64,000 nucleotides of DNA from an uncultured delta proteobacterium (GTDB lineage: Bacteria; Myxococcota; Myxococcia; Myxococcales; Anaeromyxobacteraceae), in the NCBI GenBank assembly GCA_963766715.1, contig CAVYBH010000014.1:65994-129993 (forward strand), in the 5' to 3' direction. The position numbers and the translations under genes were made by a program. The notes beneath the pieces are model-generated. The model saw nothing but the letters and a program-made list of their open reading frames with translations, was not told where the DNA came from and made no database searches. This document shows, piece after piece, positions 1-64,000 of this stretch; position 1 is the first letter of the stretch, and the number at the start of each line of letters is the position of its first letter.

Positions 1-1416
1 GTAGGCGTGCATGACGCTCGACATCGTCGCGTGGGCGGTCTGGCTGCCGCCGGGACCCGTGCCGGCGAGGTCGAGCGCCGGGGAGTAGTGGCAGGCCGCG
101 CAGAGGACGGGCGCCTGGAGGTTCGTGCCCGTCCGCGCGTTGTGGAGGATGAGGACGTTGCGCCGGGCCTGGCTCTCCAGATCGGCGTCCGTCGACCAGG
201 TCTGGGCGCCCGCGGGGGCCGCGACCTTGCCGGTGGCGTGGCAGTTCTGGCAGGAGGTCTCCTCGGAGACCGGCAGCACCACGTCGGTGGAGGCCAGCGC
301 CTTGCCGTTCACGTCGAAGGCCGAGAAGCGCATGAGCGGGTAGCGGTTCACCTGACCGGCATCGTCGACGGGGAAGATCGGCACGCCCGGCGCCTTGAAG
401 AGCCCGAGCGCGAGGTCCCACTGCAGCGTGGTGCCGTCCTGGTTCGGGGCGTCCTTGGGCATCCACATCCCCTGCAGCCCCTGGCCCGGGGCCAGCGCGG
501 CGCCGTAGAGCGGGAGCACGTACTGCCAGAAGTTGCTCTTGCCGATGCTGGTGGAGTTGATCGACCCGGTGGCGTCGGCGATGGCGGAGTACCGGACGTT
601 CACCTGCGAGTGGTCGAGGACGATGGGCTTGCCCGAGCTCTGGAGCGCGACGACCTGCGCGTCGACCACGTTGTAGGGGGGAAGGATGGAGAAGACGGCG
701 AAGTTGCTGTCCACGCAGTGCATGCCGAGGTCGTTGTTCGCGAAGACCTTGTAGGCCGTCGCGGTCGGCGTCGTGCCGGGCGGGACGTAGGTGCAGGACT
801 GCGTCAGCAGGGGCGTCCCGGTGCACCCGGACGGCGACGAGGACGACACGGTGCGCGTCTGGGTGCCGTCCGACTGGCAGGTGCTCCAGGCGCCATAGGT
901 GTACGTGCAGGCGGTGGGGACGTAGGTGCAGGACTGGGTGAGCACGGGCGTCCCGGTGCACCCGTCCGGCGAGGAGGAGGTCACGGTGCGCGTCTGGGTG
1001 CCGTCCGGCTGGCAGGCGCCCCAGGAACCATAGCCGTAGCTGCAGACGAGGGCGGAGAGCGCCCAGTTGGCCGTGACGGTCCCCTTCCTGGGCACGTTCA
1101 CGCTCCTCGTCTGGGTCGCGTACCCGCTCCTCGTCGCGGTGACCTCGTAGGTGCCCCTGGTCAGCGCCAGCCGGTAGGAGCCGTCGGCGGCGGTCTGGGT
1201 GGTGCGCCCGCTGGCGGAGACGACGACGCCCGCCAGCGCCGCGCCCGTCGAGGCGTCGGTCGCCTTCCCGACGATGGCGGTGGCGGCCTGGCCGCCGGCG
1301 TCGGCCGAGGCGCCCCCGTCGACGTTGGTGCTGGCGGGGTCGCTCTGGCTCGAGGCGCCACAGGCGGTGAGGAGGGATCCGATCGTGACCACTGCGGCGA
1401 GGGTTCGTCTGGTCAT
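1..1416 (-). CDS. Multiheme c-type cytochrome lipoprotein with a carboxypeptidase-regulatory-like domain and two TSP1-like Cys repeats (runs off window start)
   Basis: Manual translation from ATG 1416 gives the lipobox LLTAC, an NDLGMHC motif and two CxxCH motifs (CQNCH ~238-252, CAACH ~88-102). It is missing from the ORF track because the stop lies outside the window. Confidence 0.8.
   Translation of the reverse strand, partial: MTRRTLAAVVTIGSLLTACGASSQSDPASTNVDGGASADAGGQAATAIVGKATDASTGAALAGVVVSASGRTTQTAADGSYRLALTRGTYEVTATRSGYATQTRSVNVPRKGTVTANWALSALVCSYGYGSWGACQPDGTQTRTVTSSSPDGCTGTPVLTQSCTYVPTACTYTYGAWSTCQSDGTQTRTVSSSSPSGCTGTPLLTQSCTYVPPGTTPTATAYKVFANNDLGMHCVDSNFAVFSILPPYNVVDAQVVALQSSGKPIVLDHSQVNVRYSAIADATGSINSTSIGKSNFWQYVLPLYGAALAPGQGLQGMWMPKDAPNQDGTTLQWDLALGLFKAPGVPIFPVDDAGQVNRYPLMRFSAFDVNGKALASTDVVLPVSEETSCQNCHATGKVAAPAGAQTWSTDADLESQARRNVLILHNARTGTNLQAPVLCAACHYSPALDLAGTGPGGSQTAHATMSSVMHAY
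781..1047 (-). repeat. Two ~135-bp tandem repeats encoding C-x-Y-x-YG-x-W-x-x-CQ-x-DGTQTRTV-x-SSSP-x-GCTGTP-x-LTQSCTYVP
   Basis: The near-identical unit gggacgtaggtgcaggact...gtgcgcgtctgggtgccgtcc starts at ~781 and again at ~916. Confidence 0.85.
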
Positions 1417-1531
1417 GGTTCCTCTTTTGCTCAGGGTGAACACTAGCTCGTCATCCGGACGGGCGGCACGGGGCCACCGGCACGGGACGCGAGTCGTTTG
1501 AACCCGGGACAGGGCAAAAGGGTGCGGCTTT

Positions 1532-1553
1532 TTGTCACTCATTCATGTGACAA
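1532..1553. promoter_or_regulatory. Palindromic operator TTGTCAC-N8-GTGACAA upstream of the cytochrome gene
   Basis: Perfect 7-bp inverted repeat in an AT-rich intergenic patch about 115 bp upstream of the ATG at 1416. Confidence 0.5.
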
Positions 1554-1679
1554 GTGAATCCCGCCGTGATTCCGGCGGCTTGGTTGCAGCTGCAACCAAG
1601 AAGCGCGCGGGCGAGGCGCACATCCGAGCACACGACCAACGGGGGAGGCCGGCGCCAGGCGTCGTCCTGCTCGACCGGA

Positions 1680-2579
1680 TCAGCTGGCCAGCGCCGGGCC
1701 CGGGATGCCCGCCACCCCGGCCAGGTCGCTCTCGACGTCGTCGGCGATCCCGGCGAGCCCGAGCATGGCCTGTGCGAGGTGCGCCGCATGGAAGGGCGCG
1801 CCCGGGAGATCGACCGCGAGGAAGATCGCCCCGTCGGCGAGGACCACGCGGCAGAGCGTCATCCGCGCGTTCATCCGGTGCAGGAGCGCGAGCAGGTCCT
1901 CGTCCACGGACCCGGGCTGGGCGATCCGCACGTAGACCCGCACCACCGTGGGCGCCTCGCGAACCTGGACGAAGCCGATGCGCGAGCCGATCCGGACCGC
2001 CAGGTCGCCGTCCGCGTCGTAGGCGAGGGTGAGGTCGCCCATGGCGTTCCGCGCCGCCGCCAGCACCCGGGCGCGCAGCCGCGCGATCGGCGCCCGCGGC
2101 TTGCGCGGCTTCGGGCGCGCGGGCTCGGGCTCCCGGGGGATGTGGAGCGCCGGAAGGACGAGCGCGTGCCCCTCGGGATCGAAGGCCTTGTAGGTCAGGT
2201 CGCTGGGGTCGGGGATGCGGTGGACGAGCGAGAGGGTCCGGACCGCGATGCGGGCGATCTCCTCGGCGGGGACGGGCCTCGGGAACTCCCGGAAGAAGTT
2301 GGGGGAGCCCTTCGGCACCGGGACGGGCGAGGGCGAGTCGGGCGCGTGGGTGGGGGCCTTCCAGCCGAGCGCCTCGAGCGCCGCCACCTGCTCCTCGGTG
2401 AGCTTCTCGGCCGGCGCCAGGTAGCCGTTGCTCACGGTCTCGGAGAAGACGCCTTCCTCGGGGGAGGCGTTGAACTGGACGAAGCGGTGTCCGGCCCGGG
2501 AGGAGACGATGAGGATCTCGTCCTTCAGCACCGACAGGGCGCTGGCCAGGTCCCGCTCGAATGCGCTCCACTCGCTCAT
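1680..2579 (-). CDS. TY-Chap (T3SS-chaperone/YbjN-like) two-domain protein
   Basis: 299-aa ORF with a GGAGG RBS. The N-terminal domain has FVQF...ETVSNGYL...LEALGWKAP...SPNF and the C-terminal YbjN-like domain has DADGDLAVR...LHRMNAR...GIADDVESDL. Confidence 0.7.
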   Translation of the reverse strand: MSEWSAFERDLASALSVLKDEILIVSSRAGHRFVQFNASPEEGVFSETVSNGYLAPAEKLTEEQVAALEALGWKAPTHAPDSPSPVPVPKGSPNFFREFPRPVPAEEIARIAVRTLSLVHRIPDPSDLTYKAFDPEGHALVLPALHIPREPEPARPKPRKPRAPIARLRARVLAAARNAMGDLTLAYDADGDLAVRIGSRIGFVQVREAPTVVRVYVRIAQPGSVDEDLLALLHRMNARMTLCRVVLADGAIFLAVDLPGAPFHAAHLAQAMLGLAGIADDVESDLAGVAGIPGPALAS

Positions 2580-2597
2580 CTTCCACCTCCCAGGAGA

Positions 2598-2618
2598 AGC
2601 CTACCGGGAGGACGGACA
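2598..2618 (-). promoter_or_regulatory. Putative WYL-activated promoter TGTCCGT-N8-TAGGCT
   Basis: The minus strand reads TGTCCGT cctcccgg TAGGCT immediately upstream of the RBS of the TY-Chap gene. Confidence 0.55.
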
Positions 2619-2630
2619 CGAGCCGGGCGT

Positions 2631-3598
2631 CTACCTGCGCGTACAACCGGGCGAGCTGCGCCACCCGGTCGCCGAGCTGCGCGCGCACGTCGGGCGGGCC
2701 GGCGATCTCCGCCTGGCCACCCCAGCCGAGAACCCAGCCGAGGAGGAAGTTGCCGGGCGCCAGCCGGGCCCGGACCGTGACCGCGCCATCGGCGTCCCGG
2801 GTGGCCCGATCCGGCCAGTGCTCGACCGCGAGGGCGGCCGCCTCGCCGGTGAAGCGGACCGCGACGTCCCGCTCCGCGCCCGACTGGAAGTAGAGCTGGC
2901 GGGTGCGGAAGCGATCGAGGGGCGGTCCCTTGTGGTCGCCGAAGATCCGGGTCCCCAGGACCACCGACGCGATCCGGTCGAGCCGGTAGAGGTGCTCCTC
3001 GCCCTTCGCCACGTTCCAGGCCGCCAGGTACCAGTGGCCGTCCTTGTGGAAGACGGTCCGCGGCTCCAGCGTGCGGGAGGAGAGCGTCCCGGAGGCCTCG
3101 GCGCGGTAGTCGACCGTCACCTCGACACGGCGCTCGATGGCCTCGGCGAGCGAGTCGGCCCACTCGCCGGGCGGGTCGACCTGGAAGTCGACGGCGCGCG
3201 AGAGGCCCCGGGCGGTGTCCCGGAAGGGCTCCGGGACGGCGCGGACCAGCTTCCTCAGGGCGGACGCCACCGTCCTGCCCGGCGCTCCGCTCGAAGGGGC
3301 GAAGCGCGGCGAGCAGCGCCGCCCCCTCGCGGAGGGACAGCGGGGGTGGTGACTCCAGGTGAAGGACGCGATCGACGACGACGCGACCCCCGTCGAGGGA
3401 GACCATCAGGCCGCCCTCCGGCATGGAGGGCCCGAAATCGAGCAGGCCCAGCGTGGTGACGATCTCCTCGATCTCCTTGGCGCTGCGCGCGCCCGTCACC
3501 TGGACGGCCCGCTCCATGGCGAGCCCCTTCGGCCCGGCGCGCCAGGCCTCCGGGATGAGGAGCAGCATCCTGCGGACCTGCGTGACCGGGTTCGTCAT
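2631..3598 (-). CDS. PafC-like HTH-WYL-WCX transcriptional regulator (frameshift ~3270; end approximate)
   Basis: The N-terminus MTNPVTQVRRMLLLIP...PLSLREGAALLAAL is in one frame. The WYL domain (YRAEASG...RTLEP...WYLAAWN...YRLDRI) and the WCX domain (FLLGWVLGWGGQAEIAGPPDVR) are in the next frame. ATGA overlap with the upstream gene. Confidence 0.85.
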
Positions 3599-4621
3599 CC
3601 CGCCGTCTCCCGGGCCAGGCGGCCGGACAGGGCGGCCAGGATCTCCCGCGCCATCTCGCGCCCCTCGGCGGGCTCGAGCAGCTCGGCCTCGGGTCCCCAG
3701 GCGAGCGCCTGCCGCACCAGGCCGCCCAGGTTGCGGACCTCGAGGCGGGCCACCCGGGCGTTGTCCGGCTCGCGCGAGAAGCGGGCCGTGGGCAGGAGCT
3801 TCGGCGCGAGCGCGGCGAGGGACCCCCGGAAGCGAACCAGCGCCATGCGAGGCTCGTGGACGAAGTAGTCCCAGGTCTCCTGGCGCGACCAGCTCCGGAT
3901 GTCGAAGTCGGCCGGGATGGCGTAGTCGGCCTTCTTGGCCTGCGCCGGGGCGACGGCGAGCGACTGCACGCGCTCCAGGTAGAACACGCGGACCGCGTCG
4001 CGCATGTGGCAGTGGCCGGCGAAGATCCAGTGCCCGCGGCGCCAGGCGTATCCGTAGACGTCGACGAGACGCTGGGTGACGGTGCCGTCGCTCTTGCGAT
4101 AGGCCACCTTCACCCGCTTCCGCCGCTCGATCGCGTCGGCCAGCGTGCCGAGCCACTTGCGGAGCGCGGCGGGCTCGGGGACGGACCACTGCTCCCTCGA
4201 GGAGCGCGGCCTTCGGCGGGAGCCCCTTCGCCCCCACCACGAGCTTGCGCAGCGCCGTCTCCAGGTCGTCGGAAAGGGGATGGTCGTGGGTGCGGAGCGC
4301 GGCCAGGCCGGCCATCCAGACCACCGAGGCCTCGTCGGGGGCGAAGTCGAGCCGGGGAAGGGTGCAGGAGGTGGCCTCCACGAGGTAGGCGCCCTCGCGC
4401 CCCTCCTCCTCGAGGAACTGCACCGGGATGCCCAGCTTCCGGAGGTCCTGCTTGTCGCGGGTCCACTTCTTCTCCCGCGCCTCGTCCTTGCCCGCGTAAT
4501 CGTCCGGGAAGGCCTCGTAGACCTGCTGCCGCGTCACCGGCTCGCCGTGGTTCGAGAGCCAGGTCGCGAGCTGGAGGAGTCGCGCCTCGGCCGCCGTTCC
4601 ACGCTTTCCGGTCGATGGCAT
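3595..4621 (-). CDS. PafB-like HTH-WYL-WCX transcriptional regulator (frameshift ~4185)
   Basis: ARLLQLATWL...VTRQQV...Y...EAREKKWTRDKQDLRKLGIPV matches the PafB-type winged HTH. WYL domain is YRKSDG...RLVDVYG...WIFAGHC...FYLERV and WCX domain is LVRQALAWGPEAELLEPAEGR. Confidence 0.85.
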
Positions 4622-4630
4622 GAGCGAGGC

Positions 4631-4652
4631 AGTGTAGCTCACGGTGCGTGAG
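4631..4652 (-). promoter_or_regulatory. -10 box TACACT with adjacent palindrome CTCACG-CAC-CGTGAG before the pafB-like gene
   Basis: TACACT (4636-4631) lies 9 nt before ATG 4621, and the inverted repeat spans 4638-4652. Confidence 0.4.
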
Positions 4653-5198
4653 ACGGCGAGTTCAGCTCGGCCCCTTCACCGAGTGACAGGACCAGTCCCG
4701 GCGAGGGTCGGGGAGCCCGGTGGTGCGCAGGTGGCAGAGCACCGTGCCCCGGGCCGGCTGCTCGCGGAGCGCCGAGGGGAAGAGCGCGGTCGCGATTCGC
4801 GCGAGCGGCGGGCGCAGCCGGACGGTGACGCGGACGGGTGGCTCGGGGCTGCCCGAGTCGAGGAACCCCGCGGTGGAGAAGAACCGGAGGTCGAAGCCGG
4901 GCGGGGCGAGCCCCCGCCGGGCCCGCGCCCGCATCACCCTCACCCGGAGGACGCGGTCGAGGCGGAAGAGCCGGAAGGCCTTCCTGCGGTGGCAGAAGGC
5001 CGCCAGGTGCCAGACGCCCTCCCGCCAGGCGAGCCCCAGGACGTCCACCTCCCGGTCGGTCCGGATGCCGCCACCGTCCTCGTACCGGAACCACGCCCGG
5101 CGTCCCTCGGCGAGGGCGCGGGCGAGGGGAAGGAGGGCCTTCCGGGCGGGGCGGGGCTGGGTCACGGCATGGAGAGCCCCCGGGGGCTCGGAGGCCAT
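4639..5198 (-). CDS. Stand-alone WYL-WCX protein lacking an N-terminal HTH (frameshift ~4705)
   Basis: FRYEDGGG...REVDVLGLAWREGVWHLAAFCHRRKAFRLFRLDRV is a canonical WYL domain. The WCX-like end GLVLSLGEGAEL lies in the shifted frame, with a stop at 4639. Confidence 0.8.
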
Positions 5199-5217
5199 CT
5201 TGGCCGGCCCACGGACA
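5197..5217 (-). promoter_or_regulatory. Putative WYL-activated promoter TGTCCGT-N8-CAAGAT
   Basis: Same motif and spacing, in the 44-bp gap before the stand-alone WYL gene. The hexamer overlaps the annotated ATG, so the true start may be a downstream GTG. Confidence 0.4.
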
Positions 5218-5242
5218 CCGGCCGCCCGCCAGGCGCCGAGGC

Positions 5243-6856
5243 TCAGCCGGGCAGGCCGGGCCAGGAGCCGGTGGCCCCGGCCGGACCCACCACGCGCGCA
5301 GCCGTGAGCGCGCGGGTGAGGGCGATGTGCATGCGGGTTCCGAAGCGCTCCCGGTCCGCCGCTCCCACGTCCGCGACCAGGATGACCGGGCGCTCCAGCC
5401 CCTTCCAGCGCAGGAAGGTGTCGGCGACCAGCCGGTCCTCCATGCCGTCGGACCCGGCGCCCACGAAGGCGTGCCGGCCCAGCGCCGGGGCGTGGTGGAC
5501 GGCGTCCTTCGCGTTCTGGCCGCGCAGCGACACGACGCCCACGTCGCCGGGCTTCACGCCTTGTGAATAGAGCCGGTCGATCTCCGCCCCCACGCAGGCG
5601 GCCACCCGGGCCGGGTCGTCGCAGGGGACGAGCCCGAGCGTCCCGTCGAGGACCGCCTTGCGGACGAGCGCCTCGTCGGAGGGCTCGCCCAGGTAGCGGC
5701 GCGCCAGCGCCTCGATGCCCGGAGGCGAGCGCCGGCCCCGGCCGAGCGGGAAGGGAGCGGGGAAGAGGCCGGCCGGGGGCTCGCGGTCCGGCCAGAAGGC
5801 CTGCCCGGTGTCGCGGAAGGCCCAGAGCCGCTTCCCTTCGGCCAGGCGCCCCACCAGGTACCAGGCCTCGAAGTCGAAGTCCTGCGCCTCGTCGACGACA
5901 ATCGAGTCCCAGCGCGGCGTGCAGACGTCGGCGGCGCGCTCGCAGAACTTCCGCCAGGTCGAGGTGTCGGAGAAGTCGGCGCCGCCGTCCGGGCCGTCCA
6001 CCTTCTCGGCCTCCGACTTGGCCAGTCCACCCACGGTGTGGACCTCAATCCCGCTGCCGTCGAGCCGCGCGCGCAGCCAGCGCCCGAGGGGCTGGGTGAA
6101 GCAGAGGAGCAGCGGCTTCCGCCCCGCCGCGAGCTCCCGGCGGGCGGCCTCCACCGCGAGCAGCGTCTTGCCCGTGCCGGCCCCGCCCTGCACCAGCGCC
6201 CGCTCCTGCCCGGAGAGCAGGTCGAGGGTGGCGAGCTGGATCTCGTCGAGGTCGAGGTGCGCGCGGCGCGCCTCCTCCACCCGGTGGCCGAGGGACAGGG
6301 AGGGCGCCCAGGTCTCGCCCCACATCTGGTGGAGCCGCTTCGTCCACTCCCCGCGCCCGCCGTCGGCCGGGGGCAGCGCGCGCTCGATCACGGCCGGGAG
6401 GTACTGGTCCAGCCAGGAGAGGTGGTTCTTGCCCAGCACGACGCCGCGGAGGTCGTCCTGCCACGGCTGCTCGTCGAACTCGACGTCGGGAAAGGCCACC
6501 GCCGCGCCCCAGGCCGGAGGCCAGCAGTTCCACTCGCCGAGCCGATCGCGAAGGCGCCGCACGAAGCCGTTTCCCTGGTCGAGCGGGGCCTTCTCGAGCT
6601 GCTTCCCGTTCGAGTACCAGAGGCCGCCGCGCTGCTCGATCTGCCCGCCCTTCACCTCGAGCACGAGCAGGCCGCGCTCCGGGTGGGCCAGGACGAAGTC
6701 GCCCTCTCCCAGGAAGTTCTTGCCGTCGCGGATGCGCAGGGAGTGCCAGGCGGTCCAGCCGGCGGGGAGCCCGGCCTTGAGCCGGGACCAGACGGTCCGC
6801 TCCCCGTGGGACGACGCGGGCCGGGGAGCGTCGGACGGCCAGAGCTTTCCGGGCAT
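5243..6856 (-). CDS. NERD nuclease fused to an SF1 (UvrD-like C-terminus) helicase/ATPase
   Basis: NERD motif HSLRI...EGDFVLAHPERGLLVLEVKGG, Walker A GGAGTGKT, Walker B VVDEAQD, motif V WKGLERP and motif VI HIALTRA. Confidence 0.85.
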   Translation of the reverse strand: MPGKLWPSDAPRPASSHGERTVWSRLKAGLPAGWTAWHSLRIRDGKNFLGEGDFVLAHPERGLLVLEVKGGQIEQRGGLWYSNGKQLEKAPLDQGNGFVRRLRDRLGEWNCWPPAWGAAVAFPDVEFDEQPWQDDLRGVVLGKNHLSWLDQYLPAVIERALPPADGGRGEWTKRLHQMWGETWAPSLSLGHRVEEARRAHLDLDEIQLATLDLLSGQERALVQGGAGTGKTLLAVEAARRELAAGRKPLLLCFTQPLGRWLRARLDGSGIEVHTVGGLAKSEAEKVDGPDGGADFSDTSTWRKFCERAADVCTPRWDSIVVDEAQDFDFEAWYLVGRLAEGKRLWAFRDTGQAFWPDREPPAGLFPAPFPLGRGRRSPPGIEALARRYLGEPSDEALVRKAVLDGTLGLVPCDDPARVAACVGAEIDRLYSQGVKPGDVGVVSLRGQNAKDAVHHAPALGRHAFVGAGSDGMEDRLVADTFLRWKGLERPVILVADVGAADRERFGTRMHIALTRALTAARVVGPAGATGSWPGLPG

Positions 6857-6886
6857 CCGCGCAGCCTGACACGCGGGAGCCGTCCG

Positions 6887-7441
6887 TCAACCGCGCGACC
6901 GCCCCACGTGGGCCGCGAACCGCTCGACGAAGCGCTCCTGGTCCGGGACCTCGATGGCGCCCGGCCGGGCCCGGCGAACCGCCTCGATGGCCGTCGACGG
7001 CGCCTTTCCCGTCGCGACCAGGCAGCAGGCGGCGATGGTCCCGCTGCGCCCCAGCCCTCCCAGGCAGTGGACGACCACGGTCTCCGCGCGCGCCAGGCTC
7101 CGCAGGATCCGGGTGACGAGGCGGGACGTCGCCTCCAGCGAGGAGGGGACGGAGACGTCGGGGATGGGGAACCAGAAGCTCGCGATGCCGGCCCGACGGA
7201 GCACGCCCCGGAGGCCGTCGATGGCGAAGCGCTCCATCTCGAGCTCCTCCATGAGGGTGACGACCACGTCCGCTCCGTGGGCGTCGCGCAGGAGGGCCAC
7301 GTCCATGCGGAGGAGGTTCTCCGACGGGTCGCGGCCGGGGCGCCACCGACCCGGCGCCTGCGTGAGCCCCAGCCGTCCCGGCAGCCCGTGGTCGCTCGAG
7401 GCGAGGAAGTCGACCCGCGCCTCGCGGGGGTCGGCCGCCAT
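6887..7441 (-). CDS. CDKN3-like / protein-tyrosine-phosphatase-fold phosphatase
   Basis: GRLGLTQAPG...VVTLMEELE...FPIPDVSVP...VVVHCLGGLGRSG contains the CX5R loop, followed by VRRARPGAIE. TGATG overlap with the upstream protease gene. Confidence 0.88.
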   Translation of the reverse strand: MAADPREARVDFLASSDHGLPGRLGLTQAPGRWRPGRDPSENLLRMDVALLRDAHGADVVVTLMEELEMERFAIDGLRGVLRRAGIASFWFPIPDVSVPSSLEATSRLVTRILRSLARAETVVVHCLGGLGRSGTIAACCLVATGKAPSTAIEAVRRARPGAIEVPDQERFVERFAAHVGRSRG

Positions 7442-8121
7442 CAGCAGACCTCCAGGACGACGACCCCCAGCTGCTCGAGGAGGTCGGTGCCGACGATGGC
7501 CTCCACGCCGAGCAGGCGCATCGCCATCGAGACCGACGAGGGGGGCTCGGCGAAGTCGACCGTCACCTCCCGGCCCCGGAAGACGGCCCGGCCGCGGCGA
7601 AGCGGCACCTCGAAGTCCCCCTCGCCGTGGAAGAAGTCGCGCGCCCGGCCGGCCACGGGGAACCCGCTGGCCTGCGCGGCGGACAGGTACGACACCGGAG
7701 CGCCCGTGTCGACGACCGCGGTCACCGGGGCGCCCCAGATGAGGAGGTCCTCGATGATGAACCGCTGCCGGACGGCGCCGGGCACGTGGGTGGCGAAGCC
7801 CGGCGCGAGGTCGATGCGGAGGAGACGCGAGGTGAAGTCGAGGACCAGCCGGTGGCCCCAGAGCAGGTCGGTGCCGAGCAGCAGGTCGAAGTCGAAGTCC
7901 GGCGCCACGCCGGGAAGCTGCCGGATGTGCTCCACCGCGGTGTCGACGGTGAACCCGAGGATGCCCGGGGAGACCCGGTGCTCGTCGCCGAGGAGCCGCA
8001 TCCCGTCGCACCGCCCGAAGGTGACCGACGAGCCCGTGTCGAGCAGCGCCCTCCGGTCCCGGATGCGGGTGACGACGTGTCCGGCGACCAGGTCGAAGGG
8101 AGCGAGGAGAGGGCCAGGCAT
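7441..8121 (-). CDS. Two-lobed retropepsin-like aspartic protease (no signal peptide)
   Basis: Two D-T-G motifs (LLDTGSS, VVDTGAP), each followed by a LLGTDLL/IVGTDLL psi-loop motif. Confidence 0.8.
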   Translation of the reverse strand: MPGPLLAPFDLVAGHVVTRIRDRRALLDTGSSVTFGRCDGMRLLGDEHRVSPGILGFTVDTAVEHIRQLPGVAPDFDFDLLLGTDLLWGHRLVLDFTSRLLRIDLAPGFATHVPGAVRQRFIIEDLLIWGAPVTAVVDTGAPVSYLSAAQASGFPVAGRARDFFHGEGDFEVPLRRGRAVFRGREVTVDFAEPPSSVSMAMRLLGVEAIVGTDLLEQLGVVVLEVC

Positions 8122-8130
8122 TACACGGCG

Positions 8131-8170
8131 AGTGTCGAGCGTGGACGGACATGGGCAGGAACCCGTCCGT
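8131..8170 (-). promoter_or_regulatory. Putative WYL-activated promoter TGTCCGT-N8-GACACT within the inverted repeat ACGGAC-N14-GTCCGT
   Basis: Motif at 8151-8131, with the hexamer 9 nt before ATG 8121. The inverted repeat arms are 8145-8150 and 8165-8170. Confidence 0.5.
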
Positions 8171-8223
8171 GCCCTCACAGGGTGTAGACGAGCCACTGCA
8201 GCCAATCTGACGCCCCGTGAGGG

Positions 8224-11200
8224 TCAGACCCAGCGCATTCCCCCGTCGGCCGTGAAGAGCAGCCCGCATCTCACCGCGCCTGCCCTTGCGACGCCCAGCT
8301 CGACCAGGATTCGCCCGTAGCTCCGCACCTGCTCGACGTAGGCGGGGTGCGTTTCGCGGACGTCGCCGGTGGGCGGGCTGTCGGTCTTGAAGTCCACCAC
8401 GCTCACCTGTCCATCCCGGGCGCCCAAGAGGTCGACGTAACCCTGGAGCAGCAGTCCGTCCCGACCCAGCGCGACGGGGTACTCCAGCCGGAGGTCTTCC
8501 CCTGGGACGCGCCGCATCCCTGCTGCCTCGAGCGCGGAGAGGGCCCGGGTCACGTCGTCGGCCGCCTCGGCGTGGCGCTCGGCCAGCCCGGTCTCCCGCA
8601 CCACCCGCGCGACCGCCCGGGCGGCGTCCAGTCCCGGCTCCCGGAGGCAGAGGCCGATCGCCCGGTGGACGGTGTCGCCGAAGACGCGGCCGAAGCGGCT
8701 CTCCCGCAGCCGGGGGCGCTCTCCGGCCCGCCCCTCGCCCTCGGACTCGGCGTCGACCCGCTCGTGGGCCTCGGTGGAGACACCCTTCGGCACGAAGCGC
8801 GGCGTCCCCGATCCGGCCGACGCCGAATCCCATTCCTTCCCGACTCGCCTCGACGGCTCGGCGACCTCCCGGGGGAGCCGTGCCGGTGGAGCCTCCACGT
8901 CCGTGGCCCAGGCGGGAGCGGCGTCGTCGGTCCACTCCTCGAGGACGTCGAGGGCAGGGGAGGAAGTTCCGACGAGGGCCGGGGTCACGAGCCCGGACTT
9001 GCCCGTGGTGACCACCGGCAGGACGAGGAGCTCGCGGGCCCGCGTCGCCGCGACGTAGACGAGGCGCCTGCGCTCGGCGGCCGCGTAGGCCTCCTCGCGC
9101 CCGAGGAAGCCGCTCTCCTCGGGCTCCTGCCAGGAGAGGCCGTCGATGTCGAGTGCCCACGCACTCCCGGTGCGCTCCACGAACCAGTGGGTCTGTCCCT
9201 TGCGCGGGGCGAAGCGGGCGTGCGCGTCCCACCAGGCCACGACCGGGAACTCGAGCCCCTTGGCCTGGTGGATCGACATGATCTGCACGGCCTCGGCGCC
9301 CACCGGGCGTGGGGGATCGAGGCCGACCGGATCCAGGGCCCAGGCCCGCAGGTGTGAGGTGACGCCGTCGAAGTCGAGCCCCTCCGCTGCGGCGATCCGT
9401 TCCAGCTCGAAGCACAGCTCACGCAGGCGCTCCAGCCGCTGCGAGCCGTTCGGTCCGAAGGCGACGGCGCGCCCGATTCCGGTGCGCTCGAGGAGGTCGC
9501 GCGCGGTCTCCCCGGGAGTCCGCTCGAACCGGCGCCGGCGCAGCTCCCCGACCAGCGCCTGGGCGGCGCGGGCCCGCTCGATGCCGGGGTCTCCCGGTCC
9601 GTCCCCGGCCGCCCCGGCCCGGACCAGGTCGGCCAGGTCCACGGCGAAGAAAGGCTCGCGGAGGAGCGCGGCCGTGGCGACGCCGTCCCGCGCGTCGGCG
9701 AGGGCCCGCAGGGCGAGCAGGAACTGCCGGTGAATAGGGTCCTGGAGGAAGAGGCTCGCTCCGCGGGCCGTCCACGGAACCCCGAGCCGGTCGAGCTCGT
9801 CGGTGAGCAGGCCCAGGTTGGTGGTGACGTGGGCGAGGATGGCGACGTCCCCGTAGCGGAATCCCCGCGCCTCGAGCGTCCGGAGCCACGTGGCGAGCAC
9901 GGTGGCCTCCCTCGCCCGGTCGGGCCCCACCTTCTCGTCCTCGGTCGAGAAGGGCAGGACCACGACGCAGGCCGTCCGATCGCCTTCGCGCCCGGCGTCG
10001 AGGGGCCGATTCACGACCGTGCCCGCGTCCGGATCGAAGTCGCCCTTCCCTGGCTGGGCGCGCCCCAGGATGTCGTCGAACCGGGCGTTCAGGTGGGCGA
10101 TGAGGGCGGGCTGTGAGCGGAAGTTGGCCGTGAGGGCGACCGCCAGGTGGCTGCCCTTCAGGACGATGGCGCGAACCGCGTCGTACACGGAGATGTCGGC
10201 CCGACGGAACCGGTAGATCGACTGCTTGGGGTCGCCGACCAGGGTCAGCTTCCCGGGGGCGAGCCGGACGTCGCCCCACTGCCCGGCCGCGGCGCCCTCT
10301 TCGCAGAGGTAGAGGACGATCTCGGCCTGCAGGGGATCGGTGTCCTGGAACTCGTCCACGAACACGTGGTCGAAGAGCGACTGCATCTCCAGCCGGACCT
10401 CCCGGCTGGACCGGAGCAGGTCCCGCAGGCACAGGAGGAGGTCGACCTGGTCCACCGCGCGGTGACGCGCCTTCACCTTCTCGTAGGTCGCCACCACGGC
10501 GGGGAACGTGCGGACGAGCCGCGTGGCCATCCAGCGGTGGAGGGGACCGGTGATGCGTTCCTCGTAGGTGGGCTCGCTGCCCGGCTTGCCCCAGGCCTTC
10601 CAGGCCGCCCATCCGTCCGCGTCGTCCGGGAAGTCCCTGCGCATCTGGAGATCCGCGGGGCGCGGCGCCGACCGGACGAACCGGGCCACCTCCCGGTACA
10701 GGGTGACGGGGTCGGACGCGGTGACGAGGGGCTCGAGTTGGCGCACGGCGCGCCTCATCCAGTCCGGACCCTTCCCCGTGCCGGTGGACGCGCGGGCCAG
10801 CGCGACGAATTCCTCGATGGCCTGGCCGACGCGCGCGGCCGGGAACGGCGCCGGCGGCCCGTCGGCCGGGGGCACGTCGCGGTGCAGGATGAAGCCATCG
10901 AAGAGCGCGTCCAGGCCGTGACGATCCCTCCAGGCGGTCTCCTTCGTCTCGGCGCGGACCTCGGCGGCGAGGGCGATCCGGATGTACTCCTGGGCCTCCT
11001 TCGCCCGCTCGGGTGGACAGGTGGTCCCGGCCAGCTCCTCGACGAGCCGACCGGCCTCGGAGGCCTGGAGCAGGATCTCGAAGGTCTCGTAGGTGAGCGC
11101 GGAGGCGTCCTCCACGATCTCGTAGGAGGGGCTCAGCCGGGCCTCGACCGGGCGCCGCCGGAGCAGCCGGTCCGCGAAGCCGTGGATCGTCCCGATGAAG

Positions 11201-11523
11201 GCGGTGTCCGCGGCGGAGAGCGCGAGCGCGAGCCGCTCCCGCCGGCGCGTCGAGGGCGCCCCGGCCAGCTCGGAGAGGAGCTTCTCGCGCACGCGGAGCT
11301 TCAGCTCGCCGGCGGCCTTGCGGGTGAAGGTCACCGCCGCGATGCGCTCGAGCGGGACGGCGTCCTGCGAGTCGTCGGACGGCGCCACCATCTCGACGAG
11401 CCGCGCGACGAGGAGCGTGGTCTTCCCGGTTCCCGCACCGGCGTCCACCAGGACGTTCACGCCGCGTGACTGGATGGCGGCGTCGCGCTGCGCCTGGTCC
11501 GGAGCCGGCCGTCGAGCGCTCAT
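8224..11523 (-). CDS. addA: AddA/UvrD-like SF1 helicase with C-terminal RecB-family nuclease
   Basis: Helicase motifs AGAGTGKT, TFTRKAAGEL, VDEFQDT, VGDPKQSIYRFRRAD, NFRS, SIHQAKGLEF and ERRRLVYVAATRA. Nuclease motifs G-x-x-VH, GYVDLL, VVDFKT and Q-x-x-x-Y. Own start ATG 11523 after GAGGAGG. Confidence 0.9.
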   Translation of the reverse strand: MSARRPAPDQAQRDAAIQSRGVNVLVDAGAGTGKTTLLVARLVEMVAPSDDSQDAVPLERIAAVTFTRKAAGELKLRVREKLLSELAGAPSTRRRERLALALSAADTAFIGTIHGFADRLLRRRPVEARLSPSYEIVEDASALTYETFEILLQASEAGRLVEELAGTTCPPERAKEAQEYIRIALAAEVRAETKETAWRDRHGLDALFDGFILHRDVPPADGPPAPFPAARVGQAIEEFVALARASTGTGKGPDWMRRAVRQLEPLVTASDPVTLYREVARFVRSAPRPADLQMRRDFPDDADGWAAWKAWGKPGSEPTYEERITGPLHRWMATRLVRTFPAVVATYEKVKARHRAVDQVDLLLCLRDLLRSSREVRLEMQSLFDHVFVDEFQDTDPLQAEIVLYLCEEGAAAGQWGDVRLAPGKLTLVGDPKQSIYRFRRADISVYDAVRAIVLKGSHLAVALTANFRSQPALIAHLNARFDDILGRAQPGKGDFDPDAGTVVNRPLDAGREGDRTACVVVLPFSTEDEKVGPDRAREATVLATWLRTLEARGFRYGDVAILAHVTTNLGLLTDELDRLGVPWTARGASLFLQDPIHRQFLLALRALADARDGVATAALLREPFFAVDLADLVRAGAAGDGPGDPGIERARAAQALVGELRRRRFERTPGETARDLLERTGIGRAVAFGPNGSQRLERLRELCFELERIAAAEGLDFDGVTSHLRAWALDPVGLDPPRPVGAEAVQIMSIHQAKGLEFPVVAWWDAHARFAPRKGQTHWFVERTGSAWALDIDGLSWQEPEESGFLGREEAYAAAERRRLVYVAATRARELLVLPVVTTGKSGLVTPALVGTSSPALDVLEEWTDDAAPAWATDVEAPPARLPREVAEPSRRVGKEWDSASAGSGTPRFVPKGVSTEAHERVDAESEGEGRAGERPRLRESRFGRVFGDTVHRAIGLCLREPGLDAARAVARVVRETGLAERHAEAADDVTRALSALEAAGMRRVPGEDLRLEYPVALGRDGLLLQGYVDLLGARDGQVSVVDFKTDSPPTGDVRETHPAYVEQVRSYGRILVELGVARAGAVRCGLLFTADGGMRWV

Positions 11524-14500
11524 TCCTCCTCCTCCTTCGCCTGCTTCGTCGCGAAGAAGGCCGCCACGGCTCCCTCCGCCTGGTCCGCGCCGGCGGACGC
11601 CCCTCTCGCGGACCGGCGCGCCGCAGACCGGAGCGAAGCAGCAGTAGTCGCAGTCCTCCGCCCGCGAGGTGGGCGGGAAGGCGTGCTCGGAGAGGAGCCC
11701 GGCCGCGACGGAGAGCCAGCCCTTCGCCGCCGCGTCGAGCTGGGCGTGGTCGCCGCGGAACGCCCGCTCCGAAGGGCCGCTGGCGTAGACGTAGGCGGCC
11801 TGGACCTTCCTCGGGAGGCCCCATTCCGCGGCCATCTTCCTCGCCACCAGGCCGTACAGGCCGAGCTGGACGTCGCGCACCGGGGTCGGGCCCGCCTCCT
11901 CGCCCGTGCGCGGGTGCTCCCGGCCGGTCTTGAGGTCGCGGACCAGCGCGTGATCGCCCTCGACGTCGAGCCGGTCGATGTAGCCGCGGACGTGGAGGGG
12001 CGTCCCGCCCGCGTCGAGGACCACGCCGGAGAAGGCGCGCTCCACGCCCACGAAGCGGGAGAGCCGGAGGCCCGCGTCGTAGTCGAGGAAGGCCTCCAGG
12101 TCGCGCACCAGCCTGGCCCGCTCCTTGTCGAGGACTCCCTTGCCCACGAGTGGATACCCGCCGCAGAGCCTGTCGAAGGAGTCGTCGGCGAACGTCCTCA
12201 GGACCCTCTTCCAGTGGGCCAGGTCCTTCTTCCCGGAGACGAAGGCCTCGCCGTGCGCGGCGTAGAAGTGCTCGGCCGCCTCGTGGAACATGCTGCCGTA
12301 GGAGAGCGCATCGATCTCGCGGATCGAGGGCGCACCGTCCGGTTCCTTCCAGCCCAGCACCCGCTCGCGGAGGAAGCGAAGCGGACAGGTGAGGAGCCGC
12401 TCCAGAGCCGACGCCGAGATCGGGTGCTCCGGGTCGAGCCCAGGGAAGCCGGGGAGCGGGCCGTCGTCCCCCAGGATCCCGTCGGCCGGCCCGAGATCGT
12501 CCCGGCTGCGCAGCGAGAGGATGGAGCCGATGTCGAGGCATGCCGCGCCGACCCAGGCAGGAGGCACCTCGCCCGTCGCGGCCGCCCGGTCGAGCCACTG
12601 GGCCTGCGAGACCGGGTTCGCGCTCCGGAACGCCAGCGCGGCCTCGCGAGCGGGCTCGAAGGACGTCCGCTGGAGCGAGGCCAGGTCGGGTATCGCCTCC
12701 AGCCGCTGCGCGTCGGGGCGCCCCAGCGCGGCGCCCACCTCGACCAGCAGGGACGAGATCTCCCGGTCGCTCCGCTCGGCGTCCGCGTGCGGGACCGAGA
12801 GCGCGATTCGCGCGGTGGCTCCGCGCAGCGCCCGATCGAACGAGTGGAGCTGGGCCAGGACCCGGTCGCCCGAGACGGGGACCAGGATCCCCGCCTCTCC
12901 CCGCATGCGGTCGGGCAGTACCGGGTCCTCCCGGACCGCCGAGGGGAGCGCCCCCTCGCAGAGGCCGACGATGCGGACGGCCTGGAACTCGAGGCCCGCC
13001 GCGGATGCGACGGTGCCCACATAGACCGCCGGCTGGCCGAAGCGGACGGTGCCGAGGCGGAGCGACCCGAGTTGCTCCTCGATGAAGGACATCGCGCCGG
13101 CGCCGCGGACCGTCGAGGCGACCGCGTCGGTCGTGACGCGCTCCAGGGTCTCGCCGAGCAACGTCCGGACGGCCGCGCCCTTCCCGGGGAGGCGCACCCA
13201 GGTCTCCAGGAAGCCGGTGAGCGCCGGGGCGATCTCGGCGAGGGGGCGCGCCTCGACGACCTGCCTCGCCAGGCACACCAGCGCGTCGATCGCAGGGCGC
13301 GCCGCACGGAGCGAGTCGAGGAGGGGTCGCAACTTCCACCCCTCCCGTGCCTCGGCCTCCTCGTCCAGCTCCTCGACCATCCTCGCCAGCTGGGCCTCGC
13401 GGGCCGCGACCCGCGGCGACCATTCGAGGGCGCCCTCGGGACGGGCGGAGCTCCCGCCCGCGGTGCCCACCCCCCACGCGATGGCGAGGGCGGTGCCGGG
13501 CGCGAGGCGGTCGCGGTCGCCGACCTTCACCTCCAGGCAGGGCAGGAGGTCGCTCATCGACCCGGCTGGAAGGAAGGCACCGAGTGCACGGACGACAGCC
13601 AGGACGCGCGCGCCCGCCGCGGTGGCCACGAGCGGGAGTCCCCCGGCGACGTGGACCGGGAACTCGCCGGCCGGCCAGGGCAAGCGCGAGATGCGGCTCG
13701 CGAGCATGGGAGCGAGGGGGTGCTGGTGCGGGACGAGGACCGCCACGTCCTCGAGCGGCGTCCTGTGCGAGAGGACCTCCCGCGACACCCACTCGGCCGC
13801 GGCCTCCACCTCGGTCTCGACCCCTGCGTACTCCTCGAGGGTCACGGTGCCGTCGGCTCCCCGGCTGCGCGGCCGGGAAGGGTCGGCGAGCGTCTGGGGG
13901 GCGCGAAGATGTACCGGCACAGGAGGTCGCGCTCCGTGGCGGTGGCGCCCGGCGGAGGTGCCTCCTCGAGGGCGGCCCGGGCCTCCGGGCCGAAGAGGGC
14001 CTCGAGGCGCTCGAGGTGGCGGGGGCGGATGGGGCGCGCGGCGAAGAGCGCGAAGCGTGGCCCCGGGCAGGGAACGCAGGAACCGGGCCTCGGCGGCCGT
14101 TTCACGTCCCGTCACGGTGACCAACGTCGGGCCCGTCGCCGGGCGAGCACCGCCCCGCAGGGCCTCGGCGGCCAGGAGGAAGATGCGCGCGCCGGTGGCG
14201 CTCCGGCCCGCGGCGGCGTCGAGGCGGCGCCAGAGCAGGCTCACGTCGCGCCATTGCGAAGACGTCCGGGGGAGCCCGTCGGGAGAGAGCCCCGCGCCTT
14301 CGAGGTCGCCGATGGCGGCGGCGAAGGCGTCCGGCCAGCCCTGCGTGTTTCGCAGGAGCTGCAGGTCGAAGTACTCCAGGGGAAGCTCATCCTGGAAGAG
14401 CCCGAGGAGGCGGGCCGCCCGGAGCGACTCCTCGCCCGGAAGGAGATCGCTGCCGGCCTCCGCCAGGATCTCCTGGGCCAGGGTCAGCGGGCCGACGAAG

Positions 14501-14679
14501 CGGGTGCCCGCCAGGGCGGCCGGGCGTCCGGAGCGGAGGAGGGCCCGGCGGAGGGAGTGGGCGTGGCGCTCGGAGGGGACGAGAGCCGTCCGGATGGGAA
14601 GGGCTCCCGACGCGGCGAGCGCGGCCACGGCCGAGGCCTGGTCGGAGAGCGAGTGGAAGATTGACCAGGAAGTGCCCAT
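11520..14679 (-). CDS. addB: AddB-like protein: inactive helicase-like N-terminus plus PD-(D/E)XK nuclease with 4Fe-4S Cys staple (frameshifts ~14050, ~13900, ~11600)
   Basis: ISASALERLLTCPLRF, GYIDRLD, RDLKTG, QLGLY and CDYCCFAPVC are present. The corrected C-terminus FFATKQAKEEEE* overlaps the addA start (ATGA). Confidence 0.85.
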
Positions 14680-14689
14680 ACGGGCACGC

Positions 14690-14710
14690 ACTCTACCGGT
14701 CGGACGGACT
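14690..14710 (-). promoter_or_regulatory. Putative WYL-activated promoter AGTCCGT-N8-TAGAGT
   Basis: Lies in the 30-bp gap before addB, with the hexamer 10 nt before ATG 14679. Confidence 0.5.
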
Positions 14711-14946
14711 CACGTCCCGCATGCGTCGCGGGCCATCGCCACCGCCGTCCGGGCCGTGCCCGGATCCTGCGGGTCGAGCGACGAGATTGACTGGAGCGCA
14801 CGCCGCAGCTCGAGCAAGGCCTGCCGGGCAAGGTCGGGCTCGCGAACCGGGTGCGCCGCCGCGTGGCCCGCTCGCTGGGTTCCGAGCGATCTCTCCAGCG
14901 CGGCGAGCCTCTCGAAGACGAAGAGCGGGTCTGGGCGATTCCTCAC
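14710..14946 (-). CDS. Small helical hypothetical protein (~78 aa)
   Basis: The GTG start overlaps the stop of the PilZ-like gene (GTGA). Sequence VRNRPDPLFVFERLAALER...AMARDACGT*. Confidence 0.5.
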   Translation of the reverse strand: MRNRPDPLFVFERLAALERSLGTQRAGHAAAHPVREPDLARQALLELRRALQSISSLDPQDPGTARTAVAMARDACGT

Positions 14947-15512
14947 CCCCCGACCTCCACCCCGGTGACCAGGGTGCGGGCCGAGGAGAGCGCCGCGAGG
15001 TAGCGGTCCTCCTCCGGAGCGGGGACGAGGTCCTCCGGCGACGCGCGCACCGCGGCGAGGAAGTGATCCCGTGCGTCGAGGACGTGGCGCAGGGCGTCGT
15101 AGATTTCCTGCGCGCGCGCGACCCGGGAGTCCGCGCGGAAAGGCTCCGGCGCCGGAGCGATTGCCGGGGCCAGGGTCGGGTGCGGCGGCCGCAGGACGAC
15201 CTCCAGCCGGGCCAGATCGGAGAGGTCCATGCGAGCGATGCCGAGGCCGACGTCGAACCGGGCCGGGCTCCCCTCCGGGAGCGCGTCGCACCAGCTCACC
15301 CGGACGACGGCACTCACCGTCGAGTGGTCGGGGAGGAGCACGTCGACCTCCAGGACGTCGCCCCGGCGGAATGGCTGGTCGGTGTAGGTGAGGAAGCCCT
15401 TGTCGGGGTCGGGGACGCCTTCGCGCAGGAGGCCGTGCGCGAGCCTCGAGGTCGGCCGGTGCAGCATGGGCGCGAAGATGCGAGGGAAGCGGGGGTGTGC
15501 GGTCGGTGCCAT
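14943..15512 (-). CDS. Degenerate PilZ-like domain protein with helical C-terminus
   Basis: PRFPRI...FRRGDVLEVDVLLPD...VVRVSWC...ARFDVGL resembles myxobacterial PilZ barrels. The D/N-x-S-x-x-G motif is not conserved. Confidence 0.55.
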   Translation of the reverse strand: MAPTAHPRFPRIFAPMLHRPTSRLAHGLLREGVPDPDKGFLTYTDQPFRRGDVLEVDVLLPDHSTVSAVVRVSWCDALPEGSPARFDVGLGIARMDLSDLARLEVVLRPPHPTLAPAIAPAPEPFRADSRVARAQEIYDALRHVLDARDHFLAAVRASPEDLVPAPEEDRYLAALSSARTLVTGVEVGG

Positions 15513-15690
15513 CGGCTTGCAGCGTTAGCAAGCTCCACACCAGGGAATGACCCCACCAGTCTTGGGGATTTCCGGCCCGGGGCCGAGGGGTCGAACTCGC
15601 CCCTGGGTGGCCGCCGATCCTGCCGGAACCTTTGAGATTCTCTCATGTCTGGCCTTGTACGGACGGCGGGGGCAAGCGATCCTCCGCCGC

Positions 15691-16740
15691 GTGAGTGCGC
15701 CCCCGGTCCCCCGCGATCGCCCCCTCGTGACGGCCGTGGTGGCGGCCCACGATGCCGAGCGGCACGTCGGCCGCGCACTCGCATCGCTGTCCGCGCAGAC
15801 GGTCGACGACCTCGAGATCGTCGTGGTGGACGACGGCTCGAGGGACGGCACCGCATCGGTGGTGGAGCGCATGGCGCGGGAGGACGCGCGGATCCGGCTC
15901 GTCCGGCTCGGCCAGAACCGCGGGCAGGCCGCGGCGCTCGACGCCGGGGTGGAATGCGCGCGCGGGCGTTTCGTCGCGCTCCTCGACGCCGACGACGAGG
16001 CGATGCCCACGCGGCTCGAGCTGCAGGTGGCTGCGTTCGACAGGGACCCCGGGCTCGTCCTGGTCGGCGGCGCCGTCGTTCCCTTCTGCGACCGGCACGG
16101 CGTGGAGGGGCCGTCCTGGCGCTACGCGGAGGAGGACGGACCCGTTCGCGTCCGGACCCTCTTCAAGTCGGAGGTCATCTCGGGGGCCATCACCCTGGAC
16201 CGGGAGCGGATGACCGGGCACGGCCTTCGTTTCGACCGGACCCTGCGGCTCGGGGTGGACTGGGCGATGTCGTTCGCGGCGATGCAGGTGGGACGGGTCG
16301 GCAACGTCGGACCGGTGGTGATGCGCTACCGCATCCACCCCGGCCAGATGACCACCGGCATGCTCGACGACCTGGGCTCGGACAGCACCCGGATCCGGCG
16401 GGGCGTGCTCGCGTGGCTGGGCGTCCAGCCCACCGACGAGGAGATGCGAATCCACCTGGCCATCAGCCCGTGCAACTACTGGCCCTTCGGGTCGCACCCG
16501 TTCTTCCGGCGACGCCGCGTCTCGGTCCTCGGCGACGCGGTGCGATGGCTGGCGCGCCTCTCGGACGCGGCGGTCCGGACCGGGCGCGTGCCCGCGGCGG
16601 CGATGCGGGAGTATGCCGAGGAGATCGTCGCGCTCGTCGAGGGGGCGCTCGAGGAGCCGGAAGGAGAGCCGGTCGTCGCCCCCAGGTACTGCCCGGTCGC
16701 GACCCCGCTTCCCTGCGTCGTGGACGAGGCGTGCCGGTAG
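15691..16740 (+). CDS. Glycosyltransferase family 2
   Basis: PLVTAVVAAHDAE...VVVDDGSRDGT...GRFVALLDADD...RLELQ. GTG start chosen at 15691. Confidence 0.85.
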   Translation: MSAPPVPRDRPLVTAVVAAHDAERHVGRALASLSAQTVDDLEIVVVDDGSRDGTASVVERMAREDARIRLVRLGQNRGQAAALDAGVECARGRFVALLDADDEAMPTRLELQVAAFDRDPGLVLVGGAVVPFCDRHGVEGPSWRYAEEDGPVRVRTLFKSEVISGAITLDRERMTGHGLRFDRTLRLGVDWAMSFAAMQVGRVGNVGPVVMRYRIHPGQMTTGMLDDLGSDSTRIRRGVLAWLGVQPTDEEMRIHLAISPCNYWPFGSHPFFRRRRVSVLGDAVRWLARLSDAAVRTGRVPAAAMREYAEEIVALVEGALEEPEGEPVVAPRYCPVATPLPCVVDEACR

Positions 16741-16756
16741 GCACGGAGGCAGGACG

Positions 16757-17020
16757 TCAGCCGAGCTTCTTCACGAGCTCGCCGACCAGGGTCACGTAGC
16801 GGGACTGCGCCTCCGCCGGCGCGACGCCCTTGCGGGAGGTCCAGGCGTCGAACTTGGCCCGCCCCTTCGGATCGAGGAGACCCGGCCGGCTTCCCTTCAC
16901 GTCGCCCTCGGTGCCCTGCTTGTAGAGCCCGTACAGCTCGAGCAGCTCCGCGTTGGAGGGGCGCTTCGAGAGCTTCTTCACCCGCTCCTGCGCTTCCGCG
17001 AATGCGTCCTTGGCCGCCAT
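16757..17020 (-). CDS. Acyl-CoA-binding protein (ACBP family)
   Basis: RPSNAELLELYGLYKQGTEGDV...RAKFDAW...AQSRYV. Confidence 0.9.
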   Translation of the reverse strand: MAAKDAFAEAQERVKKLSKRPSNAELLELYGLYKQGTEGDVKGSRPGLLDPKGRAKFDAWTSRKGVAPAEAQSRYVTLVGELVKKLG

Positions 17021-17067
17021 GGCGTCCTCCCGTGGGCTGCTCTTACAATGCGCGATCGGAGGATGCC

Positions 17068-17440
17068 ATGTTCCGGACCAAGCGAGCCTACGAGCCGGCC
17101 GGGGCGGAGGACGGCTACCGGGTTCTCGTCGAGCGCCTGTGGCCCCGCGGGCTCACCAAGGAGCGCGCCGCGCTCGACCACTGGGCGAAGGAGGTCGCAC
17201 CGAGCCCGGCGCTCCGCACCTGGTACGCGCACGACCCGGAGCGCTTCGAGGCCTTCGCCGTCCGCTACCGCAAGGAGCTGGCGGCGCCCGCGGCGCAGGC
17301 GGTCCTCGCCGATCTCCGCCGGCGCGGGGCGCGGGGCGCGGTCACGCTCGTGTACGCGGCGCGCGACGAGGAGCACAACAGCGCGGTCCTCCTGCTGCGC
17401 GAGCTGACGCGCCGTCGCCGGCCGGCCTCGCGAGCGCTGA
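17068..17440 (+). CDS. DUF488/YeaO family protein (end approximate)
   Basis: KRAYEPA...DGYRVLVERLWPRGLTKE...APSPALRTWY...TLVYAARDEEHNSA, with GGAGG RBS. Confidence 0.85.
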
Positions 17441-17449
17441 CGCCGCGGA

Positions 17450-20400
17450 TCGGGCCCCCGCCCGGATACTGGAGCTGCGTCGCTGGCCGTCGTCGCCGTA
17501 CCGGTGACGACGACGTTGCTCGCAGAGTCGGTGCCGCTTGCCGTCGCGGTGAAGGTGATGCTCGGGTTGCCGGCGTCGGCGTGCAGCAGAAGGAGAACGG
17601 AACAGTGTCGCCTGGCGCGATGGCCGCCGAGGCGGGCGTGGCGGCGGTGCAGGTGGCCGCCGCCGTGCCCAGGCCCGTCCATGAAGGCGTGACGGTGACT
17701 CCGATCGCGCTCGCACCGCCTGCGGCGGCGGTGTTCTGGACGTCGCGACGAGCGGGATCGCCACGTCCACAGCGGCGGGAGACGCCGGGTCGCTCGCGAA
17801 GCTCACGGCCAGGGCGGCGGCGGGGAGGACCGTGACGGGGGAGGTGACGGCGGCCGTGACGTGGGGCGTCCCGGGGATGTTGGCGTCCACCCAGGTGGCG
17901 GTGGCGGAGAGGGTTCCCGAGGCGGTGGCCGTGCAGCCGGGCACTGCGATGGCCTGGCCATTCGCGACGCCATTCACCGGGGCGATGGCCGGGCAGGTGG
18001 CGCCCGTCACGGTGATGGCGGTGACGTTGGCCGGAGCCGTGCCGGTCTTGCCCACGGTGAAGGTGAGCGAGAAGACCTGGCCGACGGTGACCGTCGGCTG
18101 CGACGGTGCAACCGAGGTGGCGGTCACGACGGCCGCCGTCTGTACCGTGATGGGGGAGGTGACGGCAGCGGTGGTGCGAGGCGTCGCGGGGACGTTCGCG
18201 TCCACCCAGGTGGCGGTGGCGGAGAGGGTTCCCGAGGCGGTGGCCGTGCAGCCGGGCACTGCGATGGCCTGCCCATTCGTGACGCCGTTTACCGGGGCGA
18301 TGGCCGGGCACGTAGCGCCCGTCACGGTGATGGCGGTGACGTTGGCCGGAGCCGTGCCGGTCTTGCCCACGGTGAAGGTGAGCGAGAAGACCTGGCCGAC
18401 GGTGACGGTCGGCTGCGACGGTGCAACCGAGGTGGCGGTCACGACGGCCGCCGTCTGTACCGTGATGGGGGAGGTGACGGCAGCAGTGGTGCGAGTCGCG
18501 GACGGGCGTCCACCCAGGTGGCGGTGGCGGAGAGGGTTCCCGAGGCGGCCGTGAGCCGGGCACCGGGTGGCCTGGCTGACCGAGGCCGGAGGCGGGGCGT
18601 GGCGCCCGTCACGGTGATGGCGGTGACGTTGGCCGGAGCCGTGCCGGTTTTCCCACGGTGGTGAGCGAGAAGACCTGGCCGACGCTGACGGTCGGCTGCG
18701 AGGAAACCACCGAGGTCGCGGTCACGACGGCTGCGGTCGACGGTGATGGGAGGTGACGGCAGCGGTGGTGCAGGCGTGCGGAGAGCGTTCACGCCACGGT
18801 GGCGGTGGCGGAGAGGGTTCCCGAGGCGGTGGCCGTGCATCCGGGCACCGGAATGGCCTGGCCGTTCGTGACGCCGGTCACCCGCGATGGCGGGGCGGTG
18901 GCGCCCGTCACGGTGATGGCGGTCACGTTGGCCGCGGCGGCGCCGGTCTTGCCCACTCGTGATCGTAGGGAGAAGACCTGGCCGACGCTGACGGCGGTCC
19001 GGAGGCGGGCGTGGAAGGTTGCCAGGAGAGCGGAGAGCCCGCCTTGCCCGATGGTGTCGACGTTGGACGGGGTCACCGCGGCCGTCACCGCAGCTCCGGT
19101 GTTGGCGTCGACCCCGGTCGCACTGCCCGTGAAGGCGATCGTCCCCACCGAGGTGGCGTGTAGGTCCAGGTGGACGGGGCGAGCCGCCGGCGGCAACAGT
19201 GACGGAAGGCGGCGCGGCCCGCAGGACGCCGTCACCGGCCCGCTGCCCGGCGGCGGCCGTGAGCGCGCCGCGGCGTGACCACCGCCGCGGCGCCTCCGTG
19301 TTGGAGAGGGTGAGGGTCACCGTGAAGGGGAGGCCCCGGGCGATGGCCGACGGGAAGGTCCCCCTGACCGCCGCGGGCGCCTGGACCGTCACGCTGGCGT
19401 GGCCGTGTTCGAGGTGACCGCGAGGGCCGGATTGTTGGCGTCCGTCCCGGACGCGGACGCCGAGAAGGAGAGCGTCCCCGGCGTCGCGGACGAGCAGCCC
19501 GAGTAGACCAGGGTCTGAGCGGGGGGGATGGGCGCGGAGGCAGGCGAACCGACGTGCAGCCCGCGATGGCGGTGGGCGAGACCGCGTTCGCGGCCGCAGC
19601 GCCCCCGTTCACCACGGAGAGGGACAGGTGAAGGCCTGGCCGACGTTCACCGTAGGGCTGGCCGGCGGGGACGGGCGCGTCGCGAGTGAGCGTGGCGGCG
19701 GCGGGGCCGGGACGTCACCGACGTGGTCGGTCGGGCCGTGACGGCTCCGCCCGAGAACGCGTCGGTCCCGTTCAGGACGACGACGAAGGAGAGGTGCCCC
19801 GCGGCCACGCCCGCTCGCGCCGCGGTCATCCAGCTGGTGGTGAAGGTCTGGCCCCGGCCAGCGTAGCACGGGCACCAGGCGTGGACGTCTGGGTCACGGT
19901 GGCGCCGCGTCGAGGAACCGGCCGGAGCGACCACGGTGGCCGTCGGCGAGCCCGGGGTTGGTGACGGACAGGGTGAGGGTGAAGGGCTGGCCCGCGCTGA
20001 CCGTGGCCGGCGCCGGGGTCAGCGTGGCGTTCACCCGCGCTGCCGATGTGAATTTCCGGACGTGGCGACGGCCGAGGTCACGGCGGCGCCGGTGTTGGCG
20101 TCGGTGCCGCTGGCGCTCGACGAGAGGGTCACGGGACCCGGGGTCGTGCCCCGAAGTAAAGGAAGACGCACCGCGGTGGCCGGCGGGTGCCGCCGAGAGG
20201 GCGGGACCGTCCCGTGCCTGCCTTCAGCACGGCGCCGGGGGACGATGGGTACCGCGGGGAGGACGCCGTTTGCCGCGGAGGGACCGCCTCCGCGTGACCG
20301 ACGGTCACCGCGAACTCCTGGCCGACGGCGGCGGCCCCGGAGGCGGGCAGGGCCGCGGTCAGCGCCGCCGGCAGCTGCACCGTCGCCTGGGCGGGGAGGG

Positions 20401-21109
20401 CGGGATCGGTGGAGGCCGTGACGGCGGTTCCCGAGAAGGAGTCGGTGGCGCTCGCCGTACCCGAGAAGGCGAGGGTCCCCGCGCCGGTGGCCGGGTAGGT
20501 CCAGGTGAAGGTCCCGGATGCGCCCGGCGCCAGGCTGGCGATGGTGGCCGGGTCGGGGCCGGTGGGAGCGCCCACCGTGCCGGTGCCCGTCACCGCGATG
20601 GATACCGGCGAGACGCCCGTCGCGTCGCTCGTGCCGCCGTTCGTCACCGTGAGCCGGACGGTAATCGACTGCCCCACGCTCACCGTGGCCGGCGTGGCGG
20701 AGATGGCCGCCGACATGGACGCGAGCGCCGAACCCTCGACGGTGTAGGCGTTCTGCAGCGTCCCGGAGGTGCCGTAGGGGCCCTGTACGCGGAGCGGCTT
20801 CACCCCGGGAGCGAGCCCGGCCGGGACCGTGGCCGAGAGGGTCTGGCCGTCGACGCGGCGGACGTCCTGCAGCGGCGCCTCCCCCAGCCAGGCCTGGAAG
20901 GTCTCGTCGATCGCGGGCGAGCCCCCGGTGGACGACTGGACCGTCCGCACCGCGAAGCCGTCGCCCTGGATGAGGACCGGGGTGGCGTTCGCCGCGAAGC
21001 CGCGCGCTGGCGTCATCGACGCGGGCGCGGGCGCGGGGAAGTCGGATCCTCCACACGCGGTGAGGACCAGGGCGGCCAGGAGGGCGGAGGTCGAGCGTCT
21101 AGCCCACAT
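17450..21109 (-). CDS. Large Thr/Ala/Val-rich surface lipoprotein: IPT/TIG-like domain plus many Ig-like repeats (heavily frameshifted; end approximate)
   Basis: Lipobox VLTAC, then repeated TV(S/T)VGQ-x-(F/I)-x-(L/V)-x-x-TV-x-x-x-G...ATASGT beta-sandwich units across several frames. Confidence 0.7.
17832..19010 (-). repeat. Tandem 315-bp (105-aa) Ig-like repeats, about 4 copies, outer copies degraded
   Basis: Unit starts at 17832, 18147 and 18462 give an exact 315-bp period, with another at ~18743. The first two copies are nearly identical. Confidence 0.85.
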
Positions 21110-22836
21110 CGAACCGGTACCCCAGGAAACCGAGGAAGGTGAAGGTCGATCCACTCAGCGTCGACAAGCCGGGGTCGCCAATCCAGGTGGCCCTCGCCTC
21201 GAGGAAGAGCCAGCCGGGGCCGAGGCGCGGGCCCAGGGAGAGCGAGCCGCTGGCCGCCGGGGCGAAGCCGCTCTCGCTCGTGGACGGCTGGCCCGCCAGC
21301 TGCGATCGGTTCGAGACGAGCGCGCCCCCTCCGCCCGCCGTCGCCCAGACCATCCAGCGCTCGGCGAACGGCGTCCGCCATCCCACCGAGAGCAGGAACG
21401 GGAGGTAGCTCTGGGTGGAATCGAAGCTCGACTCGACCCCGCCCACGGTCGCGGTGCTGGTGCGCGAAATCATCCACCAGTCGACGTCGAGAACCAGGCC
21501 GAGCTGGGTCCGGCCGAAGAACCTCCAGAGGCCCGCCTCCGCTCCCGCGGCCGGTCCCACGCCACCGCCGGTGAACCCCGCCCCCCTTTCAGGCCCAGGG
21601 AGACCGAGAGGCGACGGGCCCGGAGCACCAGTTCGACCTTGGTGGTGGCGGGGCCCGCCGTGATCACGACCTGCTCGGTGGTGTCCTCGGAGACGCGGGG
21701 TGGACGGTAGGGCAGGGCCCAGTGCCCAGGGCTGATGGGAAGCGCGGGCCGGAATTCGCCGCGCCCGCCCAATCCCACCGGAACGTCGTCCACGGGCTTG
21801 CCGAACGCGTCGACCACCTCGACCTCGAGGACCTCGAAGCGCCCCTGGGACGAACCGTCGGCGACGATGGGCTCGTGCGGGCTCACCCGGACCTGGGCCG
21901 CAGCCGAGGGCGTGATCGCAAGGCTCGCGGTGGCCACCGCGCGGTCGGCCCGGGCGGTGAACAAAATCGCGGTGTCCCGCGTTCCCGGGGGAATGGCGAC
22001 CTGGACCTGGTAGACGCCCCGCTCCAGGCGGACCGGCGCGTCGAATTGCGCGACGTCCGACTCCAGGACGAGCGCCTCGTCCGTGAGGTTGCCGCCGAAT
22101 CCCGGATGCGCACCACGACCGAGGTCTTCAATCCGGCGCCGGCCACCGAACCCGCATCCTGCGTGATCTCAATCGCCTGCGGCGTTCCCGGCTTGCGAGC
22201 GAGCGAGGCGGCGGCGGAAGGTTCCAGCCCGAAGGCGGCCGTGACGGCGGCGGCCTTGGCCTCGCCGGGGGGCACGCGCCACCGGGCTCGCCAGGCGCCG
22301 GGCCCGAGCGATTCGACGCGCGCCACCGACCCGACGCTCGGCTGGATGGCGGGGGCGCTGCCTCGGCGAGGGTTGCCCCGCTCGTCCGTGGCGAAGACGT
22401 AGACCAGCACGTCGGCGTCCTGGTCGGCGCTCGCGGTCCCGGGCTCGACAAGGGTCAGGGTCACCGGCAACGGGCTCGATGCGGTCTCCCGCGGCGCGGC
22501 GACATGGATCACCGAGAAGCCACAGGCGTTCGGACCCACGGCGGCGACAATCACAATCGGAGGCGAGTCGGCGCCGGCCTGGAACTCCGCCTCCACCGTC
22601 CCCGCGCCGAAGCTCACCGGCGACCCGGACGTGCCGCTGCTGGCGCGCAGCTGCAAGTCGGCGATCCCAGTGGGGATCCGGATCCGGGCGGTGCGTGCGC
22701 CGGCAGGAAGGTTCGGGGGCGTCACCTGGATGGCCAGGTCGCACCGGATCGGCGCGGCCCGCGACACACCCGGGGCCATCACCAGCGAGGTGAGGACGAA
22801 GCCCAGCCGGACGAAAGTGTGCCCGCATCCACGCAT
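21099..22836 (-). CDS. Secreted protein with Ig/invasin-like domains and a C-terminal outer-membrane beta-barrel (frameshifted)
   Basis: Signal-like N-terminus, an Ig-like IVADGSS...EVVDAFGKPV segment and an amphipathic strand tail ending FLGFLGYRFDVG*. The stop overlaps the start of the repeat lipoprotein. Confidence 0.6.
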
Positions 22837-22989
22837 CGACCGATCCTTCCTCGTCCGGGAGCCCCCTGAGGCGAACCGAGCGTCCTCCTCTTAAGGCCCG
22901 GGTAGGGAACGCGCCTACCCTTTCGATGTCAGCGATTCTTGCGCCGAATCGGGCCGGGCACTTGCCCCGCTGAGGGGATACCCAAATGC

Positions 22990-23760
22990 CTACTTCAAAT
23001 CCACCGCCTGGAACGAGGCCAGCGAGCCGCCCCCGGCGTCGAGCAGGTCGAGCCGGTCGCCGGAGATGCGCCAGGCGAGGACCTTCCCGAGCGCGGCCAG
23101 GAAGGCCGTCTCCTGGTCCATGCCCTCCGCGCAGGCCATCCGGGTGAGGGCGAGGTTCCCGAAGGTGAGCGTGCTGCCCTCCACGGTGCACGAGCCCGAG
23201 AACCGGTTGCAGCCGCCCGACCCCGCGACCTGGCCCTTTCCGGAATGGACGACGAGGCTCGCCTCGCGCTGGTTCGCGGCGCCACGCACCGCGGTCTCTC
23301 CCAGGCGCGTGAGCTTCCAGTACGTCTCGCCGAGAGCCCGGTCCGGCGCGGCGGCCGGCCCACCTTCTGGAGCGCGACGGCGACCTCGCTCGCGGCGCCA
23401 TTCGTCAGCACCGGGTAGTTCGTCGTCGACGTGAAGAGGAGCTCTGCCTGCCGGGTGATGCGAGCGCGGACCGAGTAGCGGTGGCTCGGAACGATGGCGC
23501 CGGATCGTAGGAATCGAGAAGGGGATGGGGACCTGGCCGGCAGGATCCACGGTGGTCCGCGCGATCAGGTCGGCGGGGGCGTCGGCGCGGCTCACGTCCT
23601 CGAGCGAGACCTCGAGCACCGCGTCGGGGGGCAGCGCGATGCGCTCCCGGTACGCGGCGGTTCCGGTGACGGTCTTGGCGGAGGCCGCCATGGGCGTGGC
23701 TCCGAGGACGAGCAGGAGGAGGGTGAGCGGCAGGGGCGCCGTGCGGACGAGGGAGTTCAT
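22990..23760 (-). CDS. YbaY-type lipoprotein domain + META (HslJ) domain protein (internal frameshifts)
   Basis: VTGTAAYRERIALPPDAVLEVSLEDVSRADAPA (YbaY) and TYWKL...GSGGCNRFSG...TRMAC (META). Confidence 0.85.
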   Translation of the reverse strand: MNSLVRTAPLPLTLLLLVLGATPMAASAKTVTGTAAYRERIALPPDAVLEVSLEDVSRADAPADLIARTTVDPAGQVPIPFSIPTIRRHRSEPPLLGPRSHHPAGRAPLHVDDELPGADEWRRERGRRRAPEGGPAAAPDRALGETYWKLTRLGETAVRGAANQREASLVVHSGKGQVAGSGGCNRFSGSCTVEGSTLTFGNLALTRMACAEGMDQETAFLAALGKVLAWRISGDRLDLLDAGGGSLASFQAVDLK

Positions 23761-23901
23761 GGGACCTGTCAGCTAGTCGGGCGCACGGGTTCGCGGCCAC
23801 TCCCGGCCCCAAGGAGGGGGTGACCGTCGTGCGCGCGCGCCCGCCGGTGGATATCTCCCGCCGCGGAAGGCGCCCGGAGTGCGGACGCGAAGGAGCGGAT
23901 C

Positions 23902-24885
<984 letters not shown>

Positions 24886-24923
24886 CCGGGTCGCCTGGGC
24901 GGCGCGGTCCGGGCACGGCTATG

Positions 24924-26817
24924 ATGCCTCCACTTCTCGTGGGGGGAACCTGGCCCGATTCGGCGATTTCGTCCTGGAGCTGAAGCGCAGGCGCGTGGTT
25001 CGCGCCCTGCTCGGCTGGGGACTCTTCTCGTTCGCCGTGCTCCAGGTCGTCGAGCCAATCCTCCACGCCTACCGCCTCCCGGAGTGGACGCTCACGCTGG
25101 TCGTGTCGCTGCTGGCCGCAGGCTTCCCCGTGACGGTGGCGCTCGCCTGGGTGTTCGACCTCACCGGGAAGGGTGTCACCCGGACCGTGCCCGCGGCGGG
25201 AGACGGTGGAGCAGGGGCCGGCCCCTCCGGGTCCCGCTTCGTCCCGCTTCTGCTGGGGCTCGGTCTCGTCGCCGCCGCTCCCGGCCTCGTCTACTTCTTC
25301 GTCTGGCCGGGAACGGGTCGCGCTCCGGCGGTTCCGGTGGTGCCATCGGCGCCGGTTCCACCGGGGGCATCGGCGGCCCTGGCCGCGCCCGGCGCTCCGT
25401 CCATCGCCGTGCTCGCCTTCGCGGACCTGAGTCCCACGAAGGACCAGGAGTACTTCTCCGACGGCATCGCCGAGGAGATCCTGAACGCGCTGGCGCGCGT
25501 GAAGGGGCTGAGGGTCGCGGGCCGGACCTCCTCGTTCCACTTCAAGGGCAGGAACGAGGACCTGCACGCCATCGGGACCACCCTCGGGGTCGCGAACATC
25601 CTGGAGGGATCGGTCCGGAAGCAGGGCAACAAGGTGCGCATCACCGCGCAGCTCATCAAGGCATCGGACGGGTTTCACCTCTGGTCGAAGACCTACGACG
25701 GCGATCTCACCGACGTGTTCGAGCTGCAGGAGCGCATCGCCCGCGCCATCACCGACGAGCTGAAGGTGGTGCTGCAGGGGGACCAGCGGGCCCGCCTCGT
25801 CCCGGTGGCGACGACGAACCCGGAGGCCTACGCGCTCTACCTCCAGGCGAGCGCCATCTTCAACCGGCGCGAGGGCTCCGATTCCCGGACGCGGTCGCCC
25901 ACCTCGAGCAGGCCATCCGGCTCGACCCGGCCTACGCCCGCGCGCACTCGCGCCTCGCCGCGCTGCACGCGCTCTCGCCCGCCTACGTGCCGCTGGTCGC
26001 CGAGGCCTCGCGCCGCGCGGCCGAGAAGCACGCGCGCAGGCGATGGAGCTGATGCCGCCCTGGCCGAGCCGCATGCCGTGCTCGCCCTCCTGTTCACCCA
26101 GCAGCGACGCTACGAGGACGAGTGGGTGGCCATCGAGCGCGCGCTCGCGCTCGATCCCGACGACGTCACCGCCAACTTCTGGTTCGCGTCCGGCCTCATC
26201 ACCCAGGGCTACGGCGGCAGGGCAGCGAGCGGCTCGACCGGGTGCTCGCCATCGACCCGATCATGCCCAACGCCCTGCTGTGGCGGGGGAGGACTTTCCT
26301 CGACGAGGGCGACGTCGACGGCGCGGAGCGGCTCTCCCGGCGCGCGGCGGACCTGGGCCTCGCCCATGCCGCGCTCGGCCTCTCCGCGGCGGCGGAGGCC
26401 CGCGGCAACAGGCAGGAGGCGATCGATCAGCTGGCGGCTGCCATCCGCCCGTGGGCCTCCGTTCCGCCGGCTTGAGACGTCATCGCCCGGGGTGCCCTGG
26501 GCGACGAGCAGGCGCGGCTGAAGGGCGTGGCGATCGTCGAGGCCTACCTGGCCACGAGGCCCAAGGTGGTGGCGGGTGGCGCCGTTCGCCTTGCTTCGCC
26601 TCGGCGAGCCGGCCCGGGCGCTCGCCGCTTCCAGGAGCAGTCGACGGAACGACTCGCTGATCATGGACTGGCTGTGGGGCCCCTACGGCCGAGCTGCGCG
26701 GGCCTTGCCGGGGTTCCCGGAGTTCCTGCGGAAGATCGGCCTCGCCGACCTCTGGGAGCACCACGGCCCGGTGACGGATGCCGCCGCGTGGCGCCGCGCG
26801 AGTTCGTCTGCGGGTGA
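24924..26817 (+). CDS. Membrane-anchored TolB-N-like / TPR protein (frameshifted)
   Basis: ELKRRRVVRA plus TM helices, then SIAVLAFADLS...QEYFSDGIAEEILNAL...EGSVRKQGNKVRITAQLI, TPR repeats, and the C-terminus FLRKIGLADLWEHHG. Confidence 0.8.
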
Positions 26818-26835
26818 TCGATCGCCTGGAGGCAC

Positions 26836-27128
26836 TTGGCTGCCTACGTCATCGCCATCCTGAAAGTTACCGACCCGGCTGCGTACGAACGGTACAAGGC
26901 CGCCGCTCCAGCGACCATCGCGGCGGCCGGTGGCCGCTACGTGTCGCGCGGGGGCGAGGTCGTGGCGCTCGAGGGTGCGCACGACGGCGGCCGCGTGGTC
27001 ATCCTCGAGTTCCCGTCGGCGGAGGCGGCGAAGGGCTGGTACGACGGCGAGGCCTACCGCGAGGCGCGAAGCGGCGGGAGACGTGCGCCCGGAACGTGAC
27101 CTTCCTCCTCGTCCCCGGGCTTCCGTAG
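26836..27128 (+). CDS. DUF1330 family protein (frameshift ~27070)
   Basis: AYVIA...VTDPAAYERY...GGRY...RGG...LEG...RVVILEFPSAEAAKGWY. Confidence 0.85.
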
Positions 27129-27906
27129 CTCACGGCCGCAGCCGCCCTCCGGTGGCGCGGCTCGAGACGGTCCCGCTCACCCGCATGGGCGTCGACAAGC
27201 CTCGGGCCGGGCGATTCCAGGGCCCAACATTTCCAGCAGCGCCTGTGGAGGCGGTGGCGACGCGACTGCTCACGCCGAACTCGAGCCAAGGGCTGAGCCG
27301 ATCGCCTGGAGCGTCCGGGCCGTCCCAGCGGGAGCCGGGCCTTCACGGCGTCGCGGGCGTCGGGCTCCTTCACGTCGACGCGGTAGCTCGCTGCAGTGAG
27401 CGAAGGCCTGCTGCTGGGCGCGTGTGTCGGCGCCGAAGACGCAGGCGTGCCCCCGGGAGGTGAGCCGACGGACAGTTGCTCGCGCCCTCCGGATTCCCTT
27501 GATCACCACCCGCATGTCGCCGGGCTGGTCGTGCGTGGGGAACGGCGAGACCTGTACGTGCGCGCTGCCGCGGACGAGGAAGGTCCTGACCCCGCGTCCT
27601 TCTCGGCCGCGGGAAGGACGATGGCGAGACTGAAGGCGGCGAGCAGGAGCCGCGCCGTGGCAAGGAGCGGGCGCAGGGGCCCATGATGCCCGCCAACGCC
27701 CCGGCGTCACGATCCGGCGCCGGCCAGTGCCCACCCGGCCGGGATGCGGGCCATCCGGGTTGCCGCCTCGTCGCCGACTCGAAGGGACCAGGCCTTGTCA
27801 CCCGAGGTGAATGGAACGGGGCGGCCCGGAAGGGGTCGTGGATCCGCGCGTGCGCCGGGAGGATCATGCGGGGACCAGGGAACACGAAGTTGCCCGGGGG
27901 GCGACC

Positions 27907-28360
27907 ATGAAGATCCTTAGGTGATGTCGAGGCAGGCGTACTCGTGCCACGCCACGGACATGCTCGACGCGGCGGCGCGGGTCATGCGGGACCACGACGT
28001 CGGGGCGGTGCCGGTCCGCGGCGCTGACGGCAAGCTGGCCGGGATCACCACCGACCGTGACATCGCCATGGGCGCCTGCTTTGGGGGCCAGCCGCTCGCG
28101 CGACTCCGGGGTCCGACGACATGTCCCGCCAGGTCTTCACCGTCACGCCGGAGCACGCCGTCGAGGACGCCGAGGAGCTGATGGCGACGAGGCAGATCCG
28201 CAGGCTCCCGGTGGTGGGCGCCGCGGGAAGCCCCGGGACGATGACGATGGGGGACCTGGCCCGCGCCGCGGCCGGGGAGAAGGGGATTGACGCCAGGAGG
28301 GGCGCGAGGACGGTCTGCCGGATCGTCGAGGCCCGGTCGGCGCCGGCCCTGGTGGGGTGA
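27907..28360 (+). CDS. CBS-domain pair protein (frameshifted)
   Basis: AARVMRDHDVGAVPV...GITTDRDI and MATRQIRRLPVV. Confidence 0.8.
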
Positions 28361-28364
28361 GCCC

Positions 28365-28807
28365 ATGGCCCCGTTTCGCCACGTGATGGTCGCGACCGAC
28401 CTGTCGGAGTCGCCCAGGCAGCCCGAAGCAGGCCGTCGAGCTGGCGCGAACGCGGGACCGACCTGACCGTCGTCCACAGCTGCGAGATCCCCGTCGATTG
28501 GAACACGCCCGAGATGGCGATGGCCCCGGTCGACCTGCTCACTCCGGCGGTCGATGCCGCGCGGGCCCGGCTGGAGGAGCTGATGCGCCAGGTCCACAAG
28601 GAGTGCCCGGGGGCGCAGAGCCTGCTCGAAATCGGGGTCCCGGCCGACAAGATCCTGTCGGCGGCGGCGTCGTCCGGGGCCGACCTGATCGTCATGGGGA
28701 CCCACGGGCGCCGTGGACTGGCCCACGCCATGCTCGGGAGCGTCGCGGAGAAGGTGGTCCGGCGCTCCACCGTCCCGGTGCTGACCATCCGCCCGCCCCC
28801 GGCCTGA
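28365..28807 (+). CDS. Universal stress protein (UspA family; frameshifted)
   Basis: FRHVMVATDLS...ADLIVMGTHGRRGLAHAMLGSVAEKVVRRSTVPVLTI. Confidence 0.88.
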
Positions 28808-28841
28808 GCAGGAGGCGGTCGCCGTCGTCGCGCGGCGCCGG

Positions 28842-29259
28842 CTACTGCTTCATCCGCACGAAGAACACGTCGAAGGTCTCGCGAGCGACCGCCTGGTAGT
28901 AGCGGCCCACCAGCCGGTCGGTCTTCGCGTCGTAGGTGAGCGTGTAGGTCGAGCCCGGGTAGTTCACGTCGCGCAGCTCGAGGAAGACCTCGATGGCCGA
29001 GCCCTTCCGGGACGCGTCCGCCTTCGCGACGTGGATCACCGCGGGTTGAAGTAGGCGGCCTGGAGCTTCCCGTCCGGCGCGACGCTGCGGATCTCGACGA
29101 CGTAGCCTCCCTCGGATCGCACCCAGCGGCCGACGAGCGTGTCGAGCGAGGGGGCGGCCTTCGCCGCGGCCGCAGGCGCCTCCTGGGCGGGGGCCGGGGA
29201 GGGGACGGCGACGAGGATGCCAGGGCGGCCAGGATTCCGGGGAGTCTCACGAAGGGCAT
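28842..29259 (-). CDS. Exported hypothetical beta-rich protein (frameshifted)
   Basis: Signal-like N-terminus, then LVGRWVRSEGGYVVEI...AAYFNPR...ELRDVNYPGSTYTLTYD...YYQAV. Confidence 0.65.
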
Positions 29260-29260
29260 C

Positions 29261-31518
29261 TCAAATCCTCTCGATGCGGGCGGGTACGTGCTTGTGCCAG
29301 GGGGTCCCGGCGAACGGGTCGCGGTCCTCGCTGGCGGTGAGCTCGTTCGGGGCGACGCCCGTCGAGACCTCGCCGTCCGCACCGGGGTAGCCGAGTCCGA
29401 GGCCGTTGGGAAGCGAGACGTGCCCCCGCTGCATCGTGTCCGACACCTCGATGGAGGCGACGACGGAATCGCGCCGGGTGGAGAGCCGCACCCTGTCCCC
29501 GGAGCCCACGCCCAGGTCGGACGCGTCCTCCGGGCTGATCCGCAGCGCACCCTCGGGGTCCTGCTTCCGCCACGCGGGATCGCGGATGATCGTGTTCGCG
29601 GTGTAGGACCGTCGCTCCCCGGCCGAGAGCACGAAGGGAAAGGCCAGGTCCCGGTCCTGGGCGGATCGCGTTCCAGCCGCGCCAGCTCCTCCAGGAGATC
29701 GGGCAGGGCGAGCTGGATCTTCCCGTCCGGCGTCGCGATGCGGCCCAGCACGTCGGCCCACTCGTCGACCGAGAAGATCACCCCGGACGGGCTCCGCAGG
29801 ATGGCGTCGAAGAGCGCCTGCGCGGCCTCGAGCGGCGTCCCTCCGAAGCCGGCCCGGGCGAGCGACGCAGGGCTCTGCATCGCAGCGCGGAGCGAGAGGG
29901 CGAGGAGGACCGCGCCCTCCCGGACCTCCGGAGGAAGCGCCATCGTCCGGTAGAGCAGGACCGGCGCCTGGGCGGCGAGGCGCGGGTCGGAGAGGAAGAG
30001 GCCAGCCACTGCCTCGACGTAGGCGGCCGGGCCGGCCGCCGCCGCGGCCCGGAGCGGCGCGAGATCCTCCTCGGTGACGGCGCCGAGGGCGAGGCAGAGG
30101 CGCGCGTGGATCTCGGCCTCGGGGAGCGGTCCCGGGGGAGGCGCCAGGAGGCGGTGCCTGAGGTGGAAGCAGTTCCCGGGGAAGTCGAAGTTGAAGAAGG
30201 TCGCCTCCGCCTTCTCGAACTGGGTCGCGGCGGGGAGGACGTAGTGGGCGAGCCGGGCGGTCTCGGTCATGGCCACGTCGATGACGACGAGGGTGTCGAG
30301 AGCGAGGAGCGCCTCGCGGAACCGCTTGGAGTCCGCGATGGAGTGGGCCGGGTTCGCGGCCTCGACGAGCATCGCGCGGTAGCGCCCGGGGTGGTCGGTC
30401 AGGATCTCGTCGGCGATCACGTTGCAGGGGACGAGCCCCGCGATGATGGGAGCGCCGACGACCGGGCTCCGCCGCTTCGAGGCGCCGCTCGCGATGGTCA
30501 CGATGGGGGTCGGCACGAAGGTCGTGCCCGGCTTCCCGAAGCTGCCGGTCATCGCCACGAGGAGCCGGTGGAGATAGCTGACCAGGGTGGAATTCCGGTT
30601 CATCTGGACGCCGAGGTCCTCGAAGCTCGAGAGCGCACGGGCACCGCCGATGACGCGCGCGGTGCGGCGGACCAGGGCCTCGTCGAGGCCGGCCCGGGCG
30701 CAGAAGGCGGCGATCGGCACCGCACGGATGGCGGCCGCGACCTCGTCCTGCCCGACGGCGTGCCGGTCCAGGAAGGCGCGGTCCACGAGTCCCTCCTCCA
30801 GGAGGATGGCGAGCAGGGCCGCGAGGAGGTACGCGTCGGTTCCCGGGCGGAGCTGGAGGTGGATGTCGGCGAGGTCCGCGGTCTCGGTGCGGCGCGGGTC
30901 GACGACGATGAGCGTGCGGGCCGGGTCCTTGGCGATGGCCTTGAGGACGACGCGCGCCCGCGGGATGGAATGGGAGTTCCACGGATTCTTGCCGAGGAAC
31001 AACGCCACGTCGCAGTGCTCGAAGTCGGCGCGCATCATCGCCGAGCCGAACATGCGATGGGCGACCCAGAACTCGCCGGTCTTCTCCTGCGCGAGCGCGC
31101 TCGAGCGGTAGCCGGAGCCGAGCGCCCTTCGGGTCGCGGTGGCGTAGGCGCCCGGCAGGTGGTTCCCCTGGCCTCCGCCCCCGTAATAGAAGATCGCGTC
31201 GCCCCCGTGGCGATCGCGCACGGCGGCGAGCCGCCCGGCCACCTCGCGGATGGCCGTCTCCCAGTCGATCTCCTCGAACGTCCCGTCCGGGCGGCGGCGA
31301 AGCGGCGCCGTCAGGCGGTCCCGGCCGTTCTGGTAGTGGTCGAGCCGGTGGGCCTTCTCGCAGGCGTACCCGCGGGAAGCCGGGTGCCGGTCGTCCCCGC
31401 GCAGGCGCACCAGGTGGCGGCCACCTTCCCCGCCCAGCTGGACCTCCAGGCCGCAGTTGCACTCGCACAGGATGCAGGCCGTCGGCTTCCAGTCGATCGC
31501 CGTCATGGGGTCCTTCAT
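29261..31518 (-). CDS. Molybdopterin-dependent oxidoreductase (DMSO-reductase superfamily) with N-terminal 4Fe-4S site (frameshift ~29660)
   Basis: CILCECNCG...CEKA, DRLTAPLRR, VVDPRRTETA, DVAMTETARLAHYVLPA, and a C-terminal molydopterin-dinucleotide-binding domain. Confidence 0.88.
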
Positions 31519-31637
31519 GTGCCGTCCGGGCTCGCGGGGCAAGCCCCGCACCTCCCGAAGGGTGGGTGTGCGGGCCGGCCGGGGTCGTTATCCTTGGCCC
31601 CGAGGACCGGAGGCAAACCCGGACAGGAGGCCGTGCC

Positions 31638-32071
31638 ATGCTGAGCCGAGCGACCGCGAAGTGGGAAGGCGATTCTGATGTCGGGCAAGGGCACCACGAG
31701 CGCCGCCAGCGGCGCGTTCCGCGATGCGGGCCTCAGCTGGAAGGCGCGCACCGAGGGAGCCGCGGCCGCCACCACGCCGGAGGAGCTCCTGGCCGCCGCG
31801 CACGCCAGCTGCTTCTCCATGGCGCTCTCCCACGCGCTCGCCCAGGGAGGGCACCCGGCCACGCGGCTCGAGACCAGCTGCGTCGTCGAGTTCGGGCCCA
31901 AGCGGGGCGGCGGCTTCGAGGTGAAGTCGAGCGCGCTCGAGGTGAAGGGATGGGTGCCGGGGATCGACGCCGGCCGGCTTCGAGAAGGCGGCCGAGGACG
32001 CGAAGAACGGCTGTCCCATCTCGTCGGCCCTGAAGATCCCGATGTCGGTGAAGGCGGCGCTGCAGGCGTAG
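31638..32071 (+). CDS. osmC: OsmC family peroxiredoxin (frameshifted)
   Basis: ATAKWEG...GKG...PEELLAAAHASCFSMALS...AKNGCPISSAL, with GGAGG RBS. Confidence 0.88.
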
Positions 32072-32185
32072 GGCCGCGGGGCGGCCTGCACACTTCTTGA
32101 CGAAACCTGCCAGGGTCGCTTCACAGGCCCGACCTAGCTTCCGGGGTGTCGACGCGCCATCGCGCGCCACACCTGGAGGCTCACC

Positions 32186-32629
32186 ATGTTCGGATTCGTG
32201 ATCGGTACCCTCTGTCTCATCCTGCTCGTCGGCGTCCTGCGCCGCCGGCACTGGCACGGCCACCCCGGCCACGACCACCGGGGCGGCTTCGGTCCGCGCG
32301 CGTTCCTCTGGCGCCTGCTGCGCCGGATCGACGCGACCCCGGCCCAGGAGAAGGTCTTTCGCGACGAGGCCGAGCTGCTGCGGGAGACGGTTCGCGGCCT
32401 TCGGGGCGAGGTGAAGGCCTCGGGCCGGGACCTGGCGGCCGCGCTGCGGGAGGAGGCGCTCGACCGGCAGAAGCTCGAGTCCATCTACCGCAAGCAGGAC
32501 GAGCTCCTGGCCGGCCTCCGCGCGAGGCTGTCGTCCTCCCTGGAGCGCGTGCACTCGACCCTCGACGCGCGGCAGCGCGCCGAGCTCGCCGACCTCCTCG
32601 AGCGCGGCGGCCACGCCGGCTGCTGGTGA
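32186..32629 (+). CDS. Spy/CpxP-like helical periplasmic sensor accessory protein
   Basis: N-terminal TM, His/Gly-rich linker, IDATPAQEK...VHSTLDARQRAELADL, upstream of a two-component pair. Confidence 0.7.
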   Translation: MFGFVIGTLCLILLVGVLRRRHWHGHPGHDHRGGFGPRAFLWRLLRRIDATPAQEKVFRDEAELLRETVRGLRGEVKASGRDLAAALREEALDRQKLESIYRKQDELLAGLRARLSSSLERVHSTLDARQRAELADLLERGGHAGCW

Positions 32630-32641
32630 AGGAGGACGACC

Positions 32642-32803
32642 ATGCGACGCACCTTCCTCATCGCCGTCCTGTCCCTCGGCACCGTCCTGGGCTTCGCCTC
32701 GGGGTTCGCCCACCTCCACGCCTGGAGGCACGGCGGGCACGTCCACGGCGGGTGTGAGCGCGCACATCCGCCGCGCGGCTCGCCGCCGGCGGCCTCGCCG
32801 TGA
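32642..32803 (+). CDS. Small His-rich membrane protein (53 aa)
   Basis: GGAGG RBS, then MRRTFLIAVLSLGTVLGFASGFAHLHAWRHGGHVHGGC. Confidence 0.6.
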   Translation: MRRTFLIAVLSLGTVLGFASGFAHLHAWRHGGHVHGGCERAHPPRGSPPAASP

Positions 32804-32822
32804 CATGATTCCGGCCCGCTCC

Positions 32823-33500
32823 ATGGCCCTGCGCGTCCTGTGCATCGATGACGACCAGCGGTTGCACGCCCTGCTCGCCGAATACCTCGGCCAGAACGGC
32901 GTGACGCTGGTGGCGGCGCCCGACGGCCCCCGTGGCCTCGCGGCGCTCGCCGCGGGCGGCTTCGACGCGGTCTTCCTCGACGTGATGATGCCGGGCATGG
33001 ACGGGCTGGAGGTCATGCGGCGCATCCGGGAGAAGAGCACCATCCCGGTGATCATGCTGACCGCCAAGGGGGACGAGACCGACCGCGTGGTGGGACTCGA
33101 GCTCGGGGCCGACGACTACCTGCCGAAGCCCTTCAGCGCCCGCGAGCTCCTGGCCCGCCTGCGCGCCGTCCTGCGGCGCGGCGCGGGCGAGGTCACCGAC
33201 CGGATCACGGTGGGCGAGCTGTCGGTCGACGTTCCGGCCCACGAGGCGCGGGTTCGCGGGACCCCGGTGGCGCTCACGGGACTGGAGTTCGACCTGCTGG
33301 TCGCGCTGATGCGGCGCGCCGGGCGGGTGGTGCCTCGCGCCGCCCTGATGGACGAGGCCGGCCGCGGCGACACGCTGGTCGGCGACCGGGCCGTCGACGT
33401 GCACGTCTCCCACCTGCGCCAGAAGCTCGGCGACGACCCGCGCGCGCCCCGGCTCATCAAGACGGTGCGCGGGGTCGGCTACCTCGTGGTGAAGCCGTGA
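32823..33500 (+). CDS. OmpR/CpxR-family response regulator
   Basis: VLCIDDD, LDVMMPGMDG, MLTAKG, GADDYLPKPF and the winged HTH DVHVSHLRQKL...IKTVRGVGY. Confidence 0.92.
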   Translation: MALRVLCIDDDQRLHALLAEYLGQNGVTLVAAPDGPRGLAALAAGGFDAVFLDVMMPGMDGLEVMRRIREKSTIPVIMLTAKGDETDRVVGLELGADDYLPKPFSARELLARLRAVLRRGAGEVTDRITVGELSVDVPAHEARVRGTPVALTGLEFDLLVALMRRAGRVVPRAALMDEAGRGDTLVGDRAVDVHVSHLRQKLGDDPRAPRLIKTVRGVGYLVVKP

Positions 33501-34734
33501 GGCCGCATCCCCACGGCCGCGGGAGCCTCCGCGGGCGCATCTTCCGCTGGTTCGGCGTGGCCATCGTCTCCACGGGCTCGTGGTCGCCCTCGTCTTCCAT
33601 CTCCTCGGGGATGCCGGGTACTGGGCGCGGCAGCGCGACGGCGCGCTCCGGTTCGTGGGGGAGCGGACTCGCCCGCTCCTGGGACGACGTGCCGGCTCGC
33701 GCCGAGCTCGTCGCCTCCCTCGGCCGGGACCTGGACCTGGAGCTCGCGCTTCGCGACGCGGCCGGGGCGGTCGTCGATCGTGCCGGGCCTGCGATCACCC
33801 GAGCTTCACGGTGCCCGTGCCCGGTCGTGGGGTGCTCGACGTGTGCGTCCCGCACCGCTTCCTCGGACAGCCGTGGCGCCTGGGCGTCGCGCTCCTGGCC
33901 GCCGTGGCGATGCTGTGGGGCGCGAGCGGCCGGATCGCCCGGCGGATCGCGCGACCCATCGTCCACCTGGCCGACGTGGCGCGCGACCTCGGGAACGGGA
34001 AGCTCTCGAGCCGCGCCCGGCTCGACCGGCGCGAGCCCGGCGAGATTGGGACGCTGACCACCGCCATGAACGACATGGCGGGCAAGATCGAGAAGCAGAT
34101 GCGGGATCAGCGCGAGCTCCTGGCCGCGGTCTCGCACGAGCTGCGCACGCCGCTCGGGCACGTGCGCGTGATCGGCGACCTGCTCTCCGCCACCGGCGAT
34201 CCCGTGCACCTGGCGCAGCTGGAGCGGGAGGTGCTCGAGATGGATCGGCTGGTGGGAGAGCTCCTGGCGAGCGCCCGCGTCGACTTCTCCGCGCTCTCTC
34301 CGGTGCGCCTCGACGCCGCCGCCCTCGCCGCCACCGCGCTCGAACGGCTGCACCTGCCTGCCGCGCGGCTGGAGGTGGAGGCGAAGGACGCCACGTGGAG
34401 GCCGACCCGACCCTGCTCCTCCGGGCCGTGGGGAACCTCGTCGAGAACGCCGAGCGGCACGGAGGGAGGCCTGCTCCGCCTGGTCGTGCGCGAGCGTCCC
34501 GGCCATCTCGTCATCGAGGCCGAGGACGGAGGGCCGGGCTTCGCGGCGGACGAGCTCGACCGGGCCTTCGAGCCCTTCCGGCAGGGAGGCGCCGGGCGAG
34601 GAGACGGGCGCTCGCTCGGGCTCGGGCTCTCCCTCGTCCGGCGAATCGCCGAGGCGCACCGCGGAGGCGCCTTCGCCCGGAACCGGGAAGGGGGCGGCGC
34701 GGTGGTGGGGGTCGAGCTTCCGCGCGCGGGCTGA
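33497..34734 (+). CDS. HAMP-domain sensor histidine kinase (frameshifted)
   Basis: VSHELRTPL, NLVENA, EDGGPG, FEPF and GLGLSLVRRIAEAH. Confidence 0.88.
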
Positions 34735-34884
34735 AGAGTCGACGATCCCGCCGTATCTTGTCCACATTTGTCCACCGCACAAGAGGCTGAAAATCACTTG
34801 GGAGATGCCGGATTTTCCACCGGCGGCCTCCCTGAAGGGGCCGGGACTGTCGGTACGAGGGGCAAATGAAGGACACTGCCCGAA

Positions 34885-35764
34885 ATGGCCAGGGCCCCCC
34901 GGAAGCCGAGGACGAGCGGGCCACCTCCCTCGAAGGTGGAAGGCGGGAACGCGAAGGCCCATCCCCCGCCAGACGAGGTGCTGCCGAGCTTCAAGGCCCT
35001 GCGGGACCGGGAGCGCAGGCTGGCTCGCGCCTACTGGACGCTGGCCCAGTGCAACCGGGCCCTCGTCCGCGCCACCGAGCGAGCCCGACCTCCTGAACCA
35101 GCTCTGCAAGCTGCTCGTCCAGGTCGGCGAGTACCAGATGGCCTGGGTGGGGTTCGCCGAGGACGATGCGGAGCAGCACCGTCCGGTGCGTCGCCCAGGC
35201 TGGATTCTCGGACGGCTACCTCGAGTCGATCCGCATCACCTGGGCTGACGACGCCCACGGGCGCGGGCCCACCGGGACGTGCATCCGCACCGGGAAGCCG
35301 GTGGTGAACCGCAACAGCCTGACCGAGCCCACCTTCGAGCCGTGGCGCGCGCAGGCCATGGAGCGGGGCTTCCAGTCGTCGATCTCGCTTCCGCTCGTCC
35401 TGGGGAAGAGGTGCATCGGTGCGCTCATGGTCTACTCCTCCCGGGTCGACGCCTTCGATCCCGACGAGCAGGAGCTGATGCTCCGCCTGTCGGAGGACCT
35501 GGCCTTCGGGATCGGCGCGCTGCGGGACCGCGAGGAGCGCGAGCGGGCCGAGGCGAGGGACCCGGTTCGACGTCGGGTGTCGCTCGAGGAGCTTGCCGAA
35601 CCGGCGCCGCCGGAGCCGGCGAGCGTTCCGGCCGCAGCGTCGAGCGAGACGGTCCTGGTGGTGGAGGACGACGACCAAGCCGTTCACCGCGGAGGCGCTG
35701 GTGGCCAAGATCCGCGACGCGATCCACCCGAAGGTTCGGCGCGGACTCGTCGACGCCGGTCTAG
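34885..35764 (+). pseudogene. GAF-domain protein with a collapsed receiver remnant (probable deleted hybrid kinase)
   Basis: The GAF domain reads YQMAWVGF...GRGPTG...PWR...SSISLPL...FDPDEQELM. It is followed by TVLVVEDDD joined directly to KPFTAEALVAKIR. Confidence 0.6.
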
Positions 35765-37640
35765 CTAGTGCAGGAGGCCCAGGGTCTCGAGGACGGCCAC
35801 GAGCACGCCCGTCAGCGACTCGCCGGCGATGAGGCCCGAGGCCACCGGGACCACGTAGAAGGCCGCGACCACCGGCCGGCGGCGGGCGAAGGCCCAGGCC
35901 GCGACCGCGCCCACGAAGAAGGACACGGACGTCCACCCCTGGAAGGTGAAGGCGAGCCCGATGCCCACCGGTGAGGGCAGGAACGGGCGGGCCCGCGGCA
36001 CGAGCCGGTCGGCGAGCGTGAGCGCGACGCCCAGGCCGGCCCCGATCCAGAGCGACGCGAGCGCGTAGGGCGGCAGCGATCCCACGCCGCGGGCGAGGAG
36101 CTCGGCCACCGCCTTCCACACCTGCGCGGCCGGCGCCGGGAAGCGATCGCCACCCAGGACCGACGGGTCGGGCACGAGGAGGAAGAAGCCGGACGTCGCA
36201 GCCAGCGCGCCGCCGAAGACCCCGAAGAACTGGGCCAGGAACTGCTTGCGGGGATTGGCGCCCAGCAGGTAGCCGGACTTGAGATCGGTGAGCAGGTCGG
36301 CCGAGCTGACCGCGATGGAGGAGGTCACGTTCGCCGTCATGAGGTTGGCGGTGAGGTTCTGCGGCATGAGCACGCCGAAGGTGAGCTGGGTGATCTTGCC
36401 GACCGCGCCGATGGGGGTGGTGTCGGTCTCGCCGGTGGCGCGCGCCGCCACCACCGCCATGAGGGCCGAGATCAGGATGGCGACGACGCCGAGCGCGACC
36501 GGGATCCCGAAGGCGAACAGGTTGACGGCGACGACCCCGGTCCCGGCGACGAGGACGCCGACGACGAACCACGTCCCGGGGACCTCGATGCGCCGGAGCG
36601 GATCGTCCCCCTCCGGCGGGCGCTTCCGCAGCGCCCCGGCCAGTCCCGAGAAGGCCTGCGCGATGGTCCGCCAGTTCCAGAAGAAGGCGAGCAGGGCCGA
36701 CGAGGTCATGAGCGCGACCCCGCTCCACACCGACCAGGAGACGATCCCCCGGAATCCGAGCCGGGGGATGACGCCGCGTGAATGGAGCCAGGGCGCGAGG
36801 ATGCCGTAGTTGAGGACCGCCCCGAGCAGCATCGAGGAGGCGGTGCGCAGCCCCATGATCGCGCCCGCCGCCGGGAAGAGGACCGAGGCCTCGAGCGCCA
36901 GCGTGAATCCCTGGGGGCTGGTGAGCCGGGCCGCGCCCTCCCAGCCGAGCCGGTGGAAGAGCGCCGACACCGGCACGAAGGCGGGGATGAAGGACGGGCC
37001 GGCCGTCGCGGAACCAGGCCACGAAGGCCCCCACGCCCATGGCCGAGAAGAGGCTCGTGGCCTTCCTGCGCGCGTCGAGCCCCTTCGCGTAGAGCGAGCG
37101 CAGCGTCTCCGCCGCCGCGATCCCGGACGGGAAGGGCAACTGCTCCACGTTCACCATCGTCCGCTTCATGGGGATGGCGAGGAAGACGCCCAGCATCCCC
37201 AGGAAGAAGACGAGCCCCAGCGTCACGACGAAGGGCACCTTCTCCCCGGTGACGAGCAGGTAGGCGGAGAACGCCGAGACCAGCGTGGGCCCGGTCGAGT
37301 AGCCGGAGGCCGACGCGGTGGACTGCAGGCAGTTCACCTCCAGGATCGAGACGTCCTTCCCCTGGTGCCGGTCGAAGAGGGGAAACCCCGCCGGTGCCCG
37401 GAGCCAGCCGAGCGGGACCACCTTGAAGATCGCGAAGCTGACGATGGCCGCGGTGATGGCGACGTTCATGCTCCAGCCGGCCTTCAGGCCGACGTAGAGG
37501 TTGGAGAACGCCAGGACGCCGCCGAGCAGCGCTCCCATGAGGACCGCCCGGAGCGTGAGCTGCGGAACGTGGTCGCCGGCGTACTGCGTGCGGTACCACT
37601 CGGCCTCGGGGCTCTCGGGCGTGCGGTGCGCGTCGGCCAT
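35765..37640 (-). CDS. OPT-family oligopeptide transporter (frameshift ~36990)
   Basis: QLTLRAV...[31 protein letters not shown] and SGLIAGES. Confidence 0.9.
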
Positions 37641-37644
37641 GGCC

Positions 37645-40600
37645 TCAGAGCGAGGGGGCCGCGGCCAGCCGGGCCGTCCGGGCGCGCTCCGCCTCCTCCT
37701 CGGCGCGGGCGTCGGCGTCCGGGTCGTTCGGCTCCTGCCGGGGCTCCGGTGGCCGGGCGCGCCGGGCGATGAGGACGAAGAAGAGGGGGACGAAGAGGAT
37801 CGCGAGCGCGGTGGCCGACAGCATGCCGCCGATCACGGCGGTGCCGATGGCGACCTGCCCGCCGGCGCCGGCGCCGTGCGCGATGGCCAGCGGCAGGACG
37901 CCCAGGATGAACGCCAAGGACGTCATGAGGATGGGACGCAGCCGCATGCGGGCCGCCAGGAGCGCCGACTCCACCACGTCCTTCCCGCGCTCGTGGAGCT
38001 CCTTGGCGAACTCGACGATGAGGATGGCGTTCTTGGCGGAGAGCCCCACGGTGGTGAGGAGCCCCACCTGGAAGAACACGTCGTTCGTGAGCCCGCGGAC
38101 GAGCATCCCGAAGACCGCGCCCAGCACGCCGAGCGGGACCACCAGCATGACGGAGACGGGGATCGACCAGCTCTCGTAGAGCGCGGCCAGGCAGAGGAAC
38201 ACCACGAGCAGGGAGATCGCGTACAGCAGCGGCGCATTGGCCCCGGAGGCGCGCTCCTCGTAGGAGAGCCCCGACCACTCGAAGCCGATCCCGGGCGGGA
38301 GCTGGGCCACGATCCCCTCGAGCGCGGCCATGGCCTCGCCGGAGCTGTGGCCCGCCGAGGGCTCGCCCTGGATGGCGACCGCCGAGATGCCGTTGAAGCG
38401 CTCCAGCTTGGGGGGGCCGAACGTCCACCGGCTGCTCGCGATGGCCGAGAACGGCACCATCTCCCCCGCCTTGTTGCGGACGTACCAGCGATCGAGGTCC
38501 TCGGGGTTCATGCGGAAGGGCGCGTCGGCCTGCATGTAGACGCGCTTGGTGCGCGACTTGTCCATGAAGTCGTTGACGTAGGCGACGCCCCAGGTCGAGG
38601 CCAGCGTCTGGTTCACGTCGGCGAGCGAGACGCCCAGCGCCACCGCCTTCTGCTGGTCCACGTCGACGTTGAACTGGGGCGTGTCCTCCAGGCCGGAGGG
38701 ACGGACCTTGGCGAGCCGCGGATCCTTGCGGGCCAGGTCGAGGAGCTGGTTGCGCGCGGCCATGAGCGCGTCGTGGCCCAGGCCGGCCCGGTCCTCCAGC
38801 TGCAGCTCGAAGCCGGTGGCGTTGCCGAGCTCGGTGACCGCCGGCGGCGTGAAGACGAAGACGTTCGCCTCCTTGATCCCGGCGAAGGCCTTCTGGGCGC
38901 GCGCGGCCACCGTGTCGGCGCGCAGGCGCACGCCGGGACGCTCGTCCCAGGGCCGCAGCCGGATGAACCCCACGCCGGCGTTCTGGCCGCGGGAGCCGAA
39001 GTTGAAGCCGGCGATCGACATCACCGACTCGATCGACTCCTTCTCCTCGGTGAGGAGGTGGTTCGAGATCTTCTCGAGCGTCTTCTTGGTCATCTCGAGC
39101 GTGCTCCCGGGCGGGAGGACGATCTGGGCGTACATGAGCCCCTGGTCCTCCTGCGGGAGGAACCCGGTGGGCAAGCGGGTGAAGAGCCCGATCAGCACGG
39201 CCACGAGCACCGCGTAGGCGATCATCCCGCGCACCCGCCGGCGCAGCAGGAACTCCACGGCCTTCTGGTAGCGGCCCGCGCCGCTCGTCGTAGACGCGGT
39301 TGAACCACCCGAAGAAGCCCTTCTTGGCGAGGCCGTGCCCCTTCTCGACCGGCTTGAGGAGGGTGGCGCAGAGCGCCGGCGTGAGCGTGAGCGCGACCAG
39401 CACCGACAGCGCCATCGACGACACGATGGTGATGGAGAACTGGCGGTAGATGACGCCCACCGAGCCGGGGAAGAAGGCCATGGGAACGAAGACGGCGGCG
39501 AGCACCAGCGCGATGCCGATGAGGGCGCCGGTGATCTGGGTCATCGACTTGCGGGTGGCGGACCGGGGCGGGAGCCCCTCCTCGCTCATGACCCGCTCCA
39601 CGTTCTCGACGACCACGATGGCGTCGTCGACGAGGAGGCCGATGGCCAGCACCATGCCGAACATGGTGAGCGTGTTGATGCCGAAGCCGAAGGCGGCCAG
39701 CACGCCCATGGTGCCGAGGAGCACCACGGGGACGGCGATGGTGGGGATGAGCGTGGCCCGGAAGTTCTGCAGGAAGAGGAACATCACCAGGAACACCAGC
39801 ACGACCGCCTCGAGGAGCGTCTTCAGGACCTCCTCGATGGAGAGGCGGACGAACGGGATGGTGTCGACCGGGTAGGTCACCTTGAGCCCGGGCGGGAAGA
39901 ACTTCGCCAGCTCGTCCACCCGCGCGCGGACCGCGCTCGCCGTCTGCAGCGCGTTCGCGCCCGCGGCCAGCCGCACGCCGATGCCCGACGACGGGCGGCC
40001 GTTGATGAAGGTCTCGATCTCCGACGACTCGCCGCCCAGCTCCACCCGGGCGACGTCGCCGAGGTACACGCGCGATCCGTCGGGGGAGACCCGCAGCAGG
40101 ATGGCGCGGAACTGCTCCGGGGTCTGGAGGCGGGTCTGGGCGGTGATGGTCGCGGTGAGCCGCTGCCCGTCGACCGCCGGGAGCCCGCCGAGCTGGCCCG
40201 CCGACACCTGGGCGTTCTGGGCCTGCAGCGCGTTCGAGACGTCGATCGGCGTCATCCGGTACTTGGCGAGCCGGGCCGGGTCGAGCCAGATCCGCATGGC
40301 GTACTGCGAGCCGAAGGTGGTGACCTCGCCCACGCCGGACACCCGGCTGATCGGGTCCTGGAGCGTCGAGTAGGCGTAGTCGGAGATGTCGTTGCGGGTC
40401 ATCGACCCGTCCTCGGAGACGAGGCCGATGATGAGCATGAAGTTGGAGACCGACTTGGCCACCTTGACGCCCTGCCGCTGCACGTCCTGCGGAAGCTGGG
40501 GCATGGCGAGCGCCAGCTTGTTCTGCACCTGCACCTGGGCGATGTCGGGATCGGTGCCGGCGTCGAAGGTGAGGGTCACCGCCGCGTTCCCGGCCGAGTC

Positions 40601-40846
40601 GGACGACGACGCCATGTAGCGCAGGTTGTCGAGGCCGTTCATCCGCTGCTCGATCACCTGCGTGACGGTGTCCTCGAGCGTCTTGGCCGACGCGCCCGGG
40701 TAGGACGTGGTCACGCTGATGGCGAGCGGCGCGATGGCCGGGTACTGCGAGACGGGCAGCCGGAGGATGGAGAGGCCGCCGGCGAGCATCACCAGGATGC
40801 CGATGACCCACGCGAAGATCGGTCGTTCGATGAAGAACTGGGCCAC
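37645..40846 (-). CDS. acrB: RND efflux transporter, AcrB/MexB family (frameshift ~39280)
   Basis: [42 protein letters not shown] and [12 protein letters not shown]. Confidence 0.93.
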
Positions 40847-40855
40847 GGGCCGTTC

Positions 40856-42017
40856 CTAGCGTGCGCCGGCGGCGGGAACCGGGTTGACCTGGGCGCCGGG
40901 GCGGACCTTCTGCAGCCCCTCGACGATGACCTGGTCGCCGGGCCGGATGCCGTCGGTCACGAGCCAGGCATTCCCCACGGCCCGGTCGGTGGTCAGCTGG
41001 CGGCGCTCCACCTTCTTCTCGGCGTTCACGACCATCGCCACGGGCATGCCCTTCTGGTCGCGCGTGACCCCGACCTGCGGCACGAGCAGCGCCTGCGGGC
41101 TCACGCCCTCCTCGAGCCGCGCCCGCACGAACATGCCGGGCAGGAGCTCGCCCTTCGGGTTCGGGAAGAGGGCGCGCAGCGCGATCGACCCGGTTCCGGG
41201 GTCCACGGTCACGTCGGTGAACTGGAGCGTCCCGGCCTGCGCGTACTCGCGCCCCTCCTCGGTGAGGAGCCGCACGCGGGCCTGGCCCTTCCCGGAGCCC
41301 TGGAGCTTGCCGGCCTCCAGGTCGCGTCGAAGCCGCAGCACGTCGTCCGCCGACTGCGTCACGTCCACGTAGATCGGGTCAATCTGCTGCACGGTGGCGA
41401 GCAGCGTCGCCTGGGACGCCTGGGCGTAGGCGCCCTCGGTCACGGCCGAGCGGCCGATGCGCCCGGACACCGGCGCCGTCACGGTCGTGTAGCCGAAGTT
41501 GATCCGGGCCGTCTGCTCGGCGGCGCGCGCCGCGGCCACGTCCGCCTCCGCCGTCTTCAGGGCCGCCAGGCTGTTGTCGTGGTCCTGCTGGCTCACCACG
41601 TTGGTCTTGATGAGCTCCGCGTGGCGCTGCGCCTGGACCCGGGCGTTGGCGAGGGTGGCCTCGGCGCGGGCCAGGGTGGCCTTGGCGCCGTCGAGGGCGG
41701 CCTCGTAGGGCGCCGGGTCGATGAGGAAGAGCTTCTGCCCTTCCTTCACGTCGCTTCCCTCCACGAAGAGCCGCTTCTGCACGATGCCGTTCACCCGGGC
41801 GCGGACCTCGGCCACCCGGAAGGCCGAGGTGCGTCCGGGGAGCTCGCGGGTGAGCGTGACGGGGGCGGGCTGGATGGTGACCACGCCCACCTCCACCACC
41901 GCGGGGGCCGCCGGCGCAGCGGCGCGGCTGCCGCACGCGGAGAGGAGGACCAGGGAGGCGAGGAGGACGAGGGACCTCGACGCGGCGGAGCCGGGAGCTT
42001 CGGTTGCGGATCGTCAT
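40856..42017 (-). CDS. acrA: RND membrane-fusion lipoprotein, AcrA/MexA family (frameshift in signal region)
   Basis: Lipobox LSACG, ELPGRTSAFRVAEVRARVNGI, APVSGRIG and LLPGMFVRA. Confidence 0.9.
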
Positions 42018-42087
42018 GTGGAGGGGGAAGGGGTAACGGGATCCCGGGTGAAGGTCAATTGACCGGAGGCGCCCGTCCCGGGCCCCG

Positions 42088-42541
42088 TCACGATCCTCGA
42101 GGCGGCTGCCGGAGGATGTCCGCCAGGGCCTCGCGGATGCGGTCCGGAATGGCCGTCGGCGTGGACGTCGCTGCGGTCCACGAAGACGTGAACCACCGTT
42201 CCCGCGGCCCGGCAGAGGTCGTCTCCCGGCGTGAAGACGCCCAGGCCGTAGTGGACGGAGCTGCGGCCGATGCGGTCGACGCGCAGCCCGATCTCCAGAT
42301 CCGCCGGATAGGCCACGGGCCTGAAGTACTCGCAGGACGAGCTCACCACGAACCCGACCACGGCCCCGGCGGCGATGTCGAGCCCGCCCTTCCGGATCAG
42401 GTGCTGGTTGATGACCGAGTCGAAGTACGAGTAGTAGTGCGCGTTGTTGACGTGCCCGTAGACGTCGTTGTCCATCCAGCGGGCCGTCACCGTCTGGAAC
42501 GAGGCGTACGCGTCCCGGTGCGGAACGTCCTTCTCGGCCAT
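42088..42541 (-). CDS. Acyl-CoA thioesterase (4HBT/YbgC hot-dog fold; frameshift ~42160)
   Basis: RWMDNDVYGHVNNAHYYSYFD...IGRSSVHY...VHVFVDR. Confidence 0.88.
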
Positions 42542-42553
42542 CGTCGCCCCTTC

Positions 42554-43918
42554 CTACTTCACCCAGACGGTCTTCACGTTGACGAAGGCGCGGATGCCCT
42601 CGAGCCCCAGCTCGCGGCCGTAGCCGGAGGTCTTCACGCCGCCGAAGGGCAGGCGCGGGTCGCTCTTCACGAGCCCGTTCACGAAGACGGCGCCGGCCTC
42701 GATGCGCGGGACGAGCCGCTCGATCTGGGCCTCGCTGCGGGTCCAGAGGGACGCCCCCAGCCCGAACTTGGAGTCGTTGGCGATCTCCACCGCGTGGTCG
42801 GCCGAGTCGGCCCGGATGACCACCGCCACCGGCCCGAACAGCTCCTCGCGCGCCGCGATGTTGCTCGTCTTCACGTCGGCCAGGATCGAGACCGGGTAGA
42901 ACGCGCCCGGGCCGGGCGGCACCGTGCAGCCCAGCACCGGCCGCGCGCCCTCCGCGATGGCCTGCTTCACCTGCGCGTGCATCTCGTCGCGCAGGTCGGT
43001 GCGCGCCTGCGGGCCGATCTCGGTGGCCGGATCGAACGGATCGCCCACCCGGACGGCCTTCATCGCCGCGGTCAGCTTCTCGAGGAAGGCGTCGTGCACG
43101 GGCGCCTCGACGATGAACCGCTTGGCGTTGATGCAGCTCTGCCCGGCGTTCAGCGTGCGGGAGGCCGCGCCCACCTTGGCCGCCGTGTCGACGTCGGCGT
43201 CGGCGAGCACGATGAACGGGTCGGACCCGCCCAGCTCGAGCACGGAGGGCTTCAGCCCCTCGCCCGAGGCGGCCGCCACCGCCTTCCCGGCGGCCTCGCT
43301 CCCGGTGATGGTCGTGGCGGCGATGCGCGGGTCGAGGATCACGTTCCGCACCGGCTTCGATCCGATGAGCAAGGTGCGGAAGAGGTCGGGCGGGAAGCCC
43401 GCGTCCCGCATCAGCGCCTCGATGGAGAGCGCACACTGCGGCACGTTCGAGGCGTGCTTGAGCAGGCCGCCGTTGCCGGACATGAAGTGCGGCGCGATGA
43501 ACCGGAAGACCTGCCAGTACGGGAAGTTCCAGGGCATGACCGCGAGCACCACGCCCAGCGGGTCGAAGCGGACGTAGCTCCTCCCCGCGTCGCTCGGCTC
43601 CTGGCGGGGCGCCAGGTAGGCGGCGGCGTGCTCGGCGTAGTGGTTGCACGCCCAGGCGCACTTCTTCGCCTCCGCCACCCCGTCCTTGAGCGGCTTGCCC
43701 ATCTCCAGCGCCATCAGCTTCGCCAGCTCCGGGGCCCGGGCCTCGAGCAGCGACGCCACCTTGCGCATGGGCACGGCCCGCTCGGCCAGGGACACCCGGG
43801 CCCACGCCTTCTGCGCCTTCACGGCCGCGTCGAGGATGCGATCGATCTCGGCCGCTCCCATCTCGGGAAAGGCGGCCAGCCGCTCGCCGGTGCTCGGGTT
43901 CAGGCTCTCGATGGCCAT
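42554..43918 (-). CDS. NAD(P)-dependent succinate-semialdehyde dehydrogenase-like aldehyde dehydrogenase (Sad/GabD1 type)
   Basis: VMPWNFP, LKHASNVP, LELGGSDPF, NAGQSCINAKRF, EELFGPV and PFGGVKTSGYGRELG. Confidence 0.9.
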   Translation of the reverse strand: MAIESLNPSTGERLAAFPEMGAAEIDRILDAAVKAQKAWARVSLAERAVPMRKVASLLEARAPELAKLMALEMGKPLKDGVAEAKKCAWACNHYAEHAAAYLAPRQEPSDAGRSYVRFDPLGVVLAVMPWNFPYWQVFRFIAPHFMSGNGGLLKHASNVPQCALSIEALMRDAGFPPDLFRTLLIGSKPVRNVILDPRIAATTITGSEAAGKAVAAASGEGLKPSVLELGGSDPFIVLADADVDTAAKVGAASRTLNAGQSCINAKRFIVEAPVHDAFLEKLTAAMKAVRVGDPFDPATEIGPQARTDLRDEMHAQVKQAIAEGARPVLGCTVPPGPGAFYPVSILADVKTSNIAAREELFGPVAVVIRADSADHAVEIANDSKFGLGASLWTRSEAQIERLVPRIEAGAVFVNGLVKSDPRLPFGGVKTSGYGRELGLEGIRAFVNVKTVWVK

Positions 43919-43929
43919 GGCGTCTCCCT

Positions 43930-45057
43930 TCAGGCGTGGGGAAGGAGGACCTGCCGCACGGCGACGCCGGCGGCCAGGTTCTCGAAGGCTTCGTTGATCT
44001 GCGCGAGGGGGAGCGCCGCGCTCTGCAGCCGGTCCACCGGCATGCGCCCCGCCTTCCAGAGCGACAGGTAGCGGGGGATGTCCCGCTGCGGGGCCGCCGA
44101 CCCCATGTAGGAGCCCACCAGCGACTGCCCCAGCCCGGCGAAGGCGAGCGCCGGCAGGGTCACCGTCCGGGACGGGTGCGGCAGGCCCATGGCCACCGTC
44201 TTGCCGCCGCGGCGCGCGGCCCGGAAGGCGGCCTCGAGGACCGCCGGGACGCCCGCCGCCTCGAAGGTCACCTCGGCGCCGCCGCCGGTCAGGTCCTTCA
44301 CGCCCTTCTCGGCCTCCTCCGGCGCGAAGACCGCGGTCGCGCCCAGCTCGAGCGCGAGCGCCCGCTTGGCCGGGACCGGGTCCACCGCGACGATCGGCCA
44401 GGCGTTCGCGACCAGCGCCCCCATCACCGAGGCCAGCCCGACCCCGCCCAGGCCGAAGATCGCCACCGACTGGCCGGGGCGGACGGAGGCGGTGTTGAGG
44501 ACCGCGCCGGCGCCGGTCAGCACCGCGCATCCGAAGAGGGCGGCCGTCTGGAGCGGGACGTCCTTCGGGACCACCACCGCCGACTCCCGCGCGATCACCG
44601 CGTGGCGCGCGAAGGCCGAGATCCCCAGGTGGTGGTGGATGCTCTTCCCGTCCCCGCCGGTCATCACCGACGGCCCGTGGAGCAGGGTTCCCGCCCCGTT
44701 GGCCGCCGCGCCGGGCGTGCAGAGCGCGGGCAGGCCCGACGAGCACTCGGGACAGGTGCCGCAGCTGGGCACGAAGGTGAGCACCACGTGGTCTCCCACC
44801 TTCACGTCCCGGACCCCGGCGCCGATCTCCTCGACCACGCCGGCGGCCTCGTGGCCGAGCGCCATGGGCAGCGGGCGCACCCGGGACCCGTCGACCACCG
44901 AGATGTCCGAGTGGCAGACGCCTGCGGCCTCGATGCGCACGAGCAGCTCGCCGGCGCGCGGAGCGCCCAGCTCGACCTCCTCGAGCTTCATCGGCCTCGA
45001 CGTCCCGTAGGGACGCTGTCCCTCCACGGCGCGGAGCACGGCGGCCACGGTCTTCAT
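43930..45057 (-). CDS. Zn-dependent alcohol dehydrogenase (MDR family)
   Basis: GVCHSD, LGHEAAG, CGTCPECSSGLPALC and GLGGVG. Confidence 0.92.
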   Translation of the reverse strand: MKTVAAVLRAVEGQRPYGTSRPMKLEEVELGAPRAGELLVRIEAAGVCHSDISVVDGSRVRPLPMALGHEAAGVVEEIGAGVRDVKVGDHVVLTFVPSCGTCPECSSGLPALCTPGAAANGAGTLLHGPSVMTGGDGKSIHHHLGISAFARHAVIARESAVVVPKDVPLQTAALFGCAVLTGAGAVLNTASVRPGQSVAIFGLGGVGLASVMGALVANAWPIVAVDPVPAKRALALELGATAVFAPEEAEKGVKDLTGGGAEVTFEAAGVPAVLEAAFRAARRGGKTVAMGLPHPSRTVTLPALAFAGLGQSLVGSYMGSAAPQRDIPRYLSLWKAGRMPVDRLQSAALPLAQINEAFENLAAGVAVRQVLLPHA

Positions 45058-45079
45058 GTGTCCCTTCCCTTCGGTGCGA

Positions 45080-45730
45080 TCAGGCGGCGGCCCGGGTGAC
45101 CCGGCCGCGGTCGATGGTGTAGACGACGTCGAGGAGCTTGCGGGAGTGGGAGAGGTCCGACTCGGAGAGGATCACCGAGAGCCCCTCGGAGCGCAGCATG
45201 GCCACCACCTCGGCCAGCCGCCGGGCCAGCACGGGCGCCACCCCCTCGAACGGCTCGTCGAGGAGCAGGAGCTTCGTCCCGCTCATGAGCGAGCGGGCCA
45301 GCGCCGCCAGCTTCTGCTGGCCGCCCGAGAGCTGGAGTCCCTTTCGCTCCCGCAGGAGCGCCACCTCCGGGATCATCTCGTAGATGCGCTTCAGCCGGGC
45401 CTCGTACCCGGGGGTGCCGGCCGCCCAGGCCGGGAGGCAGACGTTCTCCTCGATGGAGAGCTGCGGGATGATGCGCCGGTCCTCCGGCATGTAGCCCATG
45501 CCGCTGCGCGCGCGGACGTGGGCCGGGACGCCCTGCATGGACGCGCCGGCGAACTCGATGGTGCCGGCGGTGGACGGGAGCACCCCCATGATGGCGCGCA
45601 TCAGGGTGGTCTTCCCGGCGCCGTTGCGCCCGATGAGCCCGGCCAGCTGCCCCGGCTCCACGCGGAGGCCGACGCCGCGGAGGATGCGCACCGACTTGAT
45701 GGAGACGTCGAGCGAGTCGACCTTCAGCAT
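45080..45730 (-). CDS. Branched-chain-type ABC transporter ATPase (LivF-like)
   Basis: GRNGAGKTT, LSGGQQK and LLLLDEPFEG. Confidence 0.9.
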   Translation of the reverse strand: MLKVDSLDVSIKSVRILRGVGLRVEPGQLAGLIGRNGAGKTTLMRAIMGVLPSTAGTIEFAGASMQGVPAHVRARSGMGYMPEDRRIIPQLSIEENVCLPAWAAGTPGYEARLKRIYEMIPEVALLRERKGLQLSGGQQKLAALARSLMSGTKLLLLDEPFEGVAPVLARRLAEVVAMLRSEGLSVILSESDLSHSRKLLDVVYTIDRGRVTRAAA

Positions 45731-46501
45731 GCGGCCCCCTGCTCCTCCGGCACGGGCTCGCCCACCACCAGCCTCCGGACCTCGGGGTTCGCGAGCACGG
45801 TGGCCGAGTCGGCGTCGGCGATCACCTTGCCGTCGTAGAAGGCCAGGATCCGCTGCGTGTAGCGCCGGACGATGTCCATGTCGTGCTCGACGAAGAGTAC
45901 CGTCACCTTGTCGGCGCGGATGGCGCCGAGCACCAGGTCCATGAGGGCGAACTTCTCGTCGGCCGAGACGCCGCTGGTGGGCTCGTCGAGCAGCAGGATG
46001 CTGGGCTTCACCGCCAGTGCCATGGCGATGTCGAGCAGCTTGCGCACGCCCTCGGGGAGCACCGAGGCCGGCTCGTCCCGCGTACTCGCGGAGGTGGAAG
46101 CGCTCGAGCATCTCCTCGGCCACGTCCTCCGGCCGCCCGGTCCCGGCCTGGCTCCCGGCGAAGGCCTTCCGGCCCATGGCGACGATGCCCAGCCCCACGA
46201 GCAGGTTCTCCCGGGTGGAGAGGGTGTCGAACACCTGCGGGATCTGGAACGAGCGGCAGATGCCCAGCCGGGTGATGCGACGCGGCGCCATCCCGGTGAT
46301 GTCCCGGCCCCGGAAGCGGATGGTGCCGGAGGTGGGCTTCAGGTAGCCGGTGACCAGGTTGAGGAAGGTGGTCTTCCCGGCCCCGTTGCCGCCGATGAGC
46401 CCCACGACCGTGTCCTCCTCGATGGAGACGTGGATGTCCCGGGCCGCGGTCACGGCGCCGAAGGTCTTCACGAGCCCGGTGGCCTCGAGGATGGGGTTCA
46501 C
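45724..46501 (-). CDS. Branched-chain-type ABC transporter ATPase (LivG-like; frameshift ~46075)
   Basis: GGNGAGKTT, RSFQIPQVF, LLLDEPTSG and VEHDM. Confidence 0.88.
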
Positions 46502-47442
46502 GCCGAGGCCCTCCGCTTGCGCCGGAACACCGACCAGAGGCCGTCGGGCAGGAAGAGGATCACCGCCAGCATGGCGCTGCCCATCACCAGCTGCCAGGTG
46601 TTGGGCGCGTGCTCGTAGGCGAAGCTCCGGAGCAGCTCGAGCAGGAGGGCGCCGGCGAAGGGAGCGGCCACGCTGGTGGTCCCGGAGAGGATGGCGACGA
46701 AGACGAACTCGCCGGAGGTGGTCCAGTAGGCCATCTCCGGGTCGACGTGCCCCACCGCGAGCGCGGTGACGGCGCCGCCCATGCCGGCCAGGAGCGCGGC
46801 GATGACCAGGTTCAGGTGGACCACGTTGCGGACGGACGCGCCCATGTACTCGACGCGGAGCTCGTTGTCCCGCACCGCAGGCGCGAGCCGGCCCAGGTAG
46901 GTCCCCAGGTAGCGGTCGACCCCGACCGCCGATCCGAAGGCCACGAGCGCGGCGATGGCGTAGACGCCGTACCGGCCGAGCGCGCTCCCGGCGGCGACGC
47001 CGAAGACCGTCCGGGGGGCCACGTTGAACCCGTCGGTCGATCCCAGCGCGGAGGTCTTCACCAGGAGTCCGTAGAGGATCATGGAGAAGGCCAGCGAGAG
47101 CATGGCGAAGAAGATGGCGCGGTAGCGGGCCAGCAGGATCCCCAGCACCGCCGCCACCAGCGCCGCGGCGAGCCCCCCCATGAGCACCATGGGGACCGCG
47201 TCGCCGACGTGGAAGGCCTCCGCGCCGACGCCCGCCGCGTAGGCCCCGGTGGCGAAGTAGAGCCCCTGCCCGAAGGAGACGAGGCCGGTCCGCATGAGCA
47301 GGAGCAGGCCCAGCGCCACGAGCCCCTTGGCGATGGCGATGGTCACCAGGAAGAGCGCCCACTTCGGGAGCACCGGGGCGGCGAGCCCCAGCGCGAGGAG
47401 CGCGATCCCCAGGCCGAGCGTGGTTCGCCTGGAGGCGGTCAT
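46498..47442 (-). CDS. Branched-chain-type ABC permease (LivM-like)
   Basis: GLVSFGQGLY, AIFFAMLSLAFS and AVRDNELRVEYMG, with multiple TM helices. Confidence 0.88.
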   Translation of the reverse strand: MTASRRTTLGLGIALLALGLAAPVLPKWALFLVTIAIAKGLVALGLLLLMRTGLVSFGQGLYFATGAYAAGVGAEAFHVGDAVPMVLMGGLAAALVAAVLGILLARYRAIFFAMLSLAFSMILYGLLVKTSALGSTDGFNVAPRTVFGVAAGSALGRYGVYAIAALVAFGSAVGVDRYLGTYLGRLAPAVRDNELRVEYMGASVRNVVHLNLVIAALLAGMGGAVTALAVGHVDPEMAYWTTSGEFVFVAILSGTTSVAAPFAGALLLELLRSFAYEHAPNTWQLVMGSAMLAVILFLPDGLWSVFRRKRRASA

Positions 47443-48336
47443 ATCTTGCGCGCCTCGGCCGCGACGAAGAGTCCCCGCGGACGGAAGGCCAGGACGAGCG
47501 CCATGACGAGGTAGATGCTGAAGAGCTCGACCTGCGGGAAGAAGTGCACCGCGGCGGAGCGGACCAGCCCCACGATGAGGGCGCCGAGCGCCGCGCCCTG
47601 CATGCTGCCCAGGCCGCCGATGACCACCACCGCGAAGGCGAGCACGATCACCTCCACCCCCATGCCGGGGACCACCGAGACGGTGGGCGCGGTCAGCGCC
47701 CCGCCGATGGCGGCCAGCATCGTCCCCAGCGTGAAGGTGACGAGGTAGACCCGGCTCACGTTGATCCCCAGCGCCGCGCTCACCTCGCGGTCGTGGATGA
47801 CCGCGGTGAGGAGCTTGCCGTACTTCGTGGCGTAGATGCCGAAGCGCAGCCCGACCCCGACCAGCACGGCGGCGCCCACCAGCACCGCGCTGTAGACGGG
47901 GTAGGAGAGGTTGCCGATGTCGACGTTCCCGAGCAGCCCGTAGGGCTCGGAGATGAAGTAGGACTCGACGCCCCAGACCAGCTTCACCGTGTCCTCGATG
48001 ATGAGGAAGAGCGCGTACGTGACGAGGACCAGCACCACCTCGTCCCGCCCGTAGCAGAAGCGGAGCAGCCCGCGCTCGATGAGCGGCCCCACGGTGAGCC
48101 CCACGAGCAGCGCCGCCAGGATCGAGCATGGCGTAGCTGCCCAGGGGGGCGTACCCGGCGCGCAGCCAGGCGCCGGCGAGAGAGGCCGCCGCGTACGCGC
48201 CCAGCGCGTACAGGCTGCCGTGCGCCATGTTGAGGATGCGCATCACGCCGTAGATGATGGTGAGCCCTGCGGCGATGATGAACAGCCACGACGCGTAGAT
48301 CACGCCGTCCACGAGGACGGCCAGGATCGTGCTCAT
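47439..48336 (-). CDS. Branched-chain-type ABC permease (LivH-like; frameshift ~48120)
   Basis: GLTIIYGVMRILNMAHG and AFAVVVIGGLGSM. Confidence 0.9.
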
Positions 48337-48369
48337 GCGGGAGCGGCCTCTCTCCGTCGGCGGCTGGAG

Positions 48370-49675
48370 CTACTTGGCCTTGAAGCCGGCCTTGATCCAG
48401 TCGGCGCTCTTCACGCCCTCCGGCGGGTTCACCTTCTCGGCCGGGTACTGCTTCACGTTCACGAAGGTGAGCTTGCCGTCCACGATCTTGGTCTGGCCGT
48501 AGACCGTGCCCTCCACCGCCTGGTGACCCTTGCCGAGCGCCATCTTGATGGTGCCGCTCGGCGTCTCGAAGGAGAGCCCCTCGAAGGCGGCGATGATCTG
48601 GTCCTGGGTCGGGGCGGCCGTGCCGGCGCCCTGCGCCTTCTCGTAGGCCGCCTTGAGGCCGAGGATCGACTGGGCCATGTGGTAGGCGGGGTAGTTGGGG
48701 GAGAGCACGAAGCGGTCCTGGTAGGCGGCCCGGTAGAAGCGGTTCAGCTCGTTGTCCGGGGCGTAGGCGCCGTGCGGGCCGCGGGCGCCGATGATGGTGC
48801 CGTCGGGGAACTGGTTGCCCAGCTTGTGGGTGGCGGTCTCGCCGCAGGTCAGCGCGGCGGTGCTCTTCTTCAGCGCGCCGCGGGGCACCGCCTGGAGCAC
48901 GAAGGCGTCGAGGTCGCCACCCCAGAAGCTGGAGTGGATGACGTCCGGGCTGCCGGCCATGAGGGCGGAGATCTCGGCGCCGTACTGGCCGGCGAGGAGC
49001 TTGGGCATCTGCGAGGTGGTCACCTGGACGCCGGGGCGGAGCACCTTCATCGACTCCTCGAAGTCGTTCCAGGAGTCCTGGCCCCAGGCGTAGTTCTGGT
49101 TGATGCCGGCGATCTTCTTCGCGTTCGGCATCATCTCGGTCGACGTAGAGGGCGGCCGCGACGTTGTCCATGGCGGCGTGGCTGGAGGTGCGGAAGACGT
49201 GCTTGTAGGAGGCGTCCTCGAAGATCCGCGGCGTCCCGCAGTCGAAGAAGATGGTGAGCTTCTTCAGCTCCTCCGCCACCGGGGCCACGGCCAGGCAGTC
49301 GCCGCTGGAGATGTAGCCGATGACGGCGTCGACCTTCTGGCGCTGCACGAGGTCGCGGAACTCGCTCACCTGCTTGGTGGTGCCGCCGGCCTCGTCGAGG
49401 AAGACGAGCTCGACCTGGCGGCCGCCGAAGCCGGCCTTGGCGTAGGGCGCCGGCACCTTCCCGGCGTTGATGGCCTCGACGAGCACCTCGGCGCCGTTGC
49501 GCGCCGGGACGCCGAACGGGCCCGCCGCCGCGCCGGAGAGGAACGTGACGACGCCGATCCGGAACTTGGGCGGGTCGTCGGCGCGAACGTGTCCGGCAGG
49601 CGCGAGGAGCGCGCATGCGAGGAGGGCTGCGGAGACCATCGCCAGGAGACGGGGAGTGCGTTCGCTCGTTTTCAC
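48370..49675 (-). CDS. Periplasmic substrate-binding protein, LivJ/type I family (frameshift ~49140)
   Basis: Signal peptide, IGVVTFLSGAAAGPFG, VIGYISSG and NYAWGQD. Confidence 0.88.
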
Positions 49676-49784
49676 GGGGGTTCCTCCGGTTCGGGGAAAG
49701 GAAAGCGAAGCAGCATACCTATCCGGAGCGGTGGAGATCTTGACGGGGTGCGTCACCGTCCAATGGACGCGGCCTTTCCGGTAA

Positions 49785-50542
49785 ATGGACGCGGCCGATC
49801 CCGTGGTCGGGATCGACCCGGTGGCGCGCGCCGTGCTGCTCGACGGCGCCGAGTCGATCCGCACGAAGACCATCGTCCTCGCCACGGGTGTCTCCTGGCG
49901 CCATCTCGCCCTGGAGGGGTTCGAGCGACTGCTGGGCAAGGGGCTCTACACGGAGCCGCGCGGAGCGACGCGGGCATGACCCAGGGGCTGGACGTCCACC
50001 TGGTGGGGGCCGGAAACTCGGCGGGACAGGCCGCCCTGTCCTTCGCCAACCACGCCCGCACCGTGACGCTGGTGGTCCGGGGCGACTCCCTCGAGAAGAG
50101 CATGTCCCGCTACCTGATCGAGCAGGTGCAGGGGAAATCGAACATCCGGGTCGAGCTGCGGTCGGAGGTGAAGGCTGCGGTCGGCGGCGACCACCTGGAC
50201 GGGCTCGACGTCCTCGACCGGAGCACCGGGAAGACCCGGCGGGTCGGGAGCGGAGGGCTCTTCGTCTTCATCGGCGCGGATGCCGAGACCGGGTGGCTGC
50301 CGGCGGAGATCAGCCGCGACGAGCGCGGATACGTCCGGACGGGCGACGCGGTGGTCCGGGCCGGGCGATGGAGCGCCGCCCGCGACCCCTACCTGCTCGA
50401 GACCAGCGTCCCGGGCGTGTTCGCCTGTGGGGACGTCCGCGCGAGCCCGGTGAAGCGCGTCGCCGCCGCGGTCGGGGAGGGGAGCATGGCGATCGCCTTC
50501 ATCCACCAGTACCTGCAGCAGGTGGCGGGCCGACCGACGTAA
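49785..50542 (+). pseudogene. N-terminally truncated thioredoxin-reductase-like FAD oxidoreductase
   Basis: IVLATG, VGAGNSAGQAA and ETSVPGVFACGDVR...KRVAAAVGEG are present. The first GxGxxG FAD motif is absent and there is a frameshift at ~49950. Confidence 0.65.
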
Positions 50543-50543
50543 G

Positions 50544-52635
50544 ATGCCGGCGATGGCCGGCCACCTGGCGGAAGCCCGTTTCGGCGAGCTGATTCGCGAC
50601 CTGGCGAACGCCGGACGGGCAATCTCGTCCTACCCGTCCGGGCATCCCGCCGTGGCGGGAGGCCTGGCGCCGCGCCCACCAGACGCTCTCGGCGCTGCTG
50701 GCCGACACCGGTCCCATCGAGATCGCCGCGGCGCGCGACGCGCTCCTCTGGGACGACCGGCGGTTCACCACGCCCCAGGCGGTGGCGCTCGCGCGGCTCC
50801 TGCGCCGCCGCCGGGCCGCCGTGCTCCTCCTCGAGCCGGGGGTGAGCCCGGAGGAGCTCGAGACCTTCCTGCGCACCCTGGCCGTCGACGTCCGGAGCGC
50901 TCGGGAGTCGGGCTCGCTGGCTGCCGAGCTGGCCGCCGCCGGTCTCGACCGGCTGCGCGTCAGCGACCTCGACTTCTCCTCCCTGGCGCTCGTCGAGGGG
51001 GACGAGGAACCCACCGCCCCGGAGGCGGGAGCGTTCGCGAGCCGGGTCGTCCGGAGGCTCGTCGAGGACGGAAGCCTTCGCCCCGACAGCGTGGAGACCT
51101 GGATCACCTCCGGCAAGAGCGCGGCGGATCTGCTCGCCCTGCTGCCGTCGACGCGGCGGAGCCGGGAGCCAGTGGCGCGGTGGCGGCCTTCCTCGAATCC
51201 CCCGACGGCGAGGGCGCCGCGGTGATCGCCGCCCTCCACGCCCGTCTCCAGGGGGAGGGGCGCGGCCGGCTGGTCCAGGAGCTCGCGGCCGCGCTGGCCA
51301 GTGCGGCCTCGGGCGAGGAGGCCCTCGCGCTGCTCTCCGCCGCCCTGTCTCCGCAGGCGGCGGCCGAGCTTCGCCAGGCGATCGCCAGCCGCGCGACCCG
51401 GGAACGGGGCGACGCACCGCCCCCGGACGCGGCCCCCCGAGGATGCACCCGGTCCAGCTCGCCTCCCTGCGGCGGGCCTTCGCCACCGACGACGTCGACA
51501 CGTTCCGCGACGAGGGGACGTCCGTCGACGCGCTCGCGGCGAGGCTCGAGCTGCCGGAGGACGCGACCGGCCAGGATCCTCTCCCCGGCCGCCGCGGAGA
51601 CCGGTCGCGAGGTCGCCGGGCCGAGCCTCGATCGCGACGGGACGGCGGCGCTGCTCGAGCTCGCCGAGCGCCCGGAGGTGTCCCCGGAGGTCCGACCCCA
51701 GGTGCTGCACCGCTTCGGCGCGGGCTATCTCCGGCAGCTGTCCGGAGGGCGGGTCCGGAAGGCGACCGGCCTGCTCGAGCGCGTCCAGCGCGGCGCGGCC
51801 GGAGAGGGACCCGGCGTCGGCGGACTTCCGTCGCACCGCGGAGCAGATGACGGGGCGCGAGTCGGTCGAGGCCCTCGTCGCGTCCCTGGCCGGGATCCCG
51901 CAGGAGTCGCTCGACGTCGTCCCCGCGCTCGTCGAGCGGATGGGGGCCGGCGCCGTGCCGCAACTCCTCGACGTGCTGGCCCGGACCGAGAACCGGCGCA
52001 CGCGACACCTCCTCCTCGACCTTCTGGCGAAGGTCGGCCCCTCGGTCGCGCGCGACGCCACGACGCTGCTCGCCGACTCGCGCTGGTACGTCGTCCGCAA
52101 CATGCTGCTCCTCCTGCGGCAGGTCGGCGACGCGAGGTCGGTCCCCGCCGTGCGCCGCTGCGTCGACCACCCGGACCTCCGCGTCCGGCTCGAGGCCATC
52201 CACACGCTCTTCGTCTTCGACCGGGAGGTGCCGCGCGAGCTCCTGCGCCGCGCGCTCCACGACCCCGATCCGAGGCAGGCCGAGGCCGCCATGGAGCTCG
52301 CGGGGAAGTTCGGCATCGCCGAGGCGGTCGAGCCCATCGTGGCCTACCTGCGCGCCTGGGATCCGCTCGGCAAGCGCCGCGCCGCCCGGCTGAAGGCCAT
52401 TCGCGCGCTCGCGGCGATCGGCGATCCGGCCGCGCTTCCCGGGCTGGGACGGTTCCGCGCCCGGTTCCACCCGTTGCCGCCGGCGATCGAGGAGCGGCGG
52501 GAGCTCTACCGGACACTCCCCGCCTATCCGGAGGAGTCGTACCGGGAGTGGATCGCGAGCGGGCTGCGCTCGCGAGACGCCGAGATCCGGCGGCTGAGCG
52601 CGGCGATGGGCCCGGCGCCGGAGGTCGCGTCGTGA
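50544..52635 (+). CDS. HEAT-repeat protein (frameshifted)
   Basis: YPSGHPAV at the N-terminus and C-terminal HEAT repeats LADSRWYVVRNMLLLL and HPDLRVRLEAI. Confidence 0.75.
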
Positions 52636-53745
52636 ACGCTCCCGGGGGCGCCAGCCGCGCCGAGCTCACCCAGCGCCTCGTGGCGGACCTCGGCGCCGCC
52701 TTCCAGCTGCGCGCCGCCTACGCGCCGGGACATCCACAGGTGAAGGGCGCGCTCGCCCGGGTGGTGGCCGCCCTCCGGTCGTGGTGCGCCCACGAGGGGA
52801 CGACCGACGTCTCGCTGATCCTCATGGAGGGGCACCTGCTCGTGGAACGCCAGCCGGTGCCCGAGGACGCCACCTGGCCGCGCGGCCTGCTGCGGGCCTT
52901 CGACCGGCACGGGATCCGCGGGCTGACGCTCGCGGCAGCGCTCGACGAGCCGGAGCTGGGGAGCTTCCTCGACGGATGCGCCGGCCCGAAGGGGCCCTCG
53001 GCGTCCCGGCACATCCTGGTCGGCCAGGCGGGCTTCGCGGCCGAGGCTCCTCCCGAAGGCGCCGGCGACGCAGCCCCTGTCCGGAGCGGCGCACCGGGCG
53101 CGCTCGCGCCCGAGCAGGTGCAGGAGGCGCGCTCGGAGCTTCGCGCCATCGCCGCCGGGACCGCCGACGGGGATCGACCGGTTGCGCGGCTTCATCGCCC
53201 AGCTCGCGCGCAGCGTCGATGCCGGCTCGCTCGACACGCTCCGGCGGGAGGCGGCCCGGCTCGAGGACCGCGAGTTCCTCCACGGCCTGGCGGTGTCCCT
53301 CACCACCTTCCGTCTCGGGCGGGCGCTCGGCGTCGAGGGCCGGGCGCTCGAGGACCTCGCGCTCGCCGGGCTCCTCCACGACGTCGGATACCTGGACGCG
53401 GAGGGGGCGGAGGAAGACCCGGCCAGGAGACGAAGGCTCCACCCGATCCGGGGCGCGGCGCGACTGGCCGCGCTCGAGGGCATCCCGGACGGCGTGGTCC
53501 TCGTCGCCTACGAGCACCACCTGCGCTTCGACGGCATTCCGAGCTTCCCCGTGATGACCGTGCCCCGCCAGCCGGTCGCCGCGCCGCGCGTGGTGGCGGT
53601 GGCCGACACCTGGGAGACGCTCCGGAGCCGGCCGGAGACGGGGACGGAGGACGCGCTCGCGATGCTGGCGGGCCGGGCCGGGACGTTCCTCGATCCGGCG
53701 CTCGTCGAGCTGCTCGCCGAGCTGGTCCGGCCGCGGCCCGGCTGA
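52632..53745 (+). CDS. HD-GYP-like phosphohydrolase with degenerate GYP motif (frameshift ~53170)
   Basis: YAPGHPQV, FLHGLAV, GLLHDVG, HPIRGA, AYEHHLRFDGIPSFP, VAVADTWE and GTFLDPALV. Confidence 0.78.
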
Positions 53746-53758
53746 CCCCCGGCCGTAT

Positions 53759-54532
53759 TCACTCCGAGCGAAACACCACCGGGACCACGACGAGGACGTC
53801 CACGCCGGGGGGAGGGAACGGGCGCCGCCGCCTCCACGGCGGCGAGCGCCGCCGCGTCGAGCGACGGGGATGCCCGGAGCTGCTCCGCAGCACGAGATCG
53901 CGGATCCGTCCCTCGGCGAGGAGGACGAACTCGAGGACGACCTTCCCTTGCAAGCCATTGCGCCGCGCGTTGGGGGGATAGACGAGCGTTCGCGCGATGC
54001 CGGCGCGCACCGAGGCCAGGTCGTGCGTTCGGGCCGCGATGGGCGGCCGCGGCCGGAGCCTGCTGCAGGGCGGGGCCGTCCGTCGCTTCCGGAGTCGCCG
54101 CCGATCACCCCGCCGGGCCGGCCTCCGGAGCCCGCGGCGGACGGGTCCGCCTCGCCGTCCGGCGCCTGCGGCGTGGGCATCCTCGACGCCGGCGTCGGGC
54201 GGCAACTCCACCGGTACCTCTCGCGGCTGGACCATCCTCGCCGTCCTCGGCTCCGTCGCCGGGACGTGCGGACGCGGCGCGGGCCTTCCCAGCGCCGGCG
54301 GCGGCGAGGGTGCGCGAAGCTGCGGCCTGATCAGCCGGACCGCCACGACGGGGCTCGGCCGGCGCCGGACGGCGCGCCGTCCAGACGCTCGAGCCAGGTC
54401 ACCGCCAGGACGAGCAGGCCTGCCTGGAGGACGGCGGAGGCGGCGAGGAAGGTCAGGCGACGGAGCCGCAGGTCCGTCCGGGTGCGACGCAGCCGGCGAA
54501 CAAGGGATCCCGGGGCCACGGTCGCCGCGCAT
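53759..54532 (-). CDS. tonB: TonB-family energy transducer (frameshifted)
   Basis: TM FLAASAVLQAGLLVLAV, Pro-rich linker, then YPPNARRNGLQGKVVLEFVL...RSSSG...VVPVVF. Confidence 0.75.
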   Translation of the reverse strand: MRGDRGPGIPCSPAASHPDGPAAPSPDLPRRLRRPPGRPARPGGDLARASGRRAVRRRPSPVVAVRLIRPQLRAPSPPPALGRPAPRPHVPATEPRTARMVQPREVPVELPPDAGVEDAHAAGAGRRGGPVRRGLRRPARRGDRRRLRKRRTAPPCSRLRPRPPIAARTHDLASVRAGIARTLVYPPNARRNGLQGKVVLEFVLLAEGRIRDLVLRSSSGHPRRSTRRRSPPWRRRRPFPPPGVDVLVVVPVVFRSE

Positions 54533-54671
54533 CCTCGATTCATATCCGGAAGTGCGTCTCCTGCGGACCGGGTGCGGCAATTGGCCTCGCGGGTCGAATT
54601 CACCCCGCGGCATGGTGTCTCAGGCCCAACGGGTACGGCCATCCCGATCGCGCGCCGTGGAGAATCCCGGA

Positions 54672-56796
54672 ATGCCGACCAAGGGAACCGTGCTCGCGCT
54701 GACCCTGCTGCTCGCCTGCCCGATGGCCCGGGCCGAGGAGCCGCCGCGCCAGGCCGAGGTCCTCGAGGAGATCGAGGTGAAGGGCAAGAAGGACGCGCGC
54801 GTCGACACGGTCGAGGCGCGGCAGGTCCGCGAGTCGCCCGCGGCCGACCTCGGCGAGGCGCTCGCCAACGAGGGGCTCGTCTACAAGGTGCGCAAGGGCG
54901 CCATCGCCAACGACGTGGTCATCCGGGCCTTCCAGAAGGACAACCTGACGGTCACCATCGACGGGGCCCTCCTGCACGGCGCCTGCCCGAACCGCATGGA
55001 CCCGGCGGAGTTCCACCTCGACTACTCCGAGATCGACCGGATCGAGGTGAAGAAGGGGCCCTACGACGTCTCCGTCCCGGGAAGCCTGGGCGGCAACATC
55101 AACGTCGACACGCGCAAGGTCCACCCCGGCGCGAACGCGGAGGCCAACCTCCAGTACGGCGCCTTCAACCGGTTCGCGGGCTCGGCCGTGCTGGGCTACG
55201 GCCTCGACTGGGGCGACCTCCAGGCGAGCTACGCCTACAAGTTCTCCCAGCCCTACCTGGCCGGGAACGGCGCCTCGGTCACCGCCATCTATCCGCTCAC
55301 CTCCCAGAACCGGTACCGGGAGGAGGGCCAGACGGGCACGGCCTACTCGATCAACACGGCCTGGGCGCAGGCCGGGGCCTCCCTGCTCGGGAACGATCGG
55401 CTCCAGGTCTCCTACGCCTACCAGGGAGCCGACAGCGTCATCTACCCGTACCTCCTCATGGACGCGGTCTACGACGATACCCAGCGCGTGAACGCGAGCT
55501 ACGAGGTGAGCAGCGTGGGCCCCTTCGCCCGCGTCTTCGCCCGCTTCTACTGGAACGGCGTGAGCCACCTCATGAACGACGTCCGCCGCTGCAGCTCGGC
55601 CGGGAACCCGGCGGCCTGCACGGGAGCGCTGTCGCGCGCCTACAGCATGGAATCGATGGCCACGTCGGGGATGGTGGGCGGAAAGCTCGAGGGTGCCATC
55701 GGGAAGACGAATCCGCTGACCTTCGGCGTCGACCTCTACTCCCGCCTCTGGGACGCGACCACCACCCGCGTCATGCGGGCCACCGGCGCCTACGGAACCC
55801 AGGCTTCCATCCCGGACGTGAACATCGTCGACGTGGGCCTGTACGCCGAGTACGCGTACCGCCTCGACGAGGCCTGGAAGATCTCGGCGGGCGCGCGCTT
55901 CGACTGGGCGACGTCGACGGCGCGGCTGGACCGGATCCCCACCGCCCAGGCCGACCTCGTGCTCGCGCAGTGGGCCCTGTTCTACGGGCCCGGGATGAAG
56001 CAGACGGCGAACAGCTACCTGCTCTCCGGCAACGTCCAGGTCGACTGGCAGGTCTCCGAGCCGGTGGGGCTCTACCTGGGCGTCGGCAGCGCCGCGCGCG
56101 TCCCCGATCCCCAGGAGCGCTTCTTCGCCCTGTCCGGATCGCGGACGCCGACCGGGACCTGGATGCCCGGGCGGATCGGCTTCCCGGAGATCGCCGCGCC
56201 CCGGAACAACGAGATGGACCTGGGCGTGAAGCTCTCCACCTCGAGGCTCCTCGTGAAGGGGCAGGTGTTCGGGTCGATCGTGAACGACTACATCGTCGTC
56301 GGGAAGGTGACGGCCCTGGACCGACCCGACCATCAGCTCGCAGAACTACCAGAACGTCCTGGCCTACCTGGCCGGGTTCGAGGCCAGCGCGCGCTACGCG
56401 CTCCCCTGGAACCTCTACCTCTCCGGGGCGCTGGCCTACACCTACGGGCAGCAGGCGAGCCCGGGCCAGCCGCTCCAGGAGGTCCCGCCGCTGGCCGGAA
56501 GCGTGGGCCTGCGCTGGGACGACCGGACCTTCTTCGCCGAGCTGGACGCCCCGTTCGCCGCTCCGCAGAACCGGGTGGACGCGGCCATGGGCGAGACCAC
56601 CACGCCCGGCTGGATCATCGCCAACGTCCGCGCCGGCGCCCAGTGGCAGGGCTTCAAGCTCTTCGGCGGGGTGACGAACCTCCTCGACCGGTACTACTTC
56701 GAGTTCTTCAACTACCTGCGCAGCCCGTACTCGAGCGGGCAGCCCGTGCCGGAGCCCGGCCGGGCCTTCTACGTGGCGCTCCAGTACGCGCTGTAG
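54672..56796 (+). CDS. TonB-dependent receptor, OprC/NosA-like copper transporter (frameshift ~56320)
   Basis: Signal peptide and plug HGACPNRMDP (CxxxM), plus SHLMND (HxM), IEVKKGPY and the C-terminal EPGRAFYVALQYAL. Confidence 0.85.
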
Positions 56797-56831
56797 CGAG
56801 GGGACCTTCACGCGGCTCACGCCACGACGCC

Positions 56832-57942
56832 TCAGAGCGGAGGGCGGTTGCCCTCGCCGTAGCCGGTGAGCTCGACGAAGCCCTCCCCGGCAGGCGCGCC
56901 GCCGTCCGCGTCCACGCGAACGGCGCCCTCCCAGTAGAACGGCGCCGATCCTCCGCGGTTCTCCTGGTCGGCGATCTCGGGCGTGACTCGGAGTGCGAGC
57001 CCGGCGGACGGGACCTCGATCGCCCATCCCGCCGGGTAGTCCGCCCCCGTGGCCGGGCTGCGCCAGCGCCCGGTCGCCCGGATGCGGAAGTCGCCCGACG
57101 ACAGCCAGCGGGGCTGGCCGTCCCGATCGACGAGCGTGCCGCTCCCGAAGGCGATCCCGCCGCCCTTGTCCCGGAGCAGGTACAGCATCGAGATCCCGGC
57201 CGTCGGCGAGGCGCAGGGCGAACCAGTCCCATCCGGCCTGGTCCGGTGCGAGCTGGCTCGAGCCGAACTCCTTGTCCATCCAGCTCTCGCCGCGGACGGA
57301 GGTGGTCCTTCCGCCCAGCGTCAGCTCGCCCTCGGTCGAGAGCCGCGTCAGGCTGTAGTAGAGGCTCGCGAACCCCTCCCGGGAGGACTTCCGGGACACC
57401 CCGTCCGGTCCCTGGAGGACGGGCGGGCGGTCCGGTCGCAGCCGCAGGCGAAGCGCGAGCCCTCTCGCCCGGTCGCCCACGTCGATCGCGAACCCGCCGT
57501 CCACCAGCCGGAGCTCCCAGGTGCCGTCGGTTCCCGGCGGCCCCCGCGACCAGGCGAGGAGCGGATCCGGGGCCGAGCCGAAGCCCGCCAGCAGCGGGAT
57601 GGCCCGGTAGAGCACCTCCGAGAAGACCCGCTCCCCGGTCGCGAGGTCGACGAGGGCCGCGTGGCCCATGAGGACGTCGGTGGCGCTCCACGCCGACCCC
57701 ACCTCCCGGCGAGACGGCGTGAGGCCGATCCGGAAGAAGGTGACCTGGTAGCCGAAGCGGCGCGCCGGGGCTCCCTGCGCGGCCGGCGCCGACAGGAGGC
57801 CGGTGAAGTACCACCACTCGTTCCGGTAGCCGGGGTGCGACCAGTGGTCGGCCGGGAAGGACCAGGCGTGCCCGGGCGCCGCGCCCTTCCAGCCGGGATC
57901 GGCGGCCAGCAAGAGGGCGAGCAGGAGCGCGCTAGAGGGCAT
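56832..57942 (-). CDS. AttH/CrtC-like lipocalin-fold secreted protein (frameshift ~57190)
   Basis: FPADHWSHPGYRNEWWYFTG, SLYYS, WMDKEFGS, GWDWF and YWEGAV...GFVELTGY. Confidence 0.85.
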
Positions 57943-60456
57943 CGCGGGAGAGCTCCGTGGCGGGGGCGTCGCTGGCGCGGGCGGCCGGGTAGATGCTCGC
58001 CACGAAGCCGGCGCCGAGGATGGTCAGGGACTGGAGCGCGAGCATCCCGATCGGCCAGTCGAGCTGCAGGGTCCAGCCGAAGAAGTCGCGGTTGACGAGG
58101 CGCACGAGGACCCAGGCCAGCGCGGCGCCGCCCGGGAGCCCCAGCCCGACGCCGAGGCCGGCGATGGCGAGCCCCTTCCCGGCGAAGACGCGAAACGCCT
58201 GGGACCGCGTGGCGCCCAGCGCCCGGTAGAGCGCCACCTCCGCGCGCCGCTCCCGCGCCGCGGTGAGCAGGGTGAGGACGACTCCGGCCACGGCCACGAC
58301 GAGCCCCATGGCCTCGAGCAGCCGGGTGACGGCGAAGGTCTGCTCGAAGATCGCGAGGACCTCGCTGCGCAGCGACCGGTTGGTCCGGATCAGCACGGCC
58401 TCGTCCGGGAGCGCCGCGCGGAGCCGGTCCGCGGCGGCCTCGGCGCTCGCGCCGGGCGAGAGGTAGAGCGCGGCGTTGGAGGGAAGGCCGTCGCCGAACA
58501 GGCGCGCGAACCGCCCCAGGTCGAGGAGGACGGTGCCCGACTCCGACCCATACTCCCGGTAAACGGCGGCGATCGGGACCTCCACGGGCCCGGCCGGTCC
58601 GTCGAGGCGCACGGACCGGCCCGCCGCGAGCCCCTCCCGGCGCGCCAGCGGCTCGCTCACCAGGGCCGCCCCGTGGAGCACCTGCCGGAACGCCGCCGCC
58701 GCGTCGCCGCCAATCACGCTGACGCGGGACCCGCCATCGGGCAGGGCCGCGTCGACGCCCACCACCGGAACCCGTCGCCCGCCGATCCGGACGAAGGTCT
58801 GGCGAAGGCGATCCAGCCGCACCACCTCGGGATCCCGGGCCAGGCAGATCGAGGACCTCGGGGGAGAGCCGGGCCTCCCCGCGCGCGCGGCTCCAGGTGG
58901 GCGTGGTGACGTAGAGGTCGGCGTGCAGGGTCCCGTCGAGCCACTCGATCACCGTGCCGCGGAAGCTCGCGACCATGACGGTGATCCCGGTGAGCATGGC
59001 CACCGCCACCGCCAGCGCGCCCACCGCGACGGCCGAGGACTGGAGGTGCAGCGCGAGCGTGCGTGCGCCGTAGCCGAAGGAGAAGCGGCGGGGCCGGCCG
59101 GCGCTCCCGAGCCACACGACGAGCAGCGGCGCGGCGAGCGGGAGCGAGGCCAGGATGCCGAGCGCCACCAGGAAGCCCGCCCAGGGTCGACCCGGCGCGA
59201 GCGCCGCATAGGCCAGGGTGGCCAGCGCCGGAGCCGCCACCGCCGCGGCGAAGAGCGGCCGGGCCGAGCGGGAGGTCCGCTCCTCCAGTGTCAGCGAGGC
59301 GAGCAGCGCGCGAGGGTCGCGGCGGGAGACGTCGAGGGCCGGAAGGAGGGCGCCGGCGAGGGACCCCGCCACGCCGAGCACGGCGGCGAGGACCAGGAGC
59401 GCGGGCGACAGCGCCACGCGGTCGATGCCCTCGAGCAGGTAGAGGTTCTGCACCGTGGCCGAGACGCCGCGGAGCTCGAAGCGGGCGGCGAGCCAGCCGA
59501 GCGGGATCCCGAGCGCCGTTCCCGCCGCTCCGAGGAGCACGGCCTCTCCGAGCAGGAGCGCGAGCACCTGGCCGCGGGTCGCTCCCAGGCACCGCAGGAC
59601 GCCAATCTCCTCGCGGCGCCGCACCATGGCCGCCTGCGTGCTGCCGTAGACCAGGAACCCGCCCACGAACAGGCTGATGAGGGACAGCGCGGTGAGGTTC
59701 ATGCGGAACGCGGCGAGCAGGCCCGAGGCCTCGGCGACCCGCTGCTCCGGCGTGGTGACCCGGACCCCGGGGCCGAGGCGGGACTCGAGCCGCGCAGCCA
59801 CCCCGGCGGCGTCGGCGCCCGGGACGAGGAACAGGTCGATCTGGTGGAGCCGGCCCGAGCGGCCCGAGGAGCGACTGGGCCTCGGCGATGTCCATCACGG
59901 CGAGCCGCCGGCTCGCGAGCGGGCTCACCTGGCGGAAGTCCACCAGCGCCCCGACGTGCAGCGTGGCCCTCCGCGCACCCGCCGAGACCCGGATGGCGTC
60001 GCCCACCTTCCAGCCGCGCTCGGCCGCCAGCTCCGGCGTCACCGCGATCCATCCAGGCGACCCGAGGGCCCCGGCCAGCGTGCCGCGCTCTCCCTGCCAG
60101 GGCACGCGCACCGGGGCGAGCAGGTCGACCCCCAGCACCTCCAGGAAGAGCGGCGCGCCGCCCTCCACCGCGGCCTCGGTCCGCGTCAGCGGGACGGCGG
60201 CGGCCACGCCCGGCTCGGCCAGCGCGATCGGGTAGAGCGCCTCGGGAAAGCTCGGGCCGTTCCCGACCACCGTCAGCGCCGCGTCCCCGCTCACCGCCCG
60301 CACCGTGCCCTCGAACGCGCCGAGCGCGCCCTGGTCGAGGATGCGGATGGAGAGCACCGAGCCCACGCCCAGCGCGACCCCGAGGACGGAGAGCAGGAGG
60401 AGCCCCCGCCCGGCGCGCAGCTCGGCGCGCAGCGCCCTCTGGAAGTAGCCCGTCAC
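57932..60456 (-). CDS. FtsX/MacB-like ABC permease (AttF/G-like; frameshifts ~59860, ~58850)
   Basis: LGVALGVG, AFRMNLTALSLISLFVGGFLVY, RRREEIGVLRCLG, IFEQTFAVTRLL and VNRDFFGWT. Confidence 0.85.
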
Positions 60457-61139
60457 GCGCGCTCGAGGGCCCCGTCGTGGAGCCGCCAGGACTCGTCGGC
60501 GAGCGCGGCGAGCTCCCGGCTGTGCGTGACGTAGACGAGCGAGCTCCCCTCCTCGCGGGCCACCCCGAGGAGGAGCTCCATCACTGCGAGTCCGTTCGCC
60601 TCGTCGAGGTTCCCGGTGGGCTCGTCGGCGAGGAGGACGCGCGGGCGGCGGAGCAATGCCCGGCAGATGGCCACCCGCTGCATCTCCCCGCCGGAGAGCT
60701 GCTGGACGGGCTGGGTCGCGCGTCCGCCCAGCCCCATCCGCGCGAGCAGCGCCACCGCGCGCGCGTCGTCCTCCCGGGCGCGTCCGCCGATGAACGCCGG
60801 GAGGAGGACGTTGTCCTGGACGGACAGGTGAGGCAGGAGGTGGAAGAACTGGAAGACGAGGCCGACCCCGTCCCGTCGCGCCAGCGTCCGCTCCCGGTCG
60901 CCGAGCGAGCCCAGGTCGCGCCCCAGCAGCCTCACGCTTCCACGGGTGGGGGCGTCGATCCCGGCCGCGAGGTGGAGCAGGGTCGACTTGCCCGACCCGC
61001 TGCGCCCGGTGATGGAGACGGTCCGCCCGGGCGCGACGTCGAGGGACGCGCCGTCGAGCGCGGTGAAGCTGCGGCCACCCGGCAGCGGGTAGACCTTGGT
61101 GACCTGATCGAGCGAGAGCACGGGCGCGGAGGTGGGCAC
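60453..61139 (-). CDS. LolD/MacB-like ABC ATPase
   Basis: GRSGSGKSTLL, LSGGEMQRVAI, LADEPTGNLD and VTHS. Confidence 0.9.
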   Translation of the reverse strand: MPTSAPVLSLDQVTKVYPLPGGRSFTALDGASLDVAPGRTVSITGRSGSGKSTLLHLAAGIDAPTRGSVRLLGRDLGSLGDRERTLARRDGVGLVFQFFHLLPHLSVQDNVLLPAFIGGRAREDDARAVALLARMGLGGRATQPVQQLSGGEMQRVAICRALLRRPRVLLADEPTGNLDEANGLAVMELLLGVAREEGSSLVYVTHSRELAALADESWRLHDGALERA

Positions 61140-61141
61140 GG

Positions 61142-62786
61142 CTAGGTCTCCCCGGCGGCCGCGCGGGCCCCGTACAGCTTCAGCTTCCGCTTGAGCGTGG
61201 CGAGCCCGATGCCGAGGTCGGAGGCGGCGCGGGTCCGGTTGCCGCCCGCGCCCTCCACCGCCGCCAGGATGTACTCGCGCTCGACGTCGTCGAGGGGCCG
61301 CGTCCGCCCGACCGGACGGGGGCGTGGCATCGCCGACCGGAGCTCCTCGGGGAGGTCGTCCACGTCGACGCGGTTCCCCGCGCACAGCGCGACCGCGTGC
61401 TCCACGGCGTTCTGGACCTCGCGGACGTTCCCCGGCCAGTCGTGGCGGACGAGCTGGTCGGCCGCGCGGGGGGTGAAGCCGGTGACCTTTCGCCCCATGC
61501 GCCGGGCGGTCTCGGCGAGGAAGACGCGGGCCAGCGGCAGGATGTCCTCGGGCCGGTCCCGCAGCGGCGGGACCCGCAGCTCGATCACCCGGAGCCGGTA
61601 GAAGAGGTCCTGGCGGAACTTCCCGGCGGCCACGTCGTCGGCCAGGCTCCGGTTGGTCGCGGCGACGATGCGGACGTCGACGGGGCGCGACCGGTTCTCG
61701 CCCACGCGCCGGACCTCCTTCTCCTGGAGCACCCGCAGGAGCTTCACCTGCATGCCCGGCGTGATCTCCCCGATCTCGTCCAGGAAGAGGGTCCCGCCGT
61801 TCGCCGCCTCGAAGAGCCCGGGCCGGTCCCGGTCGGCGCCGGTGAAGGCGCCGCGCGCGTGGCCGAAGAGCTCGCTCTCGAGGAGGGTCTCGGTGACGGC
61901 GCCGCAGTTCACGCCCACGAAGGGATGTCCGGAGCGGGGCGACTCGTCGTGGATGAGCCGGGCGATGCGCTCCTTCCCGACGCCGCTCTCGCCGGTGATG
62001 AGGGCGGTCGAGTCGACCTTGGCGACGCGGAGCGCCAGGTCGAGCACGCGGTGCATGGCCTCGCTGCGCACCACGAGGCCGGAGCGCTCCTCGGCGCCGG
62101 GCGCGATCCGGGCGAGCTCCTGGCGGCGCGCGCGCAGGGCCTTCTCGGCGCCGCGCAGCGCCGTCGTGACCCCGTGCAGGGCGGTGTCGACGCAGGCCTT
62201 GTCGTAGTACTGGAGGTGGGGCTCGATCTCCGCGCCCCAGTCCTCCTTCAGTCGCCCGACGAGGTGGCAGGCGCCGTCTCCCTTCCCCTGGCAGCGGTCC
62301 TCGATGCAGTAGATCTCCCGCCCGTTCGCGAAGGACAGGTAGCCGCTCGCGAAGCCCGTCAGCGTCCAGCAGACCGGCTCGTCGGCCTGGCCGAGGTGGA
62401 GGAGGTGCTGCTCCGCCTCGTAGGACTCGCGCCAGACGCTGTCGACGAAGGGCTCCGGGCTTCCGGAGGGCGGCGCCGTCGGACGGCTCCACGATCACGA
62501 AGCCCCGGAGCATGTGGAGCCGGCCCCCCGCGATGCGCCACTCCCGCTCGCTCTCCCAGGGGAACTCGGACCGGAGGCTCTCCGCGGTCCGCCAGCCGTG
62601 GGCGTAGCCGATGCGCGTGAGGATGCCGCGGGCCGCGGTGACGCCCAGGCTCTCGATGAGCTCCTTGCGGAGGATGCCGAGCGCGACGGCGTCGAAGAGG
62701 AGCACGCGCTCGCCGCCGAAGCGGATGACCCCGCCCCGGGGATCGAAGGAGAGGAGCTCTCGGAGGTCGAGGTCGGTGGCGCGCAT
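61142..62786 (-). CDS. XylR-type sigma54-dependent activator (XylR_N + V4R + AAA+ + Fis HTH; frameshift ~62460)
   Basis: ERVLLFDAVALGILRKELI, V4R motif CWTLTGFASG...C...C, GESGVGKE, ESELFGHARGAFTGA and WPGNVRE. Confidence 0.9.
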
Positions 62787-62800
62787 GGCATCTCCAGGTC

Positions 62801-62909
62801 GAATCGAGCCGGGCCGTATCAATATGAGCCGATTCGCCCGGTCGCCTGGCTTTCGTGGTCAACAATTTCAATGGCTTGCGACCCCTGCAGGACCGGCCCG
62901 CCGCCTGCA
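62801..62909 (+). promoter_or_regulatory. Sigma54 promoter for yceI with upstream activator and IHF-like sites
   Basis: GG-N10-GC at 62895-62908 (CGGCCCGCCGCCTGCA), IHF-like TTTCAATGGCTTG at 62866-62878, and a TCA-N3-TGA dyad near 62816-62830. It lies divergent from the activator gene. Confidence 0.6.
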
Positions 62910-62955
62910 ATGTCCTCCTTCGACGCCCACGACGGGCAAACCCAAGGAGAACGAA

Positions 62956-63504
62956 ATGGCTCAGCAGAACTGGCAGGTCGACGGCGCGCACTCGGCGGTG
63001 AACCTCACCGTCCGGCACATGGTCATCTCGAAGGTCCGCGGCCACTTCTCGAAGTGGAACGCGAAGCTCGCGCTCGACACCGCCGACCTGTCGAGGTCCT
63101 CGGTCGAGGTCGAGATCGAGGCGGCGAGCATCGAGACCGGCGTCGGGGACCGCGACGCGCACCTGAAGTCGCCCGACTTCCTCGACGCCCAGAAGTACCC
63201 CACGCTCCGGTACCGCAGCCGGCGCGTCGAGGTGGTCTCGTCGGAGCGCCTGCGCGTCATCGGCGACCTGACCATCCGCGACGTGACGCGCGAGGTTCCC
63301 CTCGACGTCGAGGTCGGCGGCCAGGGCAAGGACCCGTGGGGCAACGTGCGCGCCGGGTTCAGCGCGACCGCGTCGATCAACCGCAAGGACTTCGGCCTGA
63401 CCTGGAACCAGGCGCTCGAGACCGGCGGCGTGCTGGTGGCCGACCGGGTGGACATCGAGATCGAGCTCGAGGCCATCGCGCAGGCGGCCGCCAAGGTCGC
63501 GTAG
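62956..63504 (+). CDS. yceI: YceI-family polyisoprenoid-binding protein
   Basis: WQVDGAHS...VRHMVISKVRG...RDAHLKSPDF...GDLTIRDVTR...INRKDFGLTWN, with AAGGAG RBS. Confidence 0.92.
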   Translation: MAQQNWQVDGAHSAVNLTVRHMVISKVRGHFSKWNAKLALDTADLSRSSVEVEIEAASIETGVGDRDAHLKSPDFLDAQKYPTLRYRSRRVEVVSSERLRVIGDLTIRDVTREVPLDVEVGGQGKDPWGNVRAGFSATASINRKDFGLTWNQALETGGVLVADRVDIEIELEAIAQAAAKVA

Positions 63505-63515
63505 GGGAGAGCGGG

Positions 63516-64000
63516 ATGAACCTCTGCCCACAGCTTCGCCGCCTGGCGGAAGAGCACGCCCGCTGGCTCGAGCTGGGCAGGCGGCGGAAGGGGGAGACCA
63601 CGGCCGAGCTGGCCGTGCGTCTCGTCGCCGGGTGGGAGGACGAGATGGTCCCCCACTGCCGGGCCGAGGAGGAGGTGCTCCTGCCGGAGCTGGCGCGCCA
63701 CCTCTCCGAGACCGACGCCGTCGTGGTCTTCACCCACGGGGACCACCTGGTGCTCCGGCGCCTGGCCCGCGAGCTGCGGCTGGCCCGTGGCCCCGCCCAG
63801 TCCAAGGCGGTGGCGCGCTTCCTCGAGAAGCTCGAGGAGCACTTCCGGTTCGAGGAGCAGACCCTCTTCCCCGCCCTCCAGGCGGCCATCGGATGCGACG
63901 GCCTGGCCCGGCTGGGCGGCGAGATGGAATCGACCCGGCGAGTCCGTCGGCCGGTGGCCAGGCGGGCGCCCGTTCACGAAGCACACAGGAAGGGCAAGAC
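63516..64000 (+). CDS. Hemerythrin/HHE-domain protein (runs off window end)
   Basis: LAEEH, HCRAEEEVLLP, GDH and HFRFEEQTLFP. Confidence 0.8.
   Translation, partial: MNLCPQLRRLAEEHARWLELGRRRKGETTAELAVRLVAGWEDEMVPHCRAEEEVLLPELARHLSETDAVVVFTHGDHLVLRRLARELRLARGPAQSKAVARFLEKLEEHFRFEEQTLFPALQAAIGCDGLARLGGEMESTRRVRRPVARRAPVHEAHRKGK

Follow-up and report, generated by a model that had tools for sequence, protein, structure and literature searches.

The 64-kb window, by which we mean the whole stretch of DNA analysed, carries at 1680-14679 nine co-oriented minus-strand genes, and this locus raises the question of whether they form one self-contained defence system or belong to a more widely scattered gene set. 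The initial annotation took the former position, proposing an undescribed, closed nine-gene circuit under WYL control. Our analysis makes it fairly probable that the window holds a single compact cluster of an accessory, dispersed conflict regulon, which would be activated by a second PafBC-type pair (PafBC-2) via sigma-factor adaptation. Judged from its gene content, the scattered set probably serves anti-phage defense and damage control. The family of the genome, a myxobacterial one, is probably Anaeromyxobacteraceae, going by the best named hit (L046). The genes, the two PafBC clades, the two motifs and their positions, and the distributions given below were computed directly.

The genes of the cluster

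11520..14679, minus strand: addB-2, AddB-like subunit (about 1050 aa) with a RecB-family nuclease and four Fe-S cysteines
8224..11523, minus strand: addA-2, SF1 helicase-nuclease of 1099 aa; ATGA overlap with addB
7441..8121, minus strand: single-chain, two-lobed retropepsin-like aspartic protease of 226 aa; two DTG motifs
6887..7441, minus strand: CX5R phosphatase of the rhodanese-phosphatase superfamily (PTP-SAK / Tc-R-P), 184 aa; motif HCLGGLGRS
5243..6856, minus strand: 537-aa fusion of NERD nuclease and SF1-like helicase, not preceded by its own class-2 site
4639..5165, minus strand: WYL1, WYL(-WCX) without HTH; both ligand arginines present; frameshift error near 4700
3595..4621, minus strand: pafB-2, HTH-WYL-WCX; recognition helix EKKWTRDK; frameshift error near 4189
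2633..3598, minus strand: pafC-2, HTH_PafC-WYL-WCX; overlaps pafB-2 by ATGA; two frameshift errors, near 3280 and 2636
1680..2579, minus strand: TY-Chap3 + TY-Chap1, two-domain predicted peptide-binding chaperone of 299 aa

The nine genes were delimited by GC-frame analysis and Pfam (UvrD with PDDEXK_1, PTP-SAK/Tc-R-P, NERD with AAA_19, WYL three times, HTH_PafC, WCX, and TY-Chap3 with TY-Chap1; the Asp protease domain scored below the cut-off). The spacings along the cluster are -4, 102, -1, 30, 77, 17, -4 and 53 bp, and therefore the three start/stop overlaps of the initial annotation are correct, as are its tight gaps and common orientation. Its statement that the catalytic motifs are intact also holds at the level of sequence motifs; all nine genes carry theirs. 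In the raw sequence addB and addA are joined as a single ORF of 2155 aa, and pafB, pafC and the first WYL gene are broken. Both anomalies are frameshift errors: short-read contigs, from runs that may come from the same population, lack a single base at 14053, 4189, 2636/7 and 4696-4709. A genuine AddB-AddA fusion is rejected, the orthologues being separate intact genes (AddB of 1051 aa in L019, L020, L021 and L023); what looks in L018 like a fusion of peptidase M16 and PDDEXK is likewise two genes joined by a frameshift. An assembly chimera does not explain the gene order: six junctions (upstream/addB, addA/protease, protease/PTP, PTP/NERD, NERD/WYL1 and pafC/TY-Chap) are spanned by the short-read contigs. 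A foreign island was rejected on composition, the GC content of the cluster (0.73-0.75) equaling that of its surroundings.

The two Add subunits have the features of AddAB: adjacent genes, an SF1 motor with a nuclease in AddA, and a nuclease with Fe-S cysteines in AddB. AddA-2 shows the motifs AGAGTGKT, DEFQD, GDPKQSIYRFR, HQAKGLE and YVAATRA, with the nuclease motifs GYVDL/DFKT/QVRSY. AddB-2 (frameshift errors near 14053/13895 and 11605) has GYIDRLD/DLKTG/QLGLY, and two fragments examined contained no Walker A motif. Both fall below the NCBIfam equivalog cut-offs (addA_Gpos, addA_alphas, addB_Gpos; 178.6 vs 707.65 and 158.2 vs 860.75 bits), as do fragments of the core AddBA. In a tree of 41 AddA sequences trimmed to 880 residues, AddA-2 belongs to a patchy clade set apart from core AddA (clade support 0.98), which reaches Kofleriaceae, Binatia and Eisenbacteria records; a search for AddA-2 on plasmids gave no match at E 1e-60. 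We rejected the possibility that the window holds the sole housekeeping addAB. A separate core addBA, for which the initial annotation had advised a check, lies at C12 of the same genome, and core addBA is found in 45 of the 59 family genomes that are at least 90% complete, compared with 27/91 for the addA-2 clade of the window.

Both DTG motifs are invariant in 7/7 orthologues of the protease, whose predicted fold reaches pLDDT 89 with a 7-row alignment (30 from the single sequence); the best matches, at E about 1e-6, are tethered retroviral protease dimers. The NERD-helicase, present in 26/91 genomes, has the motifs EGDF/EVKGG, GGAGTGKT and DEAQD with a variant motif III (RDTGQ). Close PTP orthologues occur in 31/91 genomes, and TY-Chap matches in 14/91, full-length in seven, every one of the window's genus.

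Two PafBC clades and two promoter-like motifs

The first WYL gene encodes a WYL domain and a weak WCX domain with no HTH. The other two are adjacent pafB and pafC genes, each HTH-WYL-WCX, as in PafBC, and their best solved relatives are 6sj9, 9fnd and 7p5x. A separate pafBC (PafBC-1) lies elsewhere in the same genome, and the PafB tree resolves two clades with support 100/100. Among the family genomes PafBC-1 is near-universal and PafBC-2 is patchy, PafC-2 being found in 56 and absent from 35 of those searched. In family f2 only the PafB-1 type is seen (137/140 genomes with a match, none at the PafB-2 level). The recognition helices differ. PafB-1 has R46 and E49 in 16/16 sequences and both R46 and R50 in 16/16, while PafB-2 has K46 in 21/22 (window included) and T/S49 in 22/22; the window protein has K at R46, T at E49 and R50 retained, and so lacks the R46-R50 combination. 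The first ssDNA-binding arginine is Tyr in 21/23 PafB-2 and His in 15/16 PafB-1, its replacements being Tyr/Leu/Phe in the former clade and His/Gln in the latter, and because of these substitutions ssDNA sensing is not to be assumed. Both arginines are present in PafC-2 and WYL1. The WYL loop does not support a different ligand for PafB-2, as PafB-1 is also without the first arginine. The best explanation of the two clades is an old duplication that produced two PafBC-type WYL heterodimers.

The class-2 motif, 21 bp long (tGTCCGTCC-N6-TA-N3-T) and similar to the mycobacterial PafBC promoter of 22 bp, stands ahead of four window genes and their orthologues, and the class-1 motif, 22 bp long (TGTC(G/A)GAC-N8-TA-N3-T), stands ahead of core repair genes. 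The class-2 sites of the window are as follows.

14690..14710, minus strand: class-2 site of addB (AGTCCGTCC-N6-TAGAGT), 10 bp upstream of the addB start; score 17.7
8131..8151, minus strand: weaker class-2 site of the protease gene (GACACT replacing TANNNT), 9 bp before the start; score 12.3
5197..5217, minus strand: class-2 site of WYL1; score 16.8, with conserved counterparts in L218 and L219
2598..2618, minus strand: strong class-2 site of TY-Chap, 18 bp before the start; score 26.9

These four are the matches within the window, each ending at most 18 bp from the start of a cluster gene. Their significance comes from position and conservation only, since by count alone the loose pattern is not significant (13/100 shuffles of the window reach four). 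The matrix was derived from 8 sites of the window genome and then used to scan other genomes; the score of the addB site is from a matrix built only on other genomes. The addB site predicts, on sequence, a near-leaderless transcript. The -10 hexamer of the WYL1 site overlaps the ATG at 5198, and for this reason translation more probably begins from the GTG at 5165. The pafB-2 gene has a -10-like hexamer of its own at 4631-4636. The WYL control envisaged initially gains support from this motif, of putative PafBC promoter type, upstream of addB, the protease gene, WYL1 and TY-Chap.

Distribution of the motifs and of the genes

In other genomes the class-2 motif precedes addB at 19/32 orthologue loci (sites scoring at least 13; about four loci are duplicates), TY-Chap at 7/8, vWA at 7/10 and ADP-ribosylglycohydrolase (ARG) at 6/14, against 0/38 for addA and 28/815 for unassigned genes. 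It precedes the NERD-helicase at 0/27, pafB-2 at 0/22, PTP at 1/10 and, again with a score of at least 13, the protease at 0/6 orthologues. The strict pattern gives 82 sites in 40/92 family genomes (reversed control, 1). Sites occur in 35/56 genomes with PafC-2 compared with 4/35 without, counts that include kin and are not independent; among near-complete genomes the figures are 29/39 and 2/15. Part of this association reflects linkage, the targets and the regulator sharing a variable region, and 21/56 PafC-2 genomes have no strict site. The class-1 motif is independent of PafC-2 (45/56 genomes with, 27/35 without). Outside the window's family multiple class-2 sites were found only in G271, G291 and G347, and PafB-2 is present in all three (split over two contigs in G291); the follow-up search did not find it in G348, G349 or G294. 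The motif predicted the PafBC-2 clade in another family. In G347 about 22 kb hold five sites together with ARG, a calcineurin phosphatase, an REase-ARP, pafBC-2, TPR and addBA-2.

The best explanation of these sequence patterns is that PafBC-1 goes with the 22-bp promoter and PafBC-2 with the 21-bp promoter. The coupling of half-site to spacing is a preference and not strict: TGTCCGTSC has 82 short and 22 long spacings, TGTCRGAC 27 short and 161 long, and the swapped patterns exceed their controls (22 vs 3 and 27 vs 13). This looseness is compatible with an unlikely but substantial alternative, that class-2 genes form a further layer of the usual DNA-damage response, whose promoters either PafBC pair or mixed heterodimers could read, and that they serve back-up repair and clean-up (resection and healing of ends, ADP-ribose removal) rather than anti-phage defense. 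Such a layer would also account for class-2 target types that include SbcDC, RecC (one genome) and a third AddAB type, for the site retained before addB in three genomes of 96% completeness with no PafBC-2 hit (G044, G072, G073), and for the lack of any PADLOC system matched as a whole. It agrees poorly with the window genome itself, where class-1 sites but no class-2 site were scored before core repair genes (most of their names being our presumption from N-terminal sequences), with class-2 sites at background in the PafBC-1-only family f2 (six single sites in 105 genomes), and with the patchy, shuffled distribution of the cluster genes.

The conserved synteny expected by the initial annotation was not found: the full nine-gene order occurs in 0/24 orthologous family loci and 0/22 close metagenome loci, many of them cut by contig ends (G013, G014 and G025 were not counted, their addA running into the edge of the contig). 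Yet most adjacent pairs recur, often beside ARG, vWA and other parts of ARG-centered systems. The recurring sub-orders are addA-WYL1-pafB-pafC (L024, L127), protease-WYL1-pafB-pafC (L218, L219), pafC-TY-Chap (L209), PTP-TY-Chap (L208, L210, L211), addA-NERD (L033, L035) and NERD-protease (L025). ARG lies within about 10 kb of addA-2 in 5/24 loci; distant addA loci rarely have ARG, WYL or NERD, a control that is weak because the queries were myxobacterial. Every cluster gene is also found without other members. PafC-2 hits are missing from 9/27 addA-2 genomes, and addBA-2 shows no association with PafBC-2 across genomes (18/56 vs 9/35). The class-2 motif also precedes genes outside the window in the same genome, among them a vWA gene at C15:73269. 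The single closed circuit, for which the tight spacing, three overlaps and recurring sub-orders speak, is accordingly quite improbable and as a conserved unit largely refuted; its genes occur apart, the NERD-helicase has no site at its orthologues, and three internal promoter-like sites split the cluster into units. Accessory genes piling up by chance at an insertion hotspot, with no connection between them, would produce the patchy distribution and variable neighbors. Such a pile-up would hardly produce a common upstream motif, recurring partners in two families and the absence of a GC anomaly, and we regard it as very improbable indeed.

In the dispersed regulon that we favor, by analogy with mycobacterial PafBC, PafBC-2 would bind a fragment of nucleic acid, most probably ssDNA that arises through damage or through phage replication, and would adapt the housekeeping sigma factor to the -26/-10 class-2 promoters, with activation as the result. 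From gene content, the induced set may process or destroy DNA ends (AddBA-2, SbcDC, the third AddAB type, RecC), reverse or clear ADP-ribose and phosphate adducts (ARG, ARPP, NADAR and the CX5R, HD, HAD and calcineurin phosphatases), and handle damaged proteins (TY-Chap/YbjN, vWA, AAA, TPR, the protease). AddBA-2 would yield further ssDNA as positive feedback, and the HTH-less WYL1 could, speculatively, soak up ligand. More tentatively, and with the odds rather against it, the re-specified helix and spacing may give one housekeeping RNA polymerase two insulated programs, core repair under PafBC-1 and an immune regulon under PafBC-2. PafBC-2 would then perhaps sense a phage-derived signal other than plain ssDNA, tuned by the HTH-less WYL protein, and the immune regulon would strip phage ADP-ribose off host molecules and degrade DNA ends via the second AddAB.

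Comparison with known systems

PADLOC, proposed as a check in the initial annotation, found no named system that fits among the 22 proteins scanned; it gave only domain-level single-protein hits (GajB, RTasHel, RTasNERD-Hel, C3a187, WYL), whose partners are absent from this set. The claim of an undescribed system survives in part. A combination of WYL protein, rhodanese-phosphatase, TY-Chap and nuclease/helicase was already predicted in the ARG-centered anti-ADP-ribosylation system of Iyer et al. 2022 (PMC9503650, section 3.8), in which the anti-ADP-ribosylation role is itself a prediction; the adjacent ARG of that system is absent here. Genes preceded by or neighboring the motif include ARG, ARPP-1, NADAR, vWA, HD, SbcDC and TY-Chap1/3, matching the component list of that section. 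Shared with it are the WYL regulator (WYL or Nudix in that system) and a coupled phosphatase of the rhodanese, HD, HAD or calcineurin kind, which is PTP-SAK/Tc-R-P in the window, while relatives have HD, HAD_SAK_2 or metallophosphoesterase. Chaperones (TY-Chap/vWA, with SseB as a further type in that system) and REases together with helicases are also common to both, and related loci add ARPP, NADAR and Macro-fold partners. The differences are that no ARG lies at the core of the neighborhood in or near the window, that the set is dispersed and joined by a promoter motif, that it has AddBA, SbcDC and a retropepsin in addition, and that the regulator resembles, by sequence, a two-subunit activator and not a one-component repressor. 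The window genome's own ARG link is missing because both of its ARG genes lie on other contigs and lack a class-2 site. ARG-centered systems have no coupled ADP-ribosyltransferase or sirtuin; the window genes include neither, and SIR2 genes lie near class-2 sites in L255 and L340. The supplementary file of PMC9503650 has no mention of Anaeromyxobacter or Myxococc.

Section 3.8 of PMC9503650 proposes the WYL factors of such systems as negative regulators, in line with a reading in which the pair represses ARG-type genes; a variant of this reading takes the motif for a promoter that an alternative sigma factor recognizes. We consider this improbable: the motif is bipartite and non-palindromic with TANNNT at the PafBC -26/-10 distance, a scan of 1400-15600 for sigma-70 -35/-10 promoters and terminators gave nothing above shuffles, and the proteins are a PafB/PafC-type pair whose PafBC-2 clade the motif tracks. 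Should the regulon activated by PafBC-2 be correct, the predicted ARG-centered system would gain a named regulator and a promoter signature that lists its members per genome, the regulatory sign would be activation, opposite to the published proposal, and sigma adaptation would extend outside Actinobacteria and be re-specifiable through paralogue divergence. The 22-bp motif bears on a Myxococcus question, the induction of the LexA-independent damage response and of ddiA.

Compared with AddAB/AdnAB, the addB-addA order with overlap, the one SF1 motor, the two RecB-family nucleases and the AddB Fe-S staple are the same; the window pair differs as an accessory clade beside a core AddBA and scores under every NCBIfam equivalog cut-off. 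PafBC of mycobacteria and its sigma adaptation are described in PMC8635444, PMC11804915 and PMC6789036 (PDB 6sj9, 7p5x, 9fnd). According to passages of PMC8635444, PafB R46/R50 read the GTC triplet within the consensus tGTCgg(N10)tA(N3)T, and a passage of PMC8223512 places the end-resection enzymes RecBCD and AdnAB in the regulon. Common to both are, as far as these passages go, an adjacent HTH-WYL-WCX pair and a regulon with end-resection enzymes, together with a non-palindromic GTC-containing upstream element and a TANNNT hexamer with no -35. The window pair differs in being a second, accessory paralogue beside the canonical one, with R46 changed to K, E49 to T/S and the first WYL arginine gone, an extra HTH-less WYL gene, and accessory conflict genes as targets instead of core repair; its sites fail the mycobacterial consensus, the window motif TGTCCGTCC being a 21-bp variant shorter by one base. 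Myxococcus xanthus has a pafBC operon and a PafBC-binding sequence in 24 promoters, as given in passages of Sheng et al. 2021 (PMC9705874); this PafBC most likely equals PafBC-1 here, and those passages describe no second pair or motif. Literature searches, most subscription papers aside, turned up neither a second myxobacterial PafBC nor the 21-bp motif. DdaA of Moraxellaceae, in a passage of PMC12392091, is likewise a WYL activator that joins DNA-damage and anti-phage genes; it is one regulator for both sets, binds about 50 bp upstream and is probably not a case of sigma adaptation, whereas here two paralogues seem to split the sets. New here is the 21-bp promoter-like motif that tracks the PafBC clade of the window.

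Gene content and conservation of the cluster

GC-frame analysis and Pfam agreed on nine co-oriented genes, in an assembly that is 85% complete and has a GC content of 72%. The window corresponds to C14:65994-129993 and, judging by its best named match (L046), probably belongs to the Anaeromyxobacteraceae.

Window 1680-14679, minus strand: addB, addA, two-DTG retropepsin, CX5R phosphatase, NERD-helicase, a WYL protein without HTH, pafB-like, pafC-like and TY-Chap3+1 genes (GC-frame analysis, Pfam)

Their spacings and three overlaps were as described in the initial annotation, and the catalytic motifs were found intact. AddB holds four Fe-S cysteines, and a search for a Walker A motif in it found none; the protease has the predicted fold of a single-chain, two-lobed retropepsin (structure prediction). 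Several frameshifts in the cluster are, as judged from the reads and relatives, errors: the orthologues are intact, and at four of these positions a single base is missing from the short-read contigs. Six junctions of the cluster are spanned by short-read contigs. Two small minus-strand ORFs upstream (14710-15512) had no Pfam match and were absent near the orthologous loci. Downstream, positions 1-1542 cover the N-terminal portion of a secreted protein that has a carboxypeptidase-regulatory domain, CXXCH motifs and repeats rich in cysteine; its gene is apparently unrelated to the cluster.

The window's own genome (G000) holds a further addBA on contig C12 and a further pafBC on C8; the addBA of the window is thus not the housekeeping copy. 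AddA of the C12 type was present in 45/59 well-assembled genomes of the family, and the window's AddA clade in 27/91. The latter forms its own branch in the tree (support 0.98), which takes in Kofleriaceae, Binatia and Eisenbacteria records. A third AddAB-like pair (L206:132-3419, L260:8246-14226, L264:7691-13737) branches with the core AddA and adjoins pafBC-2 genes, the WYL pair of the window's clade, with a promoter-like class-2 site (described below) in L264. The three genomes that carry it (G005, G006, G075) had no match to the window's addA (addA-2), and therefore this pair may be an interchangeable replacement.

Of the 27 orthologous loci, we compared 24. Wherever the contig permitted, addB and addA lay side by side. 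Near addA-2 we found the NERD-helicase in seven loci, the WYL pair or a remnant in four and the protease in one; the phosphatase and the window-type TY-Chap were each found in 0/24. The full nine-gene order occurred in 0/24 orthologous family loci and 0/22 close metagenome loci, so that the fixed unit proposed initially is not borne out, and a closed nine-gene system is in our estimate quite improbable. What recurs is a set of neighbours: addA-WYL1-pafB-pafC, protease-WYL1-pafB-pafC, pafC-TY-Chap, PTP-TY-Chap, addA-NERD and NERD-protease. ARG lay near addA-2 in 5/24 loci, all five among the seven bearing NERD, and was accompanied there by vWA, double AAA, HD, HAD_SAK_2 and YbjN genes. These partners are the components that Iyer et al. 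2022 (PMC9503650) listed for their predicted ARG-centred system.

A 21-bp promoter-like motif

The element WGTCCGT...A...T is common to the sequences upstream of addB, the protease, WYL1 and TY-Chap. These are its only four matches in the 64-kb window, and each ends at most 18 bp from the start; the count is not significant by itself, as 13 of 100 shuffles reach four. In a forward test, a matrix built from eight sites of G000 and applied to other genomes scored sites upstream of addB in 19/32 loci (including about four duplicates), TY-Chap in 7/8, vWA in 7/10, ARG in 6/14 and TPR in 4/16, against a background of 28/815 unassigned genes; addA (0/38), NERD (0/27) and pafB-2 (0/22) had none. In the reverse test, G000 was scanned with a matrix drawn from 47 sites outside it, which gave five sites versus none in the reversed control at a score of at least 20, and 16 versus 14 at 13.5. 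The top sites of G000 precede TY-Chap, vWA, an HD gene and sbcD; one more stands about 270 bp ahead of a TPR-like gene. The consensus of this class-2 site, tGTCCGTCC-N6-TA-N3-T, spans 21 bp; that of mycobacterial PafBC, tGTCgg(N10)tA(N3)T, spans 22 bp and belongs to a -26/-10 hybrid promoter read via R46 and R50 of PafB (available text of PMC8635444).

No class-2 site precedes the two ARG genes of G000, which lie on contigs other than the window's; the window itself has no ARG. A second class-2 cluster lies about 50 kb away on the window's contig (L246, C14:8539-15881). Divergent sites there stand before sbcD-sbcC and a pair of HD genes; a further, strong site precedes a TPR-like gene, behind which come metK and a 173-aa gene without assigned function. 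A TPR gene or class-2 site adjoins metK also in L028, L207 and L340. At L247 (C15:73269), a strong class-2 site precedes a vWA gene that has ku and ligD some 4 kb away. In four relatives the region upstream of the protease carries a different element; a conserved TGTCAC...CGTC-type sequence replaces the class-2 site there (L218-L221), and resembles an ECF-sigma promoter. A class-2 site of genome G291 (L342:5926-6849) has a Csm6-like HEPN gene for a neighbour, with CRISPR-type genes alongside, and the pafBC-2 of G271 (L323) is likewise near CRISPR-type genes.

Two PafBC clades and two motifs

The PafB tree separates two clades with supports of 100/100. PafB-1, of the near-universal clade, has R46 and E49 in 16/16 sequences; PafB-2 has K46 in 21/22 and T or S49 in 22/22. 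The 21-bp motif gave 82 sites in 40/92 family genomes versus one in the control. It tracked PafC-2 (35/56 genomes with PafC-2 versus 4/35 without; among near-complete genomes 29/39 versus 2/15), an association inflated by kinship and linkage. The 22-bp form, TGTC(G/A)GAC-N8-TA-N3-T, gave 161 sites in 73/92 genomes versus nine, independently of PafC-2 (45/56 with, 27/35 without). Spacing follows the half-site, not strictly: the half-site of the 21-bp form occurred with 82 short and 22 long spacings, that of the 22-bp form with 27 and 161.

Among 300 genomes of the phylum, PafB-2 was confined to the window's family and family f4 (G271, and G291 as a split gene only). The motif stood at background in family f2 (six single sites in 105 genomes); beyond the window's family, multiple sites across the order occurred only in G271, G291 and G347. 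PafB-2 was therefore predicted in G347, and the search found two copies there and the split copy in G291, with none in three other f4 genomes. G239 counts as one genome in the 300-genome tally and the order-wide scan, and no claim depends solely on it. One contig of G347 carries five class-2 sites with REase-ARP, calcineurin phosphatase, ARG, pafC-pafB, TPR and addB-addA of the window's clade; a further site precedes recC.

The genes that follow the 22-bp motif in G000 we take, from their N-termini, to be pcrA/uvrD, ssb, dnaB, recA, ruvB and, weakly, priA; the core addB is preceded by it as well (score 11.2). A conserved protein of about 150 aa (starting MAVKVMVA), with no Pfam or NCBIfam match, repeatedly follows the motif (L271, L275, L277, L281, L282, L285 and G000 C1:164645) and is a candidate new damage-response gene. 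In two f2 genomes (G187, G200), the 22-bp motif, of the PafBC-1 type, ends 100 bp (L298:1038-1400) and 98 bp (L301) before an XRE regulator gene of 121-124 aa, whose start codon would lie at about +94/95 reckoned from the motif's -10. The start codon of ddiA is at +94, its induction being left unexplained in the available text of PMC12288472. As a lead, this regulator is a candidate ddiA that PafBC-1 may activate. G000 also carries two near-identical, tmRNA-like 5' ends under sigma-70-type promoters, one on contig C2 (C2:280722) and the other on C18 (C18:40995).

Proposed regulation and comparison with known systems

We consider it probable that PafBC-2 activates the 21-bp promoters; to judge by the gene content, the simplest reading is that these would drive an inducible programme of anti-phage defence and damage control. 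By analogy with mycobacterial PafBC, ligand-bound PafBC-2 would adapt the housekeeping sigma factor to these promoters, and the transcripts so induced would have short leaders. Those of the window would cover addBA, protease-PTP (with NERD reached by read-through), WYL1 (with pafBC) and TY-Chap. Their products may process or destroy DNA ends, remove ADP-ribose and terminal phosphates, and handle damaged proteins.

Several observations speak against PafBC-2 control. Across genomes, addA-2 and PafC-2 showed no association (18/56 with PafC-2, 9/35 without), and NERD is associated with PafC-2 (23/56 versus 3/35) although it lacks the motif. A second repair tier without a defence role, or shared control, is an unlikely but appreciable alternative. 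Three genomes (G044, G072, G073) keep a class-2 site before addB and had no PafBC-2 match; these could be relict sites, cross-talk or missing sequence. The ARG genes of G000, devoid of class-2 sites, and the differing element upstream of the protease in four relatives also weigh against such control. The first WYL arginine, which matters for ssDNA binding (available text of PMC11804915), is absent in both PafB clades. A model in which a repressor or another sigma factor acts at the 21-bp sites we consider improbable, and a chance accumulation of unrelated accessory genes exceedingly so.

PafBC of M. xanthus has been reported, with binding sequences in 24 promoters (PMC9705874), and DdaA sets an example of a WYL protein that activates defence genes (PMC12392091), both as given in the available texts. 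In the literature covered, which was not complete, neither a second PafBC in myxobacteria nor the 21-bp motif was described, nor any connection of this motif with ARG and AddAB genes. PafBC-2 may be likened to PafBC in its working mode but departs from it in two defining respects: it lacks R46, and the motif that tracks it is not the 22-bp one. The initial description of the system as undescribed holds insofar as no named PADLOC system fits the cluster; it has to be qualified in that the putative regulon resembles the predicted ARG-centred system, as far as the available text of PMC9503650 describes it, differing in G000 by the lack of an adjacent ARG.

Follow-up and report, generated by a model that had tools for sequence, protein, structure and literature searches.

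The window, a stretch of 64,000 nucleotides of DNA from an uncultured delta proteobacterium (GCA_963766715.1 CAVYBH010000014.1:65994-129993), carries on its minus strand a block of genes whose closest relatives lie in the Anaeromyxobacteraceae (Myxococcota), Anaeromyxobacter-type soil bacteria with cultured carriers among them (A. oryzae Red232, A. terrae SG22, A. soli SG29, and A. oryzisoli SG63). The block runs in the order addB-like, addA-like, aspartyl protease, CX5R phosphatase, NERD helicase, HTH-less WYL gene, pafB, pafC, and TY-Chap, and four of its gaps hold copies of the motif analyzed here (sites 1 to 4). The pafB and pafC genes and the motif of this block are referred to below as the island pair and the island motif. 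The features are as follows:

1680..2579, minus strand: TY-Chap3/TY-Chap1 chaperone gene, a target of the motif (Pfam PF22552 and PF22551)
2618-2598, minus strand: site 1, TGTCCGT-cctcccgg-TAGGCT, ahead of the TY-Chap gene, with 18 nt from the hexamer to the ATG at 2579 and a GGAGG ribosome-binding site between
2631..3598, minus strand: pafC homolog, with one frameshift near 3275-3297 and its stop lost near 2633
3595..4621, minus strand: pafB homolog of the island type (HTH-WYL-WCX), recognition helix EAREKKWTRDK, with one frameshift near 4178-4191
4631..4636, minus strand: TACACT, a -10-like hexamer 9 nt ahead of the pafB ATG, without the island motif
4662..5165, minus strand: HTH-less WYL(-WCX) gene, its 3' end apparently frameshifted
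5217-5197, minus strand: site 2, TGTCCGT-gggccggc-CAAGAT, ahead of the HTH-less WYL gene, with 31 nt from the hexamer to the GTG at 5165
5243..6856, minus strand: NERD nuclease-helicase gene
6887..7441, minus strand: CX5R phosphatase gene (PTP-SAK / Tc-R-P)
7441..8121, minus strand: retropepsin-like aspartyl protease gene (match below Pfam cut-offs)
8151-8131, minus strand: site 3, TGTCCGT-ccacgctc-GACACT, ahead of the aspartyl protease-phosphatase genes, with 9 nt from the hexamer to the ATG at 8121
8187..8212, minus strand: CGTCAG-N16-CGTC, remnant of a TGTCA(C/G)-N16-CGTC box that precedes protease orthologs
8224..14679, minus strand: AddB-like (14679-11520) and AddA-like (11523-8224) nuclease/helicase, a single frame here
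14710-14690, minus strand: site 4, AGTCCGT-ccgaccgg-TAGAGT, ahead of the addB-like gene, with 10 nt from the hexamer to the ATG at 14679 (near-leaderless)

The addB-like and addA-like genes read as one frame because the stop that ends addB in the orthologs falls in another frame here. Frames are split in 4 of 26 other genes tested across the assembly, and assembly error is a plausible source of the breaks in pafB, pafC, the WYL gene, and addB; with pafB and pafC frameshifted in the assembly, this copy may therefore be dead. In some relatives, the HTH-less WYL protein is fused to the PafB N-terminus. Hexamers resembling TACACT occur at the matching place in most of the 22 relatives listed, and the one at 4631..4636 is likely a separate basal promoter of pafBC. 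The TGTCA(C/G)-N16-CGTC box ahead of the protease orthologs is presumably ECF41-like.

The earlier note had described four 21-mers sharing strand and spacing, and all four lie on the minus strand exactly at the positions given above, each with its hexamer as close to a start codon as the note maintained. Its caution that the heptamer alone is uninformative, so that the case rests on position and spacing, was well placed: WGTCCGT occurs 12 times in the window, with 13.97 occurrences expected. The placement of the sites in gaps between genes holds for the most part, the exception being site 1, which lies formally inside the pafC reading frame, where the stop present in the orthologs has been lost. 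Part of the proposed loose hexamer had to be given up, since WGTCCGT followed by NAnnnT is not enriched at N8 in the 4.2-Mb genome (8 matches, vs 1-16 at other spacers); what remains of it is the recurrence of the weak hexamers CACGAT and GACGAT at the WYL promoter. With the strict TAnnnT hexamer, matches in the same 4.2-Mb genome peak at N8 (5, vs 0-2 at each of 12 other spacers). A weight matrix trained on 114 sites, all from other genomes, ranked the four window sites 3rd, 7th, 11th, and 12th genome-wide, with scores from 14.5 to 27.0 bits (27.0 for site 1 and 19.3 for site 3), a ranking that is partly circular because the training sites were chosen with the pattern of the earlier note. The remaining 8 window heptamers scored at most 8.8 by the same matrix.

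Conservation at the orthologous gaps differs among the sites. The motif precedes 5/5 TY-Chap orthologs (site 1) and 3/4 addB-like orthologs (site 4). At the site 2 position, 18 orthologous WYL starts, chosen by eye from a list that also contained internal WYL domains, comprise 7 with the island motif, 4 with the core motif described below, and 7 with neither, and 6 of the 7 island-motif starts have the weak -10 (CACGAT or GACGAT). Site 2 is likely an autoregulatory input into the WYL-pafB-pafC block. Site 3 was absent at 6/6 close protease orthologs, two low-identity rows having been dropped, and no motif was found directly upstream of the NERD nuclease-helicase gene in the window or in 7 orthologs. 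Retention of the motif at orthologous gaps, which the earlier note had named as a check, was thus seen for sites 1, 2, and 4 and failed for site 3 (0/6), which is the weakest of the four and lineage-specific; taken by itself, site 3 is possibly a chance match or ordinary promoter sequence.

Across 36 Anaeromyxobacteraceae genomes, our own genome excluded, TGTCCGT-N8-TAnnnT matched 73 times (reversed control 5), whereas the N7 form matched 4 times (control 8) and the N9 form 28 times (control 8), so that the island spacing is not absolute, the N9 sites exceeding their control. In a held-out set of 27 loci around the pair (331 kb, with no overlap with the loci used earlier), GTCCGT stood at the island spacing 16 times, vs a null mean of 0.17 and a maximum of 1 in 30 resamplings; other offsets gave 0 matches at nine and 2 at one. 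The comparison loci yielded 1 match in 15 distant WYL loci and 0 in nine core-type loci. TGTCCG(T)-N8-TAnnnT is a spacing-locked motif ahead of conflict and repair genes.

Of 75 family sites inspected, nearly all were intergenic by our own gene calling; their extended consensus is TGTCCGTCCCCnsCGTAnnCT. No -35-like signal was seen upstream of the sites, although in the ordinary promoters of this genome TTGAC at that position ranks first among the signals. The distance of 6-9 nt past the hexamer is where a transcript would start, and an ATG lies there at 26/75 family sites vs 322/2090 intergenic TAnnnT hexamers in this genome, the orthologs among the former not being independent; because the ATG often lies where the transcript would start, the hexamer is likely a real -10. 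GTC was considered as a general promoter feature of the genome and rejected: it had no offset preference among 224 leaderless-type promoters and did not rank among the 25 strongest signals around 1224 intergenic -10 candidates. The mycobacterial PafBC element, as in the RecA-NDp promoter, reads tGTCgg-N10-tA-N3-T (PMC8635444). The island GTC lies 14 nt before the first T of the -10, vs 15 in that element, and the description of the island form as one base shorter was therefore correct. From its sequence, the island motif would act as a hybrid promoter of the -26/-10 kind, shorter by one base than its mycobacterial counterpart.

Four further sites of this genome lie outside the window, at a distance of about 55 kb on the same contig or else on a different one, so the idea that regulator and regulon are physically clustered applies in part only. 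An HD protein gene and a divergent sbcD-sbcC pair are each preceded by the motif, another site stands 7 nt ahead of the ATG of a vWA gene, and a SAM-riboswitch-like RNA (E 2.5e-4, below the Rfam gathering score) begins 35 nt past the hexamer of one of these sites. The genes behind the motif include those that encode TY-Chap, YbjN, vWA, ADP-ribosylglycohydrolase (ARG), ARPP, HD, HAD, SbcD, and AddB-like proteins, together with HNH proteins, TPR proteins, PLD-helicases scored as type IV restriction enzymes, and many proteins of unknown function. A gene set of ARG, phosphatases, vWA and TY-Chap chaperones, ARPP, and nuclease-helicases with a WYL factor is present across the relatives; the ARG gene is absent from the block in this window. 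The targets of the island motif are likely anti-phage and repair genes. The earlier note had suggested looking for hits ahead of recA, uvr, or ssb, and this expectation was not borne out, the island motif being absent at recA, ssb, uvrD, ruvB, and dnaB.

Those genes carry a different motif. In this genome, recA, dnaB, uvrD/pcrA, ruvB, and ssb are preceded by GTCRGA-N9-TA (the core motif; the recA -10 is TATGAG), in which GTC lies 15 nt before the -10, the geometry of the mycobacterial tGTCgg-N10-tA-N3-T; a crude scan of this genome gave no match at uvrB, recG, or recJ. In the 36 family genomes, the core box at its own spacing (GTCGGAC-N8-TAnnnT) matched 92 times (control 35), and at the island spacing GTCGGAC was not enriched (17 matches, control 36). 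Among 30 fetched core-motif loci, 22 precede dnaB, ruvB, uvrD, recG, recJ, recN, or smc, and 2 precede an HTH-less WYL gene. In other families, TGTCAG-N10-TA lies ahead of one recA in 4/5 genomes, and the core motif was not found at uvrD (0/4) or ruvB (0/5). In one lineage, the island WYL or pafB gene has the core motif ahead of it and the targets have island sites, an arrangement that would amount to a cascade.

The presence of two motifs is matched by that of two regulator pairs. The adjacent window genes had been taken for PafB and PafC homologs, and each indeed finds its best match among solved structures in PafB or PafC, respectively: an intact ortholog of the window pafB matches PafB 7p5x_AY (E 1.9e-11), and the island pafC family profile matches PafC 7p5x_AX (E 2.6e-23). 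A second WYL pair, encoded on another contig and present order-wide (the core pair), likewise has PafB and PafC as its best matches among solved structures. Both the island orthologs and the core pair have the arrangement characteristic of PafBC, namely adjacent pafB and pafC genes that each encode HTH-WYL-WCX; NCBIfam has no model for either pair. In the tree, the island PafBs form one clade (23 rows, support 100/99), sister to the core Myxococcota PafBs, and the topology gives no root or direction of transfer because no true actinobacterial PafB was included.

PafB residues R46 and R50 read two guanines, according to the accessible parts of PMC8635444 and PMC11804915. Core PafB keeps E42, A43, R46, E49, R50, and K52, whereas the PafB of the window has K46 and T49. 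Over the 23 island PafBs, R50 and K52 are invariant, position 46 is K in 17 and R in 6, and position 49 is T, S, or N in all, setting all 23 apart from all 9 core PafBs at that position. Island PafB also keeps R8, R56, and Y76 of the residues named in the accessible text of the same two papers. At the single-stranded DNA (ssDNA) site, both PafBs keep 4 of the 6 residues named in the part of PMC11804915 available to us (R181, R204, R208, and R214 in island PafB), with the same two departures from that set in both pairs (R211 to Y or H, and Y196 to I or F). R201 and R204 of PafC are kept in island PafC. The wing contact W70 of PafB is absent in both pairs, and D62 of PafC is acidic in core PafC and in only a minority of island PafCs; sigma70 keeps R416 and R442, and S446, the partner of D62, is Ala in this phylum. 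A predicted complex of the island PafC HTH with sigma70 region 4 scored 0.01. Differences in wing length were rejected as an explanation of the one-base shift: among island proteins the wing ranges from about 10 to 16 residues, yet the spacing remains N8.

The link between motif and island pair was assessed in 59 family genomes that were at least 90% complete, absence of the pair meaning that it was not found with the query used. TGTCCGH-N8-TAnnnT matched 210 times in the 42 genomes with the island pair (reversed control 45; 5.0 per genome) and 14 times in the 17 genomes without it (reversed control 21; 0.8 per genome), so that the motif tracks the PafB/PafC pair, in a comparison confounded by targets that travel with the pair and by kin that are not independent. 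Within one genus, the values were 5.1 matches per genome with the pair vs 0.6 without. Among the 17 genomes lacking the pair, a vWA ortholog was found in 0 (in a search without a positive control) and sbcD in 1, and 19 ARG-family loci from genomes lacking the pair contained one island-type site. At sbcD, the promoter appears to switch: the gene has the island motif in 6/6 loci from pair carriers and the core motif in G021 (100% complete), which has the core pair only, the core side of this switch resting on that one genome. A counter-case to the link between pair and motif is G022 (98% complete), which has no island pair and yet contains 3 matches, including one leaderless site ahead of an ARG gene.

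Judged from sequence and by analogy with the mycobacterial system, the island motif is probably a hybrid promoter (-26/-10) that the window's PafB/PafC pair activates, with the core pair reading GTCRGA-N9-TA and the two regulons kept apart. By this mechanism, ssDNA produced by damage or by an infecting phage would be bound in the WYL tunnel, as the conserved arginines suggest. On the model of mycobacterial PafBC, the helix-turn-helix of PafB would then read the GTC box while PafC held sigma70 region 4, and the housekeeping polymerase could thereby open a promoter that has no -35 box. The predicted transcripts, often leaderless, would be those of the TY-Chap, vWA, ARG, SbcCD, AddAB-like, HD, phosphatase, and nuclease genes, ahead of which the motif is observed. 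The second, order-wide PafBC likely reads GTCRGA-N9-TA at recA, dnaB, uvrD, ruvB, ssb, recG, recJ, and recN, and the helix changes (R46K in most, E49T/S/N in all) together with the one-base shift would keep the regulons apart. The earlier proposal of a PafBC-type mechanism outside Actinobacteria is thus supported in part, by the homologs, the geometry of the motif, and its tracking of the pair, and needs amending in that core repair genes use another motif and there is a second pair.

The main rival assigns both motifs to the core, order-wide PafBC, acting by sigma adaptation, and makes the island pair a travelling target or modulator. We consider this unlikely. Its appeal lies in the GTC triplet common to both boxes, the N9 variants of the island box above control, the island-type sites that G022 keeps without an island pair, and the core motif on the island WYL operon in some lineages, but it is opposed by the lack of enrichment of the core box at the island spacing, the difference at helix position 49 between all island and all core PafBs, the core motif at sbcD where the core pair stands alone, and the background counts in genomes without the island pair. 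Recognition of the box by some other factor, island-borne or from the host (for instance an alternative sigma factor or another activator), is improbable, even though the sites of G022 lack the pair and the co-occurrence would be compatible with an unnoticed travelling factor. Sigma regions 4 and 2 need a spacer of 16-18 nt, and the 8 nt found here are far too short, which makes an alternative sigma factor unlikely; moreover, no other regulator recurs in the gene lists of the loci inspected, and the box shares its GTC core and its geometry with the PafBC element.

CapW and BrxR are WYL repressors, and the motif might likewise be the operator of a WYL repressor released by a ligand such as ADP-ribose. 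Repression of this kind has been put forward in PMC9503650, as far as its accessible text goes, and the targets of the island motif match the ARG-centred gene set described there (ARG, R-P, HD/HAD phosphatases, vWA, TY-Chap, ARPP, and nuclease-helicases). It is nevertheless quite improbable here, because the box is not a palindrome, keeps a single orientation throughout, and stands at a constant distance from the -10, and because promoters without a -35 leave little to repress; the closest structures, too, are PafBC and not CapW or BrxR. Finally, the view that the sites match by chance or simply form part of ordinary housekeeping promoters is very improbable and, for the motif as a whole, already largely refuted, for although the heptamer alone is at chance level, GTC lacks an offset preference in leaderless-type promoters, and site 3 is not conserved, the held-out loci hold 16 matches where 0.17 are expected, orthologous gaps keep the motif, and the motif follows the pair.

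Read as activated by the island pair, the island promoters resemble those of mycobacterial PafBC (PMC8635444, PMC11804915, and PMC6789036, in their accessible parts) in the adjacent HTH-WYL-WCX pair, in R50, K52, R56, and the four ssDNA arginines, and in the non-palindromic GTC box at a fixed distance from the -10 with no -35; the core pair and core motif agree with it in geometry and in R46/R50. Unlike the mycobacterial case, the system occurs outside Actinobacteria, with two pairs per genome and an extra HTH-less WYL gene; the island box, TGTCCG(T), lies one base closer and the targets are conflict genes rather than core repair genes, while in the proteins R46 is mostly K, E49 is T/S/N, D62 is mostly lost, and W70 is missing. 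The island system is PafBC-like but departs in two features, spacing and regulon; the core system appears to be an ordinary PafBC found outside Actinobacteria.

A PafBC-like pair in Myxococcota is not new in itself: the Myxococcus xanthus homologs MXAN_1359/1360 were already known (PMC9705874, PMC12288472), and 24 of 51 indirectly LexA-affected genes of that species have a PafBC-binding sequence (PMC9705874), although the accessible text of these two papers neither spells that sequence out nor describes a second pair or shifted motif, and that of PMC12288472 sets the homologs aside. In the ARG-centred anti-ADP-ribosylation systems, the accessible part of PMC9503650 proposes WYL/Nudix regulators as one-component repressors sensing ADP-ribose; the shared components are ARG, the R-P/HD/HAD/calcineurin phosphatases, vWA, TY-Chap, ARPP, nuclease-helicases, and the WYL factor, but no DNA site is given in that part, whereas the sequences here would indicate a heterodimeric activator, a promoter motif, and a dispersed regulon. 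The architecture of the island promoters points to activation by the WYL factor. DdaA of Moraxellaceae (PMC12392091, accessible text) is also a WYL activator outside Actinobacteria, one that links DNA damage to phage defense, but it is a single protein whose binding site lies about 50 bp ahead of the start, and its authors state that it may not use sigma adaptation; DriD of Caulobacter, from the part of its literature available to us, is a further WYL activator outside Actinobacteria. A literature search of freely readable text found no description, for Myxococcota, of either motif or of a duplicated pair whose register is shifted.

We infer that a duplication of PafBC gave rise to two orthogonal sigma-adaptation promoter codes. 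In a fuller account, which we hold to be as apt to prove wrong as right, an ancestral PafBC would be the sought LexA-independent activator of recA and core repair, and a duplicate with a retuned helix and shifted register would control an orthogonal anti-phage regulon triggered by ssDNA (ARG, TY-Chap, vWA, SbcCD, AddAB-like, and restriction-like nucleases), forming a cascade where the core motif drives the island regulator. The demonstrations of sigma adaptation that we found in the literature concern actinobacterial PafBC only, and two explicit promoter motifs with matched regulator pairs and cultured strains make it testable in a Gram-negative phylum. The two pairs also amount to a natural experiment in which a sigma adaptor has altered its box and its spacing, and new candidate defense genes can be listed with the help of the motif. 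For the myxobacteria, the system is a candidate for their unexplained LexA-independent damage response, and it suggests that the WYL factors of ARG/TY-Chap conflict systems could be activators and not the repressors proposed.

The canonical PafBC-type motif GTCRGA-N9-TA, which has the mycobacterial geometry, was found at five core repair genes of the source genome (G000), and TGC precedes the -10 element at all five. A second PafBC pair, distinct from the pair of the window's island, completes this list.
G000:C8:259416, GTCRGA-N9-TA, recA
G000:C8:680057, GTCRGA-N9-TA, dnaB
G000:C12:644636, GTCRGA-N9-TA, uvrD
G000:C13:252594, GTCRGA-N9-TA, ruvB
G000:C1:40779, GTCRGA-N9-TA, ssb
L071:9265-11237, second PafBC pair

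Both pairs have fused relatives: in some genera, the N-terminus of the island PafB is joined to a WYL domain devoid of an HTH, and in another family, the core PafB and PafC form a single protein of 670-700 aa (L052, L054, L057, L224; L064, L065, L068).

The island motif, TGTCCG(T)-N8-TAnnnT, also occurs as divergent back-to-back copies separated by a few tens of bases, recurrent across several genomes.
L001:9028-9091, divergent copies
L046:5667-5716, divergent copies
L052:9092-9193, divergent copies

Repeated TGTCCGG/T-N8-TATATT sites lie upstream of a conserved non-coding stretch, in which no gene was predicted (G000:C2:280722 and C18:40995; L085). Among N9 variants of the island box, TGTCCGT-N9-TAGAAT precedes an Rrf2 regulator, is conserved within the genus (L141, L135, L136, L140, L142, L143) and accounts for approximately one-quarter of the N9 hits; other variants lie upstream of genes for Cas3, an MmeI-like enzyme, phage integrases, and DUF2779 proteins (L133, L153, L148, L149, L144).

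Upstream of the protease orthologues (L037, L038, L040, L042, L210, L220) stands not the island motif but TGTCA(C/G)-N16-CGTC, which we take to be an ECF41-like box; a degenerate copy is retained at window 8187-8212, upstream of the island-type site before the window's protease gene (8131..8151, minus strand). Within the 5' leader predicted for the WYL gene is a perfect 16-nt palindrome (window 5175-5190), and GC-rich hairpins occupy the matching position in L037, L038, and L210.

In locus L001 (13299-13447 and 15910-16000), an island-motif promoter is followed directly by a SAM-riboswitch-like RNA, together with a TPR-like gene and an extra metK; promoter and riboswitch may act in series.
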